The position numbers and the translations under genes were made by a program. 64,000 nucleotides of DNA from Nitrospirota bacterium (GTDB lineage: Bacteria; Nitrospirota; JACRHJ01), in contig CAVTDB010000008.1 in assembly GCA_963733375.1 (NCBI GenBank), positions 1 to 64,000 of the forward strand. Reading direction: 5' to 3'. The notes beneath the pieces are model-generated. The model searched no databases, was not told the origin of the DNA, and was given only the letters and a program-made list of their open reading frames with translations. Positions 1 through 64,000 of this stretch are shown piece by piece; within the stretch, counting starts at the first letter, position 1; each line of letters begins with the position of its first letter.

Positions 1-44
1 TTTTTGTTTAATGAAAATAATGGCTTTTGTTTCACTTCATGTCT

Positions 45-60
45 TGGCATTAAATTTGCT
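45..60 (+). promoter_or_regulatory. sigma54 (-24/-12) promoter
   Basis: TGGCAT-TAAAT-TTGCT matches TGGCAC-N5-TTGCW with exact spacing. Confidence 0.6.
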
Positions 61-132
61 TATAATTAATATAGTTTTAAAAAATAAAATTTTAATTTTA
101 GACCATTCTCGGCCGGTTAATGGGGGAGCCTG

Positions 133-368
133 TGGAAAACAATCTTCCTGGTTTTAAGCGGCGCATCAATATCAATGATGTATTAAAATAAAAGAGGTTA
201 CGGCTTGTCCGTAACCTCTTTTATTTACTATGGCCTTGTACTTATTTTATGGTTGTTCCTAATACTTATTAAAGGTTTTTAATCTTTCTATGGCCGGGTA
301 TCTTAATATGGAGCATCTGATGGAAACAATCTTCCTGATATTAAGCGGCGCATCAATATTAATGATGT
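133..368 (+). repeat. ~49-bp imperfect direct repeat (133-181 and 321-368)
   Basis: TGGAAA(A)CAATCTTCCTG.T.TTAAGCGGCGCATCAATAT.AATGATGT present twice. Confidence 0.9.
186..226. terminator. intrinsic terminator, likely bidirectional
   Basis: perfect 18-bp inverted repeat AAATAAAAGAGGTTACGG-cttgt-CCGTAACCTCTTTTATTT. Confidence 0.8.
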
Positions 369-615
369 CTTATTCCTGGTATAAGTTCACAAAATTCAGA
401 AAGACGCTGAACGGCGGTAGTATGAACATACGAGCAATATATTTGCTCAAATAATCGGAGTCGAAATTATCTGCTTTCTCTCAATACCCTTCCTGCCGAT
501 AGTCCCCTGGGTTTCAAAAGAGATTATAATGGGGATCATGTTCTTATTAGCGGCACTCTTCGTTTTACTTGTTGTTAACCTCTTTACAAAAATCGTATCC
601 GACCTTGGGCTGTAA
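320..615 (+). CDS. small hypothetical membrane protein (one frameshift)
   Basis: manual translation METIFLILSGASILMMSYSW..., continuing in another frame ...IIMGIMFLLAALFVLLVVNLFTKIVSDLGL*; hydrophobic segments. Confidence 0.5.
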
Positions 616-619
616 AAAG

Positions 620-859
620 AATGGAAATGTCTTAAAAAAGCCAAGGAAGAGATTGGTTTGACCATCAGGAATGTTCTGGGGAACGCTCCCAGCAAGGTCT
701 TCTACACACGGGTGGACTGCATTATTGATGAGTGCGACGATATGCCTCGTTAGCGCATGCTCCAGATTAATCAGCATAGCAGACCTTTTTATCGGCGAAG
801 ACAAAGCCAAGGAAATCAAACGGAATTGCAGAGAAATTCTTGAAAGAATAGCCGCGTAA
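620..859 (+). CDS. small hypothetical protein (frameshifted)
   Basis: ORF 671-859 plus upstream frame; ends just before the RBS of the HD-GYP gene. Confidence 0.35.
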
Positions 860-873
860 AGGGAGGAAATCAT

Positions 874-1864
874 ATGGAGATCCAGACTCTCATCAAAAAA
901 CATTTTATAAAAATTGACAAGGAGCTTATCATCATTCTTCTTTTGGTGGCAATAACCGCCATTATTTATTTCTTTGTCTTAAACCAGCGCGCATTTCTGA
1001 ATTTTTTCTTCCTTCCGGTACTGTTGGGTGCGTATTTCTTCGGAAAGAGATATGCCGTTTTATCCGCACTTGCCACAATAATGTTGATTTTCTCGGTCGC
1101 CTACATAAACCCGGCAACATTCAGATATTCGGGTGATAACGAATTTTACCGGTGGCTGGACTTATCGACATGGGGCGGCTTTATTATAATAGCGGGATAT
1201 TGTATCGGGCACCTGTACGAGAAGAAGGAGGCGGCGATAAAGGAGATAAGGAACACATATCTCGGAATAATCGAGATGCTCTCCCTCGTGATAGATTCGG
1301 TTGACCAGCAGACGCAGACCCATTCATACCGCGTGTCCGCTATCGCGTCCCTGATTGCCAAGGAAATGGCTCTTCCAGAACAGGACCGCGAGGACATCAG
1401 GATCGCCGCCCTCCTCCATGATTTAGGGAAGATCGGGGTCAACCTCGAGATATTGAGCAAGGCGGGAGAGTTGACCCGCGGGGAGCGCGCCCATATACAG
1501 CAGCATACCGAATTCGGTGTTGATGTGCTTGGGCCTGTACATGGGCAGGGTGCACCAGTTAATACCCCTGATACTGCACCACCATGAAAGATACGACGGG
1601 ACAGGCTATAACTCGATGATGGGTGAAGATATACCTTTAGGGGCGAGGATAATTGCAGTTGCCGACGTTTATGACGCCATGACCAGCGACCGGCCCTATC
1701 GCAAGGCCTTGACCCCCACAGTGGCGAAAACAGAAATCATATCCAACTCAGGGACTAAATACGACCCTGTCGTGGTGGTACATTTTGAGCAAATATTTCC
1801 GCGTCTGGAAACCGATTCATACCTGCCGCCCCAGGTTTTCAGGCTGGCAAGTCTGGTGCATTAA
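874..1864 (+). CDS. membrane-anchored HD-GYP c-di-GMP phosphodiesterase (frameshift ~1545)
   Basis: N-terminal TM helices; HSYRV, LLHDLGKIG, HHERYDGTGY, ADVYDAMTSDRPYR motifs across ORFs 874-1587 and 1517-1864. Confidence 0.9.
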
Positions 1865-1870
1865 AAAAAT

Positions 1871-1896
1871 GGCGGGAGTCCTTCCCGCCCTTTTTA
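1871..1896 (+). terminator. intrinsic terminator
   Basis: GGCGGGA-gtcct-TCCCGCC followed by T run. Confidence 0.7.
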
Positions 1897-1932
1897 ATTG
1901 ATTGAAATCCTTCAATATCCTGATACCTCCAA

Positions 1933-1961
1933 TTGCAAAAAAACCGTTTATCTGTTATAAT
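1933..1961 (+). promoter_or_regulatory. sigma70 promoter of S8 protease
   Basis: TTGCAA-17-TATAAT with extended -10 TG. Confidence 0.65.
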
Positions 1962-2033
1962 CGGACGCAAGAAAACCCCGCCTTTTCAAGATTCTAATTT
2001 TAAATTCCGGCGGTATTCGGGAGGGATATATAA

Positions 2034-5000
2034 ATGGGTTTTGATAGCTGCCTGAGAGTCGTCCTGGGCGCCGCCATACTCACCCTGCCCATAGTCAATT
2101 CCGCATCCGCGGGCGGCCCCGCCCAAATGCACAATGCCGCATACGATAAAGATGAAGACCGCGGAGATCGATACCTCCGGGCCGAACCTCTCCATATTTT
2201 CGGCGGGACAGCCGTCCCCGGGGAGCCATTTCTATATCGTCCAGTTTTCCGGCCCCGTCCAGGAGGATTGGAAACAGAGGATAACCGATTACGGAGCGAA
2301 GTTTTTTGGATACTTGCCGGAGGACGCGTTTATCGTGAAGATGGACGCATCCACCGCTTCGGTCGTAAGCGCGGACCATAACGTGACATGGGTGGGGCCG
2401 TACAGGCCGGAGTTCAAGCTCGCGCCGAAGAGGGCTACGTTAGAGACGACGCCGGTGAGGCCTGCTCCGGCTGAGGCCCTGCCTCCGGGCGGAAAGAAAT
2501 ACACGGTGAAGGTCTTCGACGGCGAAGACATGGCCCCGATAATCAACAGCCTCAAAGCCCTTGGCGCGACGGTGGAAGTAGTGGCGGATAGCGACGGCTT
2601 GAACGGAAAGAAGCTCCGCGTCCAGATGGACGACAGCATGGCCGCCCAGGCCGCGAATATCGAGCAGGTGGAGTGGGTGGAGGAGTTCATTCCCCCCAGG
2701 CTGCTTAACGACGTGGCCGTGGGTATCATGAACGTAACCCCAGTCCGGACCGAATCTTTCCCGAATGAGACGGGTCTTACCGGGACGGGGCAGGTGGTGG
2801 GGATAATGGATACCGGGCTGGATACCGGAAACATTCCAACCATCCATCCGGCTTTCGCCGGGACCGTCGAGCAACGGCAGATCCCAAAGATAAAGGATGC
2901 ATTCGGTTACACCGCGACATACAGTCAACGGAATGGAAGCTGGAGCGACAGCGATGGGCATGGCACGCATACTTCCGGTTCATTGACAGGAAAACCGTTC
3001 ACCGTCAACGGAAAAAATTACAATATCAGCGGCATCGCCTATAACGCGCAACTTGTATTTCAAGGCGTATACATGGACAGCGACGGAAACCTTTACATCC
3101 CCGACCTGAATTCGCAGGCCTTTCCCGATGCATACAACGACGGCGTAAGGGTGCACAGCAATAGCTGGGGCGGCGGCACGCCTGGCGAGTATGATGCCAT
3201 TGCCCAGAGCGCGGATACATTCATCTGGAATCATCCCGATTTTGTCGCATGTTTCGCGGCGGGCAATAGCGGGGTAGACGCCAATAGAAACGGCGTAATC
3301 GACCCGGGTTCCATCACTCCGCCCGGCACGGCAAAGGACATAATAACCGTGGGCGCGACTGAAAACTACAGGCCGATTATCTGAATATCCTATCATCTAT
3401 TGGAATTTTGGTTATTTTAATCAGCCATTTCCGTGAGCCATTGCCAAGGTGGCTAACAACAAAAAGGGGATGGCGGCTTTTTCAAGCAGGGGGCCGACGG
3501 GCGACGGACGGGTAAAGCCGGACGTGGTTGCGCCGGGGACTTATGTGCTCTCCACGAAATCTACCCTTGTGACGCATTTAACCTAATTACTGGGCGAAGC
3601 CTTCGCAGATTGGATATGGCGCCGGATACGATAATTATTTTGCCGCCGACGGCGGCACGAGCATGGCCACGCCGCTTACAGCCGGGGCCGCCGCGCTGGT
3701 GAGGCAGTATTATACCGACGTACAGGGCGTCGGTGATCCTTCCGCCGCGCTGATAAAGGCGACGCTTATCAGCGGAGCCTATAACATGGCGCCGGGCCAG
3801 TACGGTACGGGACGATATCGGGAAATCCATAACCCGCCGGACAACAGCCAGGGCTGGGGCAGGGTGAACGTCACGGATTCCATAACCCCTCCCGCGCCGG
3901 GAAAAGTCCGTTTCGTGGATTACCGGCGGGCGTTACCACTGGACAGACGCTCTCATACGGTTACGAGGTAATCGATACATCCGTGCCGGTCAAAGTTGCA
4001 CTGGTCTGGTCCGATTATCCGACGACCTTGCCAGCCGCAAAAGATCTGGTCAACGACTTAGACCTCACGGTTACCGGGCCGGACGGTAAGATATATCATG
4101 GCAATAAATTCGATACATCGACCGGTTTTTCAACTCCTTTCTCCGCTCCCGACCCCACTCAATACGACAGTACGAATAACGTGGAAGTGGTCAATATTAA
4201 CCCGTCTGCCACCGGCCCGCTTGAGATAGCCGTCAACGGCTCCACCGTCCCCGATGGCCCTCAACCCTTCGCCCTTGTAATCAACGGCGCCGTTGTATCG
4301 CAGGACGCCGCGGTCAATTTTTCCATGTCCATAACGCAGGAAGGCGCGGCCGTTACGCTGAGCGCGAAGTTCTCCCTGGGCGATACCCCGATGGTTAAAA
4401 AACCCGTCACCTTCTACGACCAGACAGGCACCGGCAGTCCTGTTAAAAAAGGGACTGTAAAAACCAACGCCCTGGGCGTAGCCACGCTGAAATTTACGGC
4501 GGCAATCGGCAATCATACGGCATATGCGACGACTCCCGCGATTACCTCTATAGGGATAACGCAGGCGCAGTCCACGCCGGCTGTGCCTTACACGATAGGC
4601 AAGGTGCGGCAGACCTCTCCGGAGCGGAGCCGTTGTAGACGCCTTGCCGGTTGCATTATCGTGGGATACGTCCATGTATCCGGACGCGACGGATTACGAG
4701 GTGCAGGTAAATTCGAGCCCGACTTTCCCGGCCGCGCTGAAGGATTACGCCACTACGGCGAGTTCCTCCGTTTCTTACACGGCTACCATGCTTCCGGGAA
4801 CGGCAAAATACTGGAGGGTAAGGGCGGTATTGCCCACCGGACATTCGCTCTATTCGGCGACGTCGAAATTTACATACAAACCAGTGCCGGTCCTTGAGCT
4901 TTCGACCCCGGTGCAAACCATACTGGATAAGGTTACGCTGACGGCAACCGTTAAAGACGGCTCCGGGAAGGGGATAAGGGGCAGGAAGGTATATTTCTAT

Positions 5001-5151
5001 GATAACGGCGTGTCCGAAGGATACGCTGTAACCAAACCGGACGGCACGGCCGGAAAAACAATCGCCGGGACCTCCGGGAGTACGGTGCAGATCGGTTCAA
5101 AGGGGACTCAAGTATTCACCCGCCGTGTCCGCCTCCGTGATACTTCCATAA
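2034..5151 (+). CDS. secreted S8 subtilisin-like serine protease (Kp43-like) with C-terminal beta-rich Ig/FnIII-like domains (several frameshifts)
   Basis: signal peptide; catalytic motifs MDTGLDTG, DGHGTHTSG, AAGNSG, GTSMATP; SSRGP..DGRVKPDVVAPG; QGWGRVN; LVNDLDL. Confidence 0.85.
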
Positions 5152-5265
5152 AGCTGTCGATATTTCATAACCGGCTACAGCCAGGGCGAGAGGACCCTTG
5201 CGAGGCGCTCTCTCTAGCCATTTCGTCCAGGGCCTTCCGGCAATTCTATCTTAAAATAAAAAAGC

Positions 5266-5294
5266 TTGAAAAAAAGCGGTGTAATTATTATGAT
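5266..5294 (+). promoter_or_regulatory. sigma70 promoter of iorAB
   Basis: TTGAAA-17-TATGAT. Confidence 0.55.
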
Positions 5295-5334
5295 GGTTAT
5301 TCGCAATTCTTCCTGAAAAAATTTATGGAATAAA

Positions 5335-7337
5335 GTGAAAAAAGAGATACTTTCGGGTAACGAGGCCATTGCGCGCGGGTTTGCAGAGGCGGGCGGGAAA
5401 TTCGCCGCGTCATATCCCGGCACGCCCAGCACGGAGGTGCTGGAGGAGTTATGCCGGGTCCCCGGCATACACGCGGAATGGTCCATAAACGAGAAGGTGG
5501 CCTTCGAGGCCGCGATAGGCGGGTCTATATCCGGACTGCGCTCGATGGCGTCCATGAAACACGTCGGCGTGAACGTCGCGGCGGACCCTCTGATGACCGC
5601 TTCCTACACGGGGGTGAACGCGGGCCTTGTCCTGATGGCGGCGGACGACCCCGGGATGTTCAGCTCGCAGAACGAGCAGGATACGCGCCATTTCGCCCGT
5701 CTCGCGAAGGTCCCGTGCCTGGAGCCGTCGGACTCCCAGGAGGCGAAAGATTTCACGAAACTTGCCTTCGAGATCTCGGAGGACTTCGACACGCCGGTAA
5801 TACTTCGTACAACAACGAGGATATCCCACTCCAAAAGCGTCGTCGGTAAAACCTTTGTTACTTTCTTTTCACGGGAAAAGAAAGTAACCAAGGAAAAGCG
5901 GGGTGATTTTACTGCCGAGGGCCCCTGCAAAAGAAAATAAAAAAATACGTGATGCTGCCCGCATTTGCGCGCAAAAGGCGCGTCCGGATAGAGGAGCGGC
6001 TTGTCAGGCTTAAGGAGTGGGCGGAGACGGCGGAAATAAATCAGGTTATCGGGCCGGTCAACCAGCCTGGCGGCGGCGGGGCGAAGGCCGGTAGACCGGC
6101 TTGGGATTATCGCCTCCGGCGCGGCGTTCCAGTACGCAAGGGAGGCGTTCCCGGAGGCTTTCATCCTGAAGCTCGGAATGACCTGGCCCCTGCCCGCGCG
6201 GCTGATAAAAAAATTCGCGGAAAGCGTAACAAAACTTGCGGTCGTGGAGGAACTCGACCCTTTCATAGAAGACGCGGTAAAGGCGGCGGGAGTGCGGGTG
6301 GATTACGGGAAAAACGTCCTTGCCGCATGACGGGCGAGCTTTCGCGGGAAATCGTGGCTATTGCGTTATCTGGTGCGCTCTCTGGCGCGTTATCGGGCGC
6401 GAAGGCTGGCGCGGCGTCGGGCGCAATGTCGGGCGCAATGTCGGGACGCAGGACCAAAGCTCCGGTCCCCGTCTCCGTAACCGGCTCCGGCCACGGTCCC
6501 GGTTCCGTACCCGGCTCCGGCAACGGTCCCTTTCTCGGCCCCGGTTCCGTACCCGTCTCCGGCCCCGTCGCAGGCCTTCCCTCGCGTCCGCCGACGTTCT
6601 GTCCGGGATGTTCGCACAGGGGCCTCTTCGTCGTGCTCTCAAAGCTGAAAGCTTTCGTCTCCGGCGACATCGGCTGCTATACGTTGGGGGCGCTGGCGCC
6701 GTTCGGCGCTATCCATGCCGTCATCTGCATGGGCGCGAGCATCCCGATGGCGCACGGCATATCCAGGGGGCTGAAGCTGCAGGGGATAAGGAGCAAACCC
6801 GTCGCGGTGATAGGGGATTCCACTTTCCTGCATTCCGGCATCACGGGCATCATAAACCTCGCGTATAACGGCGGGGACGCCATAATCGTCATAATGAATA
6901 ACGACACCACCGGCATGACCGGCGGGCAGGAGCATCCGGGCACCGGAAGGAACGCCGTGGGAGAGCCGTCGCCGAAGGTGGACATCCAGGAGCTTTGCAG
7001 GGCCTGCGGCCTGCGTGTAAGGGAGATTGATGCATACGACATCAGGGGCCTTGAGGCCCTCTTCCGGGAGGAGATGGCGGCGGATGGGCCCGTGGTCCTG
7101 GTATCCAACCAGCCCTGCGCGCTAAGGTACAGGGTGCCTTACAAGCCGTTATCCATCGACGCCGGGAAATGCGACGGCTGCCGCCGGTGCCTTAAGGCCG
7201 GGTGCATCGGGCTTAACCTCGTAACGGATGCGGCGGGCCGCAAGTACGTCTCCGTGGACCAGATGCAATGCAACGGCTGCGGGGTGTGCGCCAAGCCTCT
7301 GCCGTGCCGGGGCGTTCATCGGGAGGCGGAGCTTTGA
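5335..7337 (+). CDS. iorA: indolepyruvate ferredoxin oxidoreductase alpha subunit (frameshifted)
   Basis: LSGNEAIARG, YPGTPSTE, RPPTFCPGCSHR, GDIGCYTLG, TPP motif GDSTF..NN, C-terminal 2x CxxCxxC. Confidence 0.92.
5857..5902. repeat. family A palindromic REP-like element inside iorA
   Basis: GTTACTTTCTTTTC-acgg-GAAAAGAAAGTAAC plus CAAGGAAAAGCGGG tail shared with intergenic copies. Confidence 0.85.
6365..6570 (+). repeat. degenerate 12-bp and 6-bp tandem repeats in iorA linker
   Basis: TCGGGCGCAATG-like units (SGAL/SGAM) and CCGGCT/CCGGTT units (GS/GP dipeptides). Confidence 0.75.
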
Positions 7338-7929
7338 CGGGGCTGGATATAATCATCGCGGGCGTCGGGGGGCAGGGGGTACTGCTTTCCGGCAGGATTA
7401 TTGCCGTCGCCGCCCTGGCCGCCGGTTACGACGTGAAGCAGAGCGAGGTACACGGCATGGCGCAGCGCGGCGGGAGCGTCGTCTCGCACGTCCGGTTCGG
7501 GAAAAGGGTCTGCTCTCCCACCATTACCCGTGGCGAGTGCGGCCTCCTGATAGGTTTCGAGCCGGTGGAGGCGCTCCGGAACGTCCACTTCCTCCGTGAA
7601 GGAGGAAGCCTTGTCTGCAATACCCGGAAGATAAGCACCCTGACCGTATCCATCGGCACGGAAGAGTATCCGGCGGACGTGGAGCGGGAAATAAATTCGC
7701 GCGTGACGGGCCTAATGGCTCGGGGGGCGCGCTCCTGATAGACGGGACCTCCCTTGCGGTCCAGGCGGGCGATGCGCGGACTTTAAACCTGGTCCTACTG
7801 GGGGCGGCGATGAAGACCCTGCCTTTTTCCCCCGAGCAGGTCGAGGCCGCGATCAAAAAAACCTTTACCGGCAATATGAGTAATATTAATATAAAGGCGT
7901 TCCGCCTGGGCCGCGCCGCCAGCCGATAG
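7334..7929 (+). CDS. iorB: indolepyruvate ferredoxin oxidoreductase beta subunit (frameshifted)
   Basis: IIIAGVGGQG, SEVHGMAQRGGSVVSHVRFG; overlaps iorA stop. Confidence 0.92.
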
Positions 7930-7932
7930 TTC

Positions 7933-7966
7933 CCCCTCTCCCTGCCCTCTCCCACAGGGGAGAGGG
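7933..7966. repeat. family B REP-like hairpin
   Basis: CCCTCTCCC-acag-GGGAGAGGG preceded by a CCCTCTCCC arm. Confidence 0.8.
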
Positions 7967-7973
7967 TAAAATG

Positions 7974-8013
7974 AAAAAAAGGAGGCCCCCCGTGAAGAAG
8001 GCCTCCTTTTTTT
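7974..8013. terminator. bidirectional intrinsic terminator between iorB and perR
   Basis: A7-GGAGGCC...GGCCTCC-T7 between convergent genes. Confidence 0.8.
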
Positions 8014-8035
8014 ACACGTCGCCCAGGAAACGGTT

Positions 8036-8446
8036 TTAAGCCGCAGCCTCGGCCTCGTCGGCGCAATCCGCGCAGACGCCGTAGAAATCTGCGTGCCGCC
8101 CTTCAATCTTGAAGCCCTCAGCCATATCCCGCGGCACTTCTAAATCAAAGTCCTTACGCACGTTCACAATTTTTTTGCACCGGGTGCAAATCATGTGGTG
8201 GTGCGGTTCAGTTTCCGGATCGAAGTGCTTTCTTTCCCCGTCGATATTCAGCTCCGTGACCTTGCCCATCTGCTTGAGGACTTCAAGCGTGTTGTAGACC
8301 GTGGCCAGGGACACCATTGGATATTTCTCGAGTACTGCCGCGTAGATGTCCTCCGCCGAAGGGTGGGAACGGTTCCCTTCGAGGTAGGCCATTATGGCGG
8401 CGCGTTGGGGAGTCAGCTTGAAACCCCTTTCCCTTTGTGGCCCCAT
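8036..8446 (-). CDS. perR: Fur-family regulator, PerR-like
   Basis: LTPQR, HPSAEDIY, SLATVYNTL, HHHMICTRC, GVCADC. Confidence 0.8.
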   Translation of the reverse strand: MGPQRERGFKLTPQRAAIMAYLEGNRSHPSAEDIYAAVLEKYPMVSLATVYNTLEVLKQMGKVTELNIDGERKHFDPETEPHHHMICTRCKKIVNVRKDFDLEVPRDMAEGFKIEGRHADFYGVCADCADEAEAAA

Positions 8447-8505
8447 TCTGTTACCTCATATTAACGTTAATCATATAATATTGATGACATGTTAAATAAG
8501 ATTTG

Positions 8506-10396
8506 TCAAATCGAATGGTTCGCCTGTTTGTACCGCTCCTGTAGTTTCTCGAATATTTCACCCGCAACCTTCTTCGGCAACCTGGGCACTTTTTCCAGGT
8601 CTTCGACCGCCGCCTCCCTGATAGCGCGGAAGCTCCCGAAATGCCTGAGCAGCTGGGTCTTCCTCTTTTTGCCGATCCCTTCTATATCGTCCAGCGGAGA
8701 TTTAAGTCCTTTTTTATTGCGGAGTTTCCTGTGCTGGGTGATGGCGAACCGGTGCGACTCGTCCCGCACCGCCGCCAGCAGGTTCACCGCCGCCGAGGTG
8801 GGGGACAGCACCTCGTGCCTCCGCCTCATAGGGCTTGTACACGCGTTTCAAACGCGTTCGCCTCGCGTATCCCGCCGCCGAATTTAAGCCCCTTCTCCTT
8901 TGCCTTCGCAAGCCCCACGATGTCGAGTTCGTCCACGTCCGCGCCGATATCCCGAAGCGCCTCCACTGCGGCCGAGAGCTGTCCTTTTCCCGCCGTCCAC
9001 CATTATCAGGTCCGGCCATTCCTCGCCCTCTTCCATCAGCCTCTTGTACCGGCGGGTTACGACCTCCTCCATCATGGCGAAATCGTTCGCCTCCGGGACG
9101 GTCCTGATGTTGAAGTGGCGGTAGCCGGACTTATCCGGCTGGCACAGCTCAAAGCTCACCATCGAGCCGCACGCGTCATGGCCGCCGGTATTGGATATAT
9201 CGAACGCCTCTATGCGCTTCGGTATCTTTTTCAGCCGAAGTTCCGATTTCAGGGACAGAAGCGTAAGCTCGCGCCCGGAGTCCGTCTTCAGGTTCTGACG
9301 GAGCGACTCGCGCGCGTTATCCAGCGCCATCTCCATTACCCTGCCGTCCGGAGCCCCTGTGCGGAGAATAAAGGCTTACGTTCTTCCCGCGCATCTCCTT
9401 CAAAAAATCTTCTACCAGCCCCTGTTCGGAAAGTTCATGTGAGATTAGCGCCTCCGGCGGGACCTCTTTGCCGCCGGAATAGAACTGGTTGATGAAATCG
9501 GTCAGGAGTTCGCCCTCCGTCATCTCCAGCGCGTCCGCGAAATAGAAGTCTTTCCTGCCGACTATCTTGCCCTTCCGTACAAACAGCGCCTGGATGTCCG
9601 CCGCGGAGCCTTCCTTGGCCACGGCTATGATATCCCTGTCCTCCATCCGGAGCGACGTGATGCGCTGAGACTGCGTGGCCTGCCGGAGCGCGTATATCCT
9701 GTCCCGGATATGCGCCGCGGCCTCGAAGTTCTGGGCCTCGGCGGTCTCCTTCATCCTGGCTTCCAGGTTCCGGATAAGCTCTTTATCCTTGCCGGACAAA
9801 AACATCCGGACTTCCTCGACCATCTTCCAGTAATCTTCCTTCGTTATCATCTCGCCGCACGGGCCGGAGCAGCGCTTCATTCCGAACTGGAGGCAGGGGC
9901 GCTCAAGCTTCTGGCCGACGCCCTTGCGCGTGCACTTGCGCATGGTGAATATCCGGTTGATGAACTTCAGCGTCTCCCACATCGGGGCAGTCGGGACGAA
10001 CGGCCCGAAATAAAGCGCCCCGTCCTTCTCGACTTTGCGCACCACGCAGAGCGTCGGGAATTTCTCGTTCACCGTCAGTTTCAGGTACGGGTAGTTCTTG
10101 TCGTCCCGGAGCACGACATTATAGCGGGGCTTGTGTTTTTTTATGAGGTTGGATTCGAGGATGAAGGCTTCCATCTCCGAGTCCGTGACGATGGTCTCGA
10201 AATCGGAGATAAGACCTGCCATCTGGGCCTTGCGCGGGTCCGGGTCCGGCGTGGACTGGAAGTACGAGCGCACCCGGTTCAAAAGCGACTTCGCCTTCCC
10301 GACGTATATCACGCGGCCCCTGGCGTTCTTCATCAGGTAAACGCCGGGGCGGTCGGAGAGGTTTTTTAATTTTTCGTCAAGGTCATAAGCCCTCAC
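8506..10396 (-). CDS. uvrC: excinuclease ABC subunit C (frameshifted)
   Basis: PGVYLMK..IYVGKAKSL (GIY-YIG), RIEAFDISN, DLIMVDGG, RDESHRFA, HhH GIGKKR. Confidence 0.95.
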
Positions 10397-10426
10397 CCCC
10401 TGCCCCTCTCCCCGAGGGCGAGGGGT
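10390..10426. repeat. family B REP-like hairpin at uvrC start
   Basis: CCCTCACCCCCTGCCCCTCTCCCCGAGGGCGAGGGG. Confidence 0.75.
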
Positions 10427-10440
10427 TAAGGAGGAAATTT

Positions 10441-11176
10441 TTAATATTCCACGTGCACCAGGTAAAGCCCCTGGCCCGGCGCGGTAGGGCCGGCCTTCGT
10501 GCGGTCACGAGCTTCCAGCATATCCTTCACGTCGCCGGACGCGAAGCGGCCTTTGCCCACCTCCACCAGGGTCCCCACCACCGTCCGGACCATGTGCCGC
10601 AGGAACCCGCTCGCTTCGAGTGAAAAGAATATCCTGTTCCCGTCCAGTTGTATCTCCAGCATGCGCAGAGTCCTGACGGGGTTCACGCCGTCGCTGTGGA
10701 CCGCGCGGAAGGAAGTGAAATCGTGCTCGCCCAGCAGGTATGCCGCGCCCTCTTTCATCGCCTCAATGTCCAGCGGCATCGGGACGTGCCACGAGTAGTT
10801 CCGCTTGAGCGGGGAGGGGATGTACCGGTTCAGCACGATATATCCGTATTGTTTGCCTTTCGCGGAGTAACGCGCGCTGAATTCTTCCGGCTCCTCCGAC
10901 GCCTCCAGCGCCCGCATCTCCGGCGGCAGGAAATGGTTCAGCGCGCCCAGCCAGGCCTTGGCGTCCATTTCCGCGGCGGTCTTGAAATTCACCACCTGGC
11001 CCAGCGCGTGCACCCCGGCGTCCGTCCTGCCGGATGCGGTTACCCGGAGGTCTTCGCCGGAGATTTTTTTTATCGCCGCTCTCCAATTCGCCCTGGAGTG
11101 TGCGCTGGTCGGGCTGAAACTGCCATCCGGCGAAGCCGGTGCCGTCGTACTCGAGGATCAGTTTGATATTTTTCAT
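10441..11176 (-). CDS. truA: tRNA pseudouridine(38-40) synthase (frameshifted)
   Basis: LEYDGTGFAGWQ, GRTDAGVHALGQV, GEHDFTSFR, GFLRHMVR, AGPTAPGQGLYL. Confidence 0.95.
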
Positions 11177-11233
11177 AGAATATTATTTTACAACAAAGGC
11201 GGGTATTTATTCAATGGTAAGGACGGGATCGAT

Positions 11234-13294
11234 TTATTTAGGCGCCTGGAACGACGCAATGCGGGAACTGCCCAGATATTCTTTTATGCCGTCGAATATC
11301 GCCTGGGCGACCGCCTCTCTGTACTGCGGGTCGGCCAGGTGCGACTCTTCCTCCGGGTTGGTTATAAAGCCGACTTCGGTCAAGATGCTCGGCATGCTCG
11401 CGCCGTAGAGCACTAAAAACGGCCCCTGCTTTACTCCCTTGTTGTTTACCTTGTCCTTATGAAGGTCGGTTACAAGGCTCGCCTGCACGGCGTGGGCAAG
11501 CTTCAGGGACTCGTCCCGCTTGCTGTCCAGGATGAGGTCTTTCAGGATTACGTCCAGGGAACCCATATTCCTGAGCGGGGTAAAGTTCTCCCGGGCCGCG
11601 ACCTCCATTATGTTCCTGTCACTGGGTGAGGTTCAGCAGATATGTCTCGATGCCGTGCGCGGACGGGCTTTTGCTCGCGTTTGCGTGTATGGAAATAAAC
11701 AGGTCGGCGTCGTTCTGCACCGCGATTCCGGGCCGGGCGTCCAGGTCGATGAATACGTCCTTGTTCCTGGTCATCACGACCTTGCAGTCGAAGTTCTTTT
11801 TGATGATGTCTCTTAGCTTAAGCCCGATATCCAGCACCACGTCCTTCTCGTAGAGGCCGTTGCAGCCGATGGCCCCGGTGTCCTTGCCGCCGTGGCCGGG
11901 GTCTATGACTATCGTGCCGATGCACATTCTGGGCGAGGGCGCCTGCCTTCGGGCGACCGGCACGGTGGCCGGCACGATGGTCGAGGCGGAGCCGAGTTTG
12001 GGGGCTTCCACCGGCGCGGTCTTGCCGGCCCCGGCGGGAGGTTGCGGTGAACAGTTCGCCTGGCGCGGCTGAAGGTTGCGCGGCAGGGTTGCCGGTCTCT
12101 GGGGGAGATTGCGAGCCCCTCGCCCGGCCCTCTCCCATCGAAGGGAGAGGGTGGAGCGGACGCGGGGACTTCCGGCACGGCTGCCGGCTTCTCCCTCGAG
12201 CGGCGGGGCCGTCCCCAGGTCGTTCACTGGCCGGAGGGTTATAACCCTTCCGCCCTTCCCTCGCCGGTACCGCGACGCCGGTCGACTCGCTTGTACGGCC
12301 CTGGTCTGCCGCTCCTGGCCGGTCACGTCTATTATCAGCCTCGTCGGGTGCTCTAACATCAGCGTCCTGGACGACGCGATGCTGGCCAGGTCGAGCACCA
12401 CCCGCACGGTATCCGCGTCGAACTGGCTTGCCCGGATTTTCTGGAGGATGCCGTCGTTTACGTCGATAAAGCTTCCCTTGCAGTCTTTCGGTAACTTTGC
12501 GTTCTTCAGGTCGAAGAACAGGCGGTCGGGATTTCGAAGCTTCGTTGACGAATACTGGACCGCGCCCTCCATATCTATGACGACCCTGGTGTATCCCGTA
12601 TTCGACCAGTTGCGTATCTCGTTAATCCGGACAGGCCCCCTGCCCTTTATCACTTCCACGGCAGGTGGGCCGGTCGGCGGAGGAAACGGCTTGTCACCAT
12701 CTCCCCGGCCCTCATGCTCAGGCGCATCACTTTTTATCATCCTCGGGGCCTCCGGCTCCGCAAGGTTGCCCGCCTGCAGGAGAGGGGGAACGGGAGCGCT
12801 CCGCGCGGAAGGTGCAGGGGAGGGGGCTGTCTCTGCCTTGTTACTCTCCCCACTCCGCGTAGAGGCCAGGTGGGGGGGGTGGGGGCGATTCCCAGCGCCT
12901 TCAGCCGTTTCGACGCCTTAGCCGCTTCCGGCGAACCGGGATAATCCTGTATGCATTCGGAATATGCCTTCGACGCCTGGTCCAGGTCCGCCTGCACGCG
13001 GGAGACCTTGTACAGGCCTTCGCGCGCCTCCGCCCCGGAATAGCTCGCGAGACGGGCAAAGCTTGTGCCGGGAGCGGACGAGGCAACCGCGTCGAAGCGG
13101 GCTATACATTCCTCCCATGACGTCCGGAGCCTGCGCTTCCTTTTGTCCTTCAGGAGCCGCTTGTACCGGGACTGCGCCTTCGCGTATGCCGTCTGAGGGT
13201 TCTGCTTCGCAAATGCCTGATTCTGGGATAAGACCGAGCAGATAAAAAAAGAGGTGAGTATGAATACAAAAAATGAAAGCTTTTTGGCGCGCAT
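11234..13294 (-). CDS. amiC: N-acetylmuramoyl-L-alanine amidase with TPR-like N-terminus and AMIN domain (frameshifted)
   Basis: signal peptide; TRVVID..NPDRLFFDL (AMIN); IVIDPGHGGKDTGA, LFISIHAN, PSILTEVGFITN. Confidence 0.88.
12117..12151. repeat. family B REP-like hairpin inside amiC linker
   Basis: CCCTCGCCCGGCCCTCTCCC-atcgaa-GGGAGAGGG. Confidence 0.8.
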
Positions 13295-13456
13295 TACTGC
13301 TCTCCGGATGTGTTGCTGATAAGCGCCTCATTCTAACCTTTCGGAGTGTCTTAAGTCAATGCGAAAAAACGGGGGCGGATAAGATGGGGGAAGGGGGAGT
13401 TATTAAAAGATGGAAGCCTTTCGACAGGCGTGGTATTATAATTGTAATTTTTTCAA

Positions 13457-14821
13457 TTGGAGGCGCGTAACTTGGGTATTCCGACAGTAGCTATCGTGGG
13501 CAGGCCGAACGTGGGCAAGTCCACCTTGTTTAACAGGATATTAAAGAAGAAACTCGCGGTGGTCGAAGACGTCCCCGGCGTGACCAGGGACAGGAACTAT
13601 GCCGCCGCCGTATATGAAGGCAGGAGCTTTACCATCATCGACACCGGCGGTTTCGAGCCGGTATCCGAGGACAACGTGCTTTCCCAGATGAGGGAGCAGA
13701 CCGAGCTTGCGGTGCAGGAGGCGGACCTTATTATCTTCATCGCGGACGCCCGCGAGGGCCTTTCGATTTCCGACCTGAAGGTGGCCGAGATCCTCCGGAA
13801 GTCCGGGAAGCCGGTGCTTTACTGCGTGAACAAGGTGGACGGGCCGAAGCTGGAAGAAGAAGTCTACGATTTCTACAGGCTCGGCGCGGAAGAGCTTTAC
13901 CCGGTTTCCGCCCTGCACGGGCCGGGCTTCGTGGAGCTGATGGACCGGATGCTGGAGATGCTCCCCCCGGAGACGGAGGTTGGCGAAGCGGAGGAAATCT
14001 CAGCCAATATCGCCATCATCGGGAGGCCGAACGTCGGGAAATCGACTTTACTGAACGCCCTTACCGGGTCGAAGAGGGCCGTCACGGACAACGTCCCCGG
14101 CACCACCGTGGACCCGGTGGACATCGAAGTGAAATACTACGGCAAGACTTATAACTTAGTGGATACCGCGGGTATCAGGAGCAGGGGGAAGATCGCGACC
14201 GGGATAGAGAAATACAGCGTTATCCGGGCCCTGAAGGCGGTGGAGCGGTGCGACGCGGCGTTCCTTTTGATAGACGCCTCCGAGGGCGTGACCGAACAGG
14301 ACAAGAGGATCGGCGGCATCGCGCATGAAGAAGGCAAGGGCATAATAATCACGCTGAACAAGTGGGACCTGGTCGGAAAAGAAGAAAAAAACTTCGACGA
14401 TTACGCGAAAAAAGTCCGCGAAGAGATGAAGTACCTGGACTACGCGCCGGTGGTCGCGATATCGGCGCTGACGAAACAGAGGATAGGGAAGCTCTACGAG
14501 CTGGTGGACGAGGTGGTGGAGGAAGGCAAAAAAAGGGTATCCACGCCTGAACTGAACAATATACTGGATTCGGCGGTGAATGCGCATCCGCCGGGGATGT
14601 ACAAGGGCCGCCGGGTAAAGTTTTATTTCGGGACGCAGGTCGGGGTATCGCCGCCGACGTTCATCTTTTTCGTGAACAGGCCGGAGGGCGTCCATTTCTC
14701 CTATCTCCGGTACCTGGAGAACAGGCTGCGGGAAAAGTACCCTTTCAAGGGGAACCCGGTCCGGATTTTCCTGAAGAAGCGCAAAAGGGAAGAAGAGCGG
14801 GAAAGGACGCCGGAGCGTTGA
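13457..14821 (+). CDS. der: ribosome biogenesis GTPase Der
   Basis: two [11 protein letters not shown]-domains, DTGG/DTAG, NKVD/NKWD, C-terminal KH-like YLRYLENRLR. Confidence 0.97.
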   Translation: MEARNLGIPTVAIVGRPNVGKSTLFNRILKKKLAVVEDVPGVTRDRNYAAAVYEGRSFTIIDTGGFEPVSEDNVLSQMREQTELAVQEADLIIFIADAREGLSISDLKVAEILRKSGKPVLYCVNKVDGPKLEEEVYDFYRLGAEELYPVSALHGPGFVELMDRMLEMLPPETEVGEAEEISANIAIIGRPNVGKSTLLNALTGSKRAVTDNVPGTTVDPVDIEVKYYGKTYNLVDTAGIRSRGKIATGIEKYSVIRALKAVERCDAAFLLIDASEGVTEQDKRIGGIAHEEGKGIIITLNKWDLVGKEEKNFDDYAKKVREEMKYLDYAPVVAISALTKQRIGKLYELVDEVVEEGKKRVSTPELNNILDSAVNAHPPGMYKGRRVKFYFGTQVGVSPPTFIFFVNRPEGVHFSYLRYLENRLREKYPFKGNPVRIFLKKRKREEERERTPER

Positions 14822-15645
14822 AGACGGTCCTTGCCGCGTTCAGGCGGTTCTTAAAGGACGGCGGCATATACCTGTCCGCGGCCATATCCTTCTACGCGAT
14901 ACTCTCGTTCGCCCCGCTCATATTTTTTTTGATACGCGTCTTCGCCCTGGTGCTGGGCAGGCACGTGGACATGCGCGAGGCGGTGCTCCAGTTCGTGCGC
15001 AGCGCATACCCGGCCATCAGCCCTGATTTCAGCGACCGGATCAGCCAGATATCCGCCGGGCCCGGCACGGGATGGTTAAGCTTCGTAATATTCCTCTGGG
15101 TCGGAAGCCTGGTCTTCAGCTCGCTCGACTATTCCATAAACCGGGTCTTCAGGTCGCATCACAGGCGCCAGTTCTTCAGGTCCAGGCTGACCGCGTTCGC
15201 GCTGGTAATCCTTTCCGGCATCCTTTTCACGGTGTCTTTCTGGCTGACTTACATCCCGACGTTCATCAGGAAGCATTATGCATTTTTCGGCTCGTCCAGG
15301 GCGATACCCTTCCTCACTGCGAGCGTCCTTGTAAAGGCCGTCCCGGTGGCGCTCACCTGTCTGTCGTTCATGCTCCTGTACCGGCTCCTCCCAAGGAAGA
15401 AGATAGGTCTGAAGGACGCGGCGATCGGCGGGGTAACCGCCGGACTGCTCTGGGAGGCGGCGAAGTTGGTCTTCACCTGGTACGTGGGGAGGATTGAGTC
15501 GCTTAAGCCTCTACGGCTCGTTCACGACGCTGATATTCTTCATGTTATGGATATATTATTCGGCGACGATATTCCTGCTGGTGGCCGAGGTCCTGTACGC
15601 CCGGACGCACGGAATGGGCTTGAAAAAGATATCGTAAAAATATAG
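14818..15645 (+). CDS. YihY/BrkB family membrane protein (frameshift near 3' end)
   Basis: SAAISFYAILSFAP, LLYRLLP, GLLWEAAKLVFTWY, LYGSF in alternate frame. Confidence 0.85.
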   Translation: MKTVLAAFRRFLKDGGIYLSAAISFYAILSFAPLIFFLIRVFALVLGRHVDMREAVLQFVRSAYPAISPDFSDRISQISAGPGTGWLSFVIFLWVGSLVFSSLDYSINRVFRSHHRRQFFRSRLTAFALVILSGILFTVSFWLTYIPTFIRKHYAFFGSSRAIPFLTASVLVKAVPVALTCLSFMLLYRLLPRKKIGLKDAAIGGVTAGLLWEAAKLVFTWYVGRIESLKPLRLVHDADILHVMDILFGDDIPAGGRGPVRPDARNGLEKDIVKI

Positions 15646-15796
15646 AATTACCTCCCGTGTTCGCGAGAGGGAGGAGCGTTCCCGGAGAAAAATTATCGTT
15701 GAACGTAAAATAGAAATATTGCCATAAGAGCGTAATTGTGAATAATAATTTTTCGGAGGGAATGCTCCTCCCGAAGAGTAGTAACCGGAGGCAGAG

Positions 15797-17166
15797 ATGG
15801 TCCTGATAAATTACGCCACCAAGGAAATTGTCGCGAAGGTCGTCTATTACGGCCCCGGCCTGTGCGGCAAGACCACGAACCTCCAGCACATATACACGAA
15901 GCTGAACCCGAAGAAGCGCGGCAAGATGATCTCGATTGCCACCCAGGCGGACAGGACGCTCTTCTTCGATTTCCTGCCGGTGGAACTCGGCGTGGTGCAG
16001 GGCTTCAAGGTGCGTTTCCAGCTCTATACCGTGCCGGGCCAGGTATTTTACGGCGCCACCAGGAGACTGGTGCTGAAAGGCGCGGACGCGGTCGTCTTTG
16101 TCGCCGATTCCCAGGCGGACGTGCTGTCGAAGAACGTGGAGAGCCTGGAGGACCTGAAGCAGAACCTCGTGGAGAACGGCCTGGACCCCCAGACTATCCC
16201 CATCGTATTCCAGTACAACAAGCGGGACCTCCCGAACATACTGGACGCGGCGCTCCTGGACGGCAAGGTCAACTTCAGGCAGGCGCCCTTCTATGAGGCC
16301 TCCGCGATAACCGGCATGGGGGTGATGGAGACCATCAAGGGGGTTATAACGCTCCTGATACAGGACCTGAAGCGGAAGCACTCGCTGATGGACACGGGCA
16401 TAAAGGAACTTCCCGCCGATATGTTCGAGCCGAAGCGCGACGACGGCCTCCCGGCAGCCGATTTGAAGCTGGAACTGGAATTGGGCTCCGGCATCCGGGA
16501 TGAGGAGCCGAAGGAAGCCGGGGAAGAGAAAGGCTCCGGAATCCATCCTGGACCAGGTGGAGACGATAACGCTCGCGGATACCCTGCAGGCGGAGGTTTT
16601 TTTCGATACCGTCCGGGAGGGGCGGGAGGCGGAGGAGGCAAAGGAGAAAGCGCGGACGGCCGGGCAGGCGGGCGGCATCGAGCTGTCCCACGCCACCGGC
16701 GAGTTTAAGGTAGAGTTCGACATGGAAGATACCCGCGAGCTTACTCCCGAAGAGATTCCGGACACGTCGGACGAGGGCTACCTGGGAATGGATATGACCG
16801 CGCCCGGGATGATGGAGCCGGAAGGCATAGTGGCGGCCCCGATATTCGACAGGCCGGTGCGTGAGCCAGTCCGGGAGCCGGTCCGGGAGCCTGCGCCCGG
16901 CGGCCGTCAGTGAAAATTTGCCTGCTTCGCAGGGGACAAATGTCCCTGCGTTTGATATAATCCCAATAATCGAACGTATGGCGAAGCTGGAGGAAGCAGT
17001 CGCGGATTTAAAAAATCTTTTCGAAGGGCGCGACCAGCTTATGCTCTCCGTGCTGGAAGCGATGCGCGACCTGAAGAAAAACTTTCTGGACTCAAACGAG
17101 AAAATAGAGGACGCGCTTAAGGACCTGACGGACAAAGCGCAGCCCAGGAAAAAGAAATGGTTCTAA
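15797..17166 (+). CDS. MglA-like small GTPase with long acidic linker and C-terminal coiled coil (frameshifted)
   Basis: KVVYYGPGLCGKTTNL, DRTLFFDF, LYTVPGQ, QYNKRDL; continues through ORFs 16500-16913 and 16861-17166. Confidence 0.8.
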
Positions 17167-17182
17167 TAAAAGGAGCGGCGGC

Positions 17183-17389
17183 ATGATGGAACCGGTAATG
17201 TGCCCCTTCTGCGGCGGCGGCGAACTTCTGGAAGAAGAAGAGTCGGAGATGGAGACCGAGGACGAGTACTGGGTGATCTATCACTGGCGCTGCCCGGACT
17301 GCGGAGAGGTGTTTGAGAAAATAGTCGCGCGGCCGCTGTCGGAGTCTTTCGAGGAACTGGAAGACGACGAGGGGCCGTTGTGGAGTTGA
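17183..17389 (+). CDS. small acidic zinc-ribbon protein
   Basis: CPFC...CPDC, AAGGAG RBS. Confidence 0.7.
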   Translation: MMEPVMCPFCGGGELLEEEESEMETEDEYWVIYHWRCPDCGEVFEKIVARPLSESFEELEDDEGPLWS

Positions 17390-17525
17390 AGCATTTCCTG
17401 ATAAGCGGGACGCTGAAAATATCGAAAAATACGAATATTGCCTTAAAAAGGCGCCTGATATCTAATCCCTTTGTATTATATACCTATAAAATAGTCGTTA
17501 ATTTCAGATAATTATTCTTTTTCAG

Positions 17526-17554
17526 TTGACACTGTGGCGGTTTTGGAATATCAT
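17526..17554 (+). promoter_or_regulatory. sigma70 promoter of nuo operon
   Basis: TTGACA-17-TATCAT. Confidence 0.7.
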
Positions 17555-17629
17555 TCGCGGCGGTTAGGTTAATCCTGTAATTGCTTCATAAATAATCAAG
17601 TTAAAACGAGTGCTTAGGGGGGTTGTGCA

Positions 17630-18007
17630 ATGCAGACGCCCGGAACTCTTCTCCCGCTTGATTACTGGCCAGTCGTAATATATTTAGCCGTCGCGGTCGC
17701 GTTCGGCGTCGTTACCATATCCTTAGGAACCCTTCTCCGCCCAAGCCGTCCAAACGCTTCAAAGCTTTCCCCTTACGAGTGCGGCTGTCCGCCGGTAGGG
17801 GACGCCAGAGAGCAGTTCTCGGTCCGTTTTTATATCGTCGCGATGCTCTTCGTCCTGTTCGACCTGGAAGCCGTGTTCATGTACCCCTGGGCGATATCGT
17901 TTAACAAGCTTGGCATGTTCGGGTTCGTGGAGATGCTTGTCTTTATCGCGATACTCCTGGTCGGATATTTCTACGCCTGGAAAAAGGGAGCTCTTGAATG
18001 GGACTGA
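17630..18007 (+). CDS. nuoA: NADH-quinone oxidoreductase subunit A
   Basis: [29 protein letters not shown]. Confidence 0.97.
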
Positions 18008-18499
18008 TCGAAGGACGTTTCGAAGACAATTTCGTCACCACCAAGATAGACTGGGTGATCAACGCCGCGAGGGCGTATTCCATCTGGCCGATGACCTTCG
18101 GGCTGGCATGCTGCGCGATAGAGATGATACACGCATACGGCGCGCCGCAGAATGGACTTCGACCGGTTCGGCGTCATACCGCGCGGGACGCCCAGGCAGT
18201 CCGACCTTATGATAGTCGCCGGGACCCTTACGAAGAAGATGGCCCCCGTCTTAAGGAAAGTGTACGACCAGATGCCGGAGCCCAGGTGGGTCATAGCGAT
18301 GGGGAGCTGCGCCTGCACCGGCAACATCTACCAGACATACAGCGTGGTCCGGGGCGTGGACCTTATAGTGCCGGTGGACGTTTTCGTCCCGGGCTGTCCG
18401 CCCAGGCCGGAGGCGCTGTTCTTTGCGGTGAAGAAGCTCCAGGACAAGATAATGAGCGGCAGGTACGTGCGAAAACCTTTGTTTGCCGAGAAGGGATAA
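17998..18499 (+). CDS. nuoB: NADH-quinone oxidoreductase subunit B (frameshift ~18145)
   Basis: [32 protein letters not shown]. Confidence 0.97.
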
Positions 18500-18508
18500 A
18501 CTTAAGCC

Positions 18509-18997
18509 TTGCATCCCGATAATATTGTCGAGCAGATAAGAGAGCGTTTCCCGGACGAGACAACCGGCTCGGGGAGCGCCTATGGGCAGAGCTGGGCCGT
18601 CATCAAAAGGGACAAGCTCCTGGATATATGCCGCTTCCTGAAGGACGACCCGGACGTGAAGATGGACTACCTGATAGACATTACCGCGGTGGACTGGCTG
18701 CCGAAGTCCCCGAGGTTCGAGGTGGTCTATAACATGCACTCGATGAAGCACGGCCACAGAATCCGCCTCAAGGTGCCGGTGGAGGACGACGGGGACCCCT
18801 GGGTGCCGACGGTTTCCGGCATCTGGAGGACCGCCTGCTGGCACGAGAGAGAGACTTACGACCTTTTCGGAATAATGTTCCACGGCAACCAGGACTTGAG
18901 AAGGATACTACTGCCGGAAGACTGGGAAGGCCATCCGCTCCGGAAGGACTACCCGATCGAGGGGCCCGAGTGGAAATTCGAGCCCTGGCCGGAGTAA
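18509..18997 (+). CDS. nuoC: NADH-quinone oxidoreductase subunit C
   Basis: [21 protein letters not shown]. Confidence 0.97.
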
Positions 18998-19009
18998 AGT
19001 TCAAAACCT

Positions 19010-19112
19010 GTTACCTTTTTGGAAAAAGGTAACGCCAAAAACTTTTAGGGTTTAAACGTCGGCTTTCTTTTGGTTACTTTTCTTTCACCCAAAAAAAAGA
19101 AAGAAAAGTAAC
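19010..19112. repeat. family A paired palindromic element (nuoC-nuoD)
   Basis: GTTACCTTTTT-gg-AAAAAGGTAAC and GTTACTTTTCTTTC...GAAAGAAAAGTAAC hairpins. Confidence 0.85.
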
Positions 19113-19136
19113 GAAGTATAAAAATTAAAATTAAAT

Positions 19137-20312
19137 ATGCCGCTTACCACTAAAGAAATAACGATAAACATGGGCCCGCAGCACCCCAGCACGCACGGGG
19201 TCTTAAGGCTCGTACTGGAGCTGGACGGCGAAGTCGTCATCTCCTGCACGCCGCATATCGGGTACCTCCACAGGGGCTCGGAAAAGCTTGCGGAGACAAA
19301 GACGTACCAGCAGATAGTCCCGCTTACGGACCGCTTCGACTACCTCTCCTGCGGCAACAACAACCTGGCCTATGCCATCGCGGTGGAAAAAATGATGGGG
19401 ATCGAGGTCCCGGAGCGGGCCGATTACCTGCGCGTCATAGTCGCGGAGCTGTCCAGGCTCTCCTCGCACCTGCTCTGGCTTGCCACGCACGCCGCGGACA
19501 TCGGCGCCGTCACGGTACTTCTGTACTGCCTCCGGGAGAGGGAAGAGATAATGAACCTCTTCGAGATCCTCTCCGGGGCGAGGTTAACCGTATCCTACAT
19601 CAACATCGGCGGTGTAAGGCGCGACGCCACCCCGGAATTCTTCCGGCGCACGCGGGAGTTCATGGACGTGATGCCGAAGAGGATACAGGAATACAACACC
19701 CTCATAATGCAGAACCGCATCTGGCTTGGCCGCACGAAGGGCATCGGAATAATATCTTATAACGAAGCCATAGACTGGGGGCTTACCGGCGGGTCGCTCC
19801 GGGGTTCAGGGGTGGACTACGATTTGAGGAAAGCCATGCCGTACGCGGCATACGACAGGCTGAGGTTCGAGGTGCCCCTGGGCGGCAGGGGCGACGTGTA
19901 CGACCGGTACATAGTGCGCATGGACGAGATGAACGAGTCCATCAGCATGATAAAGCAGTGCCTCCAGCACATGCCCGACGGCCCGTACAAGGCCGACATA
20001 CCCACGGTGACGCTTCCGCCCAAGGACCGCGTGATGCAGGACATCGAGACGCTGGTACACCAGTTCGTGCTCGTTTCCAAGGGCTTTCCGGTGCCTAAAG
20101 GGGAAATTTATGTGGGCGCCGAGGTGCCGAAAGGCGAGCTCGGGTTCTATATCGTATCCGACGGCTCGGAGAAGCCGATCCGCATGAAGGTGCGCTCCCC
20201 GAGCTTCGTGAACCTCCAGTGCCTGCCCAGGATGGTGCAGGGGCACATGATAGCCGACATCGTCTCCTGCATCGGGAGCATAGATATAGTCCTGGGCGAG
20301 GTGGACAGGTAA
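19137..20312 (+). CDS. nuoD: NADH-quinone oxidoreductase subunit D
   Basis: NMGPQHPSTHGVLRL, GYLHRG, PKGELG, DIVLGEVDR. Confidence 0.98.
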   Translation: MPLTTKEITINMGPQHPSTHGVLRLVLELDGEVVISCTPHIGYLHRGSEKLAETKTYQQIVPLTDRFDYLSCGNNNLAYAIAVEKMMGIEVPERADYLRVIVAELSRLSSHLLWLATHAADIGAVTVLLYCLREREEIMNLFEILSGARLTVSYINIGGVRRDATPEFFRRTREFMDVMPKRIQEYNTLIMQNRIWLGRTKGIGIISYNEAIDWGLTGGSLRGSGVDYDLRKAMPYAAYDRLRFEVPLGGRGDVYDRYIVRMDEMNESISMIKQCLQHMPDGPYKADIPTVTLPPKDRVMQDIETLVHQFVLVSKGFPVPKGEIYVGAEVPKGELGFYIVSDGSEKPIRMKVRSPSFVNLQCLPRMVQGHMIADIVSCIGSIDIVLGEVDR

Positions 20313-20322
20313 AAAATCTTCT

Positions 20323-20360
20323 CCCTCTCCCTTGATGGGAGAGGGCCGGGGAGAGGGTGA
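20323..20360. repeat. family B REP-like hairpin (nuoD-nuoE)
   Basis: CCCTCTCCC-ttgat-GGGAGAGGG-CCGGGGAGAGGG. Confidence 0.8.
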
Positions 20361-20372
20361 ATAAAGGGATAA

Positions 20373-20843
20373 ATGATTACGTTAAGCGAAAATACACTCC
20401 AGGAAATCGAACGGGCCGCGTCCAAGTACGTGGACAGGAAGAGCGCGCTGATGGCGGGGCTCTGGGCGGCCCAGGAGGAGTACGGGCACCTCTCCGCCGA
20501 AGTCATAGAAGCGGTGGCGGCGGCGATAGGCGTATCGAACGCGAAGGCCCAGGGGTTGGCTACATATCATTCGCTCTACTGGAAGAAGCCCGTCGGCAAA
20601 TACGTCGTCATGCTCTGCACGAACATAGCGTGCACGCTCTGCGGCGCGGAGACTTATCTCGAACACCTGGAGAGGAAGCTCGGAATAAACGAGGGAGAGA
20701 CTACCCCCGACGGGAGGTTCACCCTCCAGGAAGTGGAATGCATAGGCGCATGCGGCAACGCCCCGGCGATGGTCATAAACGAGACGTTCTATTACGACCT
20801 GACGTCTGAGAAAATAGACGGGATACTGGCAAGTCTGGAATAA
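20373..20843 (+). CDS. nuoE: NADH-quinone oxidoreductase subunit E
   Basis: CTNIAC...ECIGACGNAP 2Fe-2S ligands. Confidence 0.96.
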   Translation: MITLSENTLQEIERAASKYVDRKSALMAGLWAAQEEYGHLSAEVIEAVAAAIGVSNAKAQGLATYHSLYWKKPVGKYVVMLCTNIACTLCGAETYLEHLERKLGINEGETTPDGRFTLQEVECIGACGNAPAMVINETFYYDLTSEKIDGILASLE

Positions 20844-20850
20844 AGCAAGA

Positions 20851-20950
20851 CCCCACTTTCTTTTTGCGGAAAAAGAAAGTGGCCAAAGAAAAACGGGGTT
20901 AAAGTCCCGCTTTCTTTTGGTACTTTTCTTTCACCTGAAAGAAAAGTACG
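20851..20950. repeat. family A paired palindromic element (nuoE-nuoF)
   Basis: CCACTTTCTTTTT..AAAAAGAAAGTGG and GTACTTTTCTTTC..GAAAGAAAAGTAC. Confidence 0.85.
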
Positions 20951-20963
20951 ACCTGGAACTTAA

Positions 20964-22244
20964 ATGGAAAAGATTCTTCTAAAAAACGCCGACGTCCCGA
21001 ACATAAACGATATAGAAGTCTATATCGCGCACGGCGGATATAAATCTCTGGACAAGGCGTTCCAGATGGGGCCGAAGGACGTCCTGGAAGAAGTGAAGCG
21101 CTCGGGGCTGCGGGGCCGGGGCGGCGCGTGGTTCCCCGCCGGGATGAAATGGCAGTTCTGCGTCGAGGTAAATAAATTCCCGAAGTACCTTATAGCGAAC
21201 GCGGACGAGGGCGAGCCGGCGACCTTCAAGGACAGGCCGTTCCTCGAGAAAGACCCGCACCAGCTTATCGAAGGCATGATCGTCTCCGCTTACGCGATAG
21301 GCGCTTCCAAGGGCTACATATACCTCCGCGGCGAATACCCGCAGGGCTACAAGGTATTAAACGCCGCTATCGACCAGGCATACAAAAAGAACATCCTGGG
21401 CAATAACATAAAGGGCACGGACTTTTCGTTCGACCTGGCCGTCCACAGGGGCGCGGGCGCGTACATCTGCGGCGAGGCCTCGGCGCTTATCGAATCCCTG
21501 GAAGGCAAGCGCGGCCAGTTCCGCGTCAGGCCGCCGTACATGGCCACGCACGGCGCGTTCGGGATGCCGACTGTCGTAAACAACGTCGAGACGCTGGTCA
21601 ACGTATCGCACATAATAAACGGCGGCGCGGACTGGTGGGCCTCCATAGGCTCGAAGGACTCGCCGGGGCCGAAGGTATTCGGGATAAGCGGGCACTTGAA
21701 TAAGCCGGGGCTGTACGAACTGCCGATGGGCGTTACGCTCCGCGAACTGATTTACGAGCACGGCGGCGGCATAAAGGGCGGGAGGGAGCTGAAAGCCATA
21801 ATACCGGGCGGCGTATCCACCTCGATGCTGACTCCGGACCACCTGGATATCAATATGGACGTGAAGTCGCTCCAGAGCGCCGGTTCCGCGATAGGCTCCG
21901 GCGCCACGACCGTAATGAGCGAGGACGCCTGCGTGGTGCACATGGTCTGGCGGGCGATGGCGTTCTTCTACCACGAGTCGTGCGGGCGCTGCACCCCGTG
22001 CAGGGAAGGCACGGACTGGATGGTCAGGATACTCGCGAGGATAGAGAACGGCGAGGGCAGGCTCGACGACCTGAAGATTCTCGAAGACGTCTGCCATACC
22101 ATCCACAACAACTGCTTCTGCCCGCTTGGCGAGGGCGCGGTCAACCCGGTGCTCTCCGGGCTTAAATATTTCCGGCGGGATTTCGAGGAGCATATCATGA
22201 GGCGCGGCTGCCCATTGGGCTTCAAGGCGAGGGCGAGGCACTGA
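20964..22244 (+). CDS. nuoF: NADH-quinone oxidoreductase subunit F
   Basis: SGLRGRGGA, NADEGEP, GAGAYICGE, ESCGRCTPCREG, CPLG. Confidence 0.97.
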   Translation: MEKILLKNADVPNINDIEVYIAHGGYKSLDKAFQMGPKDVLEEVKRSGLRGRGGAWFPAGMKWQFCVEVNKFPKYLIANADEGEPATFKDRPFLEKDPHQLIEGMIVSAYAIGASKGYIYLRGEYPQGYKVLNAAIDQAYKKNILGNNIKGTDFSFDLAVHRGAGAYICGEASALIESLEGKRGQFRVRPPYMATHGAFGMPTVVNNVETLVNVSHIINGGADWWASIGSKDSPGPKVFGISGHLNKPGLYELPMGVTLRELIYEHGGGIKGGRELKAIIPGGVSTSMLTPDHLDINMDVKSLQSAGSAIGSGATTVMSEDACVVHMVWRAMAFFYHESCGRCTPCREGTDWMVRILARIENGEGRLDDLKILEDVCHTIHNNCFCPLGEGAVNPVLSGLKYFRRDFEEHIMRRGCPLGFKARARH

Positions 22245-24940
22245 TGATAAACATAAAGATAAACGGCATACCCCTGACGCTTGAGAAGTCGTCGAACATC
22301 ATAGAGGCGGCGGCCAAGGTCGGCGTGCACGTGCCCCATTTCTGCTACCATAAAGAACTCTCGATATATGCGGGGTGCAGGATATGCATGGTGGAGATAA
22401 AGGGCAGGCCGAAGCTGGTCCCGGCATGCGCGACGGCGGTATCGGACGGCATGGAGATAATCACGGAGTCCGAGAAGATAGCGAAATCAAGGAAGGGAGT
22501 GCTGGAACTCCAGCTCACGCATCACCCGCTGGAATGCCCGGTCTGCGACAAGGGCGGCGAGTGCACGCTCCAGGACTACGCCTTCCGCTACGGCGCGGAC
22601 CGCTCCCGCTTCATCGAAAAGAAGCGCGTGATACCGGTCAACTACGAGAACCCGCTTTTAGAGCGCAACATGGAGCGCTGCGTGAACTGCAAGCGCTGCG
22701 TCCGCATCTGCGCCGAGGTGCAGGGCGACTGGGTGCTCTCGGACATGAACCGCGGCTCGCGGGTCACGATGGAGTCGTTCTGCGGCAACGAAGAGGAATG
22801 CGTCCACTGCGGGCACTGCCTCTCCAACTGCCCGGTCGGCGCCATCCAGAGCAGGCTTACCAAAAACCAGATACGCCCGTGGTTCATGGAGCGGCAGGCG
22901 GAGACGATCTGCCCGTACTGCGGCGACGGCTGCACCCTGTACCTCCAGAGCAGGGAGGACACGATAGTCCGCGCCCTTTCGGACGAGACTTATTCAAAAG
23001 GCAGCAACCGCGGAAGCCTCTGCGTGCGCGGCAGGTTCGGATACGATTTCCCGAACAACCCGGAGCGGCTGTCGAAACCTCTTATAAAGAAAGACGGGAG
23101 TTTCGTCGAGGCCACGTGGGACGAAGCGATATCCTTCGTCTCCGATAAACTCGGCAGGATAAAATCCTCCGCCGGGCCGGACGCCGTCGGCGCGGTAATC
23201 GGCGGGAGGAACACGAACGAAGAATCCTACCTGCTCCAGAAGTTCATGCGCGTCGTGGTAGGGACGAACAACGTAGACAACATGGCCCGCCTCGGCCACG
23301 TGAACGCGCTCACCGCCCTGGAGGACGCCTTCGGCCTGGGCGGGATGACGAACCAGATACAGGACATCGCCCAGTCGGGCGCGGTTTTCTTAATCGGAAA
23401 CGACGCGGCCGCGGAGAACCCCATCACCGGGCTCGCCATAAAGCGCGCGGTATTCAAAAAAGGCGCGAAGCTGATTGTCGCCGACGCGGGCAAGAACACG
23501 ATGTCCAAGCACGCCGCCCTGAGGCTCACCTACCGGCCCGGGACCGAGGGCAAGCTTATAAAGGCGATGATAAACGTCGTGTTCGCGGAAAACCTCCAGG
23601 ACAAGGCGCTCGAAGAAAAAAATAAGGCCCTGTTCGAGAAGATAAAGGCCCTGATGTCTCATAACACGCCGGAAAAGGCGGAGGAAGAGACGGGTATCCC
23701 GGCGGCGGACATAAGGAAGGCGGCGACGATTTTCGCCACCGCGCCCGCCGCGTCGATAGTCTTCGGCAGGGGCGTCACCGCGAGCACATGCGGGTACAGG
23801 AATTCGCTCGCGCTCTCGGACCTCTCGCTTATTACCGGCAACGTCGGCCGCTCCGGCGGCGGCGTAAACCCGATGGCCGCCAAGGCCGGCGAGCAGGGAG
23901 CGTGCGACATGGGCGCCCTGCCCGACAGGCTGCCCGGCTACAGGAAAGTGGAAAACGCCGCGGACAGGAAGAGGCTCGGCTCGCTCTGGAGGACGGAGCT
24001 TTCGAGTAAACCCGGCCTGACCGTGATGGAGATGTTCGAAAGGGCGGCCACTGGCGAGCTTCAGGCGCTTTACGTCGTGGGCTCGGACCCGGCGTCCCTG
24101 CTTCCGGACAGGGCAAAGACGATAGCGGCGCTTAAGAAAGTGAAGTTCCTGGTCGTCCAGGACGTGTTCATGAGCGAGACAGCCGCGCTCGCGGACGTGG
24201 TCCTGCCGGCGGCCACCTTCGCGGAGAAGGACGGGACTTTCACGAACTCCGAGCGCAGGGTGCAGAGGATCCGCCCGGTAATGAAAGTCAGGCCCGGCGC
24301 AAAGCCGGACGGTGAGATAATCTCCCTCATATCCGACAAGATGGGCCGTCCGATGGACTGGATGCCTTCGGTCGTCATGGACAAGATCGCCATCTCCACC
24401 CCCATCTATGCGGGCATAACGCATGACCTGCTGGACCACGGCGGTGTGCAGTGGCCTTATTACGAAGAGATGAAATCGGGCACCGAGATACTTCATTCCC
24501 ACGGGTACGACGCCAAAAGGGCGGCCAAGGAAGAGGAGATCGCGGCGAAGATCACCAAGGCCGGTAACGTGAAGAAGGAGTTCGATGAAGGTTTCCCGTT
24601 CTTCGCGGACATCGCCGTCTCCCTGTACCACTCCGGGACGACCACCCGGAAATCCAAGGGGCCGAACATGGTAGTGGGCAAGCCGTTCGCGGCGCTGAAC
24701 CCGGCGGATGCGAAGGGGCTTGGCGTAGGCGAGGGGCAACTGATAAAGGTACGCTCCCGTTCCGGGTCCCTGAAGCTTCACGTCAAGCTGGACCGCGAAG
24801 TGCCGAAGGGCATAGTGCATATCCCGGACCACTTCCTTGGCTTCGGGTGCAGCGCGCTGACCGAGATAATACTTGACCCGGTGAACAAGGTCCCGGCGGC
24901 GCGGTACTGGCCGGTATCCATAGAACCCGATCAAAATTAG
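22244..24940 (+). CDS. nuoG: NADH-quinone oxidoreductase subunit G, formate-dehydrogenase-like long form
   Basis: PHFCYH, CRIC, HPLECPVCDKGGEC, CVNCKRC, CVHCGHC, CPYCGDGC, EKDGTFTNSERRVQ; operon position. Confidence 0.92.
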   Translation: MINIKINGIPLTLEKSSNIIEAAAKVGVHVPHFCYHKELSIYAGCRICMVEIKGRPKLVPACATAVSDGMEIITESEKIAKSRKGVLELQLTHHPLECPVCDKGGECTLQDYAFRYGADRSRFIEKKRVIPVNYENPLLERNMERCVNCKRCVRICAEVQGDWVLSDMNRGSRVTMESFCGNEEECVHCGHCLSNCPVGAIQSRLTKNQIRPWFMERQAETICPYCGDGCTLYLQSREDTIVRALSDETYSKGSNRGSLCVRGRFGYDFPNNPERLSKPLIKKDGSFVEATWDEAISFVSDKLGRIKSSAGPDAVGAVIGGRNTNEESYLLQKFMRVVVGTNNVDNMARLGHVNALTALEDAFGLGGMTNQIQDIAQSGAVFLIGNDAAAENPITGLAIKRAVFKKGAKLIVADAGKNTMSKHAALRLTYRPGTEGKLIKAMINVVFAENLQDKALEEKNKALFEKIKALMSHNTPEKAEEETGIPAADIRKAATIFATAPAASIVFGRGVTASTCGYRNSLALSDLSLITGNVGRSGGGVNPMAAKAGEQGACDMGALPDRLPGYRKVENAADRKRLGSLWRTELSSKPGLTVMEMFERAATGELQALYVVGSDPASLLPDRAKTIAALKKVKFLVVQDVFMSETAALADVVLPAATFAEKDGTFTNSERRVQRIRPVMKVRPGAKPDGEIISLISDKMGRPMDWMPSVVMDKIAISTPIYAGITHDLLDHGGVQWPYYEEMKSGTEILHSHGYDAKRAAKEEEIAAKITKAGNVKKEFDEGFPFFADIAVSLYHSGTTTRKSKGPNMVVGKPFAALNPADAKGLGVGEGQLIKVRSRSGSLKLHVKLDREVPKGIVHIPDHFLGFGCSALTEIILDPVNKVPAARYWPVSIEPDQN

Positions 24941-24955
24941 ACGGAGAATATAAAA

Positions 24956-26014
24956 GTGGGTTTCGCGGACTTCGGCATATATACCTTGATGACCCTGCTC
25001 GGGATAGCCGTGGTGCTCGTGTTCACCATGCTGAACGCGGCGTACCTGACCTACTACGAGCGCAAGGTGATGGGCCACATGCAGGCCAGGGTCGGGCCGA
25101 TGCACACGGGGCCGCACGGCCTGCTCCAGCCGCTGGCGGACGGACTGAAGCTCTTCTTCAAGGAGGACATCATCCCGGCCAAAGCGGACAGGAAGGTATT
25201 CGTCCTGGCCCCGCTGATGGCGCTCGTCCCGGCGTTTGTGGCGTATGCGGTCGTGCCCTTCGGCCCGGAGGTGACCATATTCGGGCATACGATACACCTC
25301 TATGTCACGGACTTGAACATCGGCATACTCTACGTCCTGGCGCTCTCTTCGCTCGGCGCGTACGGGATAATCATGGCGGGATGGTCCTCCAACAGCAAGT
25401 ACGCGCTGATGGGCGGCCTTCGCTCCGCGTCCCAGGTCATCAGCTATGAGATACCGATGGGGCTCGCGATAATATCGGTCCTGATGATGACCGGCTCGCT
25501 CTCGCTGGTGGATATAACGAAGGGGCAGGCGCATATCTGGAATATCGCCTATCAGCCGGTCGCGTTCATCATCTACATGATATCCGGGATAGCCGAGACG
25601 AACCGCGCGCCTTTCGACCTGCCGGAGGCGGAGAACGAACTGGTGGCCGGGTTCCACGTCGAATACTCCGGGATGCGCTTCGCGTATTTCTTCATGGCGG
25701 AATATGCGAACATGCTCATGGTCTCGTGCATGGCGGTGGTGCTCTTCCTGGGCGGCTGGAACCCCATAATCCCGCGCGCGGTGTTCGAGATGGTGCCGCT
25801 CTTCGGGCAGTACCTGGGCTTCCTCGGCGACCCGGCGGTATGGTGGTTCATCATCAAGATATACGCCTTCTTCTTCATGTTCCTCTGGATCAGGGCGACT
25901 CTGCCGAGGCTTCGGTACGACCAGCTCATGAGGCTCGGGTGGAAGATACTGATCCCGATAGGGCTTTTGAACATACTCGTTACGGGACTTATCAAGATAC
26001 TTGTCCAAGGGTAA
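24956..26014 (+). CDS. nuoH: NADH-quinone oxidoreductase subunit H
   Basis: [35 protein letters not shown]. Confidence 0.98.
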
Positions 26015-26029
26015 TAGGGGAGCCGGACT

Positions 26030-26497
26030 TTGAAGGGTTTCGAAAAGTTCATAAAGACGATCACCTTCTGGGAAATCCTCAAGGGGATGAAGCTCACCTT
26101 CTCCACCATGCTCACGAAGCCGGTGACGAAGCTCTACCCCATCGAGAGGCCGGTAATCCCGCCCGTGTTCAGGGGCCTTCACGCGATGAGGCGCCACCCG
26201 GACGGGACCGAGATGTGCATCGCCTGCGGCCTCTGCGCGGCGTACTGCCCGACCGGGTGCATAAAGATAAAGACCTCCGAGGGGCCGGGACACAAGAAGA
26301 AGCTGGACTCATACGAGATAGAGCTTTTGAAGTGCCTGTTCTGCGGGTACTGTGTCGAGGCGTGCCCGGTACGGGCGCTCACCATGACCCAGGAGTATGA
26401 GCTGGCGAGCTACTCCAAGGAGAAGCTCCTCTATACGAGGGAGATGTTACTCGCCAACGGCGACAGGTACAGAGGAAAGGAGACACACTTAGACTGA
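26030..26497 (+). CDS. nuoI: NADH-quinone oxidoreductase subunit I
   Basis: CIACGLCAAYCP, CLFCGYCVEACP. Confidence 0.97.
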   Translation: MKGFEKFIKTITFWEILKGMKLTFSTMLTKPVTKLYPIERPVIPPVFRGLHAMRRHPDGTEMCIACGLCAAYCPTGCIKIKTSEGPGHKKKLDSYEIELLKCLFCGYCVEACPVRALTMTQEYELASYSKEKLLYTREMLLANGDRYRGKETHLD

Positions 26498-27006
26498 TGC
26501 TACTGCAGGCGGGGTTCATATATTTCGCGTCCGTCATAGTGTTCTGCGCGCTCATGGTAATCACCAGGAAAAACCCGGTGCACTGCGCGCTCTTCATGCT
26601 CCCGCTGTTCTTCCACGTGGCGGGGCTTTTCATCATGCTGGACGCCGAGTTCGTCGCGGCGGTGCAGGTGCTTGTTTACGCCGGGGCGATCATGGTGCTG
26701 TTCCTCTTCGTTATCATGCTCTTCCGGGCCGAGGGGATAAAGGAAAAGAGCTTCGTGCCGGGATGGCCCGTCATCGCGCCGCTCGTAATCGCCCTCATGG
26801 GCCTTTTCATGTCGATACTGATGAAGGCAGATTTCAACGGGGTGCAGGACAAGTACACCGTCGAGATGGTGAAGGCGGCCGGAAACTCTCAGACGATAGG
26901 CATGGTGCTCTACTCGGACTATCTCTTCCCGTTCGAGGTCGCGTCGATCATCCTGCTGGTTGCGATGGTAGGCGCGATAGTGCTGGCGAAGAAGAAGATC
27001 GATTAA
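26497..27006 (+). CDS. nuoJ: NADH-quinone oxidoreductase subunit J
   Basis: QVLVYAGAIMVLFLFVIM, PFEVASIILL. Confidence 0.97.
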   Translation: MLLQAGFIYFASVIVFCALMVITRKNPVHCALFMLPLFFHVAGLFIMLDAEFVAAVQVLVYAGAIMVLFLFVIMLFRAEGIKEKSFVPGWPVIAPLVIALMGLFMSILMKADFNGVQDKYTVEMVKAAGNSQTIGMVLYSDYLFPFEVASIILLVAMVGAIVLAKKKID

Positions 27007-27010
27007 AGAC

Positions 27011-27050
27011 CGTTACCTTTTTGGTAAAAAGGTAACGCCAAAAACTTTTG
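27011..27050. repeat. family A palindromic element (nuoJ-nuoK)
   Basis: CGTTACCTTTTT-ggt-AAAAAGGTAACG-CCAAAAACTTTT. Confidence 0.85.
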
Positions 27051-27063
27051 AAAAGGTGAAATA

Positions 27064-27366
27064 ATGATACCGCTTTCCTGGTACATAGCTCTTAGCGTGG
27101 TGGTGTTCTCCATAGGAGTCCTGGGCGTCCTCATCAGGCGGAACGTCATCATAATCTTCATGTGCATCGAGCTGATCTTAAACTCCGTGAACATCGCCCT
27201 GGTCGCCTTCTCGCATTACTTAAACTCCATGCGGGGGCAGATTTTCGTTTTCTTCATAATGACGGTCGCGGCGGCTGAGGCGGCGATAGGCCTGGCCATA
27301 ATCATCTCCATGTACAGGAACAAGGAGACGCTCAATACGTCCGAGATAAATATAATGAAGTGGTAA
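27064..27366 (+). CDS. nuoK: NADH-quinone oxidoreductase subunit K
   Basis: [18 protein letters not shown]. Confidence 0.97.
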
Positions 27367-27368
27367 AG

Positions 27369-27471
27369 TCGTACCTTTTCTTTCAGGTGAAAGAAAAGGT
27401 ACCCAAAAGAAAGCCGGACTGTTTAAAGCCCAAAAGTTTTTGGCGTTACCTTTTTACCAAAAAGGTAACGG
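27369..27471. repeat. family A paired palindromic element (nuoK-nuoL)
   Basis: near reverse complement of the 19010-19112 element. Confidence 0.85.
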
Positions 27472-27495
27472 TTTTAGGGATAACACGAGACCCCA

Positions 27496-29420
27496 ATGAT
27501 AAAATACGCGCTGATACCTCTTCTACCGTTGACGGCCTTCATCGTGTCCGGACTGTTCGGGCACTGGCTGAAGGAAAAGGCAAAGTGGCCGCCGATAATC
27601 GCGGTGCTGGCGTCGTTCGCGCTGTCCGTATCCACGCTTTTCGACGTCATGGGCGGGCAGACCGTCAACGGCGTTCTGTACTCCTGGATCGTATCGGGCA
27701 ATTTCAACGTCCATATCGGGTTCAAGATCGACCAGTTGACCGCCGTGATGCTCATCGTCGTCACCACGGTCAGCTCGCTCGTCCATATATATTCCACCGG
27801 CTACATGCACGGGGACAAGGGATATCCGCGCTTCTTCTCCTACCTCGCCCTGTTCACGTTCTCCATGCTGATGCTCGTCATGGCGGACAACTTCCTCCAG
27901 CTTTACGTGTTCTGGGAGGCGGTCGGCCTTTGCTCCTACCTCCTTATCGGGTTCTGGTACGAGAAGAAGTCCGCGTCGGACGCGGGCAAGAAGGCGTTCA
28001 TCGTGAACCGGGTCGGCGACTTCGGCTTCGGCCTCGGCGTGATGCTCATATTCATAACCTTCGGCACGCTGAACTACGACGCGGTCTTCGCGGCCGTGCC
28101 GTCCCATGTCGGGCAGATGGTGAACTATCCTCGGGAACACCTACAGCCTGTACACCGTCATCGCGCTCCTGCTCTTCATGGGAGCGGTAGGGAAGTCCGC
28201 GCAGCTTCCGCTGCATGTCTGGCTGCCGGACGCCATGGAAGGCCCCACCCCGGTCTCCGCACTGATCCATGCGGCGACTATGGTGACCGCGGGCATATTC
28301 ATGGTGGCCCGCTGTCACCCGATATTCAACGAGTCCCAGACCGCGCTTGACGTAGTCACCTGGACCGGAGGCATAACGGCGATTTTCGCGGCGACCATCG
28401 CGCTGACGCAGTTCGACATAAAGCGCGTCATCGCTTATTCCACCATAAGCCAGCTCGGGTACATGTTCGTGGCCTGCGGCGTGGGCGCGTACGCGGCGGG
28501 CATATTCCACCTGATGACGCACGCGTTCTTCAAGGGCCTTTTGTTCCTGGGCGCGGGCAGCGTAATCCATTCGCTCTCCGGGGAGCAGGACATGCGCAAG
28601 ATGGGCGGCCTTGCCGGGAAGATCAAATGGACTTACATCACCTTCCTCGCGGCCTCCATATCCATATCCGGCATACCTCCCTTCGCGGGCTTCTTCAGCA
28701 AGGACGAGATACTCTGGAAGGCGTACAGCTCGCCGGGCGCGGGCCATGCGGTCTATTACCTCCTGGCCCTTGCGGCATTCCTTACCGCGTTCTACTCCTT
28801 CAGGCTCATTTTCATGACGTTCCACGGCAAGTCCAACGTGGACCACGAGGTCTCGCACCACGTCCACGAATCCCCGCTGAACATGCTCGTCCCCCTGATA
28901 GTCCTGGGCGTGCTGGCGGTGGTCGCCGGTTTCGTCGGAGTGCCGGAGGTGCTGGGCGGGCGGAAACAGCTTCCAGCATTTCATGTCGGGCGTCTTCGGC
29001 ACGGAGACCGCGGCTGAAGCCGCCCGCGCGGCGTGGAGATGACCATGATGGCCGTCTCCGTCCTTATCGGAGTGTCCGGAATCGCGCTTGCCTGGTTCAT
29101 GTACATCGTGAAGCCGGACCTGCCCGGCAAGGTTGCGAAGGCTTTCGGCCCGATACATACGCTCTTGTACAACAAATATTATATCGATGAAATTTATAAC
29201 TTCGTGTTCGTCAGGTTCCATCAAATGGGTGTCCACGCATATCTTATGGAGCATAGTGGACGTAGGGATAATAGACGGCTTCATCAATGCAATCGCATCC
29301 CTGGTGGAAGCGATGAGCCGGGTGCTCCGGAGGCTTCAGACCGGCTACTACAATAACTACGCTTTCGGGATGGCCTTCGGCGTCTTGTTGATCGTCGGAA
29401 TTTACCTGTTCGCCAGATAA
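27496..29420 (+). CDS. nuoL: NADH-quinone oxidoreductase subunit L (frameshifted)
   Basis: [52 protein letters not shown]. Confidence 0.96.
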
Positions 29421-29448
29421 ATTTGCCATAAATTTGCCATAAATTTGA
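29417..29448 (+). repeat. 11-bp tandem repeat x~3
   Basis: ATAAATTTGCC ATAAATTTGCC ATAAATTTGA. Confidence 0.85.
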
Positions 29449-29468
29449 TAGACAAAGGGGATAACTAG

Positions 29469-30995
29469 TTGACCGGATACACAATGAACAGCATGGGCTA
29501 CCCGATTTTAAGCCTCGTCTGTTTCCTGCCGTTAATCGGGGCCGTAGTGATAATCTTCCTGGGCAAAAACGAAGCCGTGTCCAAGTGGATGGCCCTGATA
29601 ACCTCCGGGTTAACCTTCCTGGTCTCGATCCCGCTGGTCACGAACTTCGACCGGGCCACGTCCAATATGCAGTTCGTGGAGCAAAAGGGCTGGATACCGT
29701 CCTGGCACGTGAACTACATCGTCGGCGTGGACGGCATATCCGTCCTGCTGGTGCTTGCTCACCACGCTTTTGTCCGTCATCTGCGTCATATCCTCCTGGA
29801 AGGCGATAACCGTGAAGGTCAAGGAGTATATGATCGCGCTACTCCTGCTGGAGACGGGGATGGTCGGCGTCTTCATTGCGCTCGACCTCTTCCTGTTCTA
29901 TATCTTCTGGGAGGCGATGCTCATCCCGATGTTCCTCCTCATCATCATATGGGGCGGGCCCAGGAAGATGTACGCCGGTCTTAAAGTTCTTCCTGTATAC
30001 CCTGGCCGGCAGCGTGTTGATGCTTGCTCGGCATAATCGCGCTGTATTACCAGGGCGGGCACACCTTCGAGATCGTAAAGCTCATGGGCCGGCATTTCCC
30101 GCCGGTGTTCCAGTACTGGACGTTCCTGGCGTTCTTCATCGCATTCGCGATAAAGGTCCCGATGTTCCCGTTCCACACCTGGCTGCCGGACGCGCACGTC
30201 GAGGCCCCCACGGCGGGCAGCGTCATCCTTGCGGGCGTCCTCCTGAAGATGGGCACCTACGGTTTCTTGAGGTTCAACCTGCCGATGTTCCCGGACGCGA
30301 CACTGCATTTCACGCCGGCCATCCTGGTCCTGTCGGTGGTGGCGATAATCTACGGCGCGCTCGTCGCCATGATCCAGAAGGACCTGAAAAAGTTAATCGC
30401 CTACTCCTCCGTCAGCCACATGGGTTTCGTGACGCTCGGCATTTTCGCCTTCACCCGGCAGGGCATGGAGGGCGGGATACTCCAGATGCTGAACCACGGC
30501 GTCACCACCGGCGCCCTCTTCCTCTGCGTCGGGATCATCTACGAGCGCACGCATACCAGGATGATAGCCGATTTCGGCGGGCTTACCAAGAGGCTCCCCA
30601 TATACGCCGCGTTCTTCATGATATTTACCCTGTCCTCGCTCGGGCTTCCGGGGATGAACGGGTTCATCGGCGAGTTCCTGATACTGCTTGGCGCGTTCAC
30701 CACCGAGAGGATCTACGCCGTAATCGGCACCACGGGCATAATACTCGGCGCGGCCTACATGCTCTGGATGTACCAGCGCGTGATGTTCATGGAGCTTAAG
30801 CCGAAAAACGAGAAGCTTATCGACCTCTCGTGGAGGGAAGCCGTCACTCTCATACCGCTCGCGGTGTTCGTTTTCTGGATCGGCATCTTCCCCAACCCGT
30901 TCCTGGGGATAATGCACGAGACGGTAAGGCACCTGCTGGAGCAGGTTAACGGGACGCAGAACGTCGCCTCTTTTGCCGCTTTCCCGAAATTTTAG
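29469..30995 (+). CDS. nuoM: NADH-quinone oxidoreductase subunit M (frameshifted)
   Basis: [42 protein letters not shown]. Confidence 0.96.
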
Positions 30996-31007
30996 AGGAG
31001 CAATAAT

Positions 31008-32453
31008 ATGCCGATGATCTCTACAGCCGACCTGACAGCCATCTCACCTGAGATCATCGTGGTATGCTCGGCGATGGCGGTCCTCCTTCTGGGGCTTTTC
31101 GTCAAGAAGGAGTGGCGCTTCCTGCTGGGGTACCTCTCGGTGGCCGGGGTTGTCGCCGCGGCATTCCAGAGCTGGGCCATGAGGTCTGTCGTACACAGCG
31201 CGTTCTTCGGGATGTTCGTGCTGGACGGCTACGCGACTTATTTCAAGATGGTGTTCTACATCGCGGCGTCAATCGCGCTCCTTATCTCCATAAGCTTCGT
31301 GAAGACCGAGAAGATAGAGCGGGGCGAGTATTACAGCCTCATGCTCTTCGCCACCGCCGGGATGATGGTCATGGCCTCCGGCTCCGACCTGATATCCATC
31401 TACCTGGGCATCGAGCTGATGGCGCTTTCGATATATATCCTGGCGGGTTTCATCAGGAAGTCCCTGCGCTCCAACGAAGCCGCGCTGAAGTACTTCCTGC
31501 TGGGGGCGTTCTCCTCCGGGATACTGCTCTACGGCATAGCGTTGATCTACGGCATCACCGGCACCACGAACTTAAGGGACATCGCGGCGTTCGTCCAGAC
31601 GGGGACGTTCAGCAAGCCCGCCCTCGTCCTCTCCATGATATTGTTGACGGCGGGTTTCGGCTTCAAGGTCGCGGCGGTGCCCTTCCATATGTGGACGCCG
31701 GACGTCTATGAAGGCGCGCCGACCTCCGTAACCGCTTTCATGTCCGTCGGGCCGAAGGCCGCCGCGTTCGCGGCGTTCCTCCGCGTCTTCGTCACCGCGC
31801 TGCCCGGCATACAGGCGGACTGGACGATTATCATCGCCACCCTGGCGATACTTTCCATGCTCATCGGGAACGTGGTCGCCATCTCCCAGACGAACATCAA
31901 GAGGATGCTGGCGTATTCCAGTATCGCCCATGCCGGCTACGCGCTGGTCGGCTTCGCCGCGGGCGGCAAAGAGGGCATCTCCAGCGTAATGACGTACCTG
32001 CTGATATACGCATTCATGAACCTTGGCGCGTTCGGCATGGTCGTGGCCCTCTCAAGGGGCGGGATGACCGGCGAACGCATCGAGGACTTCGCGGGCCTGG
32101 CCAAAAAGAACCGCATGGCGGCGCTTTTGATGCTGATATTCATGTTCTCGCTGGCGGGCATCCCGCCGACCGCCGGGTTCATCGGCAAGTTCAATATCTT
32201 CATGGCCGCCCTGAACTCCGGGTTCCTGTGGCTCGCGCTGATAATGGTGGCGATGAGCACGGTCTCGGCGTTCTTTTACCTGCGTGTCGTTATGGTGATG
32301 TACATGAAGGAGCCTGAGGACGAGCGCAAGGTATCCCCGAACCTCTCCATGTACACGGCGATGGCCGTCGCCGCGTACGCCGTCCTGTATATCGGGATGA
32401 ACCCTTACGGGGTCTTGAACTTCGCAGTCAAATCCGTGTCCGGGCTGATGTAG
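31008..32453 (+). CDS. nuoN: NADH-quinone oxidoreductase subunit N
   Basis: EAALKYF, FKVAAVPFHMWTPDVYEGAP, KRMLAYSSIAHAG. Confidence 0.98.
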   Translation: MPMISTADLTAISPEIIVVCSAMAVLLLGLFVKKEWRFLLGYLSVAGVVAAAFQSWAMRSVVHSAFFGMFVLDGYATYFKMVFYIAASIALLISISFVKTEKIERGEYYSLMLFATAGMMVMASGSDLISIYLGIELMALSIYILAGFIRKSLRSNEAALKYFLLGAFSSGILLYGIALIYGITGTTNLRDIAAFVQTGTFSKPALVLSMILLTAGFGFKVAAVPFHMWTPDVYEGAPTSVTAFMSVGPKAAAFAAFLRVFVTALPGIQADWTIIIATLAILSMLIGNVVAISQTNIKRMLAYSSIAHAGYALVGFAAGGKEGISSVMTYLLIYAFMNLGAFGMVVALSRGGMTGERIEDFAGLAKKNRMAALLMLIFMFSLAGIPPTAGFIGKFNIFMAALNSGFLWLALIMVAMSTVSAFFYLRVVMVMYMKEPEDERKVSPNLSMYTAMAVAAYAVLYIGMNPYGVLNFAVKSVSGLM

Positions 32454-32554
32454 GAAAACACGCCGCTCATTCCCCAGCCTTCTTTGTTCATAACCAATTT
32501 AAACTAACGGTAAAAGGCATTAAAATCAAAGGGAATTCAGACTTTCCCCAAAAC

Positions 32555-32584
32555 TTGACATAAGGGTCTCTACAGCGTTATAAT
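32555..32584 (+). promoter_or_regulatory. consensus sigma70 promoter with no downstream CDS
   Basis: TTGACA-18-TATAAT with AT-rich upstream region. Confidence 0.75.
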
Positions 32585-32590
32585 TTAATT

Positions 32591-33062
32591 AGAGCAGATG
32601 ATAGCTCGATTGATCTTTGATAAAAATTCTCTGCGGTGCAGGAATGGCGGCTTCTGCTTTTCTCTTGCAGGTTCATAAGAATGGGGGCCTCTGCACGGGG
32701 TTGATTCGCCCGTCTCTTGCCTCCTTTCGGGGCGGGTGAAGAGCTACTGGCGGGGTCCCCATAATCAATGAATAATGCATCAGAAAAGGCTATTAGCCTA
32801 AGCCTTTATCGCAGGGAATAAATAATTGGGGATAGGATCAGAGAAGGTCTATAAGGGAGGTGAATAAAGCCCTTCAAAAACATTCTATCCTCAAGGATTA
32901 ATAAAAAAGATACCGCGCTGGTTCACGCTAGTGAACGTTAAGTTACTCATCCGTAGGGCGCGTAACACCGCCTCAAAGCGTGGCAGGCCGAGCCTTTTAA
33001 GGCCTCAAAAATGACCTGTTGCTGACGGATTGGGAAAAAAGAACGTAGCGCGGTATTTTTTT
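32591..33062 (+). ncRNA. candidate large structured non-coding RNA, family unknown
   Basis: promoter, boxA-like GATCTTTGATAA, three domains each closed by 13-17 bp stems, terminal U-tract, no credible ORF. Confidence 0.6.
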
Positions 33063-33110
33063 GTGTCGGCGCAGGCGGGGCAGAGAGGGGAGGTAGGGCG
33101 TTTGATTCTG

Positions 33111-33500
33111 TTATTTTTCGAGTAGTTCCCGGAGCCATGCGGGCGGCCTGACAGGTTTTCCCTGCCTGTCGACGAATGCATGTTGCGTCATCCCTTGGGC
33201 AAGCTTTTCGTTATCCCGCAGTATCTCGTATTCAAATCCCAGCCGAACTCCCTTGCATTCTGAAACCGCGGTCCTGATTGTGAGCAGGTCGTCATATCGC
33301 GCCGATTTCAGGTACTTGCATGACGCCTCGATCACCGGGAGGTAATATCCCTCGTCTTCCAGTTCTCTGTATGGCCTGCCGAGGGAGCGTATCAGCTCCG
33401 TCCTGCCGATTTCAAAATAAGTCAGGTAGTTGCCGTAATAGACAAAACCCATCTTGTCCGTCTCGGCGTAGGTTACACGGTGCGGGAAATCGAAGCTCAT
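33111..33500 (-). CDS. YbgC/FadM-like acyl-CoA thioesterase
   Basis: RVTYAETDKMGFVYYGNYLTYFEIGR. Confidence 0.9.
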   Translation of the reverse strand: MSFDFPHRVTYAETDKMGFVYYGNYLTYFEIGRTELIRSLGRPYRELEDEGYYLPVIEASCKYLKSARYDDLLTIRTAVSECKGVRLGFEYEILRDNEKLAQGMTQHAFVDRQGKPVRPPAWLRELLEK

Positions 33501-33612
33501 CCTACGCCCCTCCCCTGAACAGATTCCATCAGCCTGCGTACCTGGGCAAGCTTTACTACACGGCATCTTATAGTGCGTTGTCGGAAGGGGTATTGGCCAG
33601 CAGGACGCGCAT

Positions 33613-34502
33613 TTACTTGTAGCCCATTTCCCTTAAAGCGCCCGGCTTCTCGCGCCAGTCCTTCTTCACTTTTACCCAGAGTTCCAGGTATATCTCGGAG
33701 CCGAGCAGCCGCTCGATATCCTTCCTCGCCGCCTGGCCTATTTTTTTAAGCATCTGTCCGTTCGCGCCGATTATGATTCCCTTGTGCGAGTCCTTTTCGA
33801 CATATATATCCGCGCGTGTATATATTTTATCGCCATGCTCCTTCATCTCTTCCACGAGGACCGCCGTCGAATACGGCACCTCGTCCTTTGTCATCCGGAA
33901 TATCTTCTCCCGGATAATCTCGGCGGCGATAAACCTCTCCGGCTGCTCCGTCATCTCGTCTTCAGGATAATATTGCGGCCCTTCAGGGAGATAATCGATT
34001 ATGGTCTTCCTAAGGTCGGGCAGGTTTTTTCCTTTAAGCGACGAGACGGGGATTATTTCCGCAAAATCATATATGGAAGAATATTTATTTATGAGCGGAA
34101 GGAGCGCGTCCTTCTGCACCAGGTCTATCTTGTTTATCACGAGGAAGACCTTCGTCCTCAGGCCCTTCAGGAATTCGATTATCTCTTTCTCGGCCTCGCC
34201 CGGATTTTTATCCGCCTCCGCCATGAACAGCACGATATCGACTTCCGAGCACGCCTCTTTCGCCACCTTCACCATATACTCGTTCAGGCGGCCTTTCGGC
34301 TTGTGCAGGCCCGGCGTGTCCAGGAATATCACCTGCGCCTCTCGGGCAGGGTGAGGATGCCTGTCACGCGGTTCCGGGTGGTCTGGGGTTTATCGGATAC
34401 GATGGAAATCTTCTCCCCGACCAGCGCGTTTAAAAGGGTGGATTTCCCTACGTTCGGTCTCCCGATAATCGACACGAACCCGGAGTAAAATGCTTTTTTC
34501 AT
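33613..34502 (-). CDS. era: GTPase Era (frameshift ~34340)
   Basis: [49 protein letters not shown]. Confidence 0.97.
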
Positions 34503-34515
34503 TTCCATCTGTTTT

Positions 34516-35116
34516 TTATTTCCATCTCTTGTATAAATTATTGTCTATTCCCAGCAGGTCCAGCGCCCGCCCGGCCAACTGGTCTATTATATCCTGAATC
34601 GTCTTTGGTTTGTTGTAAAATCCGGGCATGGCGGGGAGGATATGGACGCCCAGGCGGGCAAGTTTCAGCATGTTCTCCAGGTGTATCGCGGAAAGCGGCG
34701 TCTCGCGCGCCATTAACACCAGCGGGCGGCGCTCCTTCAGCATCACGTCCGCCGCGCGTTCGATCAAGTTATTCGCGTATCCGTTTGCGACTCCGGCAAG
34801 GGTCTTCATGGAGCACGGCGCGATTACCATCCCGGCCGTCCCGAAGGAGCCGCTCGCAATCGGCGCATACATGTCGTCTTCGGGATAGAAGCTGAGCAAA
34901 TCTCCCTTGAGCTTCAAGGCGTCCGCGATTATCTTCGCGGCGGCGTTTCCGCTCTCTGCCGGAGATATCCACGCCCGTCTCGTCTTTCATTATAGAGACG
35001 CCTTCGCGGCTGGCGGTGATTATCACTTCATGCCCCGCATCCGCAAGCCCGCGAATCACCGCAAGCCCGTACGCGCTCCCGGAAGCCCCGCTGACGGCAA
35101 CGATATATTTAGACAT
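34516..35116 (-). CDS. ubiX: flavin prenyltransferase UbiX (frameshifted)
   Basis: [34 protein letters not shown]. Confidence 0.93.
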
Positions 35117-35125
35117 AAGATGGCA

Positions 35126-35164
35126 CCCTCACCCCCGACCCCTTCCCGTAAAGGGCGAGGGAGA
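35126..35164. repeat. family B REP-like hairpin (ubiA-ubiX)
   Basis: CCCTCACCCCCGACCCCTTCCCGTAAAGGGCGAGGGAGA. Confidence 0.7.
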
Positions 35165-35171
35165 AAAAAAG

Positions 35172-36026
35172 TCACTTTATAAATACCGCGCCCGCCGTGA
35201 AGATGAATATCGTGACGCTGATGTAGCCGTTCATGTTGAAGAACGCCGCGTCCAGCTTCCTTAAATCCCCGCCACGGATAAGCATATGCTCATACACCAG
35301 CATACAAGACGCCGCGAACACTCCTATGAGATAAACGAAATTGAGCCCCAGAAGCCTGTATATCGCGAGAAGCCCGGCTATCGCCAGCGCGTGCAGGAGG
35401 CGCGAAACCCATAAGGACTTATTTATCCCAAGATAACGCGGGATGGAGTGCAGGCCCTCGTTTCTGTCAAACTCCAAATCCTGCAGGGCGTACAGGATGT
35501 CGAACCCGGCGACCCACGCAAGGACCGACAGCGCGAGGATAACGACCGGTAAATCAATCGTCCCCCGGATTGCGGCCCACGCGCCGACCGGGGCCAGGCC
35601 AAGCGCCAGGCCCAGGAAGAGGTGCGATGCCCAGGTGAAGCGTTTCGTGACGGAATAAAAAGTCAGGACGGCTATGACCACCGGCGAGAGTTTGAAACAT
35701 AAAGGGTTCAGCATATATGCCGCCAGTACCAGCAGGGCGTATGATGCCAGGCTGAATATCCCGACCTGCGCCTTTGTCAGAAGTCCGGCAGGTATCGCGC
35801 GCGTCTTCGTCCGCGGGTTCCTTGCGTCGATCTCCGCGTCCAGCAGGCGGTTCATCCCCATCGCGCCGGAGCGCGCGCCGACCATCGCGACCATTATCCA
35901 AAGTATCTGCCGCCACGTCGGAAGCCCGTCCGCCGCAAGTACCGCGCCCGTGAACGCGAACGGCAGCGCGAATATCGTGTGCGGGAACTTTATCATCTCC
36001 AGGATTATTTTAATGCGGTTGATCAT
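35172..36026 (-). CDS. ubiA: UbiA-family polyprenyltransferase (MqnP-like, menaquinone)
   Basis: IKFPHTIFALPF, NRLLDAEIDARNPRT, GFDILYALQD, AFFNMNG. Confidence 0.93.
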   Translation of the reverse strand: MINRIKIILEMIKFPHTIFALPFAFTGAVLAADGLPTWRQILWIMVAMVGARSGAMGMNRLLDAEIDARNPRTKTRAIPAGLLTKAQVGIFSLASYALLVLAAYMLNPLCFKLSPVVIAVLTFYSVTKRFTWASHLFLGLALGLAPVGAWAAIRGTIDLPVVILALSVLAWVAGFDILYALQDLEFDRNEGLHSIPRYLGINKSLWVSRLLHALAIAGLLAIYRLLGLNFVYLIGVFAASCMLVYEHMLIRGGDLRKLDAAFFNMNGYISVTIFIFTAGAVFIK

Positions 36027-36399
36027 TTCTTTACTGATGAGGAGTTACATTTGCCAGTTTTTCAAAATGGGAATCGCTCGTTACAACCTTGCAGCCATAT
36101 TCAAAAGCAGTCGCATAAATTATCGCGTCCGCCATTGCCAAAGAATGTCGATACTGAAATCGGCGGCGGTCAGAGCAATTTTTTCGGTAAGGGTCATGAT
36201 TTGAGTATTTTGAATTTGTCCTGCCGCAATCAGTACCTCTTCTTCGTCATAGTTCTGCCTCAGCTTTTTATAAACCTCATAAAGGACATATGGATGGCGT
36301 AATAATCTCAGCCTTATTTTTGAAATATTGTTCAACCTGTGCTCTCATCGGGCTATCGGAGAGATATTCGAGCCAGACGGAAGAATCAAGCAGGATCAA
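36023..36399 (-). CDS. vapC: PIN-domain toxin VapC (frameshifted)
   Basis: manual translation MILLDSSVWLEYL...LYEVYKKL...LAMADAIIYATA...VTSDSHF; start overlaps antitoxin stop. Confidence 0.85.
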
Positions 36400-36605
36400 T
36401 AGCGGTCCTCATGCTCACGATAATTCGAAATGTCCATGCCTTTGAACATCCCCATCAGATTCTTGAGAGGCATCTCAGGGACCATGTGTATAACGCCTTT
36501 TTTAAAGATAAAGATAATTTTCTGCCCGCTTTTTATTCCCGCCTGTTCTCTTATCTCTTTTGGAATAACTATTTGATATTTTGGGGAAACTATGGCCGTG
36601 CTCAT
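36396..36605 (-). CDS. vapB: AbrB/MazE/SpoVT-family antitoxin
   Basis: VSPKYQIVIPKEIREQAGIKSGQ. Confidence 0.9.
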   Translation of the reverse strand: MSTAIVSPKYQIVIPKEIREQAGIKSGQKIIFIFKKGVIHMVPEMPLKNLMGMFKGMDISNYREHEDRY

Positions 36606-36632
36606 TCCGGGGCCTCCTAATTATCATACATT

Positions 36633-36679
36633 TATACTATCGATAGGTATATCGTAATACCAATGAGCTAAAAAGTCAA
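36633..36679 (-). promoter_or_regulatory. TA promoter and palindromic operator
   Basis: TTGACT-17-TACGAT on minus strand; palindrome TATAC-TATCGATAG-GTATA at 36633-36651. Confidence 0.6.
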
Positions 36680-36686
36680 CAGGCTG

Positions 36687-38170
36687 TTACAGCCCCAACT
36701 GCCCCCACTTCTCATCTACCCGCTTTATCACTTCCGGGTCCATCTTTATCTCGTCGGGCCATTCGCGGGTGAAGCCTTCGCCGGGCCATTTCTTCGTGGC
36801 GTCGATGCCCATTTTTGAGCCGTAGCCGAGGATCGGGGCAGGCGTGGTCCAGCACGTCCATCGGGCCGTCCACTAATACCGTGTCGCGCCTCGGGTCCAC
36901 GTGGTTCATCACTTTCCACGCGACCTCGGAGTAGTCGTGCACGTTTACGTCCTCGTCCACCACGATTATGAATTTCGACAGCATCATCATCCCCGTGCCC
37001 CAGATGTTATGCATCACCTTGCGCGCGTGGCCGGGGAAGGTTTTTTTAATTTTCACTATTACGTTATTGTGAAATACTCCTTCGACGGGGAGGTCTATGT
37101 CCAGTATGTCCGGGGCGATCATCTGGAGAAGCGGCAGGAAGATGCGCTCGGTCGCCTTGCCGATGTACGCGTCCTCCTGCGGCGGACGGCCCACGACCGT
37201 CGCGGGATAGATGCAGTCCTTCCTGTGCGTGACGCAGGTGACGTGGAAGACGGGATATAAATCCGCGAGCGAGTAATATCCGGTGTGGTCTCCGAACGGG
37301 CCTTCGACCCTGCGCTCGCCCGGCTCGACATATCCTTCCAGGACTATCTCCGCATGCGCCGGGACGCGGATATCCACCGTCTTGCACTGCACGACTTCCA
37401 GCGCCTCCTTCCGGAGGAAACCGGCGAACATATACTCGCCCACTATCGGCGGCAGGGGGGCGGTGGACGCATAAATCGTGGCCGGGTCCGCGCCGATGGC
37501 GACCGCGACCTCCATCCGCTTGCCCGCGCCCTCGTAATGCGCATAATGGCGCGCGCCGTCTTTGTGCTTGTGCCAGTGCATGCCCGTGGTGTTTTTGTCG
37601 AAGACCTGGACGCGGTACATGCCGAGGTTCGTGATCCCGGTCACCGGGTCCACCGTCGCCACCATCGGAAGCGTGACGAACGGGCCGCCGTCGCCGGGCC
37701 AGCAGGTAAGGACCGGGAACTTAGTTAAATCAACCTCGTCGCCCGTGAGCACGACTTCCTGGCACGGGGCCTTTTTCACGGTCTTCGGGAAATATGAAGA
37801 AATCTCGTTTAATTTCGGCAGGACGGAGAGCTTTTCCATGAACCCCGCGCCGGGGCCGGGGAATAGCTGGGTCGGGTCCGCCACGGCCTTTACGCGCACG
37901 CCTATCTCATCCAAGTTAGTAACCCCGAGCCCTAACGCCATGCGCTCCATGGAGCCAAGCGCGTTGGTCAGGACGGGGATCATTCGTCCCCTTTACGTTC
38001 TCGAAGAGCAGGGCGGTGTTTTTAGCCCCTTTTTCCTTGGAAACACGGTCGGTTATCTCCGTTATCTCAAGGTACGGGTCAACTTCCGCCTTAATCCGCC
38101 GGAGCAGGCCGCGGGATTCCAGGGCCGTGATAAACTCGCGCAGGTCTTTATATGCCAAAAAAGCCTCCAA
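36687..38170 (-). CDS. ubiD: UbiD-family decarboxylase (menaquinone futalosine-pathway type; frameshifted)
   Basis: [42 protein letters not shown]. Confidence 0.93.
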
Positions 38171-38229
38171 TTATTGGTCAAGAGGAGGAATTTCCTCCGG
38201 ATGCTCACTTAAAGCGCCTATCTCGCGCG

Positions 38230-38258
38230 AATATAAAGGAAAATACGAGGAAAGTCAA
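38230..38258 (-). promoter_or_regulatory. sigma70 promoter of ubiD operon
   Basis: TTGACT-17-TATATT on minus strand. Confidence 0.6.
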
Positions 38259-38279
38259 GAAAGTACCGCCCGAAACTCC

Positions 38280-38308
38280 TTGACACGAACCGGTGCTGAT
38301 AATATAAT
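38280..38308 (+). promoter_or_regulatory. perfect consensus sigma70 promoter of the lipid/polyketide cluster
   Basis: TTGACA-17-TATAAT. Confidence 0.8.
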
Positions 38309-38345
38309 CAAACCCTCCTGAAACCGGTTTTTTTCGCCTTTAATA

Positions 38346-39576
38346 ATGAGCAGGTGCATGGGCAGGGAAAGAAGAGCGGCCGTAGTCGGGCTGGGTGTGG
38401 TAAGCGCACTCGGAATGACGGTAATAGAGTTCTGGGATGGGCTTACCTCCGGGCGCTGCGGAATAGGGCCGGTCGACCTGTTCGACACCTCCTCGTACCG
38501 CACCAGCATCGGCGCGCAGGTCAAGGGCCTGGACCCGTCTATGCCATTTCACTCAAAGAGAGCTTAAAAGGATGTCCCGCTGCGACCAGCTTGGGCTGAT
38601 TGCCGCCAGGGAGGCGGTAAAGGACAGCGGCCTGGACCTTGGGACTATCGCCCCGGAGCGTGTCGGCGTGTGCCTTGGCGGCGGCGCGGGGGGGATGCTC
38701 TCCGGCGAAAAATACCGGCGCGACCTCTACCTTAAATTACGCAAGCCCCGTCCGACCCAGCTCATACCGTTCTCGCCCAGCGTCACCACGGACTACATCG
38801 CGCAGGAATTCGACTGTGAAGGCCCGCGGGCGACGGTCGTCACCGCATGCTCGTCCTCGTCCACTTCGGTTGGATACGCCGCGGACTGGATAAAAAACGG
38901 AGACGCGGACATAGTCATCACGGGCGGCAGCGACGCGATGTGCGAGCTTACTTATGCCGGGTTTAATTCGCTCCGGGCGGTGGACGACAGGCCCTGCCGG
39001 CCCTTCGACGCCGGGAGAAAAGGCCTATCGCTCGGCGAAGGCGCGGGGATACTGGTGCTGGAAGAGATGGGACGGGCGAAGGCGCGCGGGGCCAGGATTT
39101 ATGCCGAGATAGCCGGGTATGGTATAGCGGCAGACGCATATCATATGACCGCGCCCATTGCTTCCGGCGACGGCGCGGCGAGGACGATACTCGCGGCTCT
39201 TGCGGACGCGGGGATTGATACGGACGCCGTCGATTATATCAACGCGCACGGGACCGCGACTAGGTTCAACGATGCGGCGGAGGCGGCGGCGATAAAGAAG
39301 GTGTTCGGCGAGCGTGGGCGCAGCATTCCGGTAAGCTCGATTAAGTCCATGATAGGGCATTGCCTCGGTTCCGCGGGAGGGCTTGAGGCGGTTTCGACGG
39401 TACTCACGGTCTTTTCCGGGATAATACCGCCGACTATAAATTTTGAAAACCATGACCCGCAGTGCGACCTGGACTGCGTGCCCAACGATGCGCGCAAAAT
39501 GGACGTGCGGGCGGCGATATCGAACTCGCTGGCCTTCGGCGGGAACAATACGACAATCGTGGTCAGGAAAGCGTGA
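38346..39576 (+). CDS. beta-ketoacyl-ACP synthase (FabF-like, intact Cys-His-His; frameshift ~38555)
   Basis: VVGLGVVSALG, TACSSS, INAHGTAT, KSMIGHCLG, SNSLAFGGNN. Confidence 0.92.
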
Positions 39577-39615
39577 ATAGGGCCGGGGGCGTTATGAATA
39601 TCTGGCTGGACGTAC

Positions 39616-40842
39616 ATGAATAGAGTCGTAATAACCGGCATAGGCACCGTAAACGCGCTGGGGCTGGACGTCCCTTCTTTTTGGGAAGGCATAAAATCCG
39701 GGCGCTGCGCCATCGGGCGGATTTCAGGCTTCGATACGGCGCCGTTTGGCTCAAAGCTCGGCGCGGAGGTGAAGGGGTTCGAGCCGTCCAGGTTCGTAAA
39801 CCCCATGAAGCTCAGGCGCATGGACAAGCTCTCCCAGATGGCCCTTGTCTCATCCATCGAGGCGATGAAGGATGCGGGCCTGACTGCGGGTATCCTGCCG
39901 CCTGAGCGTATAGGCGTCGTAATCGGGAACGGGTACGGCGGCACTTCCTGCACGGAAGAATTCTTCGAGGGCCTGCTCATGCGCGGGCCGTCCGGGGTGA
40001 ACCCCATGCTCTTTCCCACTACCGTGCCGAATTCCGCGGCGAGCCTGACGTCGATAGAACTGAACCTGAAAGGCCCGAACTGCACGTTCTGCCAGAAAGA
40101 CATATCCGCCGAGGAAGCGGTGATATACGCGGCGGGGCTTATCCGTAAAGGCGCGGCCGATGCCGTAATCGCGGGCGGCGGCGAGGAATTGAACGACGTG
40201 ATATATCATGCGTTCGATTCGCTCGGGATACTCTCGCCCGGCAGAAAAGGCGGCGAAGAGGGCTGTTTTCCGTTCGGACGTATGAGGAACGGGAGGGTCC
40301 TTGGCGAGGGCGCAGGCGTGCTGGTGCTGGAGTCGCTGGAATCCGCAAGCAGACGCGGGGCAAGAATTTATGCGGAGGTCGCGGGCGAGGCGATATTCGG
40401 CGGACGGCCAGGCATAGCGTCCTACGGGAAAGACTTCGCCCCCGCGACAAAAGCCATGGGCGCGGCGTTATCTAAAGCGGGCATGTCGGATACCGAGGTC
40501 GATTATATATCTTCTTCCGCGAACTCCACGCCTGAGCTGGACGAACTGGAAGTGAACGCGATAAAGAATTTTTTCGGACAGTCCGCCGTACGCATCCCTA
40601 TAAGCGCGATAAAGCCCATGACCGGCGATTTCGAAGGCATGGGAGGCGTCCGCCTTGTCGCCTCCGTACTGGCGATGGAGAACTCGTTTATCCCGCCGAC
40701 TCTGAACCAGACGGAACCGGAGGAGTGGTTTAACCTGGACTGCGTCCCCGGTAAGGGCAGGGAGAAAGACCTGAAGAACGTGATGCACCTGGCAATCGGC
40801 AACGGCGGCGCGTGCGCATGCATAATACTTAAAAAAGCATGA
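39616..40842 (+). CDS. ketosynthase-like chain-length-factor protein lacking catalytic residues
   Basis: RVVITGIG and LGEGAG retained; QKDISA, SSSANST, GDFEG replace Cys/His/His motifs. Confidence 0.85.
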   Translation: MNRVVITGIGTVNALGLDVPSFWEGIKSGRCAIGRISGFDTAPFGSKLGAEVKGFEPSRFVNPMKLRRMDKLSQMALVSSIEAMKDAGLTAGILPPERIGVVIGNGYGGTSCTEEFFEGLLMRGPSGVNPMLFPTTVPNSAASLTSIELNLKGPNCTFCQKDISAEEAVIYAAGLIRKGAADAVIAGGGEELNDVIYHAFDSLGILSPGRKGGEEGCFPFGRMRNGRVLGEGAGVLVLESLESASRRGARIYAEVAGEAIFGGRPGIASYGKDFAPATKAMGAALSKAGMSDTEVDYISSSANSTPELDELEVNAIKNFFGQSAVRIPISAIKPMTGDFEGMGGVRLVASVLAMENSFIPPTLNQTEPEEWFNLDCVPGKGREKDLKNVMHLAIGNGGACACIILKKA

Positions 40843-42273
40843 AACCTTTTTATGACATAGCCGTAATCGGCGCGGGTATAGGCGGCCTCACGGCCGGCGC
40901 GTTACTTGCGAAGAAGGGTTATTCCGTCGCGGTATTCGAGGCCGGCGACGTACCGGGCGGCTATTGCACCACATTCAGACGGCGCGGCTTTACGTTCGAC
41001 TCCTGCCTGGACGCAGTAAGCGGGTGGGGAGAGGACGGCTGGCTCCGTAAGATATTTCACAAGCTGGGTATTGAAAACCGTGTGGAACTGCTGCGGCTCG
41101 ACCCTCTGCGGGTGGATAATTTCGCCGGAGATATAGTGAACGTGCCGGGGACTATCCCGGAGCTGATAAACCTCCTTTACGGCATAGCGCCAAAAGAAAA
41201 AGAAGGCATATTAAGCCTGCTGGATGCAATGGAGGAAATCTACCGGACCGCGATGGCGACGCCGCCTGAAATGCTTTACACCTGCTCTACGATAAAAGGC
41301 GCGGCCGGGAAATACAGGGGAAGGTCATATAAAGAGCTTCTCGATGAATTTATAAAAGACCCGAAGGCGAGAGCGGTGATGTGCGACAGATGCGCTTTTC
41401 TGGGCCTTCCGCCGTCGAAGGTATCCGCAATCGCCATGACCATAATGTTCATGACATATGCCGTGGGCGGCGGCTACAGGATAAAAGGCGGAGCAGGCAA
41501 CCTGACGGCCGCGCTCGCGGGGGCGCTTCGGGAAAATGGCGGAGAGCTGCACGTGAAGGCGCCGGTTTCCAAAATCCTGACGGACGGCGGGAGGGCATGC
41601 GGCGTGGCGGTTCCGGGATGCGAAGTCCGGGCGAATGCGGTAATATCGGCGGCGGACGCGGCTGAGGCTTGCAGGATGGCCGGTATCGATATCGAAACGA
41701 GAACACCGTCGATAAGTTTCTTTATGGTTTATCTGGGCCTGAAGGATGCGCCGCCTGTCCCTGACAGCATGGGGTATTATCCCGGATATGATATAGAGGC
41801 CACTTTTGGCGACGTGGCGCATGATATAGCCTCGCCGAACGCCTCGCTTGAAATAATAAATTACTCCGGCCTGAGCCCGGAAATGGCGCCGGAGGGCCAT
41901 GCGTCCGTAATGCTGATGTCGAAGGCGAAGTATGTATATTCGATGCCGTGGAAGAAGTGCAAATACCGTGAGTCGGAGAAGCTGATTGCGCTTGCGGAGC
42001 GGGCGGTCCCAGGGCTTAAGGGATTCGATAATATTTAAGGAACCGGCGACGCCGCCGACACTGGAAAGATATACCGGCAACTCGCTCGGCGCGGCGTTTG
42101 GCTGGGAACAGGACGTGCGCAATGCAAGGACTTCTTCCCGCCCGCGCCTGCCGGGGCTGTATTTCGCCGGGCACTGGACATATCCGGGAGGCGGCATAGA
42201 ATCGGTCGCGGCCTCCGGCCTCGCGGCGGCGGAGGGCGCGGCGGCCTGGATAAATAAAGAGGCGTTCAATTGA
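40839..42273 (+). CDS. phytoene-desaturase-family FAD oxidoreductase (frameshift ~42030)
   Basis: VIGAGIGGL, PGGYCTTFRRRGFTFD, TPPTLERYTGN, LYFAGHWTYPGGG. Confidence 0.88.
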
Positions 42274-42698
42274 AATTCCATGAGAGTGAAATCCGCGTCC
42301 GTTTCTACGAGGCCGATTCATGGGAGATGGCCTGGCATGGCCATTACGTGGGCTGGTTCGAGGCCGGCCGCATAGGGCTTGCAAAGGAGTTCGACCTGAT
42401 GCCCGCGCGGTTCACGGAGCTTGGGCTTTACGCGCCGGTTATAAGCCTGAAGGTGGATTATAAAGCGATGGGGAAGTTCGACGACCTGATAGTCATTCGA
42501 ACTGCCGTAAAAGTTCCGACAAAGGCCGCGCTCGAATTCATCTACGAGGCCATCAGGAAGGAAGACGGGAAACTTCTGGCAACCGGCGAGACGACACAGG
42601 TGCTGGTGAATAAAAAAGGGGAACTTATATATATAATCCCCGAGCCGCTGAAGTCCCGCGTGGATGAGATGGTAAAATTCTGCAACGGGGAAACATGA
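42270..42698 (+). CDS. hotdog-fold acyl-CoA/ACP thioesterase
   Basis: RVRFYEADSWEMAWHGHYVGWFEAGR. Confidence 0.88.
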   Translation: MKFHESEIRVRFYEADSWEMAWHGHYVGWFEAGRIGLAKEFDLMPARFTELGLYAPVISLKVDYKAMGKFDDLIVIRTAVKVPTKAALEFIYEAIRKEDGKLLATGETTQVLVNKKGELIYIIPEPLKSRVDEMVKFCNGET

Positions 42699-44323
42699 AG
42701 GTACTTTTAGCGGACCCGCCGCATTTAATCTGGGACCTGATGAAGGGATGGGTGCCGAACCCCGCCCTCCTTGCGCTCGGCGCATATCTGGAGCGCGAGT
42801 TCGATACGCGGGTCATGGACTGCACCGTGATGCCCGACCCCTGGAGGGACCTGGAGCGGGAGGTTGCAGAGTTTAAGCCTCAGGTGGTGGGGCTGTGCTG
42901 CATCGGCACGACCTATCTCTACGACTCCCTGAACGCGGCGAAACTCGTGAAGATGGTAAGCCCGGGCACGAAGGTCATCATCGGCGGGACCCATCCGACC
43001 CTTGCGCCGGAAGAGGTCCTGGCGCTTGGGCCGGACGTGGATTTCTGCTGTGTCGGCGAAGGGGAAGAAACACTGGCGGAGTTTGTCCGCGCCGTAAGCG
43101 GCGGAGAAAAAGATTTCTCGAATATAAAAGGGCTTGCCTTCCGCGACGGTTCCCAGGTGATTAAGACACAGGCGCGTCCCTTCATCGAAGACCTGGACTC
43201 GCTCCCGATACCCGCATACCACAGGGTCCCGATGGGAAACCCGCTTTATACGATCGACGTGCTGGGGCCGAAATGCGTGGTCGCCGCATTCTCCCGCGGC
43301 TGCGGGTACAAATGCACCTTCTGCACGGAGACTCTCAGGTGGGGAAACCGCTGGCGTGGGAAATCGGCCTGGAAGATGGTGGAGGAGATCGAACTCCTCC
43401 AGAAAAATTACGGCATCAAGACTTTTCTACTGGGCGACAACGACTTTCTCTGGGACAGGAAACGCAACTTAGAGTATTGCGAGCTGATGGAGAAGAAAGG
43501 CCTCAAGGCGAACCTCTGGGTGCAGGCGAGGCCGGACCATATCCTCCGGGACCGCGAGCTGATACCGAGGCTCAAGAAGATCGGCCTCTTTGAAATACTG
43601 CTGGGGATTGAATCGTTCGACCAGAAGATGGTGGATACCTGGGACAAGCGCGAGGAAATCCAGACCATGATAGAGGCGATCAGCCTGCTAAAAAAGAACG
43701 GCGTCATGGTCATGACCAACCTCATGTTCGGGCATTGGAACGACGACAGGAAAACCATCGACAACCTCGTGACGTCGGCAAAGAAATATTCGGACTTCTT
43801 CGCGCTCTCGATCGCGACGCCTTTCCCCGGTACTCAATTTTATAAAGAGGCGAAGGAACAGGGGAGGATCGAGGAAAACGATTACAGGAAGTTCGACTGG
43901 AACAACCCCGTGATGTCCACGAAACACCTGACGCGTAAAGAGGTCGGAAGGCTTCACGGGCTGGCTTTCGGGAAATTTTACGCAAGGCCCAAGACCCTGT
44001 TCCAGGCGTTATTCTCCACAAACCCTTACATCCGGAAATTATATAAATCGTTTGCGACGTATCTCTTCCGCAAGCTTATAAAGAGGCCGTGGAAACAGCC
44101 CGGGTTCATGCTGTTCGATAACTACCTCCTGAAGCGGGCGGGTAAACTGAAAATGGTGAAGGCGTCGGGCCAGCGGGAGAAGTGCGACATATGCGGCGTC
44201 AAGGTCGGGTTGTATTCCGGATACCGGTGCAGCAACCCTGAGTGCAGGACGCTTTTCTGCCTGGACTGCAACGCCGGAGGATTTTATAAGCAGTGTCCGA
44301 ATTGCGGGAGCACCGCAGCTTAA
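42695..44323 (+). CDS. B12-binding radical SAM enzyme with C-terminal Cys-rich domain
   Basis: GGTHPT..GEGE B12 domain; SRGCGYKCTFC; TPFPGT; 8-Cys tail. Confidence 0.92.
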   Translation: MKVLLADPPHLIWDLMKGWVPNPALLALGAYLEREFDTRVMDCTVMPDPWRDLEREVAEFKPQVVGLCCIGTTYLYDSLNAAKLVKMVSPGTKVIIGGTHPTLAPEEVLALGPDVDFCCVGEGEETLAEFVRAVSGGEKDFSNIKGLAFRDGSQVIKTQARPFIEDLDSLPIPAYHRVPMGNPLYTIDVLGPKCVVAAFSRGCGYKCTFCTETLRWGNRWRGKSAWKMVEEIELLQKNYGIKTFLLGDNDFLWDRKRNLEYCELMEKKGLKANLWVQARPDHILRDRELIPRLKKIGLFEILLGIESFDQKMVDTWDKREEIQTMIEAISLLKKNGVMVMTNLMFGHWNDDRKTIDNLVTSAKKYSDFFALSIATPFPGTQFYKEAKEQGRIEENDYRKFDWNNPVMSTKHLTRKEVGRLHGLAFGKFYARPKTLFQALFSTNPYIRKLYKSFATYLFRKLIKRPWKQPGFMLFDNYLLKRAGKLKMVKASGQREKCDICGVKVGLYSGYRCSNPECRTLFCLDCNAGGFYKQCPNCGSTAA

Positions 44324-44324
44324 A

Positions 44325-44450
44325 GTCGCTACCTTTTTAGTAAAAAGGTAGCACCAAAAACTTTTAAACTGTCCCGCTTTCTTTTGGTTCTTTTCTTTCT
44401 CGAGAGATTTAGCTGTCCAGAGCGATAGCGAAGACGAAAGAAAAGAACGG
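44325..44450. repeat. family A paired element with nested family C unit
   Basis: GCTACCTTTTT..AAAAAGGTAGC; GTTCTTTTCTTTC[...CTGTCCAGAGCGATAGCGAAGAC]GAAAGAAAAGAAC. Confidence 0.85.
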
Positions 44451-44466
44451 TTTTGAGGTTTATACG

Positions 44467-45946
44467 ATGAGAGTTTTATTAGTCGATCCGCCGCATGAGA
44501 TATTCAAGTTCTTCAGGGGCAGGATGCCCTCTCCGTCCCTGACCGCGCTTTCCGCGTATATAGAAAAAGATTTCGAGGTGCGCGTCATCGACTGCACCGT
44601 GCAGGAGCGGCCCTGGGCCGCCCTGGAAGAGGCGGTGCGCGACTTCAAGCCCGCCGTCGTCGGCATTACGGCCATCTCCACTTCTTATATCTACGACGCC
44701 ATGAACGCCGCTTACCTGGTGAAGCTCATCGACCCGTCCGTCATTACAATCGGCGGCGGAGTCCATATGAGCCTTATGCCGGAGGAGACTCTTCAGAAAT
44801 GCCCGAGCATGGACTATATCGTGATTGGCGAGGGAGAGCTTACGTTAATGGAGTTCCTGAAGGCGGCCCAGTCCGGCGAAAAGGATTTCGGCAATATCCC
44901 CGGACTGGCCTTCAGGAAGGACGGCGGCATCCACATCGGAGAGCGGCGCGAGCTTATACCGGACCTGGATACGCTTCCGCTCCCGGCGTATCACCACTTC
45001 CCGATGAACAAATACCTGATGCCGTCGCTCGGCATGGCGACGCATAATTCGATAGTCCTGACCACCGCGCGCGGATGCGAAGGGGTGTGCACGTACTGCA
45101 CGGAGGCGAAACTCTGGCGTAGCACCTGGAGGCCGAAGTCAGCAAAGCGTGTCGTGGAAGAGATGGAGCTGCTTTACAGAAACCACAACAAGTTCAGCTT
45201 CATGTTCGGCGACGATTCCTTCAACTGGAAGCGCGAAAGGGTGGAGGATTTTATCAGGGAACTGGAGAAGAAAAAGCACCCGTGGCATTTCTGGTTCCAG
45301 TCGCGCGCGGAGCATATCGTCCGGGACGCGGACCTGCTGCCGAGGCTTAAGAAGCTTGGGCTGTATATGATATCCATGGGAGTTGAGACCCCGTCCGAGA
45401 ATGCGCTTAAGAACTACCGCAAGAAGCAGACGGCCGACGTCTCCATCCAGGCGATGAAGCTCATCAAGAAGAACGGGCTGCTGCTCATCACGAACATCAT
45501 GTTCGGAGACATCGACGATACGGAAGAAACGCTCCAGCAGACGATAGATTTCGCGAAGCCGTATTCCGACCACTTCGCCATCTGCCTGACGACGCCGCTG
45601 CCCGGTACGGAGTACTGGAAGACGCGCGAAGGAGCAGGGGAGAATAAAGGTCTGGGACTACTCCAAGTATGATATGCTGAACCCGGTGATGGACACGCGC
45701 ACGCTGTCGATTGAGAAAATCGCGGAGATACATCCGAAGTCGATACAGAAGTTCTACTCGCGCTTCCGCGTCTTCTGGGACGCATATTTTTCGCCGAACC
45801 CGTACCTCCGGAAGAACAACAGGTTCTTCGCAAAGATAGCCTGGGAGACGATAACGCACACGCCCTGGGTGCAGAAGAATTACGTGCCGTTCGAGAAGTA
45901 CATGGAAGAGAAGACGGGGAAGGAATTCGAGAGGGTGCATATATGA
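44467..45946 (+). CDS. B12-binding radical SAM enzyme (frameshift ~45625), paralog of preceding gene
   Basis: GGVH..GEGE; ARGCEGVCTYC; TPLPGT. Confidence 0.92.
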
Positions 45947-47294
45947 AGATATTGATTATCTCCCCGGAAGGCCGGCACACGGCGGTCGGGAAAAAATTCA
46001 AGTTTCCGTTTCCGACGGCTGGCGCGCCGATGGTGGCCGCGCTGACGCCCGAGGACTGCGAAGTAAAGATAATCGACGAGATTGTCGAGGACATAAACTT
46101 CGACGAGCCTGCCGACATGGTCGCCATCTCGTCCATGACGCCGATGGCCTCGCGCGCGTACGAGATTTCGGAGGAGTTCAGGAAGCGCGGAGTGGCGACG
46201 GTAATAGGCGGGATACATCCGACGGCGTGTCCGGAAGAGGCGGGAGAGCACGCGGACTCCGTGATAATAGGCGAGGCGGAAGACCTCTGGCCGAAGGCGG
46301 TGGAGGATTTCAGAAACGGCAGGCTCCAGAAATTTTACAAGAAGGATTACCTGCACTCGCTGACGGGACTGCCGAGGCCGCGCTGGGAACTGCTTCGGAA
46401 CGATAAATATTTTCCGATCACGATAGTCGAGACCTCGCGCGGGTGCCCGCACAACTGCGATTTCTGCGCCGTCACGAACTTCTACGGCGGCAAATACCGC
46501 GTGCGCCCGGTGGCGGAAGTGGAGAAGGAAATCCAGTACCTCTACGACAGGCCCGCGCTCACCGGACTGAAGCGGATGTCCACGCCGTACCCGAAGGGGA
46601 TGATATTTTTCGCGGACTCCAACATCACGGCGAACAGGAAATACGCGAAAGAGCTTTTCACGATGCTCGCGAAATACAAAATCCCCTGGCAGAGCTACTC
46701 GACGATTTCCGTCGCGGACGACCCGGAACTTTTGAAGCTCGCGCAGGCATCCAACTGCGTGGGGCTTGCCATCGGATTTCGAGTCGCTCTCCGGCGAAAA
46801 CTTGAAGAAGATAGGCAAGGGATTCAATAAGCCGGAGAAGTACGCCGAGTCGATTACTCAAATTGAAAGACCACGGCATCGGAACGGTGGCGAGCTTCAT
46901 ATTCGGGCTGGACTGGGACGACGTGGGCGTGTTCGAGAGGACGAAGAAATTTATCGACGACAATAAAATCGATTCGTCGTTCTTCCTGATTTCCACCCCT
47001 CTTCCAGGCACGGGATACCGGCAGAGGCTGCTTGACGAAGGCCGGATATTCGACCACAACTGGGACCGCTACGACTGTACGCATGTGGTCTTTCAGCCGA
47101 AGCTGATGACTCCGGAGCAACTGTCCGAGGGCGTATATTGGCTGTGGCGCGAGACGCTGTCGCATAAATCGATCTGGAAGAGGCTTTACGGCGGGCCGCA
47201 GTTCATGTTCTACCTGGGGATGAACTACGCGATGAAGATGCTTGACAAAAAGATTCACCCGGCACGCTCGGAAAATCCGGCGCTCATTAAATAG
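45943..47294 (+). CDS. B12-binding radical SAM enzyme (frameshifted)
   Basis: GGIHPT..GEAE; SRGCPHNCDFC; FIFGLD; TPLPGT. Confidence 0.92.
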
Positions 47295-47307
47295 CGGTTT
47301 CCTTTAA

Positions 47308-47353
47308 TCCCGGTTTTCTTTGGCCGCTTTCTTTTCCCCAAAAGAAAGTGGGA
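47308..47353. repeat. family A palindromic element
   Basis: TTTTCTTTGG-CCGCTTTCTTTT-cccc-AAAAGAAAGTGG. Confidence 0.75.
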
Positions 47354-47359
47354 CTTTAA

Positions 47360-48722
47360 ATGAAAATTTCCATAATATTCCCAAAAAAAGACGGCGACCC
47401 CGGCGCGATGGGCATGACTATGCCTTACGTCCTGCCGCACCTTGGCCGCGCTGTCCCAGCCCCGGCACGAGATAGAACTCGTGAACCTCTTCAAGCAGAA
47501 AGAGGATTACGGCGGAAGGCTCCCGGACCTGGTCGGGATAAGCGTCATGACGCCGATGGCCCAGGAGGCGTACCGGGTCGCCGGCGAGTACAGGAAGCGC
47601 GGGGTGAAGGTGGTCCTTGGCGGTCATCACGTCAGCGCGATGCCGTTCGACGCGAAAGAGCATGCCGATGCGGTGGCGGTGGGCGAGGCGGAGGAGACCT
47701 GGAAAATTATTCTGGACGATGCGGAAAATAATGCGCTGAAAGATTTTTATATAGGCGGGCCGCTTTACGATGAAGGTTATTTCAAAGGCTATAACATCCA
47801 TCATTCGCCGGAGCGGCCCAGCCTCGTTGGACTCCCCCAGCCCAGGCGGGAGCTGCTGAAGAACAGATACTTCTTCGACTGCATAATCACCACGCGCGGC
47901 TGTCCGTACAGGTGCAAGTTCTGCGGCACGTCCAGGTTTTACGGCGGCGTCGTGCGGCACAGGCCGGTAGAGGAAGTGATAAACGAGATCCGCCGGATGG
48001 GCAGGTTCTTTTTGATGGCGGACGACGACATATTCGGCGACATTCCATACCGCCTGAATCTGTATTCGAAGATGAACGGGCTTAAGAGATTCATGCGGTG
48101 GCATGGCGCCGGAGCGGTCTCCGCGGTACTTGAGCGGGACGGCGAAGAGATGGTTAAGCTCGCCGCCAAAAGCGGGCTGGAGACGGTATTTACCGGGCTG
48201 GAATCGGCGGAAGGCGATACGTTGGACGCGCTCGGAATAAACGCGAAGCTCAGGCGGCCGGAAGGCGGGAACCTTGAAAAAATCGCCCTGGCGGTAAAGA
48301 AGGTGCAATCGCTTGGCGTAATGGTCTTCGGGTTTTTTGTCCTGGGTTTCGACACGGACGACAGCCAGAGTTTCGACAGGACGCTGGAGTTCTGCGACAG
48401 GCTGAACGTGCCGCCCATACCGTTTTTGCTCATGCCGCTCCCGGGTACGCCGCTCTGGGACGAGATGAGCGGCAGGCTTATCCCCGGACAAGGCTGGGGG
48501 AAATGGGACGGAGTGCATGCGCTATGCGACCACCCCTCACTTTCGCCGCGCCAACGGGAGGCGCTGCTTTACAAGCTCAGGAAGAGCGCTTATACGTACG
48601 GGAGGATTTTGCGCAGGGTAAAAGGTTTTTCACCTGCCGCCGCCATGAACGGCTTTATGATGCAGGCTGGAATCAGGCGGAGCTTCGAAAGCGACTGGAA
48701 GAGGACTAATGGCGGAATATGA
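47360..48722 (+). CDS. B12-binding radical SAM enzyme (frameshift near 5' end)
   Basis: GGHH..GEAE; TRGCPYRCKFC; FVLGFD; PLPGT. Confidence 0.9.
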
Positions 48723-50214
48723 CGCTGTAATAATAGGCGCGGGAGTTGCCGGCCTCGTGGCCGGGAATTACCTGCTGGATTCCGGGAAGACGGTTTTAAT
48801 CGTCGAGCAGATAAAGTATCCCGGCGGGTGCGCGTGCACGTTCGGGAAGCAGGGGTATAAATTCGACGGCGCCGTACACTGGATAAGCCAGGCGGGCGAA
48901 GGCGGGATAGTAAAATCAATTTTGAAGGAGTTCGGGCTGGACGGGGAAGTGCGGTTCGAGCGGCTTCCGGCGCCGCCGCGGGTATGGTTCCATGACAGAA
49001 AAATCGAGCCTTCCTTCGGCAGGGAAAATATAATCAAATCTTTTTCCGGGGCCTTCCCGGACGAATCAAATAAATTGGATGCATTCTGGAACGAGACGGA
49101 AGAGACCCTTAAACAGCTCTGGCGGCTTGTAAAACGGCAGCCGTCGAAGATGGCGTCATTTGAGAAGCTGCTGTTCAACCTTTCGTTCCCGTTCAAGTTT
49201 AAAAAAATCGCAAAATATCACAAGAAAAAAGCGTCCGACGTTATCGCGGAATATTTCAGGGACGACCGGCTTAGGCTTGCGCTGGAGACGATGGGAATTT
49301 TTCCGGACATATCGTTCGTGCACTATGCGTGGTTTAATTCCGTCGCCCTGGAAGGGGACGCCTATTATCCGGCCGGAGGCATCCGCGCGGTCCCTGACGC
49401 GCTGGCTAACCGTTTCGTCTCCAGGGGCGGAGAGATAAGGTATCGGTGCAAGGCGGAGAAGATTATTTTCACCGATAAAAAAATTTCGGGCGTTATAGCG
49501 AACGGCGAAGAGATATCCGCGAAGGTAGTGGTTTCCGCGTCCGACGCGACGAAGACATTTTTGAGCCTTATCGGCGAAGAAAAACTCCCGGCGGAATTTG
49601 TATCCGGCCTGAAAGAGTGGAAGGTGTCGGAGCCGTTCTTTTATGTGTACCTGGGAGTGAATTCCGATTTGCGCGAAAGAGGCTTCGACGGCTCGCCGAT
49701 ATGGTATATACCGAAAAACATCGACAGGAAATCCCTGCCGATGCTGGGAGGAAAAGCGCTCGGCATTGGGATGCCGTCCCTTCTGGACCGCTCTCTTGCG
49801 CCGGAAGGAAAGAGCGTGGTAATCATCGGCATGGCCGCGTCATGCGCTTTCATGGACGCCTGCCCGGTCCGGGCCGAGGCCGGGGCGAACTACAGGGAGA
49901 ACGAGCATTACAAGGCTGTTAAGGAAAAAGTGGGCGAGTATCTGATAGACCTCGCGGAGGAGGCGATACCCGGCCTTCGGGAAAAGATAGAACTGAAAAT
50001 ATTCGCCACCCCTCACACGTTCGAGCGTTATACCGGGAACCTGCACGGGGCGTCGTCCGGATGGTCTATGGCGGCGGACAAGCAGCATAAGCTGTCCGTG
50101 AAAACGCCCATACCGGGCTTATATCTCGCGGGGCATTGGACGATGAACCCGGGCGGAGTGCCTGCCGCATTCGTGAGCGGGAAACTGGCGGCGGAAGAAA
50201 TTCTGAAACGCTAA
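48709..50214 (+). CDS. phytoene-desaturase-family FAD oxidoreductase
   Basis: IIGAGVAGL, PGGCACTF..GYKFD, TPHTFERYTGN, LYLAGHWT.PGGV. Confidence 0.9.
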   Translation: MAEYDAVIIGAGVAGLVAGNYLLDSGKTVLIVEQIKYPGGCACTFGKQGYKFDGAVHWISQAGEGGIVKSILKEFGLDGEVRFERLPAPPRVWFHDRKIEPSFGRENIIKSFSGAFPDESNKLDAFWNETEETLKQLWRLVKRQPSKMASFEKLLFNLSFPFKFKKIAKYHKKKASDVIAEYFRDDRLRLALETMGIFPDISFVHYAWFNSVALEGDAYYPAGGIRAVPDALANRFVSRGGEIRYRCKAEKIIFTDKKISGVIANGEEISAKVVVSASDATKTFLSLIGEEKLPAEFVSGLKEWKVSEPFFYVYLGVNSDLRERGFDGSPIWYIPKNIDRKSLPMLGGKALGIGMPSLLDRSLAPEGKSVVIIGMAASCAFMDACPVRAEAGANYRENEHYKAVKEKVGEYLIDLAEEAIPGLREKIELKIFATPHTFERYTGNLHGASSGWSMAADKQHKLSVKTPIPGLYLAGHWTMNPGGVPAAFVSGKLAAEEILKR

Positions 50215-50939
50215 ATTATCCGGCTGTCCAGATTGAACGTCTGGCCGCTGACGGAGCTTATGCCCGTCAAATGAAGTATGAAGGAAGCGACCTCGGCGGG
50301 ATTTGAATAGACCTTCAGCAGGCCCTCCGAGAGGGCGTTCGATTTTGCCCGTTCCGATGCGGAATCTCCCATCTCCGTAAGCATATATCCCGGCAGGACG
50401 CAGTTTGACTGTATGCCGTGCGGCGCGAGTTCCATGGCCGCGGCCTTCGTAAGTCCAATCAAAGCGGCCTTGGAAGCCGCATAGGCCGCATGTCCCGCTT
50501 TCCCTTTGACCCCTGTAATCGAGGCGACGTTAATTATATGGCCGGAGGTCTGGCTTATCATAACACGTGAAGCGGCCTTTATCATATTGAACGGCCCCTT
50601 CAGGTTTATCCGCAGAGTTTCGTCGAGCGTTTCGTCCGTCAGGCGCAGGAGCAGGGCTTCATGTGAAACGCCCGCATTGTTTATCAGCGCGTCCAGCCGC
50701 CCCCAGCGGGCCTCCGCCGCATTTACCAGCTTCCCGGCCTCATCAGCAAAGCCTACGTCCGCCTGAAAAACCAGCGCATCGCCGCCCGATGATATTATCT
50801 CTTTCGCAACCGCCTCGGCCTTTGCCTGTGAACTTGAATAATTGACTGCCACGCCCCAGCCCGCGCGTCCAAAAGCGAGGGCAACCTCGCGCCCCAACCC
50901 TCTCGACGCGCCGGTCACTATGACGGCTTTTCGCATCAC
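50211..50939 (-). CDS. fabG: 3-oxoacyl-ACP reductase-like SDR
   Basis: TGASRGLG, NNAG, YAASK. Confidence 0.8.
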   Translation of the reverse strand: MMRKAVIVTGASRGLGREVALAFGRAGWGVAVNYSSSQAKAEAVAKEIISSGGDALVFQADVGFADEAGKLVNAAEARWGRLDALINNAGVSHEALLLRLTDETLDETLRINLKGPFNMIKAASRVMISQTSGHIINVASITGVKGKAGHAAYAASKAALIGLTKAAAMELAPHGIQSNCVLPGYMLTEMGDSASERAKSNALSEGLLKVYSNPAEVASFILHLTGISSVSGQTFNLDSRII

Positions 50940-52057
50940 AGCTTCTCCACAGCACCCAGGAGCGCCTCGATTTCCGAAGGCTCATGCGCAGCCGAAACAG
51001 TGAAGCGGATGCGGCACTGCCCTTCCGGGACCGTCGGCGGCCTGATTGCGGGGGCATAAAAACCCGCGTCCAGGAGCGCGCCCGATAATTTCACCGCCTC
51101 GTCCGCCCCGCCGACGATTACAGGGATTATTGGGGTCCCGCCGCCGGTTACTTTAAAGCCCGATTTTTTTAATCCGTCCCGCAGTAGACGTGCGTTATCA
51201 TGCAGACGCGAGAGCCTCTCCGGGCTCATCTTGCAAAACTCTTAAAGCCGCCGAAGACGCGGCGCATGCGGGAGAGGGGAGGGCGGTGGAAAAAATAAAA
51301 GAGCGGGCGTTATTTATCAGCAGGTCGATTATCTCGGCGTTTGCCTGCGGCAAATGCGCCGTAAGAGCCGAGCGCCTTTCCGAGCGTGCCCATCTGGATA
51401 ACGTCAGGCCCGGCGGACAATCTGAAATGTTCAAATATACCGCGTCCGGTACTTCCTAAAACTCCGGTGGAATGGGCCTCGTCAACCATCAAAAGGGCGT
51501 TATATTCTTCTGCATAGCCGGACAATCTCCGGCAGGGGGGCGATATCCCCGTCCATGCTGAAGACGCCCTCGGTGACGATGAGCCGTTTTTTATAACCTG
51601 ATTTTAAAGAGAGCAGTTTTTTCAGGCCGGCGTGGTCGTTGTGGCCGTAGATATTGACTTCCGCTCCCGATAGCCTGCACCCGTCGATGATGCTTGCGTG
51701 GTTTAAACGGTCGCTGAAAATTATGTCGCCTTCTCTCGCCAGCGCGGGGATTATCCCGGTGTTGGCCAGATAGCCGGAGCCGAAAAGCAGCGACGACCCG
51801 GTTGATTTAAAATCGGCAATCTCTTTGCGCAGGTTTTCGTGGTATCTGGTATGGCCGGAAATGAGAGGCGCGGACCCCGCCCCGAAACCATAATTTTCCG
51901 AGGCCTCTTTCGCGGCGGAGATTACTTCCGGATGCATCGCCAGGCCGAGGTAGTCGTTCGAGCAGAACAACGTGACTTCCCGGCCGTCGATTACGGCGCG
52001 GGTAGGGGAAAGTCTTTTGAAGGTCTTCAAGTAACGCGGGTACTTAAAATTTTGCAA
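50936..52057 (-). CDS. bioF: 8-amino-7-oxononanoate synthase (frameshifted)
   Basis: [41 protein letters not shown]. Confidence 0.93.
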
Positions 52058-52058
52058 T

Positions 52059-52945
52059 TTAATTCGCTCCGCGAAAATGCAGAATTTCCACCGCCCCACT
52101 GACCAGCACCGGCGTCTCCCGCATGTAATCGAGATATTTCTTCATATCGAATTTATCCGCATCCACAAAAAACGCCCGTCCGCCGAATATGCCGCCCGGC
52201 TCTTTTATAGAGGTTATCCTGCAATATCCGCGGGCCAGGGATGCGGCATAACCGGTGGTATAGCGCGGGTCGTCGGAGATGCATAATTCGGCTACCGCGC
52301 CCGGCGCATTCGCTACCTTAGTCGCAAGCGCGAGGGCTTCCCGGAAATGGGATGTAACGCAGTTTAATTCCTTTTCAGCCCGCAAAACTTGAGGAAGCGC
52401 ATTTTGACCCCAGTCCACCGCCCGCGCCCGGATTCCGCGCACACGGTCCGGCTCCAGCCTCTCTCCCGTCCTGGCGTCAATCAGCATCGCCCCGCGCATG
52501 TTCTCTCCGGCAGGCGAAGCGCCGGAGGAAATCTGGTCCAGCGCGCCTCTCGCCGCAATCTCGGAGACGCCCGCCTTCACGAGTTCAAAGACGGCAATAT
52601 CATGGGAAATATTTACGGCTGAATCCACTTGACCTATGGCAGCCGTTCGGGTGACAGCCGTTTGCGGGCCGACGGAGGGCGTTCGGTGGGGATTGTTTAT
52701 TACCGGGAGCGGCTTAAACTTAAAAATCTCTTTCCCCGCCAGGGACGTAACCGTAACCGCTATCTCTTCCGGCGGGCCGTTCTCGTGCGCCATCGCACGC
52801 TTGATAAGCGCCGACGTTACCGCCTCGACTTCATCAGCCGGGGCGATCCTCTCCGCGCCCGATATGTGCCTGCCGCCCCGGGCCGCGCGCATCCTGACGG
52901 AGAGATTTACCTGTCCAGAGCGACAGCGAAAGACAGTTCAGCCAT
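52059..52945 (-). CDS. bioW: 6-carboxyhexanoate--CoA ligase (pimeloyl-CoA synthetase)
   Basis: [40 protein letters not shown]. Confidence 0.9.
52900..52934. repeat. family C repeat unit at 5' end of bioW
   Basis: GAGAGATTTACCTGTCCAGAGCGACAGCGAAAGAC, near-identical to 44402-44435. Confidence 0.85.
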
Positions 52946-53856
52946 GAAGCCGCATCCCCAGGTCTTCTATCATGCGGAGGTCGTCCGCGAAATCCCTGCC
53001 GTTCGTCGTGAGATAATCGCCCATCAAAAGGCCGTTTGCGCCAGCCATGAAAATCATCGGGTGCAACTCGCGCAGCGAGGTCAGCCTTCCGCCGCATACC
53101 CGTATTTCCTTTTCCGGCAGGATGTGCCGGAGCAGGGCGATAGATTTAAGCGCCTCGAAAGGCGTCATGAAATCCGCATTTTCTAAAGGCGTGCCCGGTA
53201 TAGGCATAAGGAAATTGACCGGGACCGAATCTATGCCGAGACGGGCCAGCTGCAGAGGCCATTTCAGCCCGGTCGTTTAAATCCTCGCCCAGGCCAAAAA
53301 TCCCGCCGCTGCAAGTGGACAGCCCCGCATCCTTCGCGGCCAGAAGGGTCTCGACCCGCTCGTCGAACGTATGGGTCGAGCATATCCTTGGGAAAAAATT
53401 TTTCGAGGTTTCCAGGTTGTGGTGATAGCGGTTTAAGCCGGCCTCTTTTAATGTACGGAGCTGGGGAGCCGACAAAGTCCCAAGCGTGGCGCAAGGAAGA
53501 AAGCCCGTTTCCCGGACTCTTTCGACCATACGGGCTATGCTGGAGAGCTCTTTGTCCGAGTTTATCCCCCGGCCGGATGTCACGATGCAGAAACGCCTTA
53601 CGCCTTTTTCAAAGGCCCGGTTCGCCGCCTCCGTGACGGCATCCGCCGGAAGCAGGGGATATGTGTTGACCTGGGTCCCATGATGGGCGGACTGGGCGCA
53701 AAAGGCGCAGTCTTCCGGGCAGTTACCGGAACGGGCGTTGATTATGGAGCATGCGTCGACCAGGCCGCCGAAATTTTTTTCCCGGATGCGCCCGGCCTCC
53801 CGTATAAATTCCCAGGGCTTCTCTTCCAACTCCTTTAAATGATTCTTAATTTGCAT
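52938..53856 (-). CDS. bioB: biotin synthase (frameshift ~53250)
   Basis: NARSGNCPEDCAFCAQS, YHHNLETS, CSGGIFGLGE, RVCGGR, GDYLTT. Confidence 0.95.
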
Positions 53857-53932
53857 TTTTTTTAAATGAGCGTTATCCTATAGTATGAGTTACAATATAA
53901 ACAGAGGATAAGGTTAGACGGGGCGGAGTTTA

Positions 53933-53964
53933 TTGTCAACATGAAAATAGACGTAGGTTTACAA
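53933..53964. promoter_or_regulatory. BirA operator
   Basis: TTGTCAAC-N16-GTTTACAA upstream of bioB. Confidence 0.85.
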
Positions 53965-54078
53965 AGTCGGGTATGGTAATCAGGGTCGCGGAGGCCTGAT
54001 TCGGCTCAAAGACCTTGACATCCGTATCCAAAGAAATTAATATAAAATGTAGGCTGATAGAATAATTTGGGAGTCAAG

Positions 54079-56515
54079 ATGTTCGAAAAATTTACGGATA
54101 GAGGCAGGAAGGTGATAATCTTCGCCAGGGAAGAGGCGGAGAGGCACCAGAACGATTACCTTGGGACGGAGCACCTGCTCCTTGGGCTTCTCCGGGAAGA
54201 GGACGGCATACCTATCGCCGTGCTCCGGAAGCTGGGCCTGAATACCGAGCAGGTCCGGATGGAGGTGGAGCGCAACCTCCCCGGCGGAATGGGGAACCTC
54301 GCATTCGGCGAGATACCTTTCACCCCCAGGGCGAAAAAGGTTCTGGAACTGGCGATAGAAGAGGCCAGGCTCTTAGGCCACAACTATGTCGGCAGTGAAC
54401 ACCTCCTGCTTGGAATAATCAGGGAAGAGGAAGGGATAGGCGGCAAAATCATCCGGAACCTGGGGGCGCACCTCCTGGGGGCCCGCCAGCTTACTATAAA
54501 TTTCGTACGCAGGAGCCCGGGACAGGCGGCCAGGGACAAGAAAAGCCCCACGCCGGCGCTGGACGAGTTCGGGCGCGACCTTACCCAGCTTGCCAAGGAC
54601 GGGAAGCTCGACCCCGTCATAGGCCGGGATAACGAGATAGAGCGCGTAATGCAGATACTGTCCCGCCGGACCAAGAACAACCCGGTGCTCATAGGAGAGC
54701 CGGGTGTAGGCAAAACGGCTATCGTGGAGGGTCTGGCCCAGCGGATAGTGAACGACGAAGTGCCGGAAAACCTTGCAAACCGCAGGCTTGTCGCGCTGGA
54801 CCTGGGCTCGTTAATCGCGGGCACCAAGTACAGGGGACAGTTCGAGGAACGCCTGAAAGTAGTAATGAAGGAGATCTCCCAGGCGGAGAACGTCATAATC
54901 TTTATAGATGAGCTGCATACCCTTGTGGGCGCGGGCGCGGCGGAAGGCTCCGTGGACGCTTCAAGCATGTTAAAACCCGCCCTTTCCAGGGGCGAGATAC
55001 AGTGCATAGGCGCAACCACGCTCGACGAGTTCCGCAAGCATATCGAGAAGGACGGCGCGCTTGAGAGGCGGTTCCAGCCCATCCAGGTAATGCCGCCGAC
55101 GATGGAAGAGGCGGTTAAGATACTCCAGGGCCTGAAAGGGAAATACGAGGCCCACCACAAGGTTAAATATAAAGACGAGGCGGTGGAGGCTTCCGTAAAG
55201 CTCTCCGACCGCTATATAACCGACCGTTACCTGCCTGACAAGGCCATTGACATAATCGACGAGGCGGGCTCGAGGGCGAAGCTCCAGAAATATACCCTGC
55301 CGTCGGAGATACGCGCGGTAGAGCGCGACATGAAGAAGGCGGCCAAGAACAAGAGCCTGTTCCTCCGGCTGCAGGATTCGGAGAAGGCGGAGTATTTCAC
55401 CCGTGAAGAGGAGCGCCTGAAAGAGCAGTTCGAAGAGGCGCAGCGCACCTGGCGCGACTCCCAGGAAAAGATCCAGCCATTGATAGGCGAGGAAGAAATC
55501 GCCGGGATTATATCGAAGATTACCGGGATTCCGCTTTTCAAGCTCGAAGAGAAGGAATCCGAGAAGCTTCTCCGGATGGAGGAGTTTCTGCACAAGCGGA
55601 TTGTCGGACAGGACGAGGCTATCCATGCGGTCTCAAGGGCGATCCGCCGCTCCCGCGCCGGCATAAAGAGCCGGAAGAAACCTATCGGCTCCTTTATCTT
55701 CCTCGGCCCCACCGGCGTGGGAAAGACGGAGCTTGCGAGGGTGCTGGCGGAATTCCTTTTCGATAACGAGGATGCGCTTATCAGGGTGGACATGTCCGAA
55801 TTCATGGAGAAGTTCACCGTCTCCAGGCTGACCGGGGCGCCTCCCGGATACGTGGGATACGAAGAGGGCGGCCAGTTGACGGAGAAGGTCACGAAGGCGT
55901 CCGTACTCGGTGGTGCTTTTCGACGAGATAGAGAAGGCCCATCCGGACCTCTTCAATATACTGCTCCAGGTCCTGGACGACGGCCTGCTCACGGACAGCT
56001 ACGGGAGGAAGGTGGACTTCAAGAACACCGTGCTCATCATGACCTCAAACCTCGGGGCGAGGCTCATAGACAAGAACGTGAACATGGGCTTCCACAGCGA
56101 CAAGGGCATGGACAGCAAGTCGATAAGCGATAAAGTGATGGGCGAACTGAAGCATTTCTTCAACCCGGAGTTCCTGAACCGGGTGGACGACATGATCGTC
56201 TTCCATCAGTTGAATAACGAGCAGCTCTTGAAGATCGTGGACCTGCTGGTGGACGAAATGAACAGCATGATACTGGAGCAGAACATCCAGCTCGACGTGG
56301 CCCAGGAAGTGAAAGAGTGGATTATAAAGAATAACTTCCAGCTATCCTACGGGGCCAGGCCGCTAAGGCGCGCCATCCAGAAGAATATCGAAGACCCGTT
56401 CTCCGAGGAACTCCTGCGCGGACGGTTCAAAGAGGGCGGGAAGGTCCTCGTGAAGCTGCGCGACGGTTCAGTGGTGTTCGAGGAAGTGCCGCTGGAGGCT
56501 TTCGCTGAAGTCTGA
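54079..56515 (+). CDS. clpC: ATP-dependent Clp protease ATPase ClpC (frameshift ~55890)
   Basis: MFEKFTDR, two Clp-N repeats, GEPGVGKT and GPTGVGKT Walker A motifs, [12 protein letters not shown] loop. Confidence 0.93.
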
Positions 56516-56535
56516 AACGCTAAGACTATAAATTA

Positions 56536-56567
56536 AAAAGCACGGGGTAAGTCCCCGTGCTTTTTTG
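56536..56567. terminator. bidirectional intrinsic terminator
   Basis: AAAAAGCACGGGG-taagt-CCCCGTGCTTTTT. Confidence 0.85.
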
Positions 56568-56600
56568 TTTTTTTTTTATCTTTTTTATCTTATTTTCATT

Positions 56601-56696
56601 TTATGGGGCGGTTATGAGTTTATACACTCCGTAAACTCCCGCCGACACAAACCCCAACACGGTAAATAGGAAACCCATAACGAATACGCCTGTCAT
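56601..56696 (-). CDS. 31-aa single-TM small protein
   Basis: MTGVFVMGFLFTVLGFVSAGVYGVYKLITAP*, AGAGGAGG RBS, followed by terminator. Confidence 0.65.
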   Translation of the reverse strand: MTGVFVMGFLFTVLGFVSAGVYGVYKLITAP

Positions 56697-56770
56697 TTTC
56701 GGCCTCCTCTGTCTAGTAGATGTTCCTGACTTAAGTATAGCACAAATTAAAGATAAAATCAGGAATTACT

Positions 56771-57243
56771 ATGGGTAAGAAAAGCGCGGGACTTCTGATG
56801 TACAGGCTGAGGGGCGGGGTCCTGGAACTGTTCCTCGTGCATCCCGGCGGGCCGTACTGGGCCAAAAAAGACCTGGGGGCGTGGACGATACCGAAGGGGG
56901 AGATCTCCGAATCCGGAGGAACCTCTTCATGCGGCGAAGCGTGAGTTTTTAGAGGAGACCGGCTTTCCCGTTCCGGAGGAAGACCTTTTTTTGAAACTTA
57001 CTCCCCTGAAGCAGCCGAGCGGGAAGGTCATACATGCCTGGGCGTTCGAGGGCGATTGCCTTCCGGAGACGCTTGCAAGCAACACCTGCACCATTGCAGT
57101 GGCCGCCCAGGAGCGGGAAGTTCATTGATATTCCGGAGGTTGACAGGGGCGGGTGGTTTAAAATCCCGGAGGCGAAGGAGCGGATAATCGCGGGGCAGAG
57201 GGGTTTTATAGAGGAACTGGAAGAGAAGCTTAGCGTCCCCTGA
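56771..57243 (+). CDS. NUDIX hydrolase (frameshifted)
   Basis: KKSAGLLMYR, LVHPGGPYW, WTIPKGE, AAKREFLEETG, WPPRSG, PEVDR. Confidence 0.88.
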
Positions 57244-57703
57244 AATAGTTTTCAATTACCAGGAGCGCCACTCCGTCGGCAAACACCAGCAGGTTTAATA
57301 CCGCGCTTACGGCATGGAGCCTGCCGAACTTCCTGCGCATCGGGTCGTCCTTGGGCGCGTTTTCAAACGAACCCACCTGCTTCTTTACGATTAAAATGTC
57401 CGGATGGAGCTTGAACGTGACATAGGAATTAATCAGCACCGCGAATATGAGCAGGATTATAGAGGCCTTGAAACCGCTCCCGGTCCATACCTGCCGCGAA
57501 ACGAGGTACAGGAGCATGGCAAAAATCGACAGTGAGAAGTTATAAAGGAAATATGCGTTAAAGAACTTATCCACGATGGCCGCCGCCGCGTCCCGGCTGA
57601 AGCCCTTGAAGATAAGCGGAGTGATGACGAAGGTGAACAGGGCGATGCCGCCTATCCAGAGAGAAACTGTTAACATGTAGAGGATAAATGCTATAAACTT
57701 CAT
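57230..57703 (-). CDS. DUF4149/TMEM205-like membrane protein
   Basis: four TM segments, FGRLHAVSAVLNL. Confidence 0.8.
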   Translation of the reverse strand: MKFIAFILYMLTVSLWIGGIALFTFVITPLIFKGFSRDAAAAIVDKFFNAYFLYNFSLSIFAMLLYLVSRQVWTGSGFKASIILLIFAVLINSYVTFKLHPDILIVKKQVGSFENAPKDDPMRRKFGRLHAVSAVLNLLVFADGVALLVIENYFRGR

Positions 57704-57742
57704 TCTTTAGATGATACCATAACTCATGGAAAAAAAGCTGAA

Positions 57743-58249
57743 ATGAAAAATAAAATCAGGGTCGGGATAAGCTCCTGCCTCCTGGGCGAAAAGGTCCGCT
57801 ACGACGGCGGCGACAAGCTTGACGTTTACATCATGGAGAGCCTGGGGAAGCAGGCATTGTTCGTGCCGGTATGCCCGGAGGCGGAATGCGGGATGCCGAC
57901 GCCGCGAGAACCCATGCGGCTGACGGGCGACCCGGCCGCTCCCCGCCTGGTGACTGTAAATACAAAATTGGATTTTACGGAAAAATTATCGGCATGGGCG
58001 AATAAGAGGGTCGCGGAGCTGGAGAAGGAAAACCTCTCCGGCTTTGTGTTTAAGAGCCGCTCGCCCAGTTGCGGGCTCAGGGGAGTGGAAGTATCAGGCG
58101 AGGACGATGTACCCGCGAAAATCGGGACAGGCATTTTCGCGAAGATATTGACGGACAAGTTCCCGGCCCTGCCGGTAGAGGAAGAAGCAAACCTTCACGA
58201 CCCCGAGGCCATGGAAAAATTTTTAAGCCTACTTTTCCCAACCCCATAA
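57743..58249 (+). CDS. DUF523 2-thiouracil desulfurase-family protein
   Basis: ISSCLLGEKVRYDG, VCPE, KSRSPSCG. Confidence 0.88.
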   Translation: MKNKIRVGISSCLLGEKVRYDGGDKLDVYIMESLGKQALFVPVCPEAECGMPTPREPMRLTGDPAAPRLVTVNTKLDFTEKLSAWANKRVAELEKENLSGFVFKSRSPSCGLRGVEVSGEDDVPAKIGTGIFAKILTDKFPALPVEEEANLHDPEAMEKFLSLLFPTP

Positions 58250-58280
58250 CGGGTCGTATCAATTTAGTGTCCTTTAAAAT

Positions 58281-58962
58281 TTAGCTTGCTTTAAGAAATG
58301 CAGCCGCTATAAATGCGGCCTCCGACGGTGAGTGTTTCATGCCTTCGGCTTCCATGGCCTCAAGGATGGGAACGTCTCTTTCCTTCTGCCTCCGGTGGAA
58401 AATATACCGCACCTTTGAAACCCTTCATACGCAGGCCGGCATTAAATGCAAGACCGGCTATGTCCGGGAGACCGAAGAACCTTACGCCATGCCATATAGA
58501 AGCAGGATCGTTCTCATTTTTCCTGCGCCGCCTTGCCCAGGGACTATTTTTGTTAAGGAATCCAAGTAATAGGATACCGTCCTTCTTCAGCACCCTTGAC
58601 AGTTCAGTTAAGACATGCGCTGGGTCATCAATAAATTCCAGTGTACAAACCGAGATAACCTTGTCGAATGTTGATGGTTCGAAAGGTAAATCCTGAAGAG
58701 ATGCCTTAATCAAGGTGGAACCTCTGCCCCTGAAATTGGCAGAGTATTTCAACATATCTTCGTCCTCGTCCACACCTGTAACATTCAAGCCCAGACGAAG
58801 CAGCTCTTCCAGGTACACGCCCGTGCCGCACCCGGCATCGAGGACTTTATCACCGGGGTTGAATGATACCAGCGAGAAGAGGGCGTCTTTTTCCAGGCGG
58901 TGGCATAGCGAACCAAACGTGGTCCCGTACCATGCGTCGTATTGGGCAGGGTCTATCTTCAC
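58281..58962 (-). CDS. class I SAM-dependent methyltransferase (frameshift near 3' end)
   Basis: YDAWY, VLDAGCGTG, LPF..FD, RVLKKDG. Confidence 0.88.
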
Positions 58963-59016
58963 GCATGCACCTGTCAGAAAGTCATGACCTCGCGCTCCAA
59001 GCCTATGCTCCTCCGC

Positions 59017-59511
59017 TTAAAAAGTCAGATTCATATCCGCCTTCATTACCACGTCTTTATAATACGTGGCCGGGTCCGCGACCTTGACTCCGTCATAAAA
59101 TTCGCTCTCCTTGATGTCGAATAGCTCCTTGTTCAGAGGACATGCCCATACGCGCGCCTTCTCGGCTATGAGGAAGAACATAAGGTCTTCCGCGCTTGGA
59201 AGGTTCATCTCGTCCATCTTTTTCAGCACGGCCTCGCCGATCTCCGGCTGGTCGGGCAGGCACTTCAGCGTTTTTATTTTTTCCCGGTGTACGGCGTTTA
59301 TACCGCGCGACCCGAAGAACACATCCACGCTGTTGCCTTCCCGCAGAAGGGAAAGCGCGGTCATAAGGGCGTTATAGACCTGGCATAGCTCGTCGCTGAA
59401 ACACATGACGGATACGTTCTTCTTTACCTTTTCCGTTTTCACGCGCTCGGAAGACGGCGACGGGTTCGACGTGCTGCACGCGGAGACGACGTTCTTTTTT
59501 TCCTCTTCCAT
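59017..59511 (-). CDS. DsrE/DsrF/DrsH-like protein
   Basis: VDVFFGSRGI, VWACP, GV..ADPATY..ADMNLTF pattern. Confidence 0.7.
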   Translation of the reverse strand: MEEEKKNVVSACSTSNPSPSSERVKTEKVKKNVSVMCFSDELCQVYNALMTALSLLREGNSVDVFFGSRGINAVHREKIKTLKCLPDQPEIGEAVLKKMDEMNLPSAEDLMFFLIAEKARVWACPLNKELFDIKESEFYDGVKVADPATYYKDVVMKADMNLTF

Positions 59512-59526
59512 TTCGATACCTCCTCT

Positions 59527-60339
59527 TTATGCAGGCTTCAATGGCCTGCTCATAACCTGGTACCACATCCTGAAGGCCGGTGATGGCGATAATTCCGGCG
59601 ATTGCATAGCGGAGTTTCTTGGTATTGACCCTCTTGCTTACCCGGCCCGCCGATCTGGGCGCCGGGAATCGTGCCATGCCGACCAGCGCTATCGCATACG
59701 GCCAGATTATCTGTCCGGTGGCCATCTTGCCTATCGTGCCCATCACGGCGCCCCGAGAGCGACAATCCCAAGCAGTGCTCCCGATGACGATGCGGGTCGG
59801 GATGTTAAGCAGGTATATCATTACGGGGATGTAGATGAACGCCCCCGGCGCGCCGACCATGCCGCCAAAACAGCCGATAGCAAGGCTTACCCCCGACGCC
59901 AGGATCTTGTTGTACTTGGACGTCCTCGGGCGCTACATCCTCGCCCTGTTCGCGTTTCGGCACGAACATCACCACTGCGGCTATCACCGCCATGGTGGCG
60001 AAAATGGCAAGCAGAAAGTCGCTCTTTGGTGTGCTTGGAGAAAAGCGCACCGGCAAGGTTGCCGATAGCATTAAAGAGTCCCATGTAAATCAGGAGGGAC
60101 TTGCTGACGAATTTGTTCTTATTATGCACGATAAGGCCCGAGACCGAGGCCGCGAGCACCTGCACCATGCTTATCGCCGCGACCTGCTTCATGTCGAGAT
60201 GCCCGATTCCGAAGAATGGGCGGCACATACAGGAGGAGCGGTATCATGAATATCGCCCCGCCAAGCCCTAGCAGGCCCGAAAGGAAACCCGCCGCCCTAA
60301 ACCTAAAAATAAAAGAGTAACAAGAAATGATACTTCCAC
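59527..60339 (-). CDS. TauE/SafE sulfite exporter (several frameshifts)
   Basis: GFLSGLLGLGGAIFMIPLL and GMVGAPGAFIYIPVM repeats, IGS, hydrophobic. Confidence 0.85.
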
Positions 60340-60688
60340 TATGTACTCCTTTCTCAACGGCCGCCCGTTTTGTTTGCGTAGAAGGTCTTACCGGGCAGCA
60401 GGCGGGCGCGGGCAGGCTTTCTTTATGTTCTTTCGCGAGCGCCGCGAGGATATCCAGCACCTTCGGGTCTTTAAGGAAATAACAGCGAAGTTTTCCGTCC
60501 ACGTAGAAGTCCACGAGGCCCGCACGCCTGAGCATTGACAGGTGCTGGGAAATATTCGACTGGCCCGTCCCCAGAATTTCCTCCATGTCGGAGACGCAGA
60601 GCACGTCGTTTTCCAATTTCTTTAATATCTCCAGGCGGTAATGATGGGCCATGACCTTCAGCAACTCGGCCATTTTTTTATAATCCAT
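60339..60688 (-). CDS. ArsR/SmtB-family regulator
   Basis: LKVMAHHYRLEIL, LCVSDM, QSNISQHLSMLR, C-terminal ACCP. Confidence 0.9.
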
Positions 60689-60713
60689 TGAATTTCCCTC
60701 CACGATGAATAGG

Positions 60714-60735
60714 CATATCATAATATGATGATATG
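60714..60735. promoter_or_regulatory. ArsR-type operator
   Basis: perfect inverted repeat CATATCAT-N6-ATGATATG upstream of the regulator. Confidence 0.7.
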
Positions 60736-60819
60736 ACGATAAGATAGAGGAGCAGGCTTAAGTTGTCAAGAAGAATTATTTACTATAACAACAATTATCA
60801 GGAGGTCTAAATTTGTCGC

Positions 60820-60848
60820 TTGACAAGTAGTGAGCATATGTTCATAAT
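60820..60848 (+). promoter_or_regulatory. sigma70 promoter with palindromic operator
   Basis: TTGACA-17-CATAAT; TGAGCATATGTTCA (60831-60844) in spacer/-10. Confidence 0.65.
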
Positions 60849-60871
60849 TAGTTGTCGTAGGAGGTAGAGAT

Positions 60872-61567
60872 TTGAGACCTAAGTCTTGCAGGACGGTTGG
60901 AGTGCAGCCCGGCGTCACATACTTCAAGCCGCGGGGCGTCCCGCTGTCAGACCTTGAGGAAGCAGTTCTGGCGGTGGACGAGTTTGAAGCGATAAAGCTT
61001 GCCGACCACGACGGGCTTTACCAGGAAGAGGCCGCCGTCAGGATGAATATTTCACGCCCTACTTTCAGCCGGATAATAGATTCAGCTCACAGGAAAATAG
61101 CCGATGCGCTCGTGCATGGCAAGGCTTTAAAAATCGAGGGAGGCAAGGTCGAGATAGCCTCAAATGTAAAACCGGCAACACAACGAGGAGGAAAAATGAA
61201 CATTGCGGTATCCACCACCGACGGAAAGACGATCTGCGGTCACCTTGGAAAGTGCAAGGACTTCATTATCTATGAAACCGACGGCAAGGAAGTAATAAGA
61301 AAAAGCTTCAGGAGGTCGGGCGGCGCCTGCCCCGGGCACGGCGATCACGGTGATAGCGGAGGGCACGTGCACAACGTCAGTCCCTTCGCCGGCTGCCACG
61401 CCGTAATTACGCAGGGCATGGGGCAGGGGATGCTTAACGGCCTCGTGCAGGCGGGCATCCAGCCTGTAATAACCGACCAGACCGACCCGGATACCGCCAT
61501 AGCAAACTTCCTGAATGGCGAGCTGTCCGGCACGGCGAAATCCACCTGCTCCTGCGGCGAGCATTGA
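60872..61567 (+). CDS. DUF134 HTH protein plus NifB/NifX-family domain (fusion or two genes)
   Basis: YFKPRG, DEFEAIKLAD, MNISRPTF, GKALKIEGG; then HLGKC..F, GMGQG; internal RBS GAGGAGG before ATG at 61196. Confidence 0.85.
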   Translation: MRPKSCRTVGVQPGVTYFKPRGVPLSDLEEAVLAVDEFEAIKLADHDGLYQEEAAVRMNISRPTFSRIIDSAHRKIADALVHGKALKIEGGKVEIASNVKPATQRGGKMNIAVSTTDGKTICGHLGKCKDFIIYETDGKEVIRKSFRRSGGACPGHGDHGDSGGHVHNVSPFAGCHAVITQGMGQGMLNGLVQAGIQPVITDQTDPDTAIANFLNGELSGTAKSTCSCGEH

Positions 61568-61632
61568 TCTGCCGACCGTAAAAAAAGTAATCTCAACCAG
61601 AAGCGACTTTTACAGAGCAAAAAGGAGATAGA

Positions 61633-61992
61633 ATGACCGACAAACTGGTGATAGTGCTCTCGCACGGTACGGACAACCCCAACAAATCCACAAGGGCCCT
61701 GCATCTGGCAAAAGTGGCGAAGGAAAACGGCAAGGACGTTAAGATGTTTCTGCTGGACGACGCCGTATTCATTGCCAAGAAAGGCGTTACCGACAACCTC
61801 CGCTCGGCGACCGGGGACATAGCAGCCGACCTCATGACATTTCTGGAGGATTTCGAGGTGCCGATTTATGCCTGCACGCCGTGCGCAAAGGCCAGAGACT
61901 TAAAGGAGTCGGACTTCGTTAAAAACGCCCGGATGGAGCCGGGCACAACGCTGATAAAGATGACTTCCGACCACGCCGTTATAAGCCTGTGA
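61633..61992 (+). CDS. DsrE-family sulfur relay protein
   Basis: MFLLDDAV, IYACTPCAKAR. Confidence 0.85.
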   Translation: MTDKLVIVLSHGTDNPNKSTRALHLAKVAKENGKDVKMFLLDDAVFIAKKGVTDNLRSATGDIAADLMTFLEDFEVPIYACTPCAKARDLKESDFVKNARMEPGTTLIKMTSDHAVISL

Positions 61993-62025
61993 GCTGACAG
62001 TGGATGGATGCTTAAGGAGGGCGCT

Positions 62026-62490
62026 ATGGAACAAAAGGTCGAAATAGACCTGCAAGGGTATAAAGAAAAGGCCAAGACGGACATGAAGGGCTTTCTCTTC
62101 TGGGAGAAGGACCTGCTGTTCAGGGGGATGACGCAGTCGGGTTATGAAATCGAGTTCGACGCGGCGGTGCAATGGGGGTGCATGCCGACAGAATCCCTCA
62201 TGCTGTCGCTGGCCGGCTGCATGGGCATCGACGCGGTAAGTTTCCTGCAAAAGATGAAGGTCGAGCTTCATAAGTTCAAGATGGATATAGACGGCCTCAG
62301 GAACCCAACGCCTCCGCAGTATTTCAAGGAAATCACGATGCACCTCCACTTCACCGGAGTGGGCATAAAGGAAAAGCAGGTAGAGCGCGCCATCGCCCTG
62401 TCTCAGGACAAGTACTGCTCCGTGTATCATTCATTGCGAAAAGACCTGAAAGTAAATGTCGGCTATACTATTACAGATATAGTCGATTGA
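62026..62490 (+). CDS. OsmC/YhfA-family protein
   Basis: PTESLMLSLAGC, AIALSQDKYCSV. Confidence 0.88.
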   Translation: MEQKVEIDLQGYKEKAKTDMKGFLFWEKDLLFRGMTQSGYEIEFDAAVQWGCMPTESLMLSLAGCMGIDAVSFLQKMKVELHKFKMDIDGLRNPTPPQYFKEITMHLHFTGVGIKEKQVERAIALSQDKYCSVYHSLRKDLKVNVGYTITDIVD

Positions 62491-62555
62491 GTACCAGGAA
62501 TATTTCAGACCATGCAGTAATCGCAAACCCCGCTTTCAAACGGAGGACACCGCAA

Positions 62556-63339
62556 ATGGATAAAAAAGAGATATCCAGACGTGGACTGCTTGCCGGTGCG
62601 GGCATGCTCGCGGCTGGGGCAGCGCTTTCCGCCGGTGCGATGGGTTTTCTGACTGATGCCGAGGCGAAGACCCAGGCAGCGCCAACGTGGCCGTGGCCGT
62701 ATGTGAAACTGGACCCGGCGGACCGCCGAAATCGCTTATAACGAATGGTACAGGCTTTACTGCGGCGGGGCGGTAATCAGCAGCGTGTTCGGCCAGCTCA
62801 AGGAAAAGGTGGGACAGCCGTATGCGTCGTTCCCGACGGACGCCTTTATCTTCCTTGAGGGAGGCATATCCGGATGGGGGACGGTATGCGGCTCGAACGC
62901 GGGTGCGAACGTTGTAGCAAACGTGATTATCGGCCCGAAACTTTTCGGCGACGGCATGTTGATGGGAAGCGAGATAATGCAGTGGTATTCCGAGACGGCG
63001 ATGCCGGTATTCCTCCCGAAAGAGCCGAAGGTAAAGTCCGAGATAATAAAGACCACCAGCGACTCTCCGCTCTGCCATATCTCCGTGGGGAAATGGATGA
63101 AGGCTTCCGGCAAGGGTCTGAAAAGCCCCGAGAGAAGGGACAGGTGCGCAAGGGTAACGGCGAGCGTCGCCTATCACCTTGTGGAGCTTTTAAACAACTG
63201 GAAAGACGGAAAGTATTATACGGTCGGCGAAATACCTTCCGAGTGCGGCATAACGGCACAGCATAACTGCACGGACTGCCACGGTGACAAAATTCCGCCG
63301 ATCCCCCCGTCAATCACGCCTCTATCTTCAAAAAAGTAA
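62556..63339 (+). CDS. split-Soret cytochrome c precursor (frameshift ~62722)
   Basis: Tat signal SRRGLL, WPWPYVKLDP, GGISGWGTVCG, PLCHISV, RCARVTA, CTDCH. Confidence 0.85.
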
Positions 63340-63346
63340 ACTTTCA

Positions 63347-63380
63347 GGGCCGCTTGCAGAGATGTGAGCGGCCTTTTTTA
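63347..63380 (+). terminator. intrinsic terminator
   Basis: GGCCGCTTGCA..TGTGAGCGGCC followed by T run. Confidence 0.75.
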
Positions 63381-63496
63381 TTAGTTGCCTGAACCGGAGT
63401 TCCGGGGCCCGGGTGCCACATATCCTTGACAAGAAAGCAATTTCATGAGAAAGTTTAATCTATAATAATTACTGCTACTATTGAACGGAGGTATGC

Positions 63497-63710
63497 ATGA
63501 GCTCAGCGCAAAGTGATTTAAAGGTTACTGTAAGGTTAAAGAGGAGGGCTATCCGGTCGGACGGCTCGGGGCGCACATCAAGCATGGGATGAACTGTACT
63601 TTCAGGGCCTTTTTCCAGGAGTATGACAGGGTGGGGTTGCCGCGCGTAGGAGCGGCTTCTATAAGACCGTAAAGATATCAGACAGCCTTGGTCATTAAAT
63701 GGGGGTCACG
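63497..63710 (+). CDS. hypothetical protein fragment (frameshifted, end uncertain)
   Basis: GGAGGT RBS and ATG at 63497; no recognisable motif. Confidence 0.3.
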
Positions 63711-63786
63711 GCATGTGCCGTAACCCCTTTTAATTTTTGCGGATGATTTTTTCTTGACAGGGCGGCTCTTCATGTGATATTGATAT

Positions 63787-63801
63787 TGCAATTCAATTTC
63801 A
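63787..63801. promoter_or_regulatory. possible Fur-type box
   Basis: TGCAATTCAATTTCA resembles TGAAAATCATTTTCA; downstream of TTGACA at 63754. Confidence 0.4.
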
Positions 63802-64000
63802 TTTATCGGGACGCGAACGACAGGCCACTTCGGGGCGTCCATAACCAGCCTTCTAACGGGGCCGCATGAAACAGAAATACTTAGCCATCGCAAAATACCC
63901 TAACTTCGATTTCAGCGTCACCAAACTTAAAAGGCCAAGGACTTAAAAAAGTCTAAAATTGAATCGTCCCTTCCGCGTCGCCCATATCGAATACCGGGAG

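Follow-up and report, generated by a model that had tools for sequence, protein, structure and literature searches.

A large structured RNA in Nitrospirota with rRNA-style transcription signals and two conserved loops resembling the Shine-Dalgarno sequence and its 16S rRNA partner

Large, conserved, highly structured bacterial RNAs are rare, and each past class, including RNase P RNA, tmRNA, 6S RNA, OLE, ROOL and GOLLD, has revealed new biology. Some large bacterial RNAs form homo-oligomers held together by kissing loops with conserved loop sequences (PMC12286853). In rRNA operons, boxA elements in the leader and spacer recruit the NusB/NusE/NusA/NusG/SuhB antitermination machinery, and action of boxA and Nus factors on targets other than rRNA is established (PMC5725501). 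At a smaller scale, sRNAs with C-rich motifs, such as RsaE, are proposed to block formation of the translation initiation complex (PMC9266662). Here we describe an RNA gene of ~470 nt that shares individual features with several of these systems but belongs to a family that is not yet catalogued. The gene was identified in a window consisting of positions 1 to 64,000 of the forward strand of contig CAVTDB010000008.1 from the Nitrospirota bacterium assembly GCA_963733375.1 (GTDB lineage Bacteria; Nitrospirota; JACRHJ01), a genome referred to below as G000. A preliminary description of the sequence proposed a three-domain structured RNA of unrecognized family, without a credible ORF, behind a promoter and a boxA-like leader, and our analysis confirms this description with two corrections.

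Structure, conservation and distribution of the RNA

The sequence contains a promoter, a boxA-like leader and three helix-closed domains, designated D1, D2 and D3, that end in a U-tract (Table 1). The predicted structure exceeds chance, with a minimum free energy (MFE) for the + strand of -184.6 kcal/mol compared with a mean of -144.9 kcal/mol for shuffled sequences (z -6.88, with 0 of 100 shuffles as good), while the - strand gives z -2.87. In G000, 17 of the 105 consensus pairs are G-U pairs, which fits the + orientation. In an alignment of 14 distinct homologues, which has 96 invariant columns, 90.2% of cells pair, compared with 41-48% when the 3' partner is slid, and 34 pairs change on both sides, compared with 11-17 when slid, with 0 of 500 shuffles reaching any of these measures. 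However, all of the homologues come from one narrow lineage and are not independent. A scan for additional covarying stacks that could indicate tertiary pairs gave only noise, apart from helix P2 of D3 (GUUC/GAAC), which was retained. The preliminary description assigned D1 a branched tip, but D1 folds as an unbranched rod in 13 of 14 homologues by MFE and the branched tip is not supported.

Table 1 Features of the RNA gene, with positions in the 64,000-nt window.
Feature	Position	Strand	Details
Sigma-70 promoter	32555-32584	+	TTGACA (32555-32560), 18-nt spacer, TATAAT (32579-32584); 12 of 12 consensus positions; TTGAC and TATA.T invariant in 14 of 14 homologues; transcription start predicted from the spacing at about 32591
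Small leader hairpin	32592-32607	+	Pairs 32592-32595/32604-32607, in the position of a boxB; present in the MFE fold of G000 but not conserved in sequence or shape among the homologues
boxA-like element	32612-32623	+	GATCTTTGATAA; conserved at the same place in 12 of 14 homologues (consensus TGTTCTTTGAAAA)
Domain 1 (D1)	32626-32819	+	Unbranched rod; outer helix 32626-32638/32807-32819 (13 bp, 6 of 13 pairs with changes on both sides), inner helix 32681-32699/32744-32762, apical hairpin 32706-32716/32729-32739 (4 of 11 pairs with changes on both sides)
Invariant 19-mer of D1	32711-32729	+	CGTCTCTTGCCTCCTTTCG, invariant in 14 of 14 homologues; contains the 12-nt apical loop UUGCCUCCUUUC (32717-32728)
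D1/D2 linker	32820-32825	+	A-rich; possible processing site
Domain 2 (D2)	32826-32894	+	Hairpin; outer helix 32826-32837/32883-32894 (95.8% of cells pair), inner helix 32843-32847/32871-32875
Shine-Dalgarno-like apical sequence of D2	32853-32863	+	AAGGGAGGUGA; GGAGGTGA present in 11 of 14 homologues
Domain 3 (D3)	32906-33060	+	P1 32906-32918/33048-33060; P2 32921-32924/33041-33044; P3 32946-32954/33025-33034; P4 hairpin 32956-32963/32967-32973; P5 variable arm 32980-32989/33013-33022; 97.1% of cells pair and 13 of 36 pairs change on both sides, on an alignment fitted to the model
U-tract	33056-33062	+	T7 after P1; likely 3' end by termination or trimming; T-rich tails follow P1 in the homologues

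No Rfam 15 family (4227 models) reaches its gathering score anywhere in the window, and a search of 32300-33300 by E-value gave only four eukaryotic families, at 13-17.6 bits and E 1-5.6. The element is not the genome's copy of a housekeeping RNA, as full-length copies of RNase P RNA, tmRNA, 6S RNA and SRP RNA lie on other contigs of G000 (C10, C18, C9 and C2, respectively). Among the genomes examined, RNase P RNA (12 of 12), tmRNA (8 of 12 over cut-off), 6S RNA (5 of 5) and SRP RNA (4 of 5) likewise lie elsewhere. The only 40-aa ORF, at 32617-32739, is frame-shifted or stopped in 8 of the 13 other homologues, including G002 and G001 from the same genus, and no start codon follows the Shine-Dalgarno-like loop of D2 at a usable distance in the homologues that were read. 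The gene is present in a single copy in G000, and no blastn match was found in 72,556 plasmid records or 50,697 phage records. Literature searches, including a term search of 10.64898/2026.10.21.760802, found no description of this RNA.

The RNA was found in 8 of 12 genomes of one class-level Nitrospirota lineage. A model of D1 (R2) hit 8 of 151 Nitrospirota genomes, all within this class, while two models of D3 (R1 and R3) hit 9 of 151, comprising the class and one further genome, G043, which is the only genome of its order and the only one of the 4 genomes in its class with a hit. A D3 core pattern hit 7 of 401 genomes, with the reversed control hitting 1. The four genomes of the class in which the RNA was not found by DNA search or with R1, R2 or R3 (G008-G011, from one genus) are not evidence of loss and are likely assembly gaps. 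In G009 and G010 the contigs end about 1.1 and 0.8 kb past era, as inferred from the truncated locus flanks, before the place where the RNA lies in G006 (1.8 kb), and G008 and G011 gave no era hit at 1e-30 either. A 16-mer from D1, allowing 2 mismatches, gave hits in G043 and G008-G011 that were no more frequent than those of the reversed control. In scans of public sequences with the invariant 19-mer, 7 of 8 genome records are titled as Nitrospirota or Nitrospirae MAGs, while the remaining hit, in Polyangium, shares only about 24 nt and scores 24.7 bits with R2 as a small hairpin. Of 10 metagenome contigs, 7 carry the element, one of them identical to that of G007. The other 3 (L021, L022 and L030) share only the 19-mer, which on the other strand reads as a ribosome-binding site, and were not counted as homologues.

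The genes upstream of the RNA vary, with a Proton_antipo_M (nuoN-type) gene on the same strand in G000 and M028, divergent TPR proteins in G007, G005 and M026, a NiFe-hydrogenase small subunit in M027, and an ion channel in M029. Downstream, a convergent 4HBT thioesterase was found in the 6 loci where the neighbor was tested (G000, G004, M025, M026, M028 and M029), and an era gene converges on the RNA or lies next but one in G000, G007, M025 and M027. We judged this arrangement to be inherited gene order rather than a functional link.

Transcription signals and RNA-library contigs

The preliminary description called the promoter rRNA-like, but this wording is not supported: the promoter is simply a consensus sigma-70 promoter, and it is the boxA that resembles the rRNA leader. 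The boxA matches the boxA in the organism's own 16S leader, GGTCTTTGAAAA, at 10 of 12 positions. In the homologues that have it, the element lies 20-45 nt after the -10 box within an otherwise variable leader. A single match means little, as the boxA-like 12-mer GNTCTTTGANAA occurs 11 times in G000 compared with 2 for the reversed control, and only its conservation in the leader counts. Homologues G004 and M025 lack both the boxA and the outer part of the D1 rod, so neither feature is indispensable. By analogy with rRNA operons, boxA in the leader could recruit the NusB/NusE antitermination and folding machinery, which would protect the long untranslated transcript from Rho and help it to fold. 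We consider this mode of synthesis more likely than not. It would provide an example of a boxA on a stand-alone non-coding RNA gene, a class of target that the published boxA survey did not consider in the parts consulted (PMC5725501). Transcription is inferred to end at the U-tract behind P1. However, P1 closes ~130 nt and with the U-tract does not form a canonical terminator, a scan for short terminator hairpins did not list it, and some homologues carry a second, ordinary terminator further on.

Contigs assembled from RNA libraries of two studies lie on the element, at 32645-33053 in libraries X2 and X3, which are probably one data set filed twice, and 32605-32841 in library X7. One contig bridges D1, D2 and D3 (32785-33005), one begins at 32605, and one ends at 33053 next to an adapter. 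No contig from these libraries lies on the flanking nuoN or thioesterase genes, while the DNA run X1 covered 28 of 30 bins. Contigs over D1 have word depths of about 100-700 each, summing to about 550-2000 (about 2000 in a library of 32 million letters), compared with 22.8 for the contig spanning D1-D2-D3. One contig ends after 32822, 3 nt past the closing helix of D1, and is followed by 22 untemplated A. These assembled contigs show no strand, no true ends and no reliable level, their depth sums across strains, and DNA can be present in RNA libraries. The transcript is probably cut in the linker after D1, with D1 then accumulating, but the evidence for processing amounts to hints. A related possibility, which overlaps with our preferred model rather than excluding it, is that the transcript is a precursor cut in its A-rich linkers to release D1 as the stable functional product, an anti-Shine-Dalgarno mimic that occludes ribosome-binding sites in the way that C-rich sRNA motifs do (PMC9266662), with D2-D3 a short-lived by-product or 3' stabilizer. 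We regard this possibility as doubtful: the poly-A end is a single contig in what is probably one data set, and D2 and D3 are as conserved as D1, which argues that they have a function of their own.

Apical loops and a relative of domain 3

The invariant D1 loop contains CCUCCUUUC, which is identical to the 3' end of the organism's own 16S rRNA, where the sequence reads GGATCACCTCCTTTCT. The D2 loop is a strong Shine-Dalgarno mimic (GGAGGUGA, present in 11 of 14 homologues), with GGAGG present in 13 of 14 and GGAUG in its place in G003. The D2 sequence is complementary both to the 16S tail UCACCUCCUUU and to the D1 loop, with which it can form 11 bp in most homologues, 3 of them wobble. The UGA after GGAGG pairs by Watson-Crick with UCA of the 16S tail but only by wobble with UUG of the D1 loop. 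The computed duplex of D2 with the 16S tail is stronger than its duplex with the D1 loop in 11 of 14 homologues, although the 16S query was longer, which favors it.

These observations suggest a model in which the RNA acts in trans through its two apical loops on the translation apparatus, with the D2 loop pairing with the 16S 3' tail of 30S subunits, the D1 loop pairing with Shine-Dalgarno sites of mRNAs or masking D2, and production tied to rRNA synthesis. However, both loops are invariant or nearly so, and no covariation can test any pairing partner. We are confident that the gene encodes a real, new, transcribed, structured RNA, but the proposed action on translation is speculative, and the model taken as a whole remains tentative. 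An extension of this model, which we consider unlikely, is that the RNA is an accessory to the translation apparatus made in step with rRNA, with boxA-driven synthesis coupling its level to ribosome production. The D2 loop would dock on 30S subunits while the D1 loop competes for Shine-Dalgarno sites or gates D2, making the RNA a global governor of Shine-Dalgarno-led initiation or a store of idle 30S subunits. No such RNA is known in bacteria.

Alternatively, the D1 and D2 loops could pair with each other, within one molecule or between molecules, to build a compact fold or a homo-oligomer as in ROOL, GOLLD and OLE, with the resemblance to Shine-Dalgarno and anti-Shine-Dalgarno sequences being incidental. 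The computed loop-loop duplexes range from -12.0 to -16.2 kcal/mol in 14 of 14 homologues, and both loops are apical. The length of D1 varies from about 120 to about 200 nt while D2 is constant, which fits an intermolecular contact better than a fixed intramolecular one. However, these duplexes beat mononucleotide shuffles of D2 only moderately (0 to 28 of 200 shuffles are as good), and the best duplex in G003 and M025 falls outside the apical loop. In contrast to its pairing with the D1 loop, D2 is a perfect Watson-Crick match to the 16S tail. Self-assembly also does not explain the exact 9-nt identity to the 16S end or the rRNA-operon location of the D3 relative described below, and we consider it possible but doubtful.

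The RNA could also sequester or carry a protein, such as a 16S-3'-end binder like the nearby-encoded Era GTPase, a CsrA-type GGA-loop binder, or RNA polymerase, as 6S RNA does. The stem and loop of the D1 hairpin are invariant over 19 nt, more than pairing alone needs, and the KH domain of Era probably binds the 16S 3' end. However, the Era recognition motif appears to be GAUCA, and the loop has CUUG instead, while the proximity of era is within one narrow lineage, with the genes convergent. Csr/Rsm-type sequestering sRNAs would be expected to carry many GGA-bearing hairpin loops, but only the D2 apical loop is a conserved loop of this kind, and no Csr/Rsm or 6S model matches the region. This role appears improbable.

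A relative of D3 in G043 (47.5 bits with R1, E 5.8e-10) lies inside the rRNA operon, where it fills 209 nt of the 286-nt 23S-5S spacer, 12 nt before 5S and just behind the boxA GTTCTTTGACA. This location ties the D3 module to rRNA transcription, and the link between a free-standing RNA gene and a spacer element suggests a route by which new RNAs arise from pre-rRNA, or the reverse. It also raises the possibility that the gene is a relic, in which a piece of pre-rRNA leader or spacer was copied elsewhere and is still transcribed without a function in trans, particularly as the domains resemble processing stems joined by A-rich linkers. We consider this very unlikely given the invariant columns, the compensatory changes, and the invariant consensus promoter across six genera plus metagenome relatives. 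Further, the 23S-5S spacer of G000 has no such element, and D1 and D2 were found nowhere else among the genomes searched.

Comparison with described RNAs

The family matches nothing catalogued, although orphan large bacterial RNAs as a broad kind have precedents. The RNA has unusually clear handles for experiment, with a defined promoter, a boxA, three separable domains and two loops with an obvious pairing logic toward the ribosome and mRNAs, and it appears at very high contig depth in environmental RNA libraries. As the lineage is uncultured, the RNA may also serve as a marker and as an entry point to its physiology.

Like rRNA operons, the gene has a boxA soon after a strong promoter on a long, untranslated, highly structured transcript, but Rfam finds no rRNA in the transcript, which has its own likely 3' end, and two homologues do without boxA. 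Like OLE, ROOL, GOLLD, HEARO and raiA, the RNA is several hundred nucleotides long, with a multi-domain structure supported by covariation, stretches of invariant sequence, and conserved complementary apical loops that could kiss, and it is found mostly through metagenomes. However, no Rfam model of these families matches, and this RNA is smaller, has a boxA leader and Shine-Dalgarno- and anti-Shine-Dalgarno-like loops, and is restricted to one Nitrospirota lineage. The exposed pyrimidine loop complementary to ribosome-binding sites recalls the UCCC motifs of RsaE/RoxS and the hairpins of RNAIII (PMC9266662), but here the loop is a 9-nt exact copy of the 16S end on a rod of ~190 nt, within a three-domain RNA that also carries the complementary Shine-Dalgarno-like loop. 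D1 resembles 6S RNA in being an apparently abundant rod of ~190 nt with internal loops, but its conserved part is the apical hairpin rather than a central bubble. The spacer element of G043 keeps helices P1-P5 of D3 and the core AUCCGUAGGGUGCGUAA..CCACC behind a boxA, but it lacks D1, D2, and a promoter or U-tract of its own, has a longer P5 arm, and is co-transcribed with rRNA.

Conserved structure in an intergenic region

The region lies between a 481-aa Proton_antipo_M (nuoN-type) gene and a convergent 151-aa 4HBT thioesterase gene. The preliminary description had listed a TTGACA-18-TATAAT promoter, a small hairpin, a boxA-like sequence, three helix-closed domains joined by A-rich linkers, and a terminal U-tract, and each of these is present in the sequence, with the promoter matching 12 of 12 consensus positions and the three domains (D1, D2 and D3) closed by helices of 12-13 bp. 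The + strand folds at -184.6 kcal/mol, compared with -144.9 ± 5.8 for shuffled sequences (z -6.88), while the - strand gives z -2.87. In G000, the genome under study, 17 of the 105 consensus pairs are G-U, and these pairs would be lost on the other strand. Several genes around the locus in this assembly look frame-shifted. The era GTPase gene is split into two ORFs, one with the first 43 profile positions of the GTPase domain and the other with the rest plus the KH domain, which is either a frameshift or an assembly error. A UbiX-type flavoprotein ORF that starts at Pfam profile position 61 and a second Proton_antipo_M ORF that starts at profile position 51 may be further frameshifts, which would suggest indel errors in this assembly, and homopolymer errors in the A and T runs of the RNA cannot be excluded.

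Coordinates of the element, its neighbors, and related sites in other sequences
Feature	Position	Strand	Sequence or remark
Second Proton_antipo_M ORF	30024-30995	+	
Proton_antipo_M (nuoN-type) gene	31008-32453	+	
Intergenic region	32454-33110		
Promoter	32555-32584		TTGACA-18-TATAAT
Leader hairpin	32592-32607		4 bp
boxA-like element	32612-32623		GATCTTTGATAA
D1 closing helix	32626-32638/32807-32819		
Invariant 19-mer of D1	32711-32729		CGUCUCUUGCCUCCUUUCG
D2 closing helix	32826-32837/32883-32894		
Apical sequence of D2	32853-32863		AAGGGAGGUGA
D3 closing helix (P1)	32906-32918/33048-33060		
U-tract	33056-33062		T7
4HBT thioesterase gene	33111-33566		convergent
era, both ORFs	33613-34508	-	
era, rest of GTPase domain plus KH domain	33613-34332	-	
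era, start of GTPase domain	34332-34508	-	
UbiX-type flavoprotein ORF	34516-34917	-	
16S leader of G000	L033 1038-1300		
boxA-like 12-mer, whole genome of G000	e.g. C13:79610-79621		GNTCTTTGANAA
23S-5S spacer of genome G043	L045 1489-1774 (G043:C117)	-	286 nt
Hairpin in a Polyangium record	L018 777-862	-	GC-rich

The element is single-copy in its genome. By DNA similarity it was found in 8 of the 12 species-level genomes of its order, which is also the whole family and class, with the hits covering all 6 genera. Four genomes of one genus gave no hit, but in two of them the contig appears to end before the expected place and the other two also lack an era hit, and therefore loss is not shown. 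Contigs of several MAGs break at or near the locus, with the copy in genome G005 (contig C280) cut at its 3′ end and contigs C156 of G009 and C133 of G010 stopping between era and the expected RNA, a pattern that is seen at rRNA genes. A scan of public genomes with the invariant 19-mer gave 8 records, 7 of them titled Nitrospirota or Nitrospirae MAGs, and a metagenome scan gave 10 contigs, 7 of which carry the element. Removal of duplicates left 14 distinct homologues, which were aligned without any structural guidance. On this alignment, a RIBOSUM-weighted RNAalifold structure of 105 pairs in 15 helices has 90.2% of cells paired, compared with 41-48% when the 3′ partners are slid by 1-3 columns, and 34 pairs change on both sides, compared with 11-17 when slid. 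None of 500 shuffles reaches any of the five measures. Although all of the homologues come from one narrow lineage, the slid-partner control keeps relatedness and still separates clearly. Plain RNAalifold gave 69 pairs, 21 of them with compensatory changes. For D3 alone, on a model-fitted alignment that includes the distant relative, 97.1% of cells pair and 13 of 36 pairs show changes on both sides, but that alignment leans towards the structure to which it was fitted. The preliminary description had also proposed a branched tip for D1. We found no support for this feature, with D1 folding as an unbranched rod in 13 of 14 homologues by MFE. The middle of the rod is variable.

No Rfam 15 family reaches its threshold anywhere in the window, and a permissive search lists only four eukaryotic families at E ≥ 1. 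RNase P RNA, tmRNA, 6S RNA, and SRP RNA all lie elsewhere in G000 and its relatives. The only ORF of 40 aa on the + strand is frame-shifted or stopped in 8 of the 13 other homologues, including same-genus genomes, and there is no match to the element among plasmid or phage records.

Transcription signals and presence in RNA libraries

TTGAC and TATA.T are invariant in all 14 homologues, and many also carry TG before the -10 box. The leader between the -10 box and D1 varies in length and sequence, except for a boxA-like block with consensus TGTTCTTTGAAAA, which is present in 12 of 14 homologues and is missing, together with the outer half of the D1 rod, from the homologues G004 and M025. The organism's own 16S leader carries GGTCTTTGAAAA about 100 nt before the 16S start, with the 16S gene preceded by what appear by reading to be three tandem TTGACA-type promoter-like sites, and the 16S leader of G004 has the same boxA. 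The boxA of the RNA matches this sequence at 10 of 12 positions. However, the 12-mer GNTCTTTGANAA occurs 11 times in G000, against 2 for the reversed control, and therefore the argument rests on positional conservation rather than on a single match. One site away from the rRNA operon has the exact rRNA-leader form GGTCTTTGAAAA, and there may be other Nus-regulated loci. BoxA and Nus factors are known to act beyond rRNA, although the published survey did not consider non-coding RNAs (PMC5725501). Nus binding to this leader is inferred.

Part of the stretch is found in twenty sequencing runs, ten of them recorded as RNA, and we aligned contigs from four of them. In two small metatranscriptome runs of 32 million letters each, which have identical figures and are probably one data set filed twice, contigs lie on 32645-33053. 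Those over D1 have word depths of about 100-700 each, summing to about 550-2000, while a 223-nt contig at depth 22.8 spans 32785-33005 and so bridges D1, D2, and D3. Loose ends in these runs are an adapter before 32646, an adapter after 33053, and 22 untemplated A after 32822, which is 3 nt past the D1 closing helix. A peat metatranscriptome from another study has a 253-nt contig on 32605-32841. Contigs show presence in RNA libraries but not strand, true ends, or levels, and we take them as moderate support for transcription and as a hint that D1 is released and accumulates. A precursor whose only active product is D1 is one alternative explanation for the element, which we rank after action on the translation apparatus and a self-assembling architecture.

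Apical loops and a relative of domain 3

Two features were not noted in the preliminary description. The first concerns the loops. The 19-mer of D1 is invariant in 14 of 14 homologues, and its 12-nt apical loop contains CCUCCUUUC, which is identical to the end of the organism's 16S rRNA, reading GGAUCACCUCCUUUCU. In the apical part of D2, GGAGG is present in 13 of 14 homologues and GGAGGUGA in 11 of 14. The two loops can form 11 bp with each other, at -12.0 to -16.2 kcal/mol, with between 0 and 28 of 200 D2 shuffles doing as well. A self-assembling architecture built on a D1-D2 kissing contact is the first rival to an action on translation, with ROOL, GOLLD, and OLE as precedents (PMC12286853), and the variable length of D1 argues for an intermolecular contact. 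The conserved UGA of D2 pairs by Watson-Crick with UCA of the real 16S tail but only by wobble with UUG of the D1 loop, and the computed duplex with the 16S tail is stronger in 11 of 14 homologues, although the 16S query was longer, which favors it. Because both loops hardly vary, covariation cannot decide the partner. A protein decoy is a lower-ranked possibility: Era is encoded nearby, but the loop lacks GAUCA, the likely recognition motif of Era. The hairpin in the Polyangium record, whose loop carries the same UUGCCUCCUUU sequence, scores 24.7 bits with the D1 model and is probably chance or an RBS-sequestering hairpin.

The second feature is a relative of D3 inside an rRNA operon. The D3 model found one hit outside the class, in genome G043, the only genome of its order, at 47.5 bits and E 5.8e-10. 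The match keeps helices P1-P5 and the core AUCCGUAGGGUGCGUAA..CCACC, a pattern that occurs in only 7 of 401 Nitrospirota genomes searched, comprising 6 of the class plus G043. Rfam places the 23S 3′ end and the 5S gene on either side of the match. The structured element fills 209 of the 286 spacer nucleotides, ends 12 nt before 5S, and is preceded by the boxA-like GTTCTTTGACA. The 23S-5S spacer of G000 is about 100 nt and has nothing similar, and D1 and D2 were found nowhere outside the class. A functionless spacer relic is the lowest-ranked of the alternatives, and the conservation of the element argues against it.

Inferred mode of action and relation to known RNAs

The element is a conserved, structured, single-copy gene with its own promoter that is present in RNA libraries. 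How the RNA works is inferred. In the model that we consider most likely, the boxA would load Nus factors, so that RNA polymerase resists Rho on this untranslated transcript and the RNA folds co-transcriptionally, as for rRNA. The 3′ end would form at the P1 helix plus U-tract, which is not a canonical terminator, with several homologues having a second, ordinary one downstream. Cleavage in the A-rich linker would release D1, and the RNA would act through its two loops. We rank action on the translation apparatus first, with D2 pairing with the 16S tail and D1 serving as an anti-SD copy that binds mRNA ribosome-binding sites or masks D2. This ranking, for a function that remains unproven, is based on the exact 9-nt identity with the 16S end, the Watson-Crick fit of D2 to the true tail, and the tie of both the boxA and the D3 relative to rRNA synthesis.

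No catalogued family matches the RNA and literature searches found no description of it, and we consider it a new RNA class with testable, ribosome-pointing features, confined to an uncultured lineage. As far as our searches show, the combination of a boxA leader, an anti-SD copy, an SD mimic, and an rRNA-operon relative is without precedent, while the kind of RNA to which it belongs, an orphan large bacterial RNA, does have precedents.

Follow-up and report, generated by a model that had tools for sequence, protein, structure and literature searches.

A nine-gene operon in the window, the whole 64,000-nucleotide stretch of DNA from an anaerobic Nitrospirota genome analysed here, may encode a dedicated pathway for the O2-independent construction and tailoring of an unusual acyl chain. 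We put the probability of this reading, under which the operon is a reduced relative of the orphan ladderane-type fatty-acid clusters known from anammox bacteria and Thermodesulfobacteriota, at about 0.5. The likely product is an acyl chain desaturated anaerobically and methylated or cyclised by radical chemistry; it is not read from the sequence, and a ladderane is an unlikely product.

The nine genes are co-oriented on the + strand at 38280-50214, as found with Pfam and NCBIfam profiles. They are preceded by a sigma-70-type promoter, TTGACA-17 nt-TATAAT (38280-38308, + strand), which was identified by consensus match and conservation. It is the sole 12/12 match among nine promoter-like sites in a scan of 36500-51500 (shuffled-sequence control, 7.3 +/- 2.5 sites of any quality), and both hexamers are kept 5' of the first gene, KS1, in locus L091 of the same genus and in locus L001 of another genus, although the spacer differs there. 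Start and stop codons overlap at five junctions (40839, 42270, 42695, 45943 and 48709). The nine genes are translationally coupled behind one conserved promoter. These results uphold the initial annotation in gene content, order, strand, overlapping starts and stops, and the perfect promoter. It had also called the pathway constitutive, a reading that a consensus promoter alone does not permit. Among the nine genes, Pfam found no mobility, resistance or exporter domains, as had been stated, and no ACP (PP-binding), FabA/FabZ, ketoreductase or acyltransferase; by the same search, ammonia-lyase and CoA-ligase starter genes, LolA and MMPL are absent from the operon. In the source genome, PF00550 matches lie on contigs C6 and C26, and PF07977 matches on contigs C26 and C9. 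A FabG-like SDR adjoins the operon on the opposite strand, at the end of a bio operon.

KS1 (38358-39576, + strand, PF00109 and PF02801) encodes a FabF-like, active beta-ketoacyl synthase and contains a surplus base near 38541. Its C-terminal piece scores 378 bits against TIGR03150, and the Cys/His/His triad is present in the aligned intact orthologs. Its true N-terminus is the ATG at 38358; the listed ORF at 38354-38599 is in the wrong frame. KS2 (39616-40842, + strand) is a catalytically dead, chain-length-factor-like KS with full-length FabF homology. It scores 336 bits against TIGR03150, under the cut-off, and its triad positions are Asp/Ser/Asp in the window and in all three aligned orthologs (4/4). 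A KS/chain-length-factor (CLF) pair consists of an active KS beside a triad-less full-length paralog, and KS1 (C/H/H) and KS2 (D/S/D) have exactly this form, which confirms the KS and dead KS proposed earlier. For both proteins, canonical FabF gives better scores than PKS KS or CLF, and the chains of PDB 9s5h, which we take to be the anammox FabF heterodimer, give scores no better than those of ordinary FabF. The type II PKS KS/CLF pairs (actinorhodin; ishigamide Iga11/Iga12) likewise have an active KS adjoining a triad-less paralog, but KS1 and KS2 are closer to FabF, and KS2 has Asp at the Cys position, where CLFs typically have Gln.

Two further enzymes are phytoene-desaturase-like FAD oxidoreductases. 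CrtI1 (40839-42273, + strand, PF01593 and PF13450) carries one extra base near 42020; its orthologs in L001, L091 and L092 are unbroken, with 479 aa. CrtI2 (48709-50214, + strand, PF01593), which resembles phytoene desaturases and carotenoid isomerases, is intact in the window. Both exceed the PF01593 cut-off (78.5 bits for CrtI1; 104.9 for CrtI2, over the whole profile). Against TIGR02734 (cut-off 238.1), CrtI1 on its truncated piece scores 124.5 and CrtI2 scores 128.0, and CrtI2 reaches 157 bits against TIGR02730, also under the cut-off. Since both lie well under the cut-offs of all carotenoid and hopanoid equivalogs in NCBIfam, they are classified by profile as members of the fold and of no named carotenoid enzyme family. 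The putative 4HBT/YbgC-type hotdog thioesterase (42270-42698, + strand) scores 30.2 bits against PF13279 (cut-off 25.5) and 49.8 against TIGR00051, under its cut-off of 68.7. It adjoins A-type and B-type radical SAM genes in family f2 and in Syntrophaceae. The two phytoene-desaturase-like enzymes and the putative thioesterase of the initial annotation are present, with PF01593 and PF13279 over their cut-offs.

The remaining four genes, all on the + strand, encode B12-binding radical SAM proteins in two paralog pairs. The A-type pair (about 44% identity) comprises rSAM1 (42695-44323), which is intact, and rSAM2 (44467-45946), which has one extra base near 45622-45625 and is intact, at 492 aa, in G001, G002, G006 and L001. 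The B-type pair (about 33-38%) comprises rSAM3 (45943-47294), with two extra bases near 46780 and 46859, and rSAM4 (47360-48722), with one near 47442-47444. PF02310 and PF04055 are over their cut-offs in all four, and the A-type alignments (A1, A2), like the B-type alignment (A3), keep all three Cys of CxxxCxxC in every row. By domains and motif they are assigned to the class B (cobalamin-binding) radical SAM enzymes, with cobalamin binding predicted. The four B12 radical SAMs noted earlier are real. None of them belongs to the ladderane family TIGR04072 (rSAM_ladder_B12, lipid biosynthesis B12-binding/radical SAM protein), which takes its name from this system: rSAM2 (108.7 bits), rSAM1 (86.4) and the pieces of rSAM3 (45.8) and rSAM4 (42.0) all fall below the cut-off of 360 bits. 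In a quick tree, the A-type, B-type and TIGR04072 proteins form three separate clades, with rSAM1 in A and rSAM3 in B; the A and B clades have SH-aLRT support of 99-100, and the two TIGR04072-type rows, a Syntrophaceae protein (L066) and a gene on contig C26 of the source genome, group at 100. BchE, the anaerobic, cobalamin-dependent Mg-protoporphyrin cyclase, gives rSAM1 and rSAM2 their highest score among characterised families and shares their architecture of B12-binding and radical SAM domains; the operon context is non-phototrophic and lipid-type. BchE identity was rejected, with rSAM1 at 251.6 bits, rSAM2 at 185.0, and the rSAM3 and rSAM4 pieces at 48 and 41.6, all far under the TIGR02026 cut-off of 481.35. 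None of the four reaches the cut-off of any characterised family in NCBIfam, and methylation is not separable from cyclisation or other chemistry. The nearest solved structures are remote, and the JGI "cyclase" names on homologs are probably over-annotation.

The initial annotation had likened the operon to the candidate ladderane clusters of anammox bacteria. The comparison is apt in its gene combination, and direct homology now supports it; the operon departs from these clusters in having no ACP, FabZ or TIGR04072 member. In 3/3 hydrazine-synthase (HZS)-positive genomes, the large FAS cluster contains a radical SAM with 45% identity to the rSAM3 ortholog of G001. Two of these clusters were fetched, and each holds, in one cluster, a B-type homolog (44-45%, tblastn), a KS1-like protein (39-40%) and a CrtI1-like protein (33-35%). 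The FAS cluster of G477 and G577 is presumably the Kuste3335-3352-type cluster of Rattray et al. 2009. This large cluster resembles the operon in its B-type radical SAM (45% to rSAM3), its active KS beside a triad-less KS, and its CrtI-family enzyme (33-35% identical to CrtI1). It differs in also having a TIGR04072 radical SAM, two SPASM radical SAMs, SAM methyltransferases and an AMP-ligase, as well as the ACP, FabA/Z, FabG, LolA, MMPL and acyltransferases seen in the Pfam annotation of G477, none of which is in the operon. It has no A-type radical SAM, whereas the operon has two A-type and two B-type proteins and a thioesterase.

Anammox Cluster I (KustE3603-3608) is described as comprising amxACP and amxFabZ, the pair amxFabF2 and amxFabFmut, one phytoene-dehydrogenase homolog and one B12 radical SAM; FabF2/FabFmut is reported to be a KS/CLF-like heterodimer that decarboxylates malonyl-ACP. 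The operon follows the same logic of active and dead FabF, PDH-like enzyme and B12 radical SAM, and the dead FabF of Cluster I likewise lacks Cys-His-His. The order of the KS genes is reversed, with the active KS first in the operon, and the residues of the dead KS differ (Asp/Ser/Asp in KS2; Val or Thr with Asn/Glu/Cys in the anammox partner). A dedicated ACP and FabZ are absent from the operon, as are radical SAMs of the TIGR04072 type. The source genome carries, on contig C26, a second, more anammox-like cluster that is closer to the Cluster I type than the operon is.

Loci of the Desulfotalea/Desulfobulbaceae type (L003-L005) resemble the operon in holding a KS-CLF pair and CrtI, together with one radical SAM of the A type at 41-43% identity to rSAM1 and two of the B type at 36-42% to rSAM3. 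This cluster type differs in its fused KS and CLF (one 776-aa protein), in its lack of a thioesterase, and in its additional TIGR04072 member, methyltransferases, SPASM radical SAM and LolA-like gene; the fusion, a bona fide TIGR04072 member, the methyltransferases and the LolA-like gene were seen in L005, the locus annotated in full. Clusters shared between anammox bacteria and Desulfotalea have the same gene combination as the operon (Rattray 2009). The Syntrophaceae locus L066 has CrtI, an LpxL-like acyltransferase, ACP, a FabD-like protein, a thioesterase, an apparent A-B radical SAM fusion, a TIGR04072 member and FabG; the fusion occurs in this one MAG only, and a search among longer proteins recovered none. 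Since the operon itself holds no ACP, ketoreductase, dehydratase, acyltransferase or exporter, its link to ACP-bound fatty acyl substrates rests on these homologs, which belong to ACP-dependent lipid clusters of other phyla.

By analogy with the anammox pair, KS1 and KS2 would form a KS/CLF heterodimer that primes by malonyl-ACP decarboxylation and sets chain length, with ACP, FabD, FabG and FabZ supplied by housekeeping copies encoded outside the operon. The CrtI-like enzymes may then desaturate or isomerise the chain independently of O2. The A-type and B-type radical SAMs would next act on unactivated carbons, by cobalamin-dependent methylation or by BchE-like C-C ring closure, and the duplicated pairs may serve different positions or successive rounds. 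Finally, the thioesterase would free the product for a membrane lipid. More tentatively, the operon could be a minimal, self-contained pathway in which the two A/B pairs add several C-C bonds (rings, cross-links) or methyls to a non-isoprenoid ketoacyl chain made by the FabF-derived KS/CLF and desaturated anaerobically by the CrtI-like enzymes. If this is true, the product would represent a new class of radical-SAM-modified fatty acid outside anammox bacteria and jawsamycin, the B-type enzyme would be the functional counterpart of the anammox homolog, and the operon would offer a tractable nine-gene model of ladderane-type lipid chemistry.

The likeliest of the rival readings, though rather unlikely, is that the product is a secondary metabolite or pigment of the polyene type, comparable to aryl polyenes, flexirubin or ishigamide, and not a bulk membrane lipid tail. 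In that case a conjugated chain would come from the KS/CLF; the CrtI-like enzymes would add further conjugation, and the radical SAMs methyl groups. Type II PKS-like polyene systems typically combine a KS/CLF pair with a 4HBT thioesterase, and Iga11/Iga12 and ActA/ActB are comparable pairs. KS1 matches the ishigamide KS 6kxd at 286 bits, the related Desulfobulbaceae and anammox clusters hold LolA-like, MMPL and LpxL-like genes as APE clusters do, and the distribution is narrow (11 of 401 Nitrospirota genomes). Against this stand the higher scores of KS1 and KS2 with canonical FabF and the lack of a dedicated ACP, dehydratase, ketoreductase, ammonia-lyase, CoA-ligase, LolA and MMPL in the operon. 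An aryl-polyene/flexirubin-type cluster was rejected: such a cluster joins KS/CLF to dedicated ACPs, dehydratase, ketoreductase, acyltransferase and LolA/MMPL export genes, and the operon has only the KS/CLF and the thioesterase.

Somewhat less probable still is that the tailoring enzymes act on an isoprenoid or quinone, such as the side chain of menaquinone or a lipid resembling a carotenoid or squalene, while the KS pair supplies only an acyl decoration. According to a review, isoprenoids are the substrates of CrtI-family enzymes and of most lipid radical SAMs that have been characterised. Futalosine-pathway menaquinone genes (MqnP-like, UbiX and UbiD-like) lie divergent to the operon, and the A-type homologs of Thermodesulfobacteriota, about 40% identical, adjoin U32-peptidase-like genes near chorismate and UbiE genes, which is not a lipid cluster and tells against the main reading. 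The mqn adjacency, however, is absent from L001, where other genes lie upstream; every multi-gene relative has KS, ACP and FabG-type genes and no isoprenoid synthases; and the low equivalog scores of CrtI1 and CrtI2 also speak against this reading.

True ladderane (concatenated cyclobutane) lipids outside anammox bacteria would fit the gene families common to the operon and the anammox clusters, but are very improbable. The hallmark radical SAM of the TIGR04072 type, amxACP and amxFabZ are absent from the operon, and the best anammox counterpart of the A-type proteins is 33% identical and lies elsewhere in that genome. For the related Desulfotalea cluster, polyunsaturated hydrocarbons were reported as a possible, unproven product, and no ladderanes (Rattray 2009). 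TIGR04072 itself also occurs widely beyond proven anammox genomes.

Six single-base (+1) insertions, at the sites given above, interrupt five of the nine genes. They are assembly errors. The frame of KS1 changes between 38524 and 38561 and that of CrtI1 at 42013-42017. The extra base is absent, at each site covered, from the contigs of four public runs, which are mostly 90-99% alike: at 38541 one base is missing from contigs of 3/4 runs, at 42020 from one contig, and at 45622-45625 from 4/4 runs. The same kind of break splits housekeeping genes of the window. G001 (same genus) and L001 have all nine genes intact, and G002 has 8/9; G006 has eight at full length, while its KS1 runs off the end of the fetched sequence. 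The intact relatives, the absence of the breaks from the contigs of the four runs and the like splitting of housekeeping genes indicate an operon under selection. A decaying pseudogene array with real frameshifts, as six frameshifts in 12 kb might suggest, is highly improbable, since all six are +1 insertions that the runs and congeners lack and unrelated housekeeping genes share this pattern.

The genes co-occur in other genomes, a check that the initial annotation had proposed, and the operon was found in 2 of the 44 Nitrospirota families sampled. The related contigs carry Nitrospirota titles. The apparently non-anammox host described earlier agrees with one test, in which HZS_alpha (PF18582) had no match in the source genome (81% complete). 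Ladderane-type clusters in non-anammox phyla are already widely reported in the literature. Between rSAM1 and rSAM2, the intergenic spacer at 44324-44466 contains a hairpin repeat that is dispersed through the genome: blastn-short gave 134 match lines in the source genome, self match included, and the summed contig depth rises 5- to 10-fold there, with many different flanks.

The nine genes on the plus strand at 38280-50214 form a real, conserved and orphan operon, a variant of a known, unsolved kind of cluster. The gene list of the initial annotation was recovered in full by Pfam and NCBIfam: two FabF-like ketosynthases (KS1 and KS2), two CrtI-fold FAD enzymes (CrtI1, of the amine-oxidase/CrtI fold, and CrtI2), one 4HBT hotdog thioesterase and four proteins that combine a radical SAM core with a B12-binding domain (rSAM1 to rSAM4). 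Overlapping start and stop codons were located at five junctions (40839, 42270, 42695, 45943 and 48709). The perfect TTGACA-17-TATAAT promoter is also present (38280-38308, plus strand), and of the nine promoter-like sites in 36500-51500 no other matches perfectly; both hexamers are conserved 5' of KS1 in a congener and in a member of another genus, with an altered spacer. As had been stated, mobility, resistance and exporter genes were not found in the nine-gene operon, nor were genes for ACP, dehydratase, reductase or acyltransferase. Divergent futalosine-type menaquinone genes (MqnP-like, UbiX and UbiD-like) occupy the 5' flank, and convergent bioB-bioW-bioF followed by a FabG-like SDR the 3' flank (50214-53877, minus strand). 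Since both flanks are unrelated operons, the unit is the nine-gene operon. Synteny with L001, a locus in another genus, extends across the bioB-bioW-bioF region. BioW requires free pimelate. Supply of pimelate to the adjacent bioB-bioW-bioF was rejected as the main reading of the operon's function, because the adjacency is convergent and was unseen in other phyla, and because four B12 enzymes are unnecessary for pimelate.

KS1 retains Cys-His-His. KS2 is full-length and FabF-like, and its triad positions are Asp, Ser and Asp, both in the window and in each of the three aligned orthologs. Such pairing of an active and a dead ketosynthase was also found in the KS-CLF fusion of L005 (a Desulfobulbaceae-type locus), in the anammox-type cluster of the hydrazine-synthase-positive genome G477, and in a cluster on contig C26 of the window's own assembly. 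A 2026 preprint shows anammox FabF2/FabFmut to be a heterodimer resembling a ketosynthase/chain-length factor, which decarboxylates malonyl-ACP. By analogy, KS1 and KS2 may form a heterodimer. We infer that the structure 9s5h could be the anammox heterodimer; a literature search on PDB code 9S5H found nothing.

All four radical SAM proteins show class-B architecture with a CxxxCxxC motif, and none of them reached any NCBIfam family cut-off. Against TIGR04072, the "ladderane" B12 radical SAM family, they scored 42-109 bits (cut-off 360), and against the BchE profile rSAM1 scored 252 and rSAM2 185 (cut-off 481). The closest solved structures, AprD4, 9ccb, TokK, CysS and TsrM, are remote. In a quick maximum-likelihood tree of 29 sequences with SH-aLRT support only, rSAM1 and rSAM2 fell into one clade (A-type, support 100) with the N-terminal half of a Syntrophaceae fusion protein, one radical SAM of a Desulfobulbaceae cluster and lone Thermodesulfobacteriota genes. 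A second clade (B-type, support 99) held rSAM3, rSAM4, the C-terminal half of the same fusion and two radical SAMs of the Desulfobulbaceae cluster, and the TIGR04072 clade stood apart from both. From this grouping, the operon has the arrangement A-A-B-B, that is, two duplicated pairs. Complex prediction for rSAM2 and rSAM3 from an A-type and a B-type alignment (A2 and A3) gave a score of 0.00 and a mark of 0.32, which speaks neither for nor against binding. In three Thermodesulfobacteriota loci (L008, L011 and L025, at about 8600-11500 in each), A-type homologs of about 40% identity lie directly 3' of a Peptidase_U32-like gene, in some cases with chorismate mutase, chorismate synthase or UbiE close by. 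The U32-like/A-type pair is conserved and unconnected to lipid clusters.

The most likely reading, to which we give a probability of about one half, is a pathway for a modified acyl chain, of which we infer the steps from substrate to product. KS1/KS2 would produce a defined acyl-ACP by way of the housekeeping FabD-FabG-ACP-FabF locus on contig C6, and the two CrtI-like enzymes would insert or move double bonds without O2. The A-type and B-type radical SAMs would then methylate or cyclise unactivated carbons, and the acid would be freed by the thioesterase. No sequence feature tells BchE-like formation of C-C bonds apart from methylation, nor would a fold match distinguish methylation from cyclisation. 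A polyene-type secondary metabolite as the product is unlikely. Action on an isoprenoid or quinone substrate is less probable still; it is suggested by the A-type homologs next to U32-like, UbiE and chorismate genes and by the mqn genes that neighbour the window operon. These mqn neighbours are not kept in L001.

The initial annotation had called the cluster ladderane-like. This holds for the logic of an active and a dead ketosynthase, the CrtI-fold enzyme and the B-type radical SAM, which are common to the anammox and Desulfobulbaceae clusters; it does not hold for the TIGR04072 enzyme, ACP and FabZ, which the operon lacks. The homology to ladderane-type clusters, as judged by sequence, is thus real and partial. 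For the anammox comparison, 401 genomes from the phylum of a Phycisphaerae MAG were searched for TIGR04072, and a hydrazine-synthase alpha domain was present in three of the five TIGR04072-positive genomes tested. All three carry a full-length rSAM3 homolog (45% identical, with the ortholog of the congener G001 as query), with a TIGR04072 gene some 12 kb away from it. The two anammox-type clusters that were fetched contain KS1-like (39-40%) and CrtI1-like (33-35%) sequences by tblastn. The best anammox match of an A-type enzyme reaches only 33% identity and is located elsewhere in the genome. By Pfam, the G477 cluster encodes two KS/KS-like pairs, ACP, FabA/Z, FabG, methyltransferases, an AMP-ligase, SPASM radical SAMs, LolA, MMPL, acyltransferases and a CrtI-fold enzyme. 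Compared with the anammox and Desulfobulbaceae clusters, the operon also lacks methyltransferases and export/attachment genes, whereas it has two A-type enzymes and a thioesterase in addition; its nine genes behind a single promoter make it far more compact than the anammox clusters. That the operon makes true ladderanes, in spite of the parts it shares with these clusters, is very improbable.

TIGR04072 is not specific to anammox bacteria. Members above the cut-off were found in 22 of the 401 genomes of the Phycisphaerae-MAG phylum sample, in 17 of 401 in a sample of another phylum, which was not taken as anammox relatives because its genomes are small, and, among 41 Nitrospirota relatives of the window's genome, in 17. 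Because members are spread over these samples and hydrazine synthase was present in only three of the five genomes tested, the tie of the family name to ladderanes is too narrow. Ladderane-type clusters have already been widely noted, and antiSMASH "ladderane" clusters are reported in many non-anammox phyla, with no product given in the portions of that literature at hand. Nothing in the operon reveals the product.

Related clusters occur outside Nitrospirota. Besides a KS-CLF pair and CrtI, the three Desulfobulbaceae-type loci of Thermodesulfobacteriota (L003-L005) contain an A-type and B-type radical SAMs. L005, the only one fully annotated, has the KS-CLF fusion, a second B-type radical SAM, a TIGR04072 member of 391 bits (above the cut-off), methyltransferases, a SPASM radical SAM and a LolA-like gene. 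The Syntrophaceae locus L066 contains CrtI, an LpxL-like acyltransferase, ACP, a FabD-like gene, a thioesterase, a TIGR04072 member (389 bits), FabG and an apparent A-B radical SAM fusion of 931 aa. A search for A-B fusions among longer proteins did not recover this one and returned only an unrelated glycosyltransferase fusion (33% identity), so the A-B fusion rests on one MAG. All four loci fit the cluster type that Rattray et al., in the accessible text, describe as common to Kuenenia and Desulfotalea.

TIGR04072-type genes were found at three further loci of the window's genome. The C26 cluster (331030-343447) is a second lipid-type cluster with KS, a triad-less KS, ACP, a PF04199 cyclase, an SRPBCC polyketide cyclase, an FMN-reductase/amidohydrolase, a CrtI-like enzyme, a TIGR04072-like B12 radical SAM (334 bits), an LpxL-like acyltransferase and another radical SAM; its make-up is nearer to anammox Cluster I than that of the window operon. 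The gene on C9 (35149-36513) scores 356 bits and has an internal stop, and its congener orthologs score 370-377, above the cut-off; the gene on C1 (84506-85838) is split. One of these two genes adjoins a FabD-like acyltransferase, and the other 2-hydroxyacyl-CoA-dehydratase and activase-type genes. The same partners occur in L066, and the parts of that single cluster seem to be distributed across several loci here.

According to a 2026 review, the ladderane ring-building enzymes are still unknown and hardly any work has addressed how radical SAM enzymes modify ketoacyl lipids. The worth of the operon is as a compact comparator for the anammox problem. Determination of its product would reveal the chemistry of the B-type family and what the A-type family adds, and would tell whether the "ladderane-type" clusters predicted in many anaerobic phyla yield one common class of modified lipids. 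Sequences related to the operon were found in metagenomes labelled peat, soil and wetland, and such lipids could be biomarkers of peat and wetland environments that have so far gone unrecognised.

Five operon genes shift frame at six sites, by +1 each time relative to the intact L001 orthologs. A search of public sequencing runs gave no RNA run, and the best-matching DNA runs share only 0.20-0.28 of sampled words. Contigs of four public metagenome runs were aligned to 38300-50300 and were mostly 90-99% alike. In these contigs one base is missing at 38541, 42020, 45622/45625, 46780, 46859 and 47442/47444, in every run covering the given site. All nine genes are whole in G001 and in L001; eight are whole in G002, and eight are full-length in G006, where the retrieved sequence ends within KS1. 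The six operon frameshifts are assembly errors. A decaying pseudogene cluster, which the broken frames might suggest, is hardly credible, with the operon intact in several small Nitrospirota genomes. The assembly (2.39 Mb, 26 contigs, 81% complete), of which the window is C8:1-64000, seems to contain frequent one-base indel errors overall, since housekeeping genes are also split or truncated, in the same manner as the operon genes, and gene calls require polishing. These are the genes for indolepyruvate oxidoreductase alpha (5317-7334), UvrC (9320-10504), an AmiC-like amidase (11237-12917), NuoM (29469-30992), UbiX (34519-34986) and a UbiD-like protein (36715-37992). An ORF at 38354-38599 was considered as the KS1 N-terminus and rejected, being in the wrong frame and without a family match; the true start is the ATG at 38358.

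The spacer between rSAM1 and rSAM2 (44324-44466) carries a hairpin-forming repeat with 134 blastn-short lines in the genome, itself included, and four metagenome runs show a 5- to 10-fold rise in summed contig depth there. The repeat resembles intergenic elements of the REP or MITE kind. The spacer is shorter elsewhere (about 110 bp in G001 and about 55 bp in L001). In the genus of L001, an extra ORF of 291 aa lies between rSAM2 and rSAM3 (L001, 13144-14016; the equivalent gap in G006). It has no Pfam match and no tblastn match anywhere in the window's genome, and it is absent from the window and its two congeners.

Orthologs of rSAM1 with at least 80% identity were found in eight of the 12 genomes of the window's family, its own genome counted. 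Orthologs of rSAM2 (E <= 1e-120) occur in 11 of the 401 Nitrospirota genomes sampled and are limited to two of the 44 families sampled, the window's family (8/12) and a second one (3/6). In this second family, where contigs are short, the thioesterase, rSAM2 and rSAM3 genes lie together, and the KS1-KS2 pair and CrtI2 homologs are on other contigs. In one of its genomes (G021, locus L094, 7467-9325), genes for an ECF sigma factor, a zf-HC2 anti-sigma factor and a YtfJ-like protein lie 5' of these three genes, which hints at envelope-stress regulation in this family instead of a consensus sigma-70 promoter.
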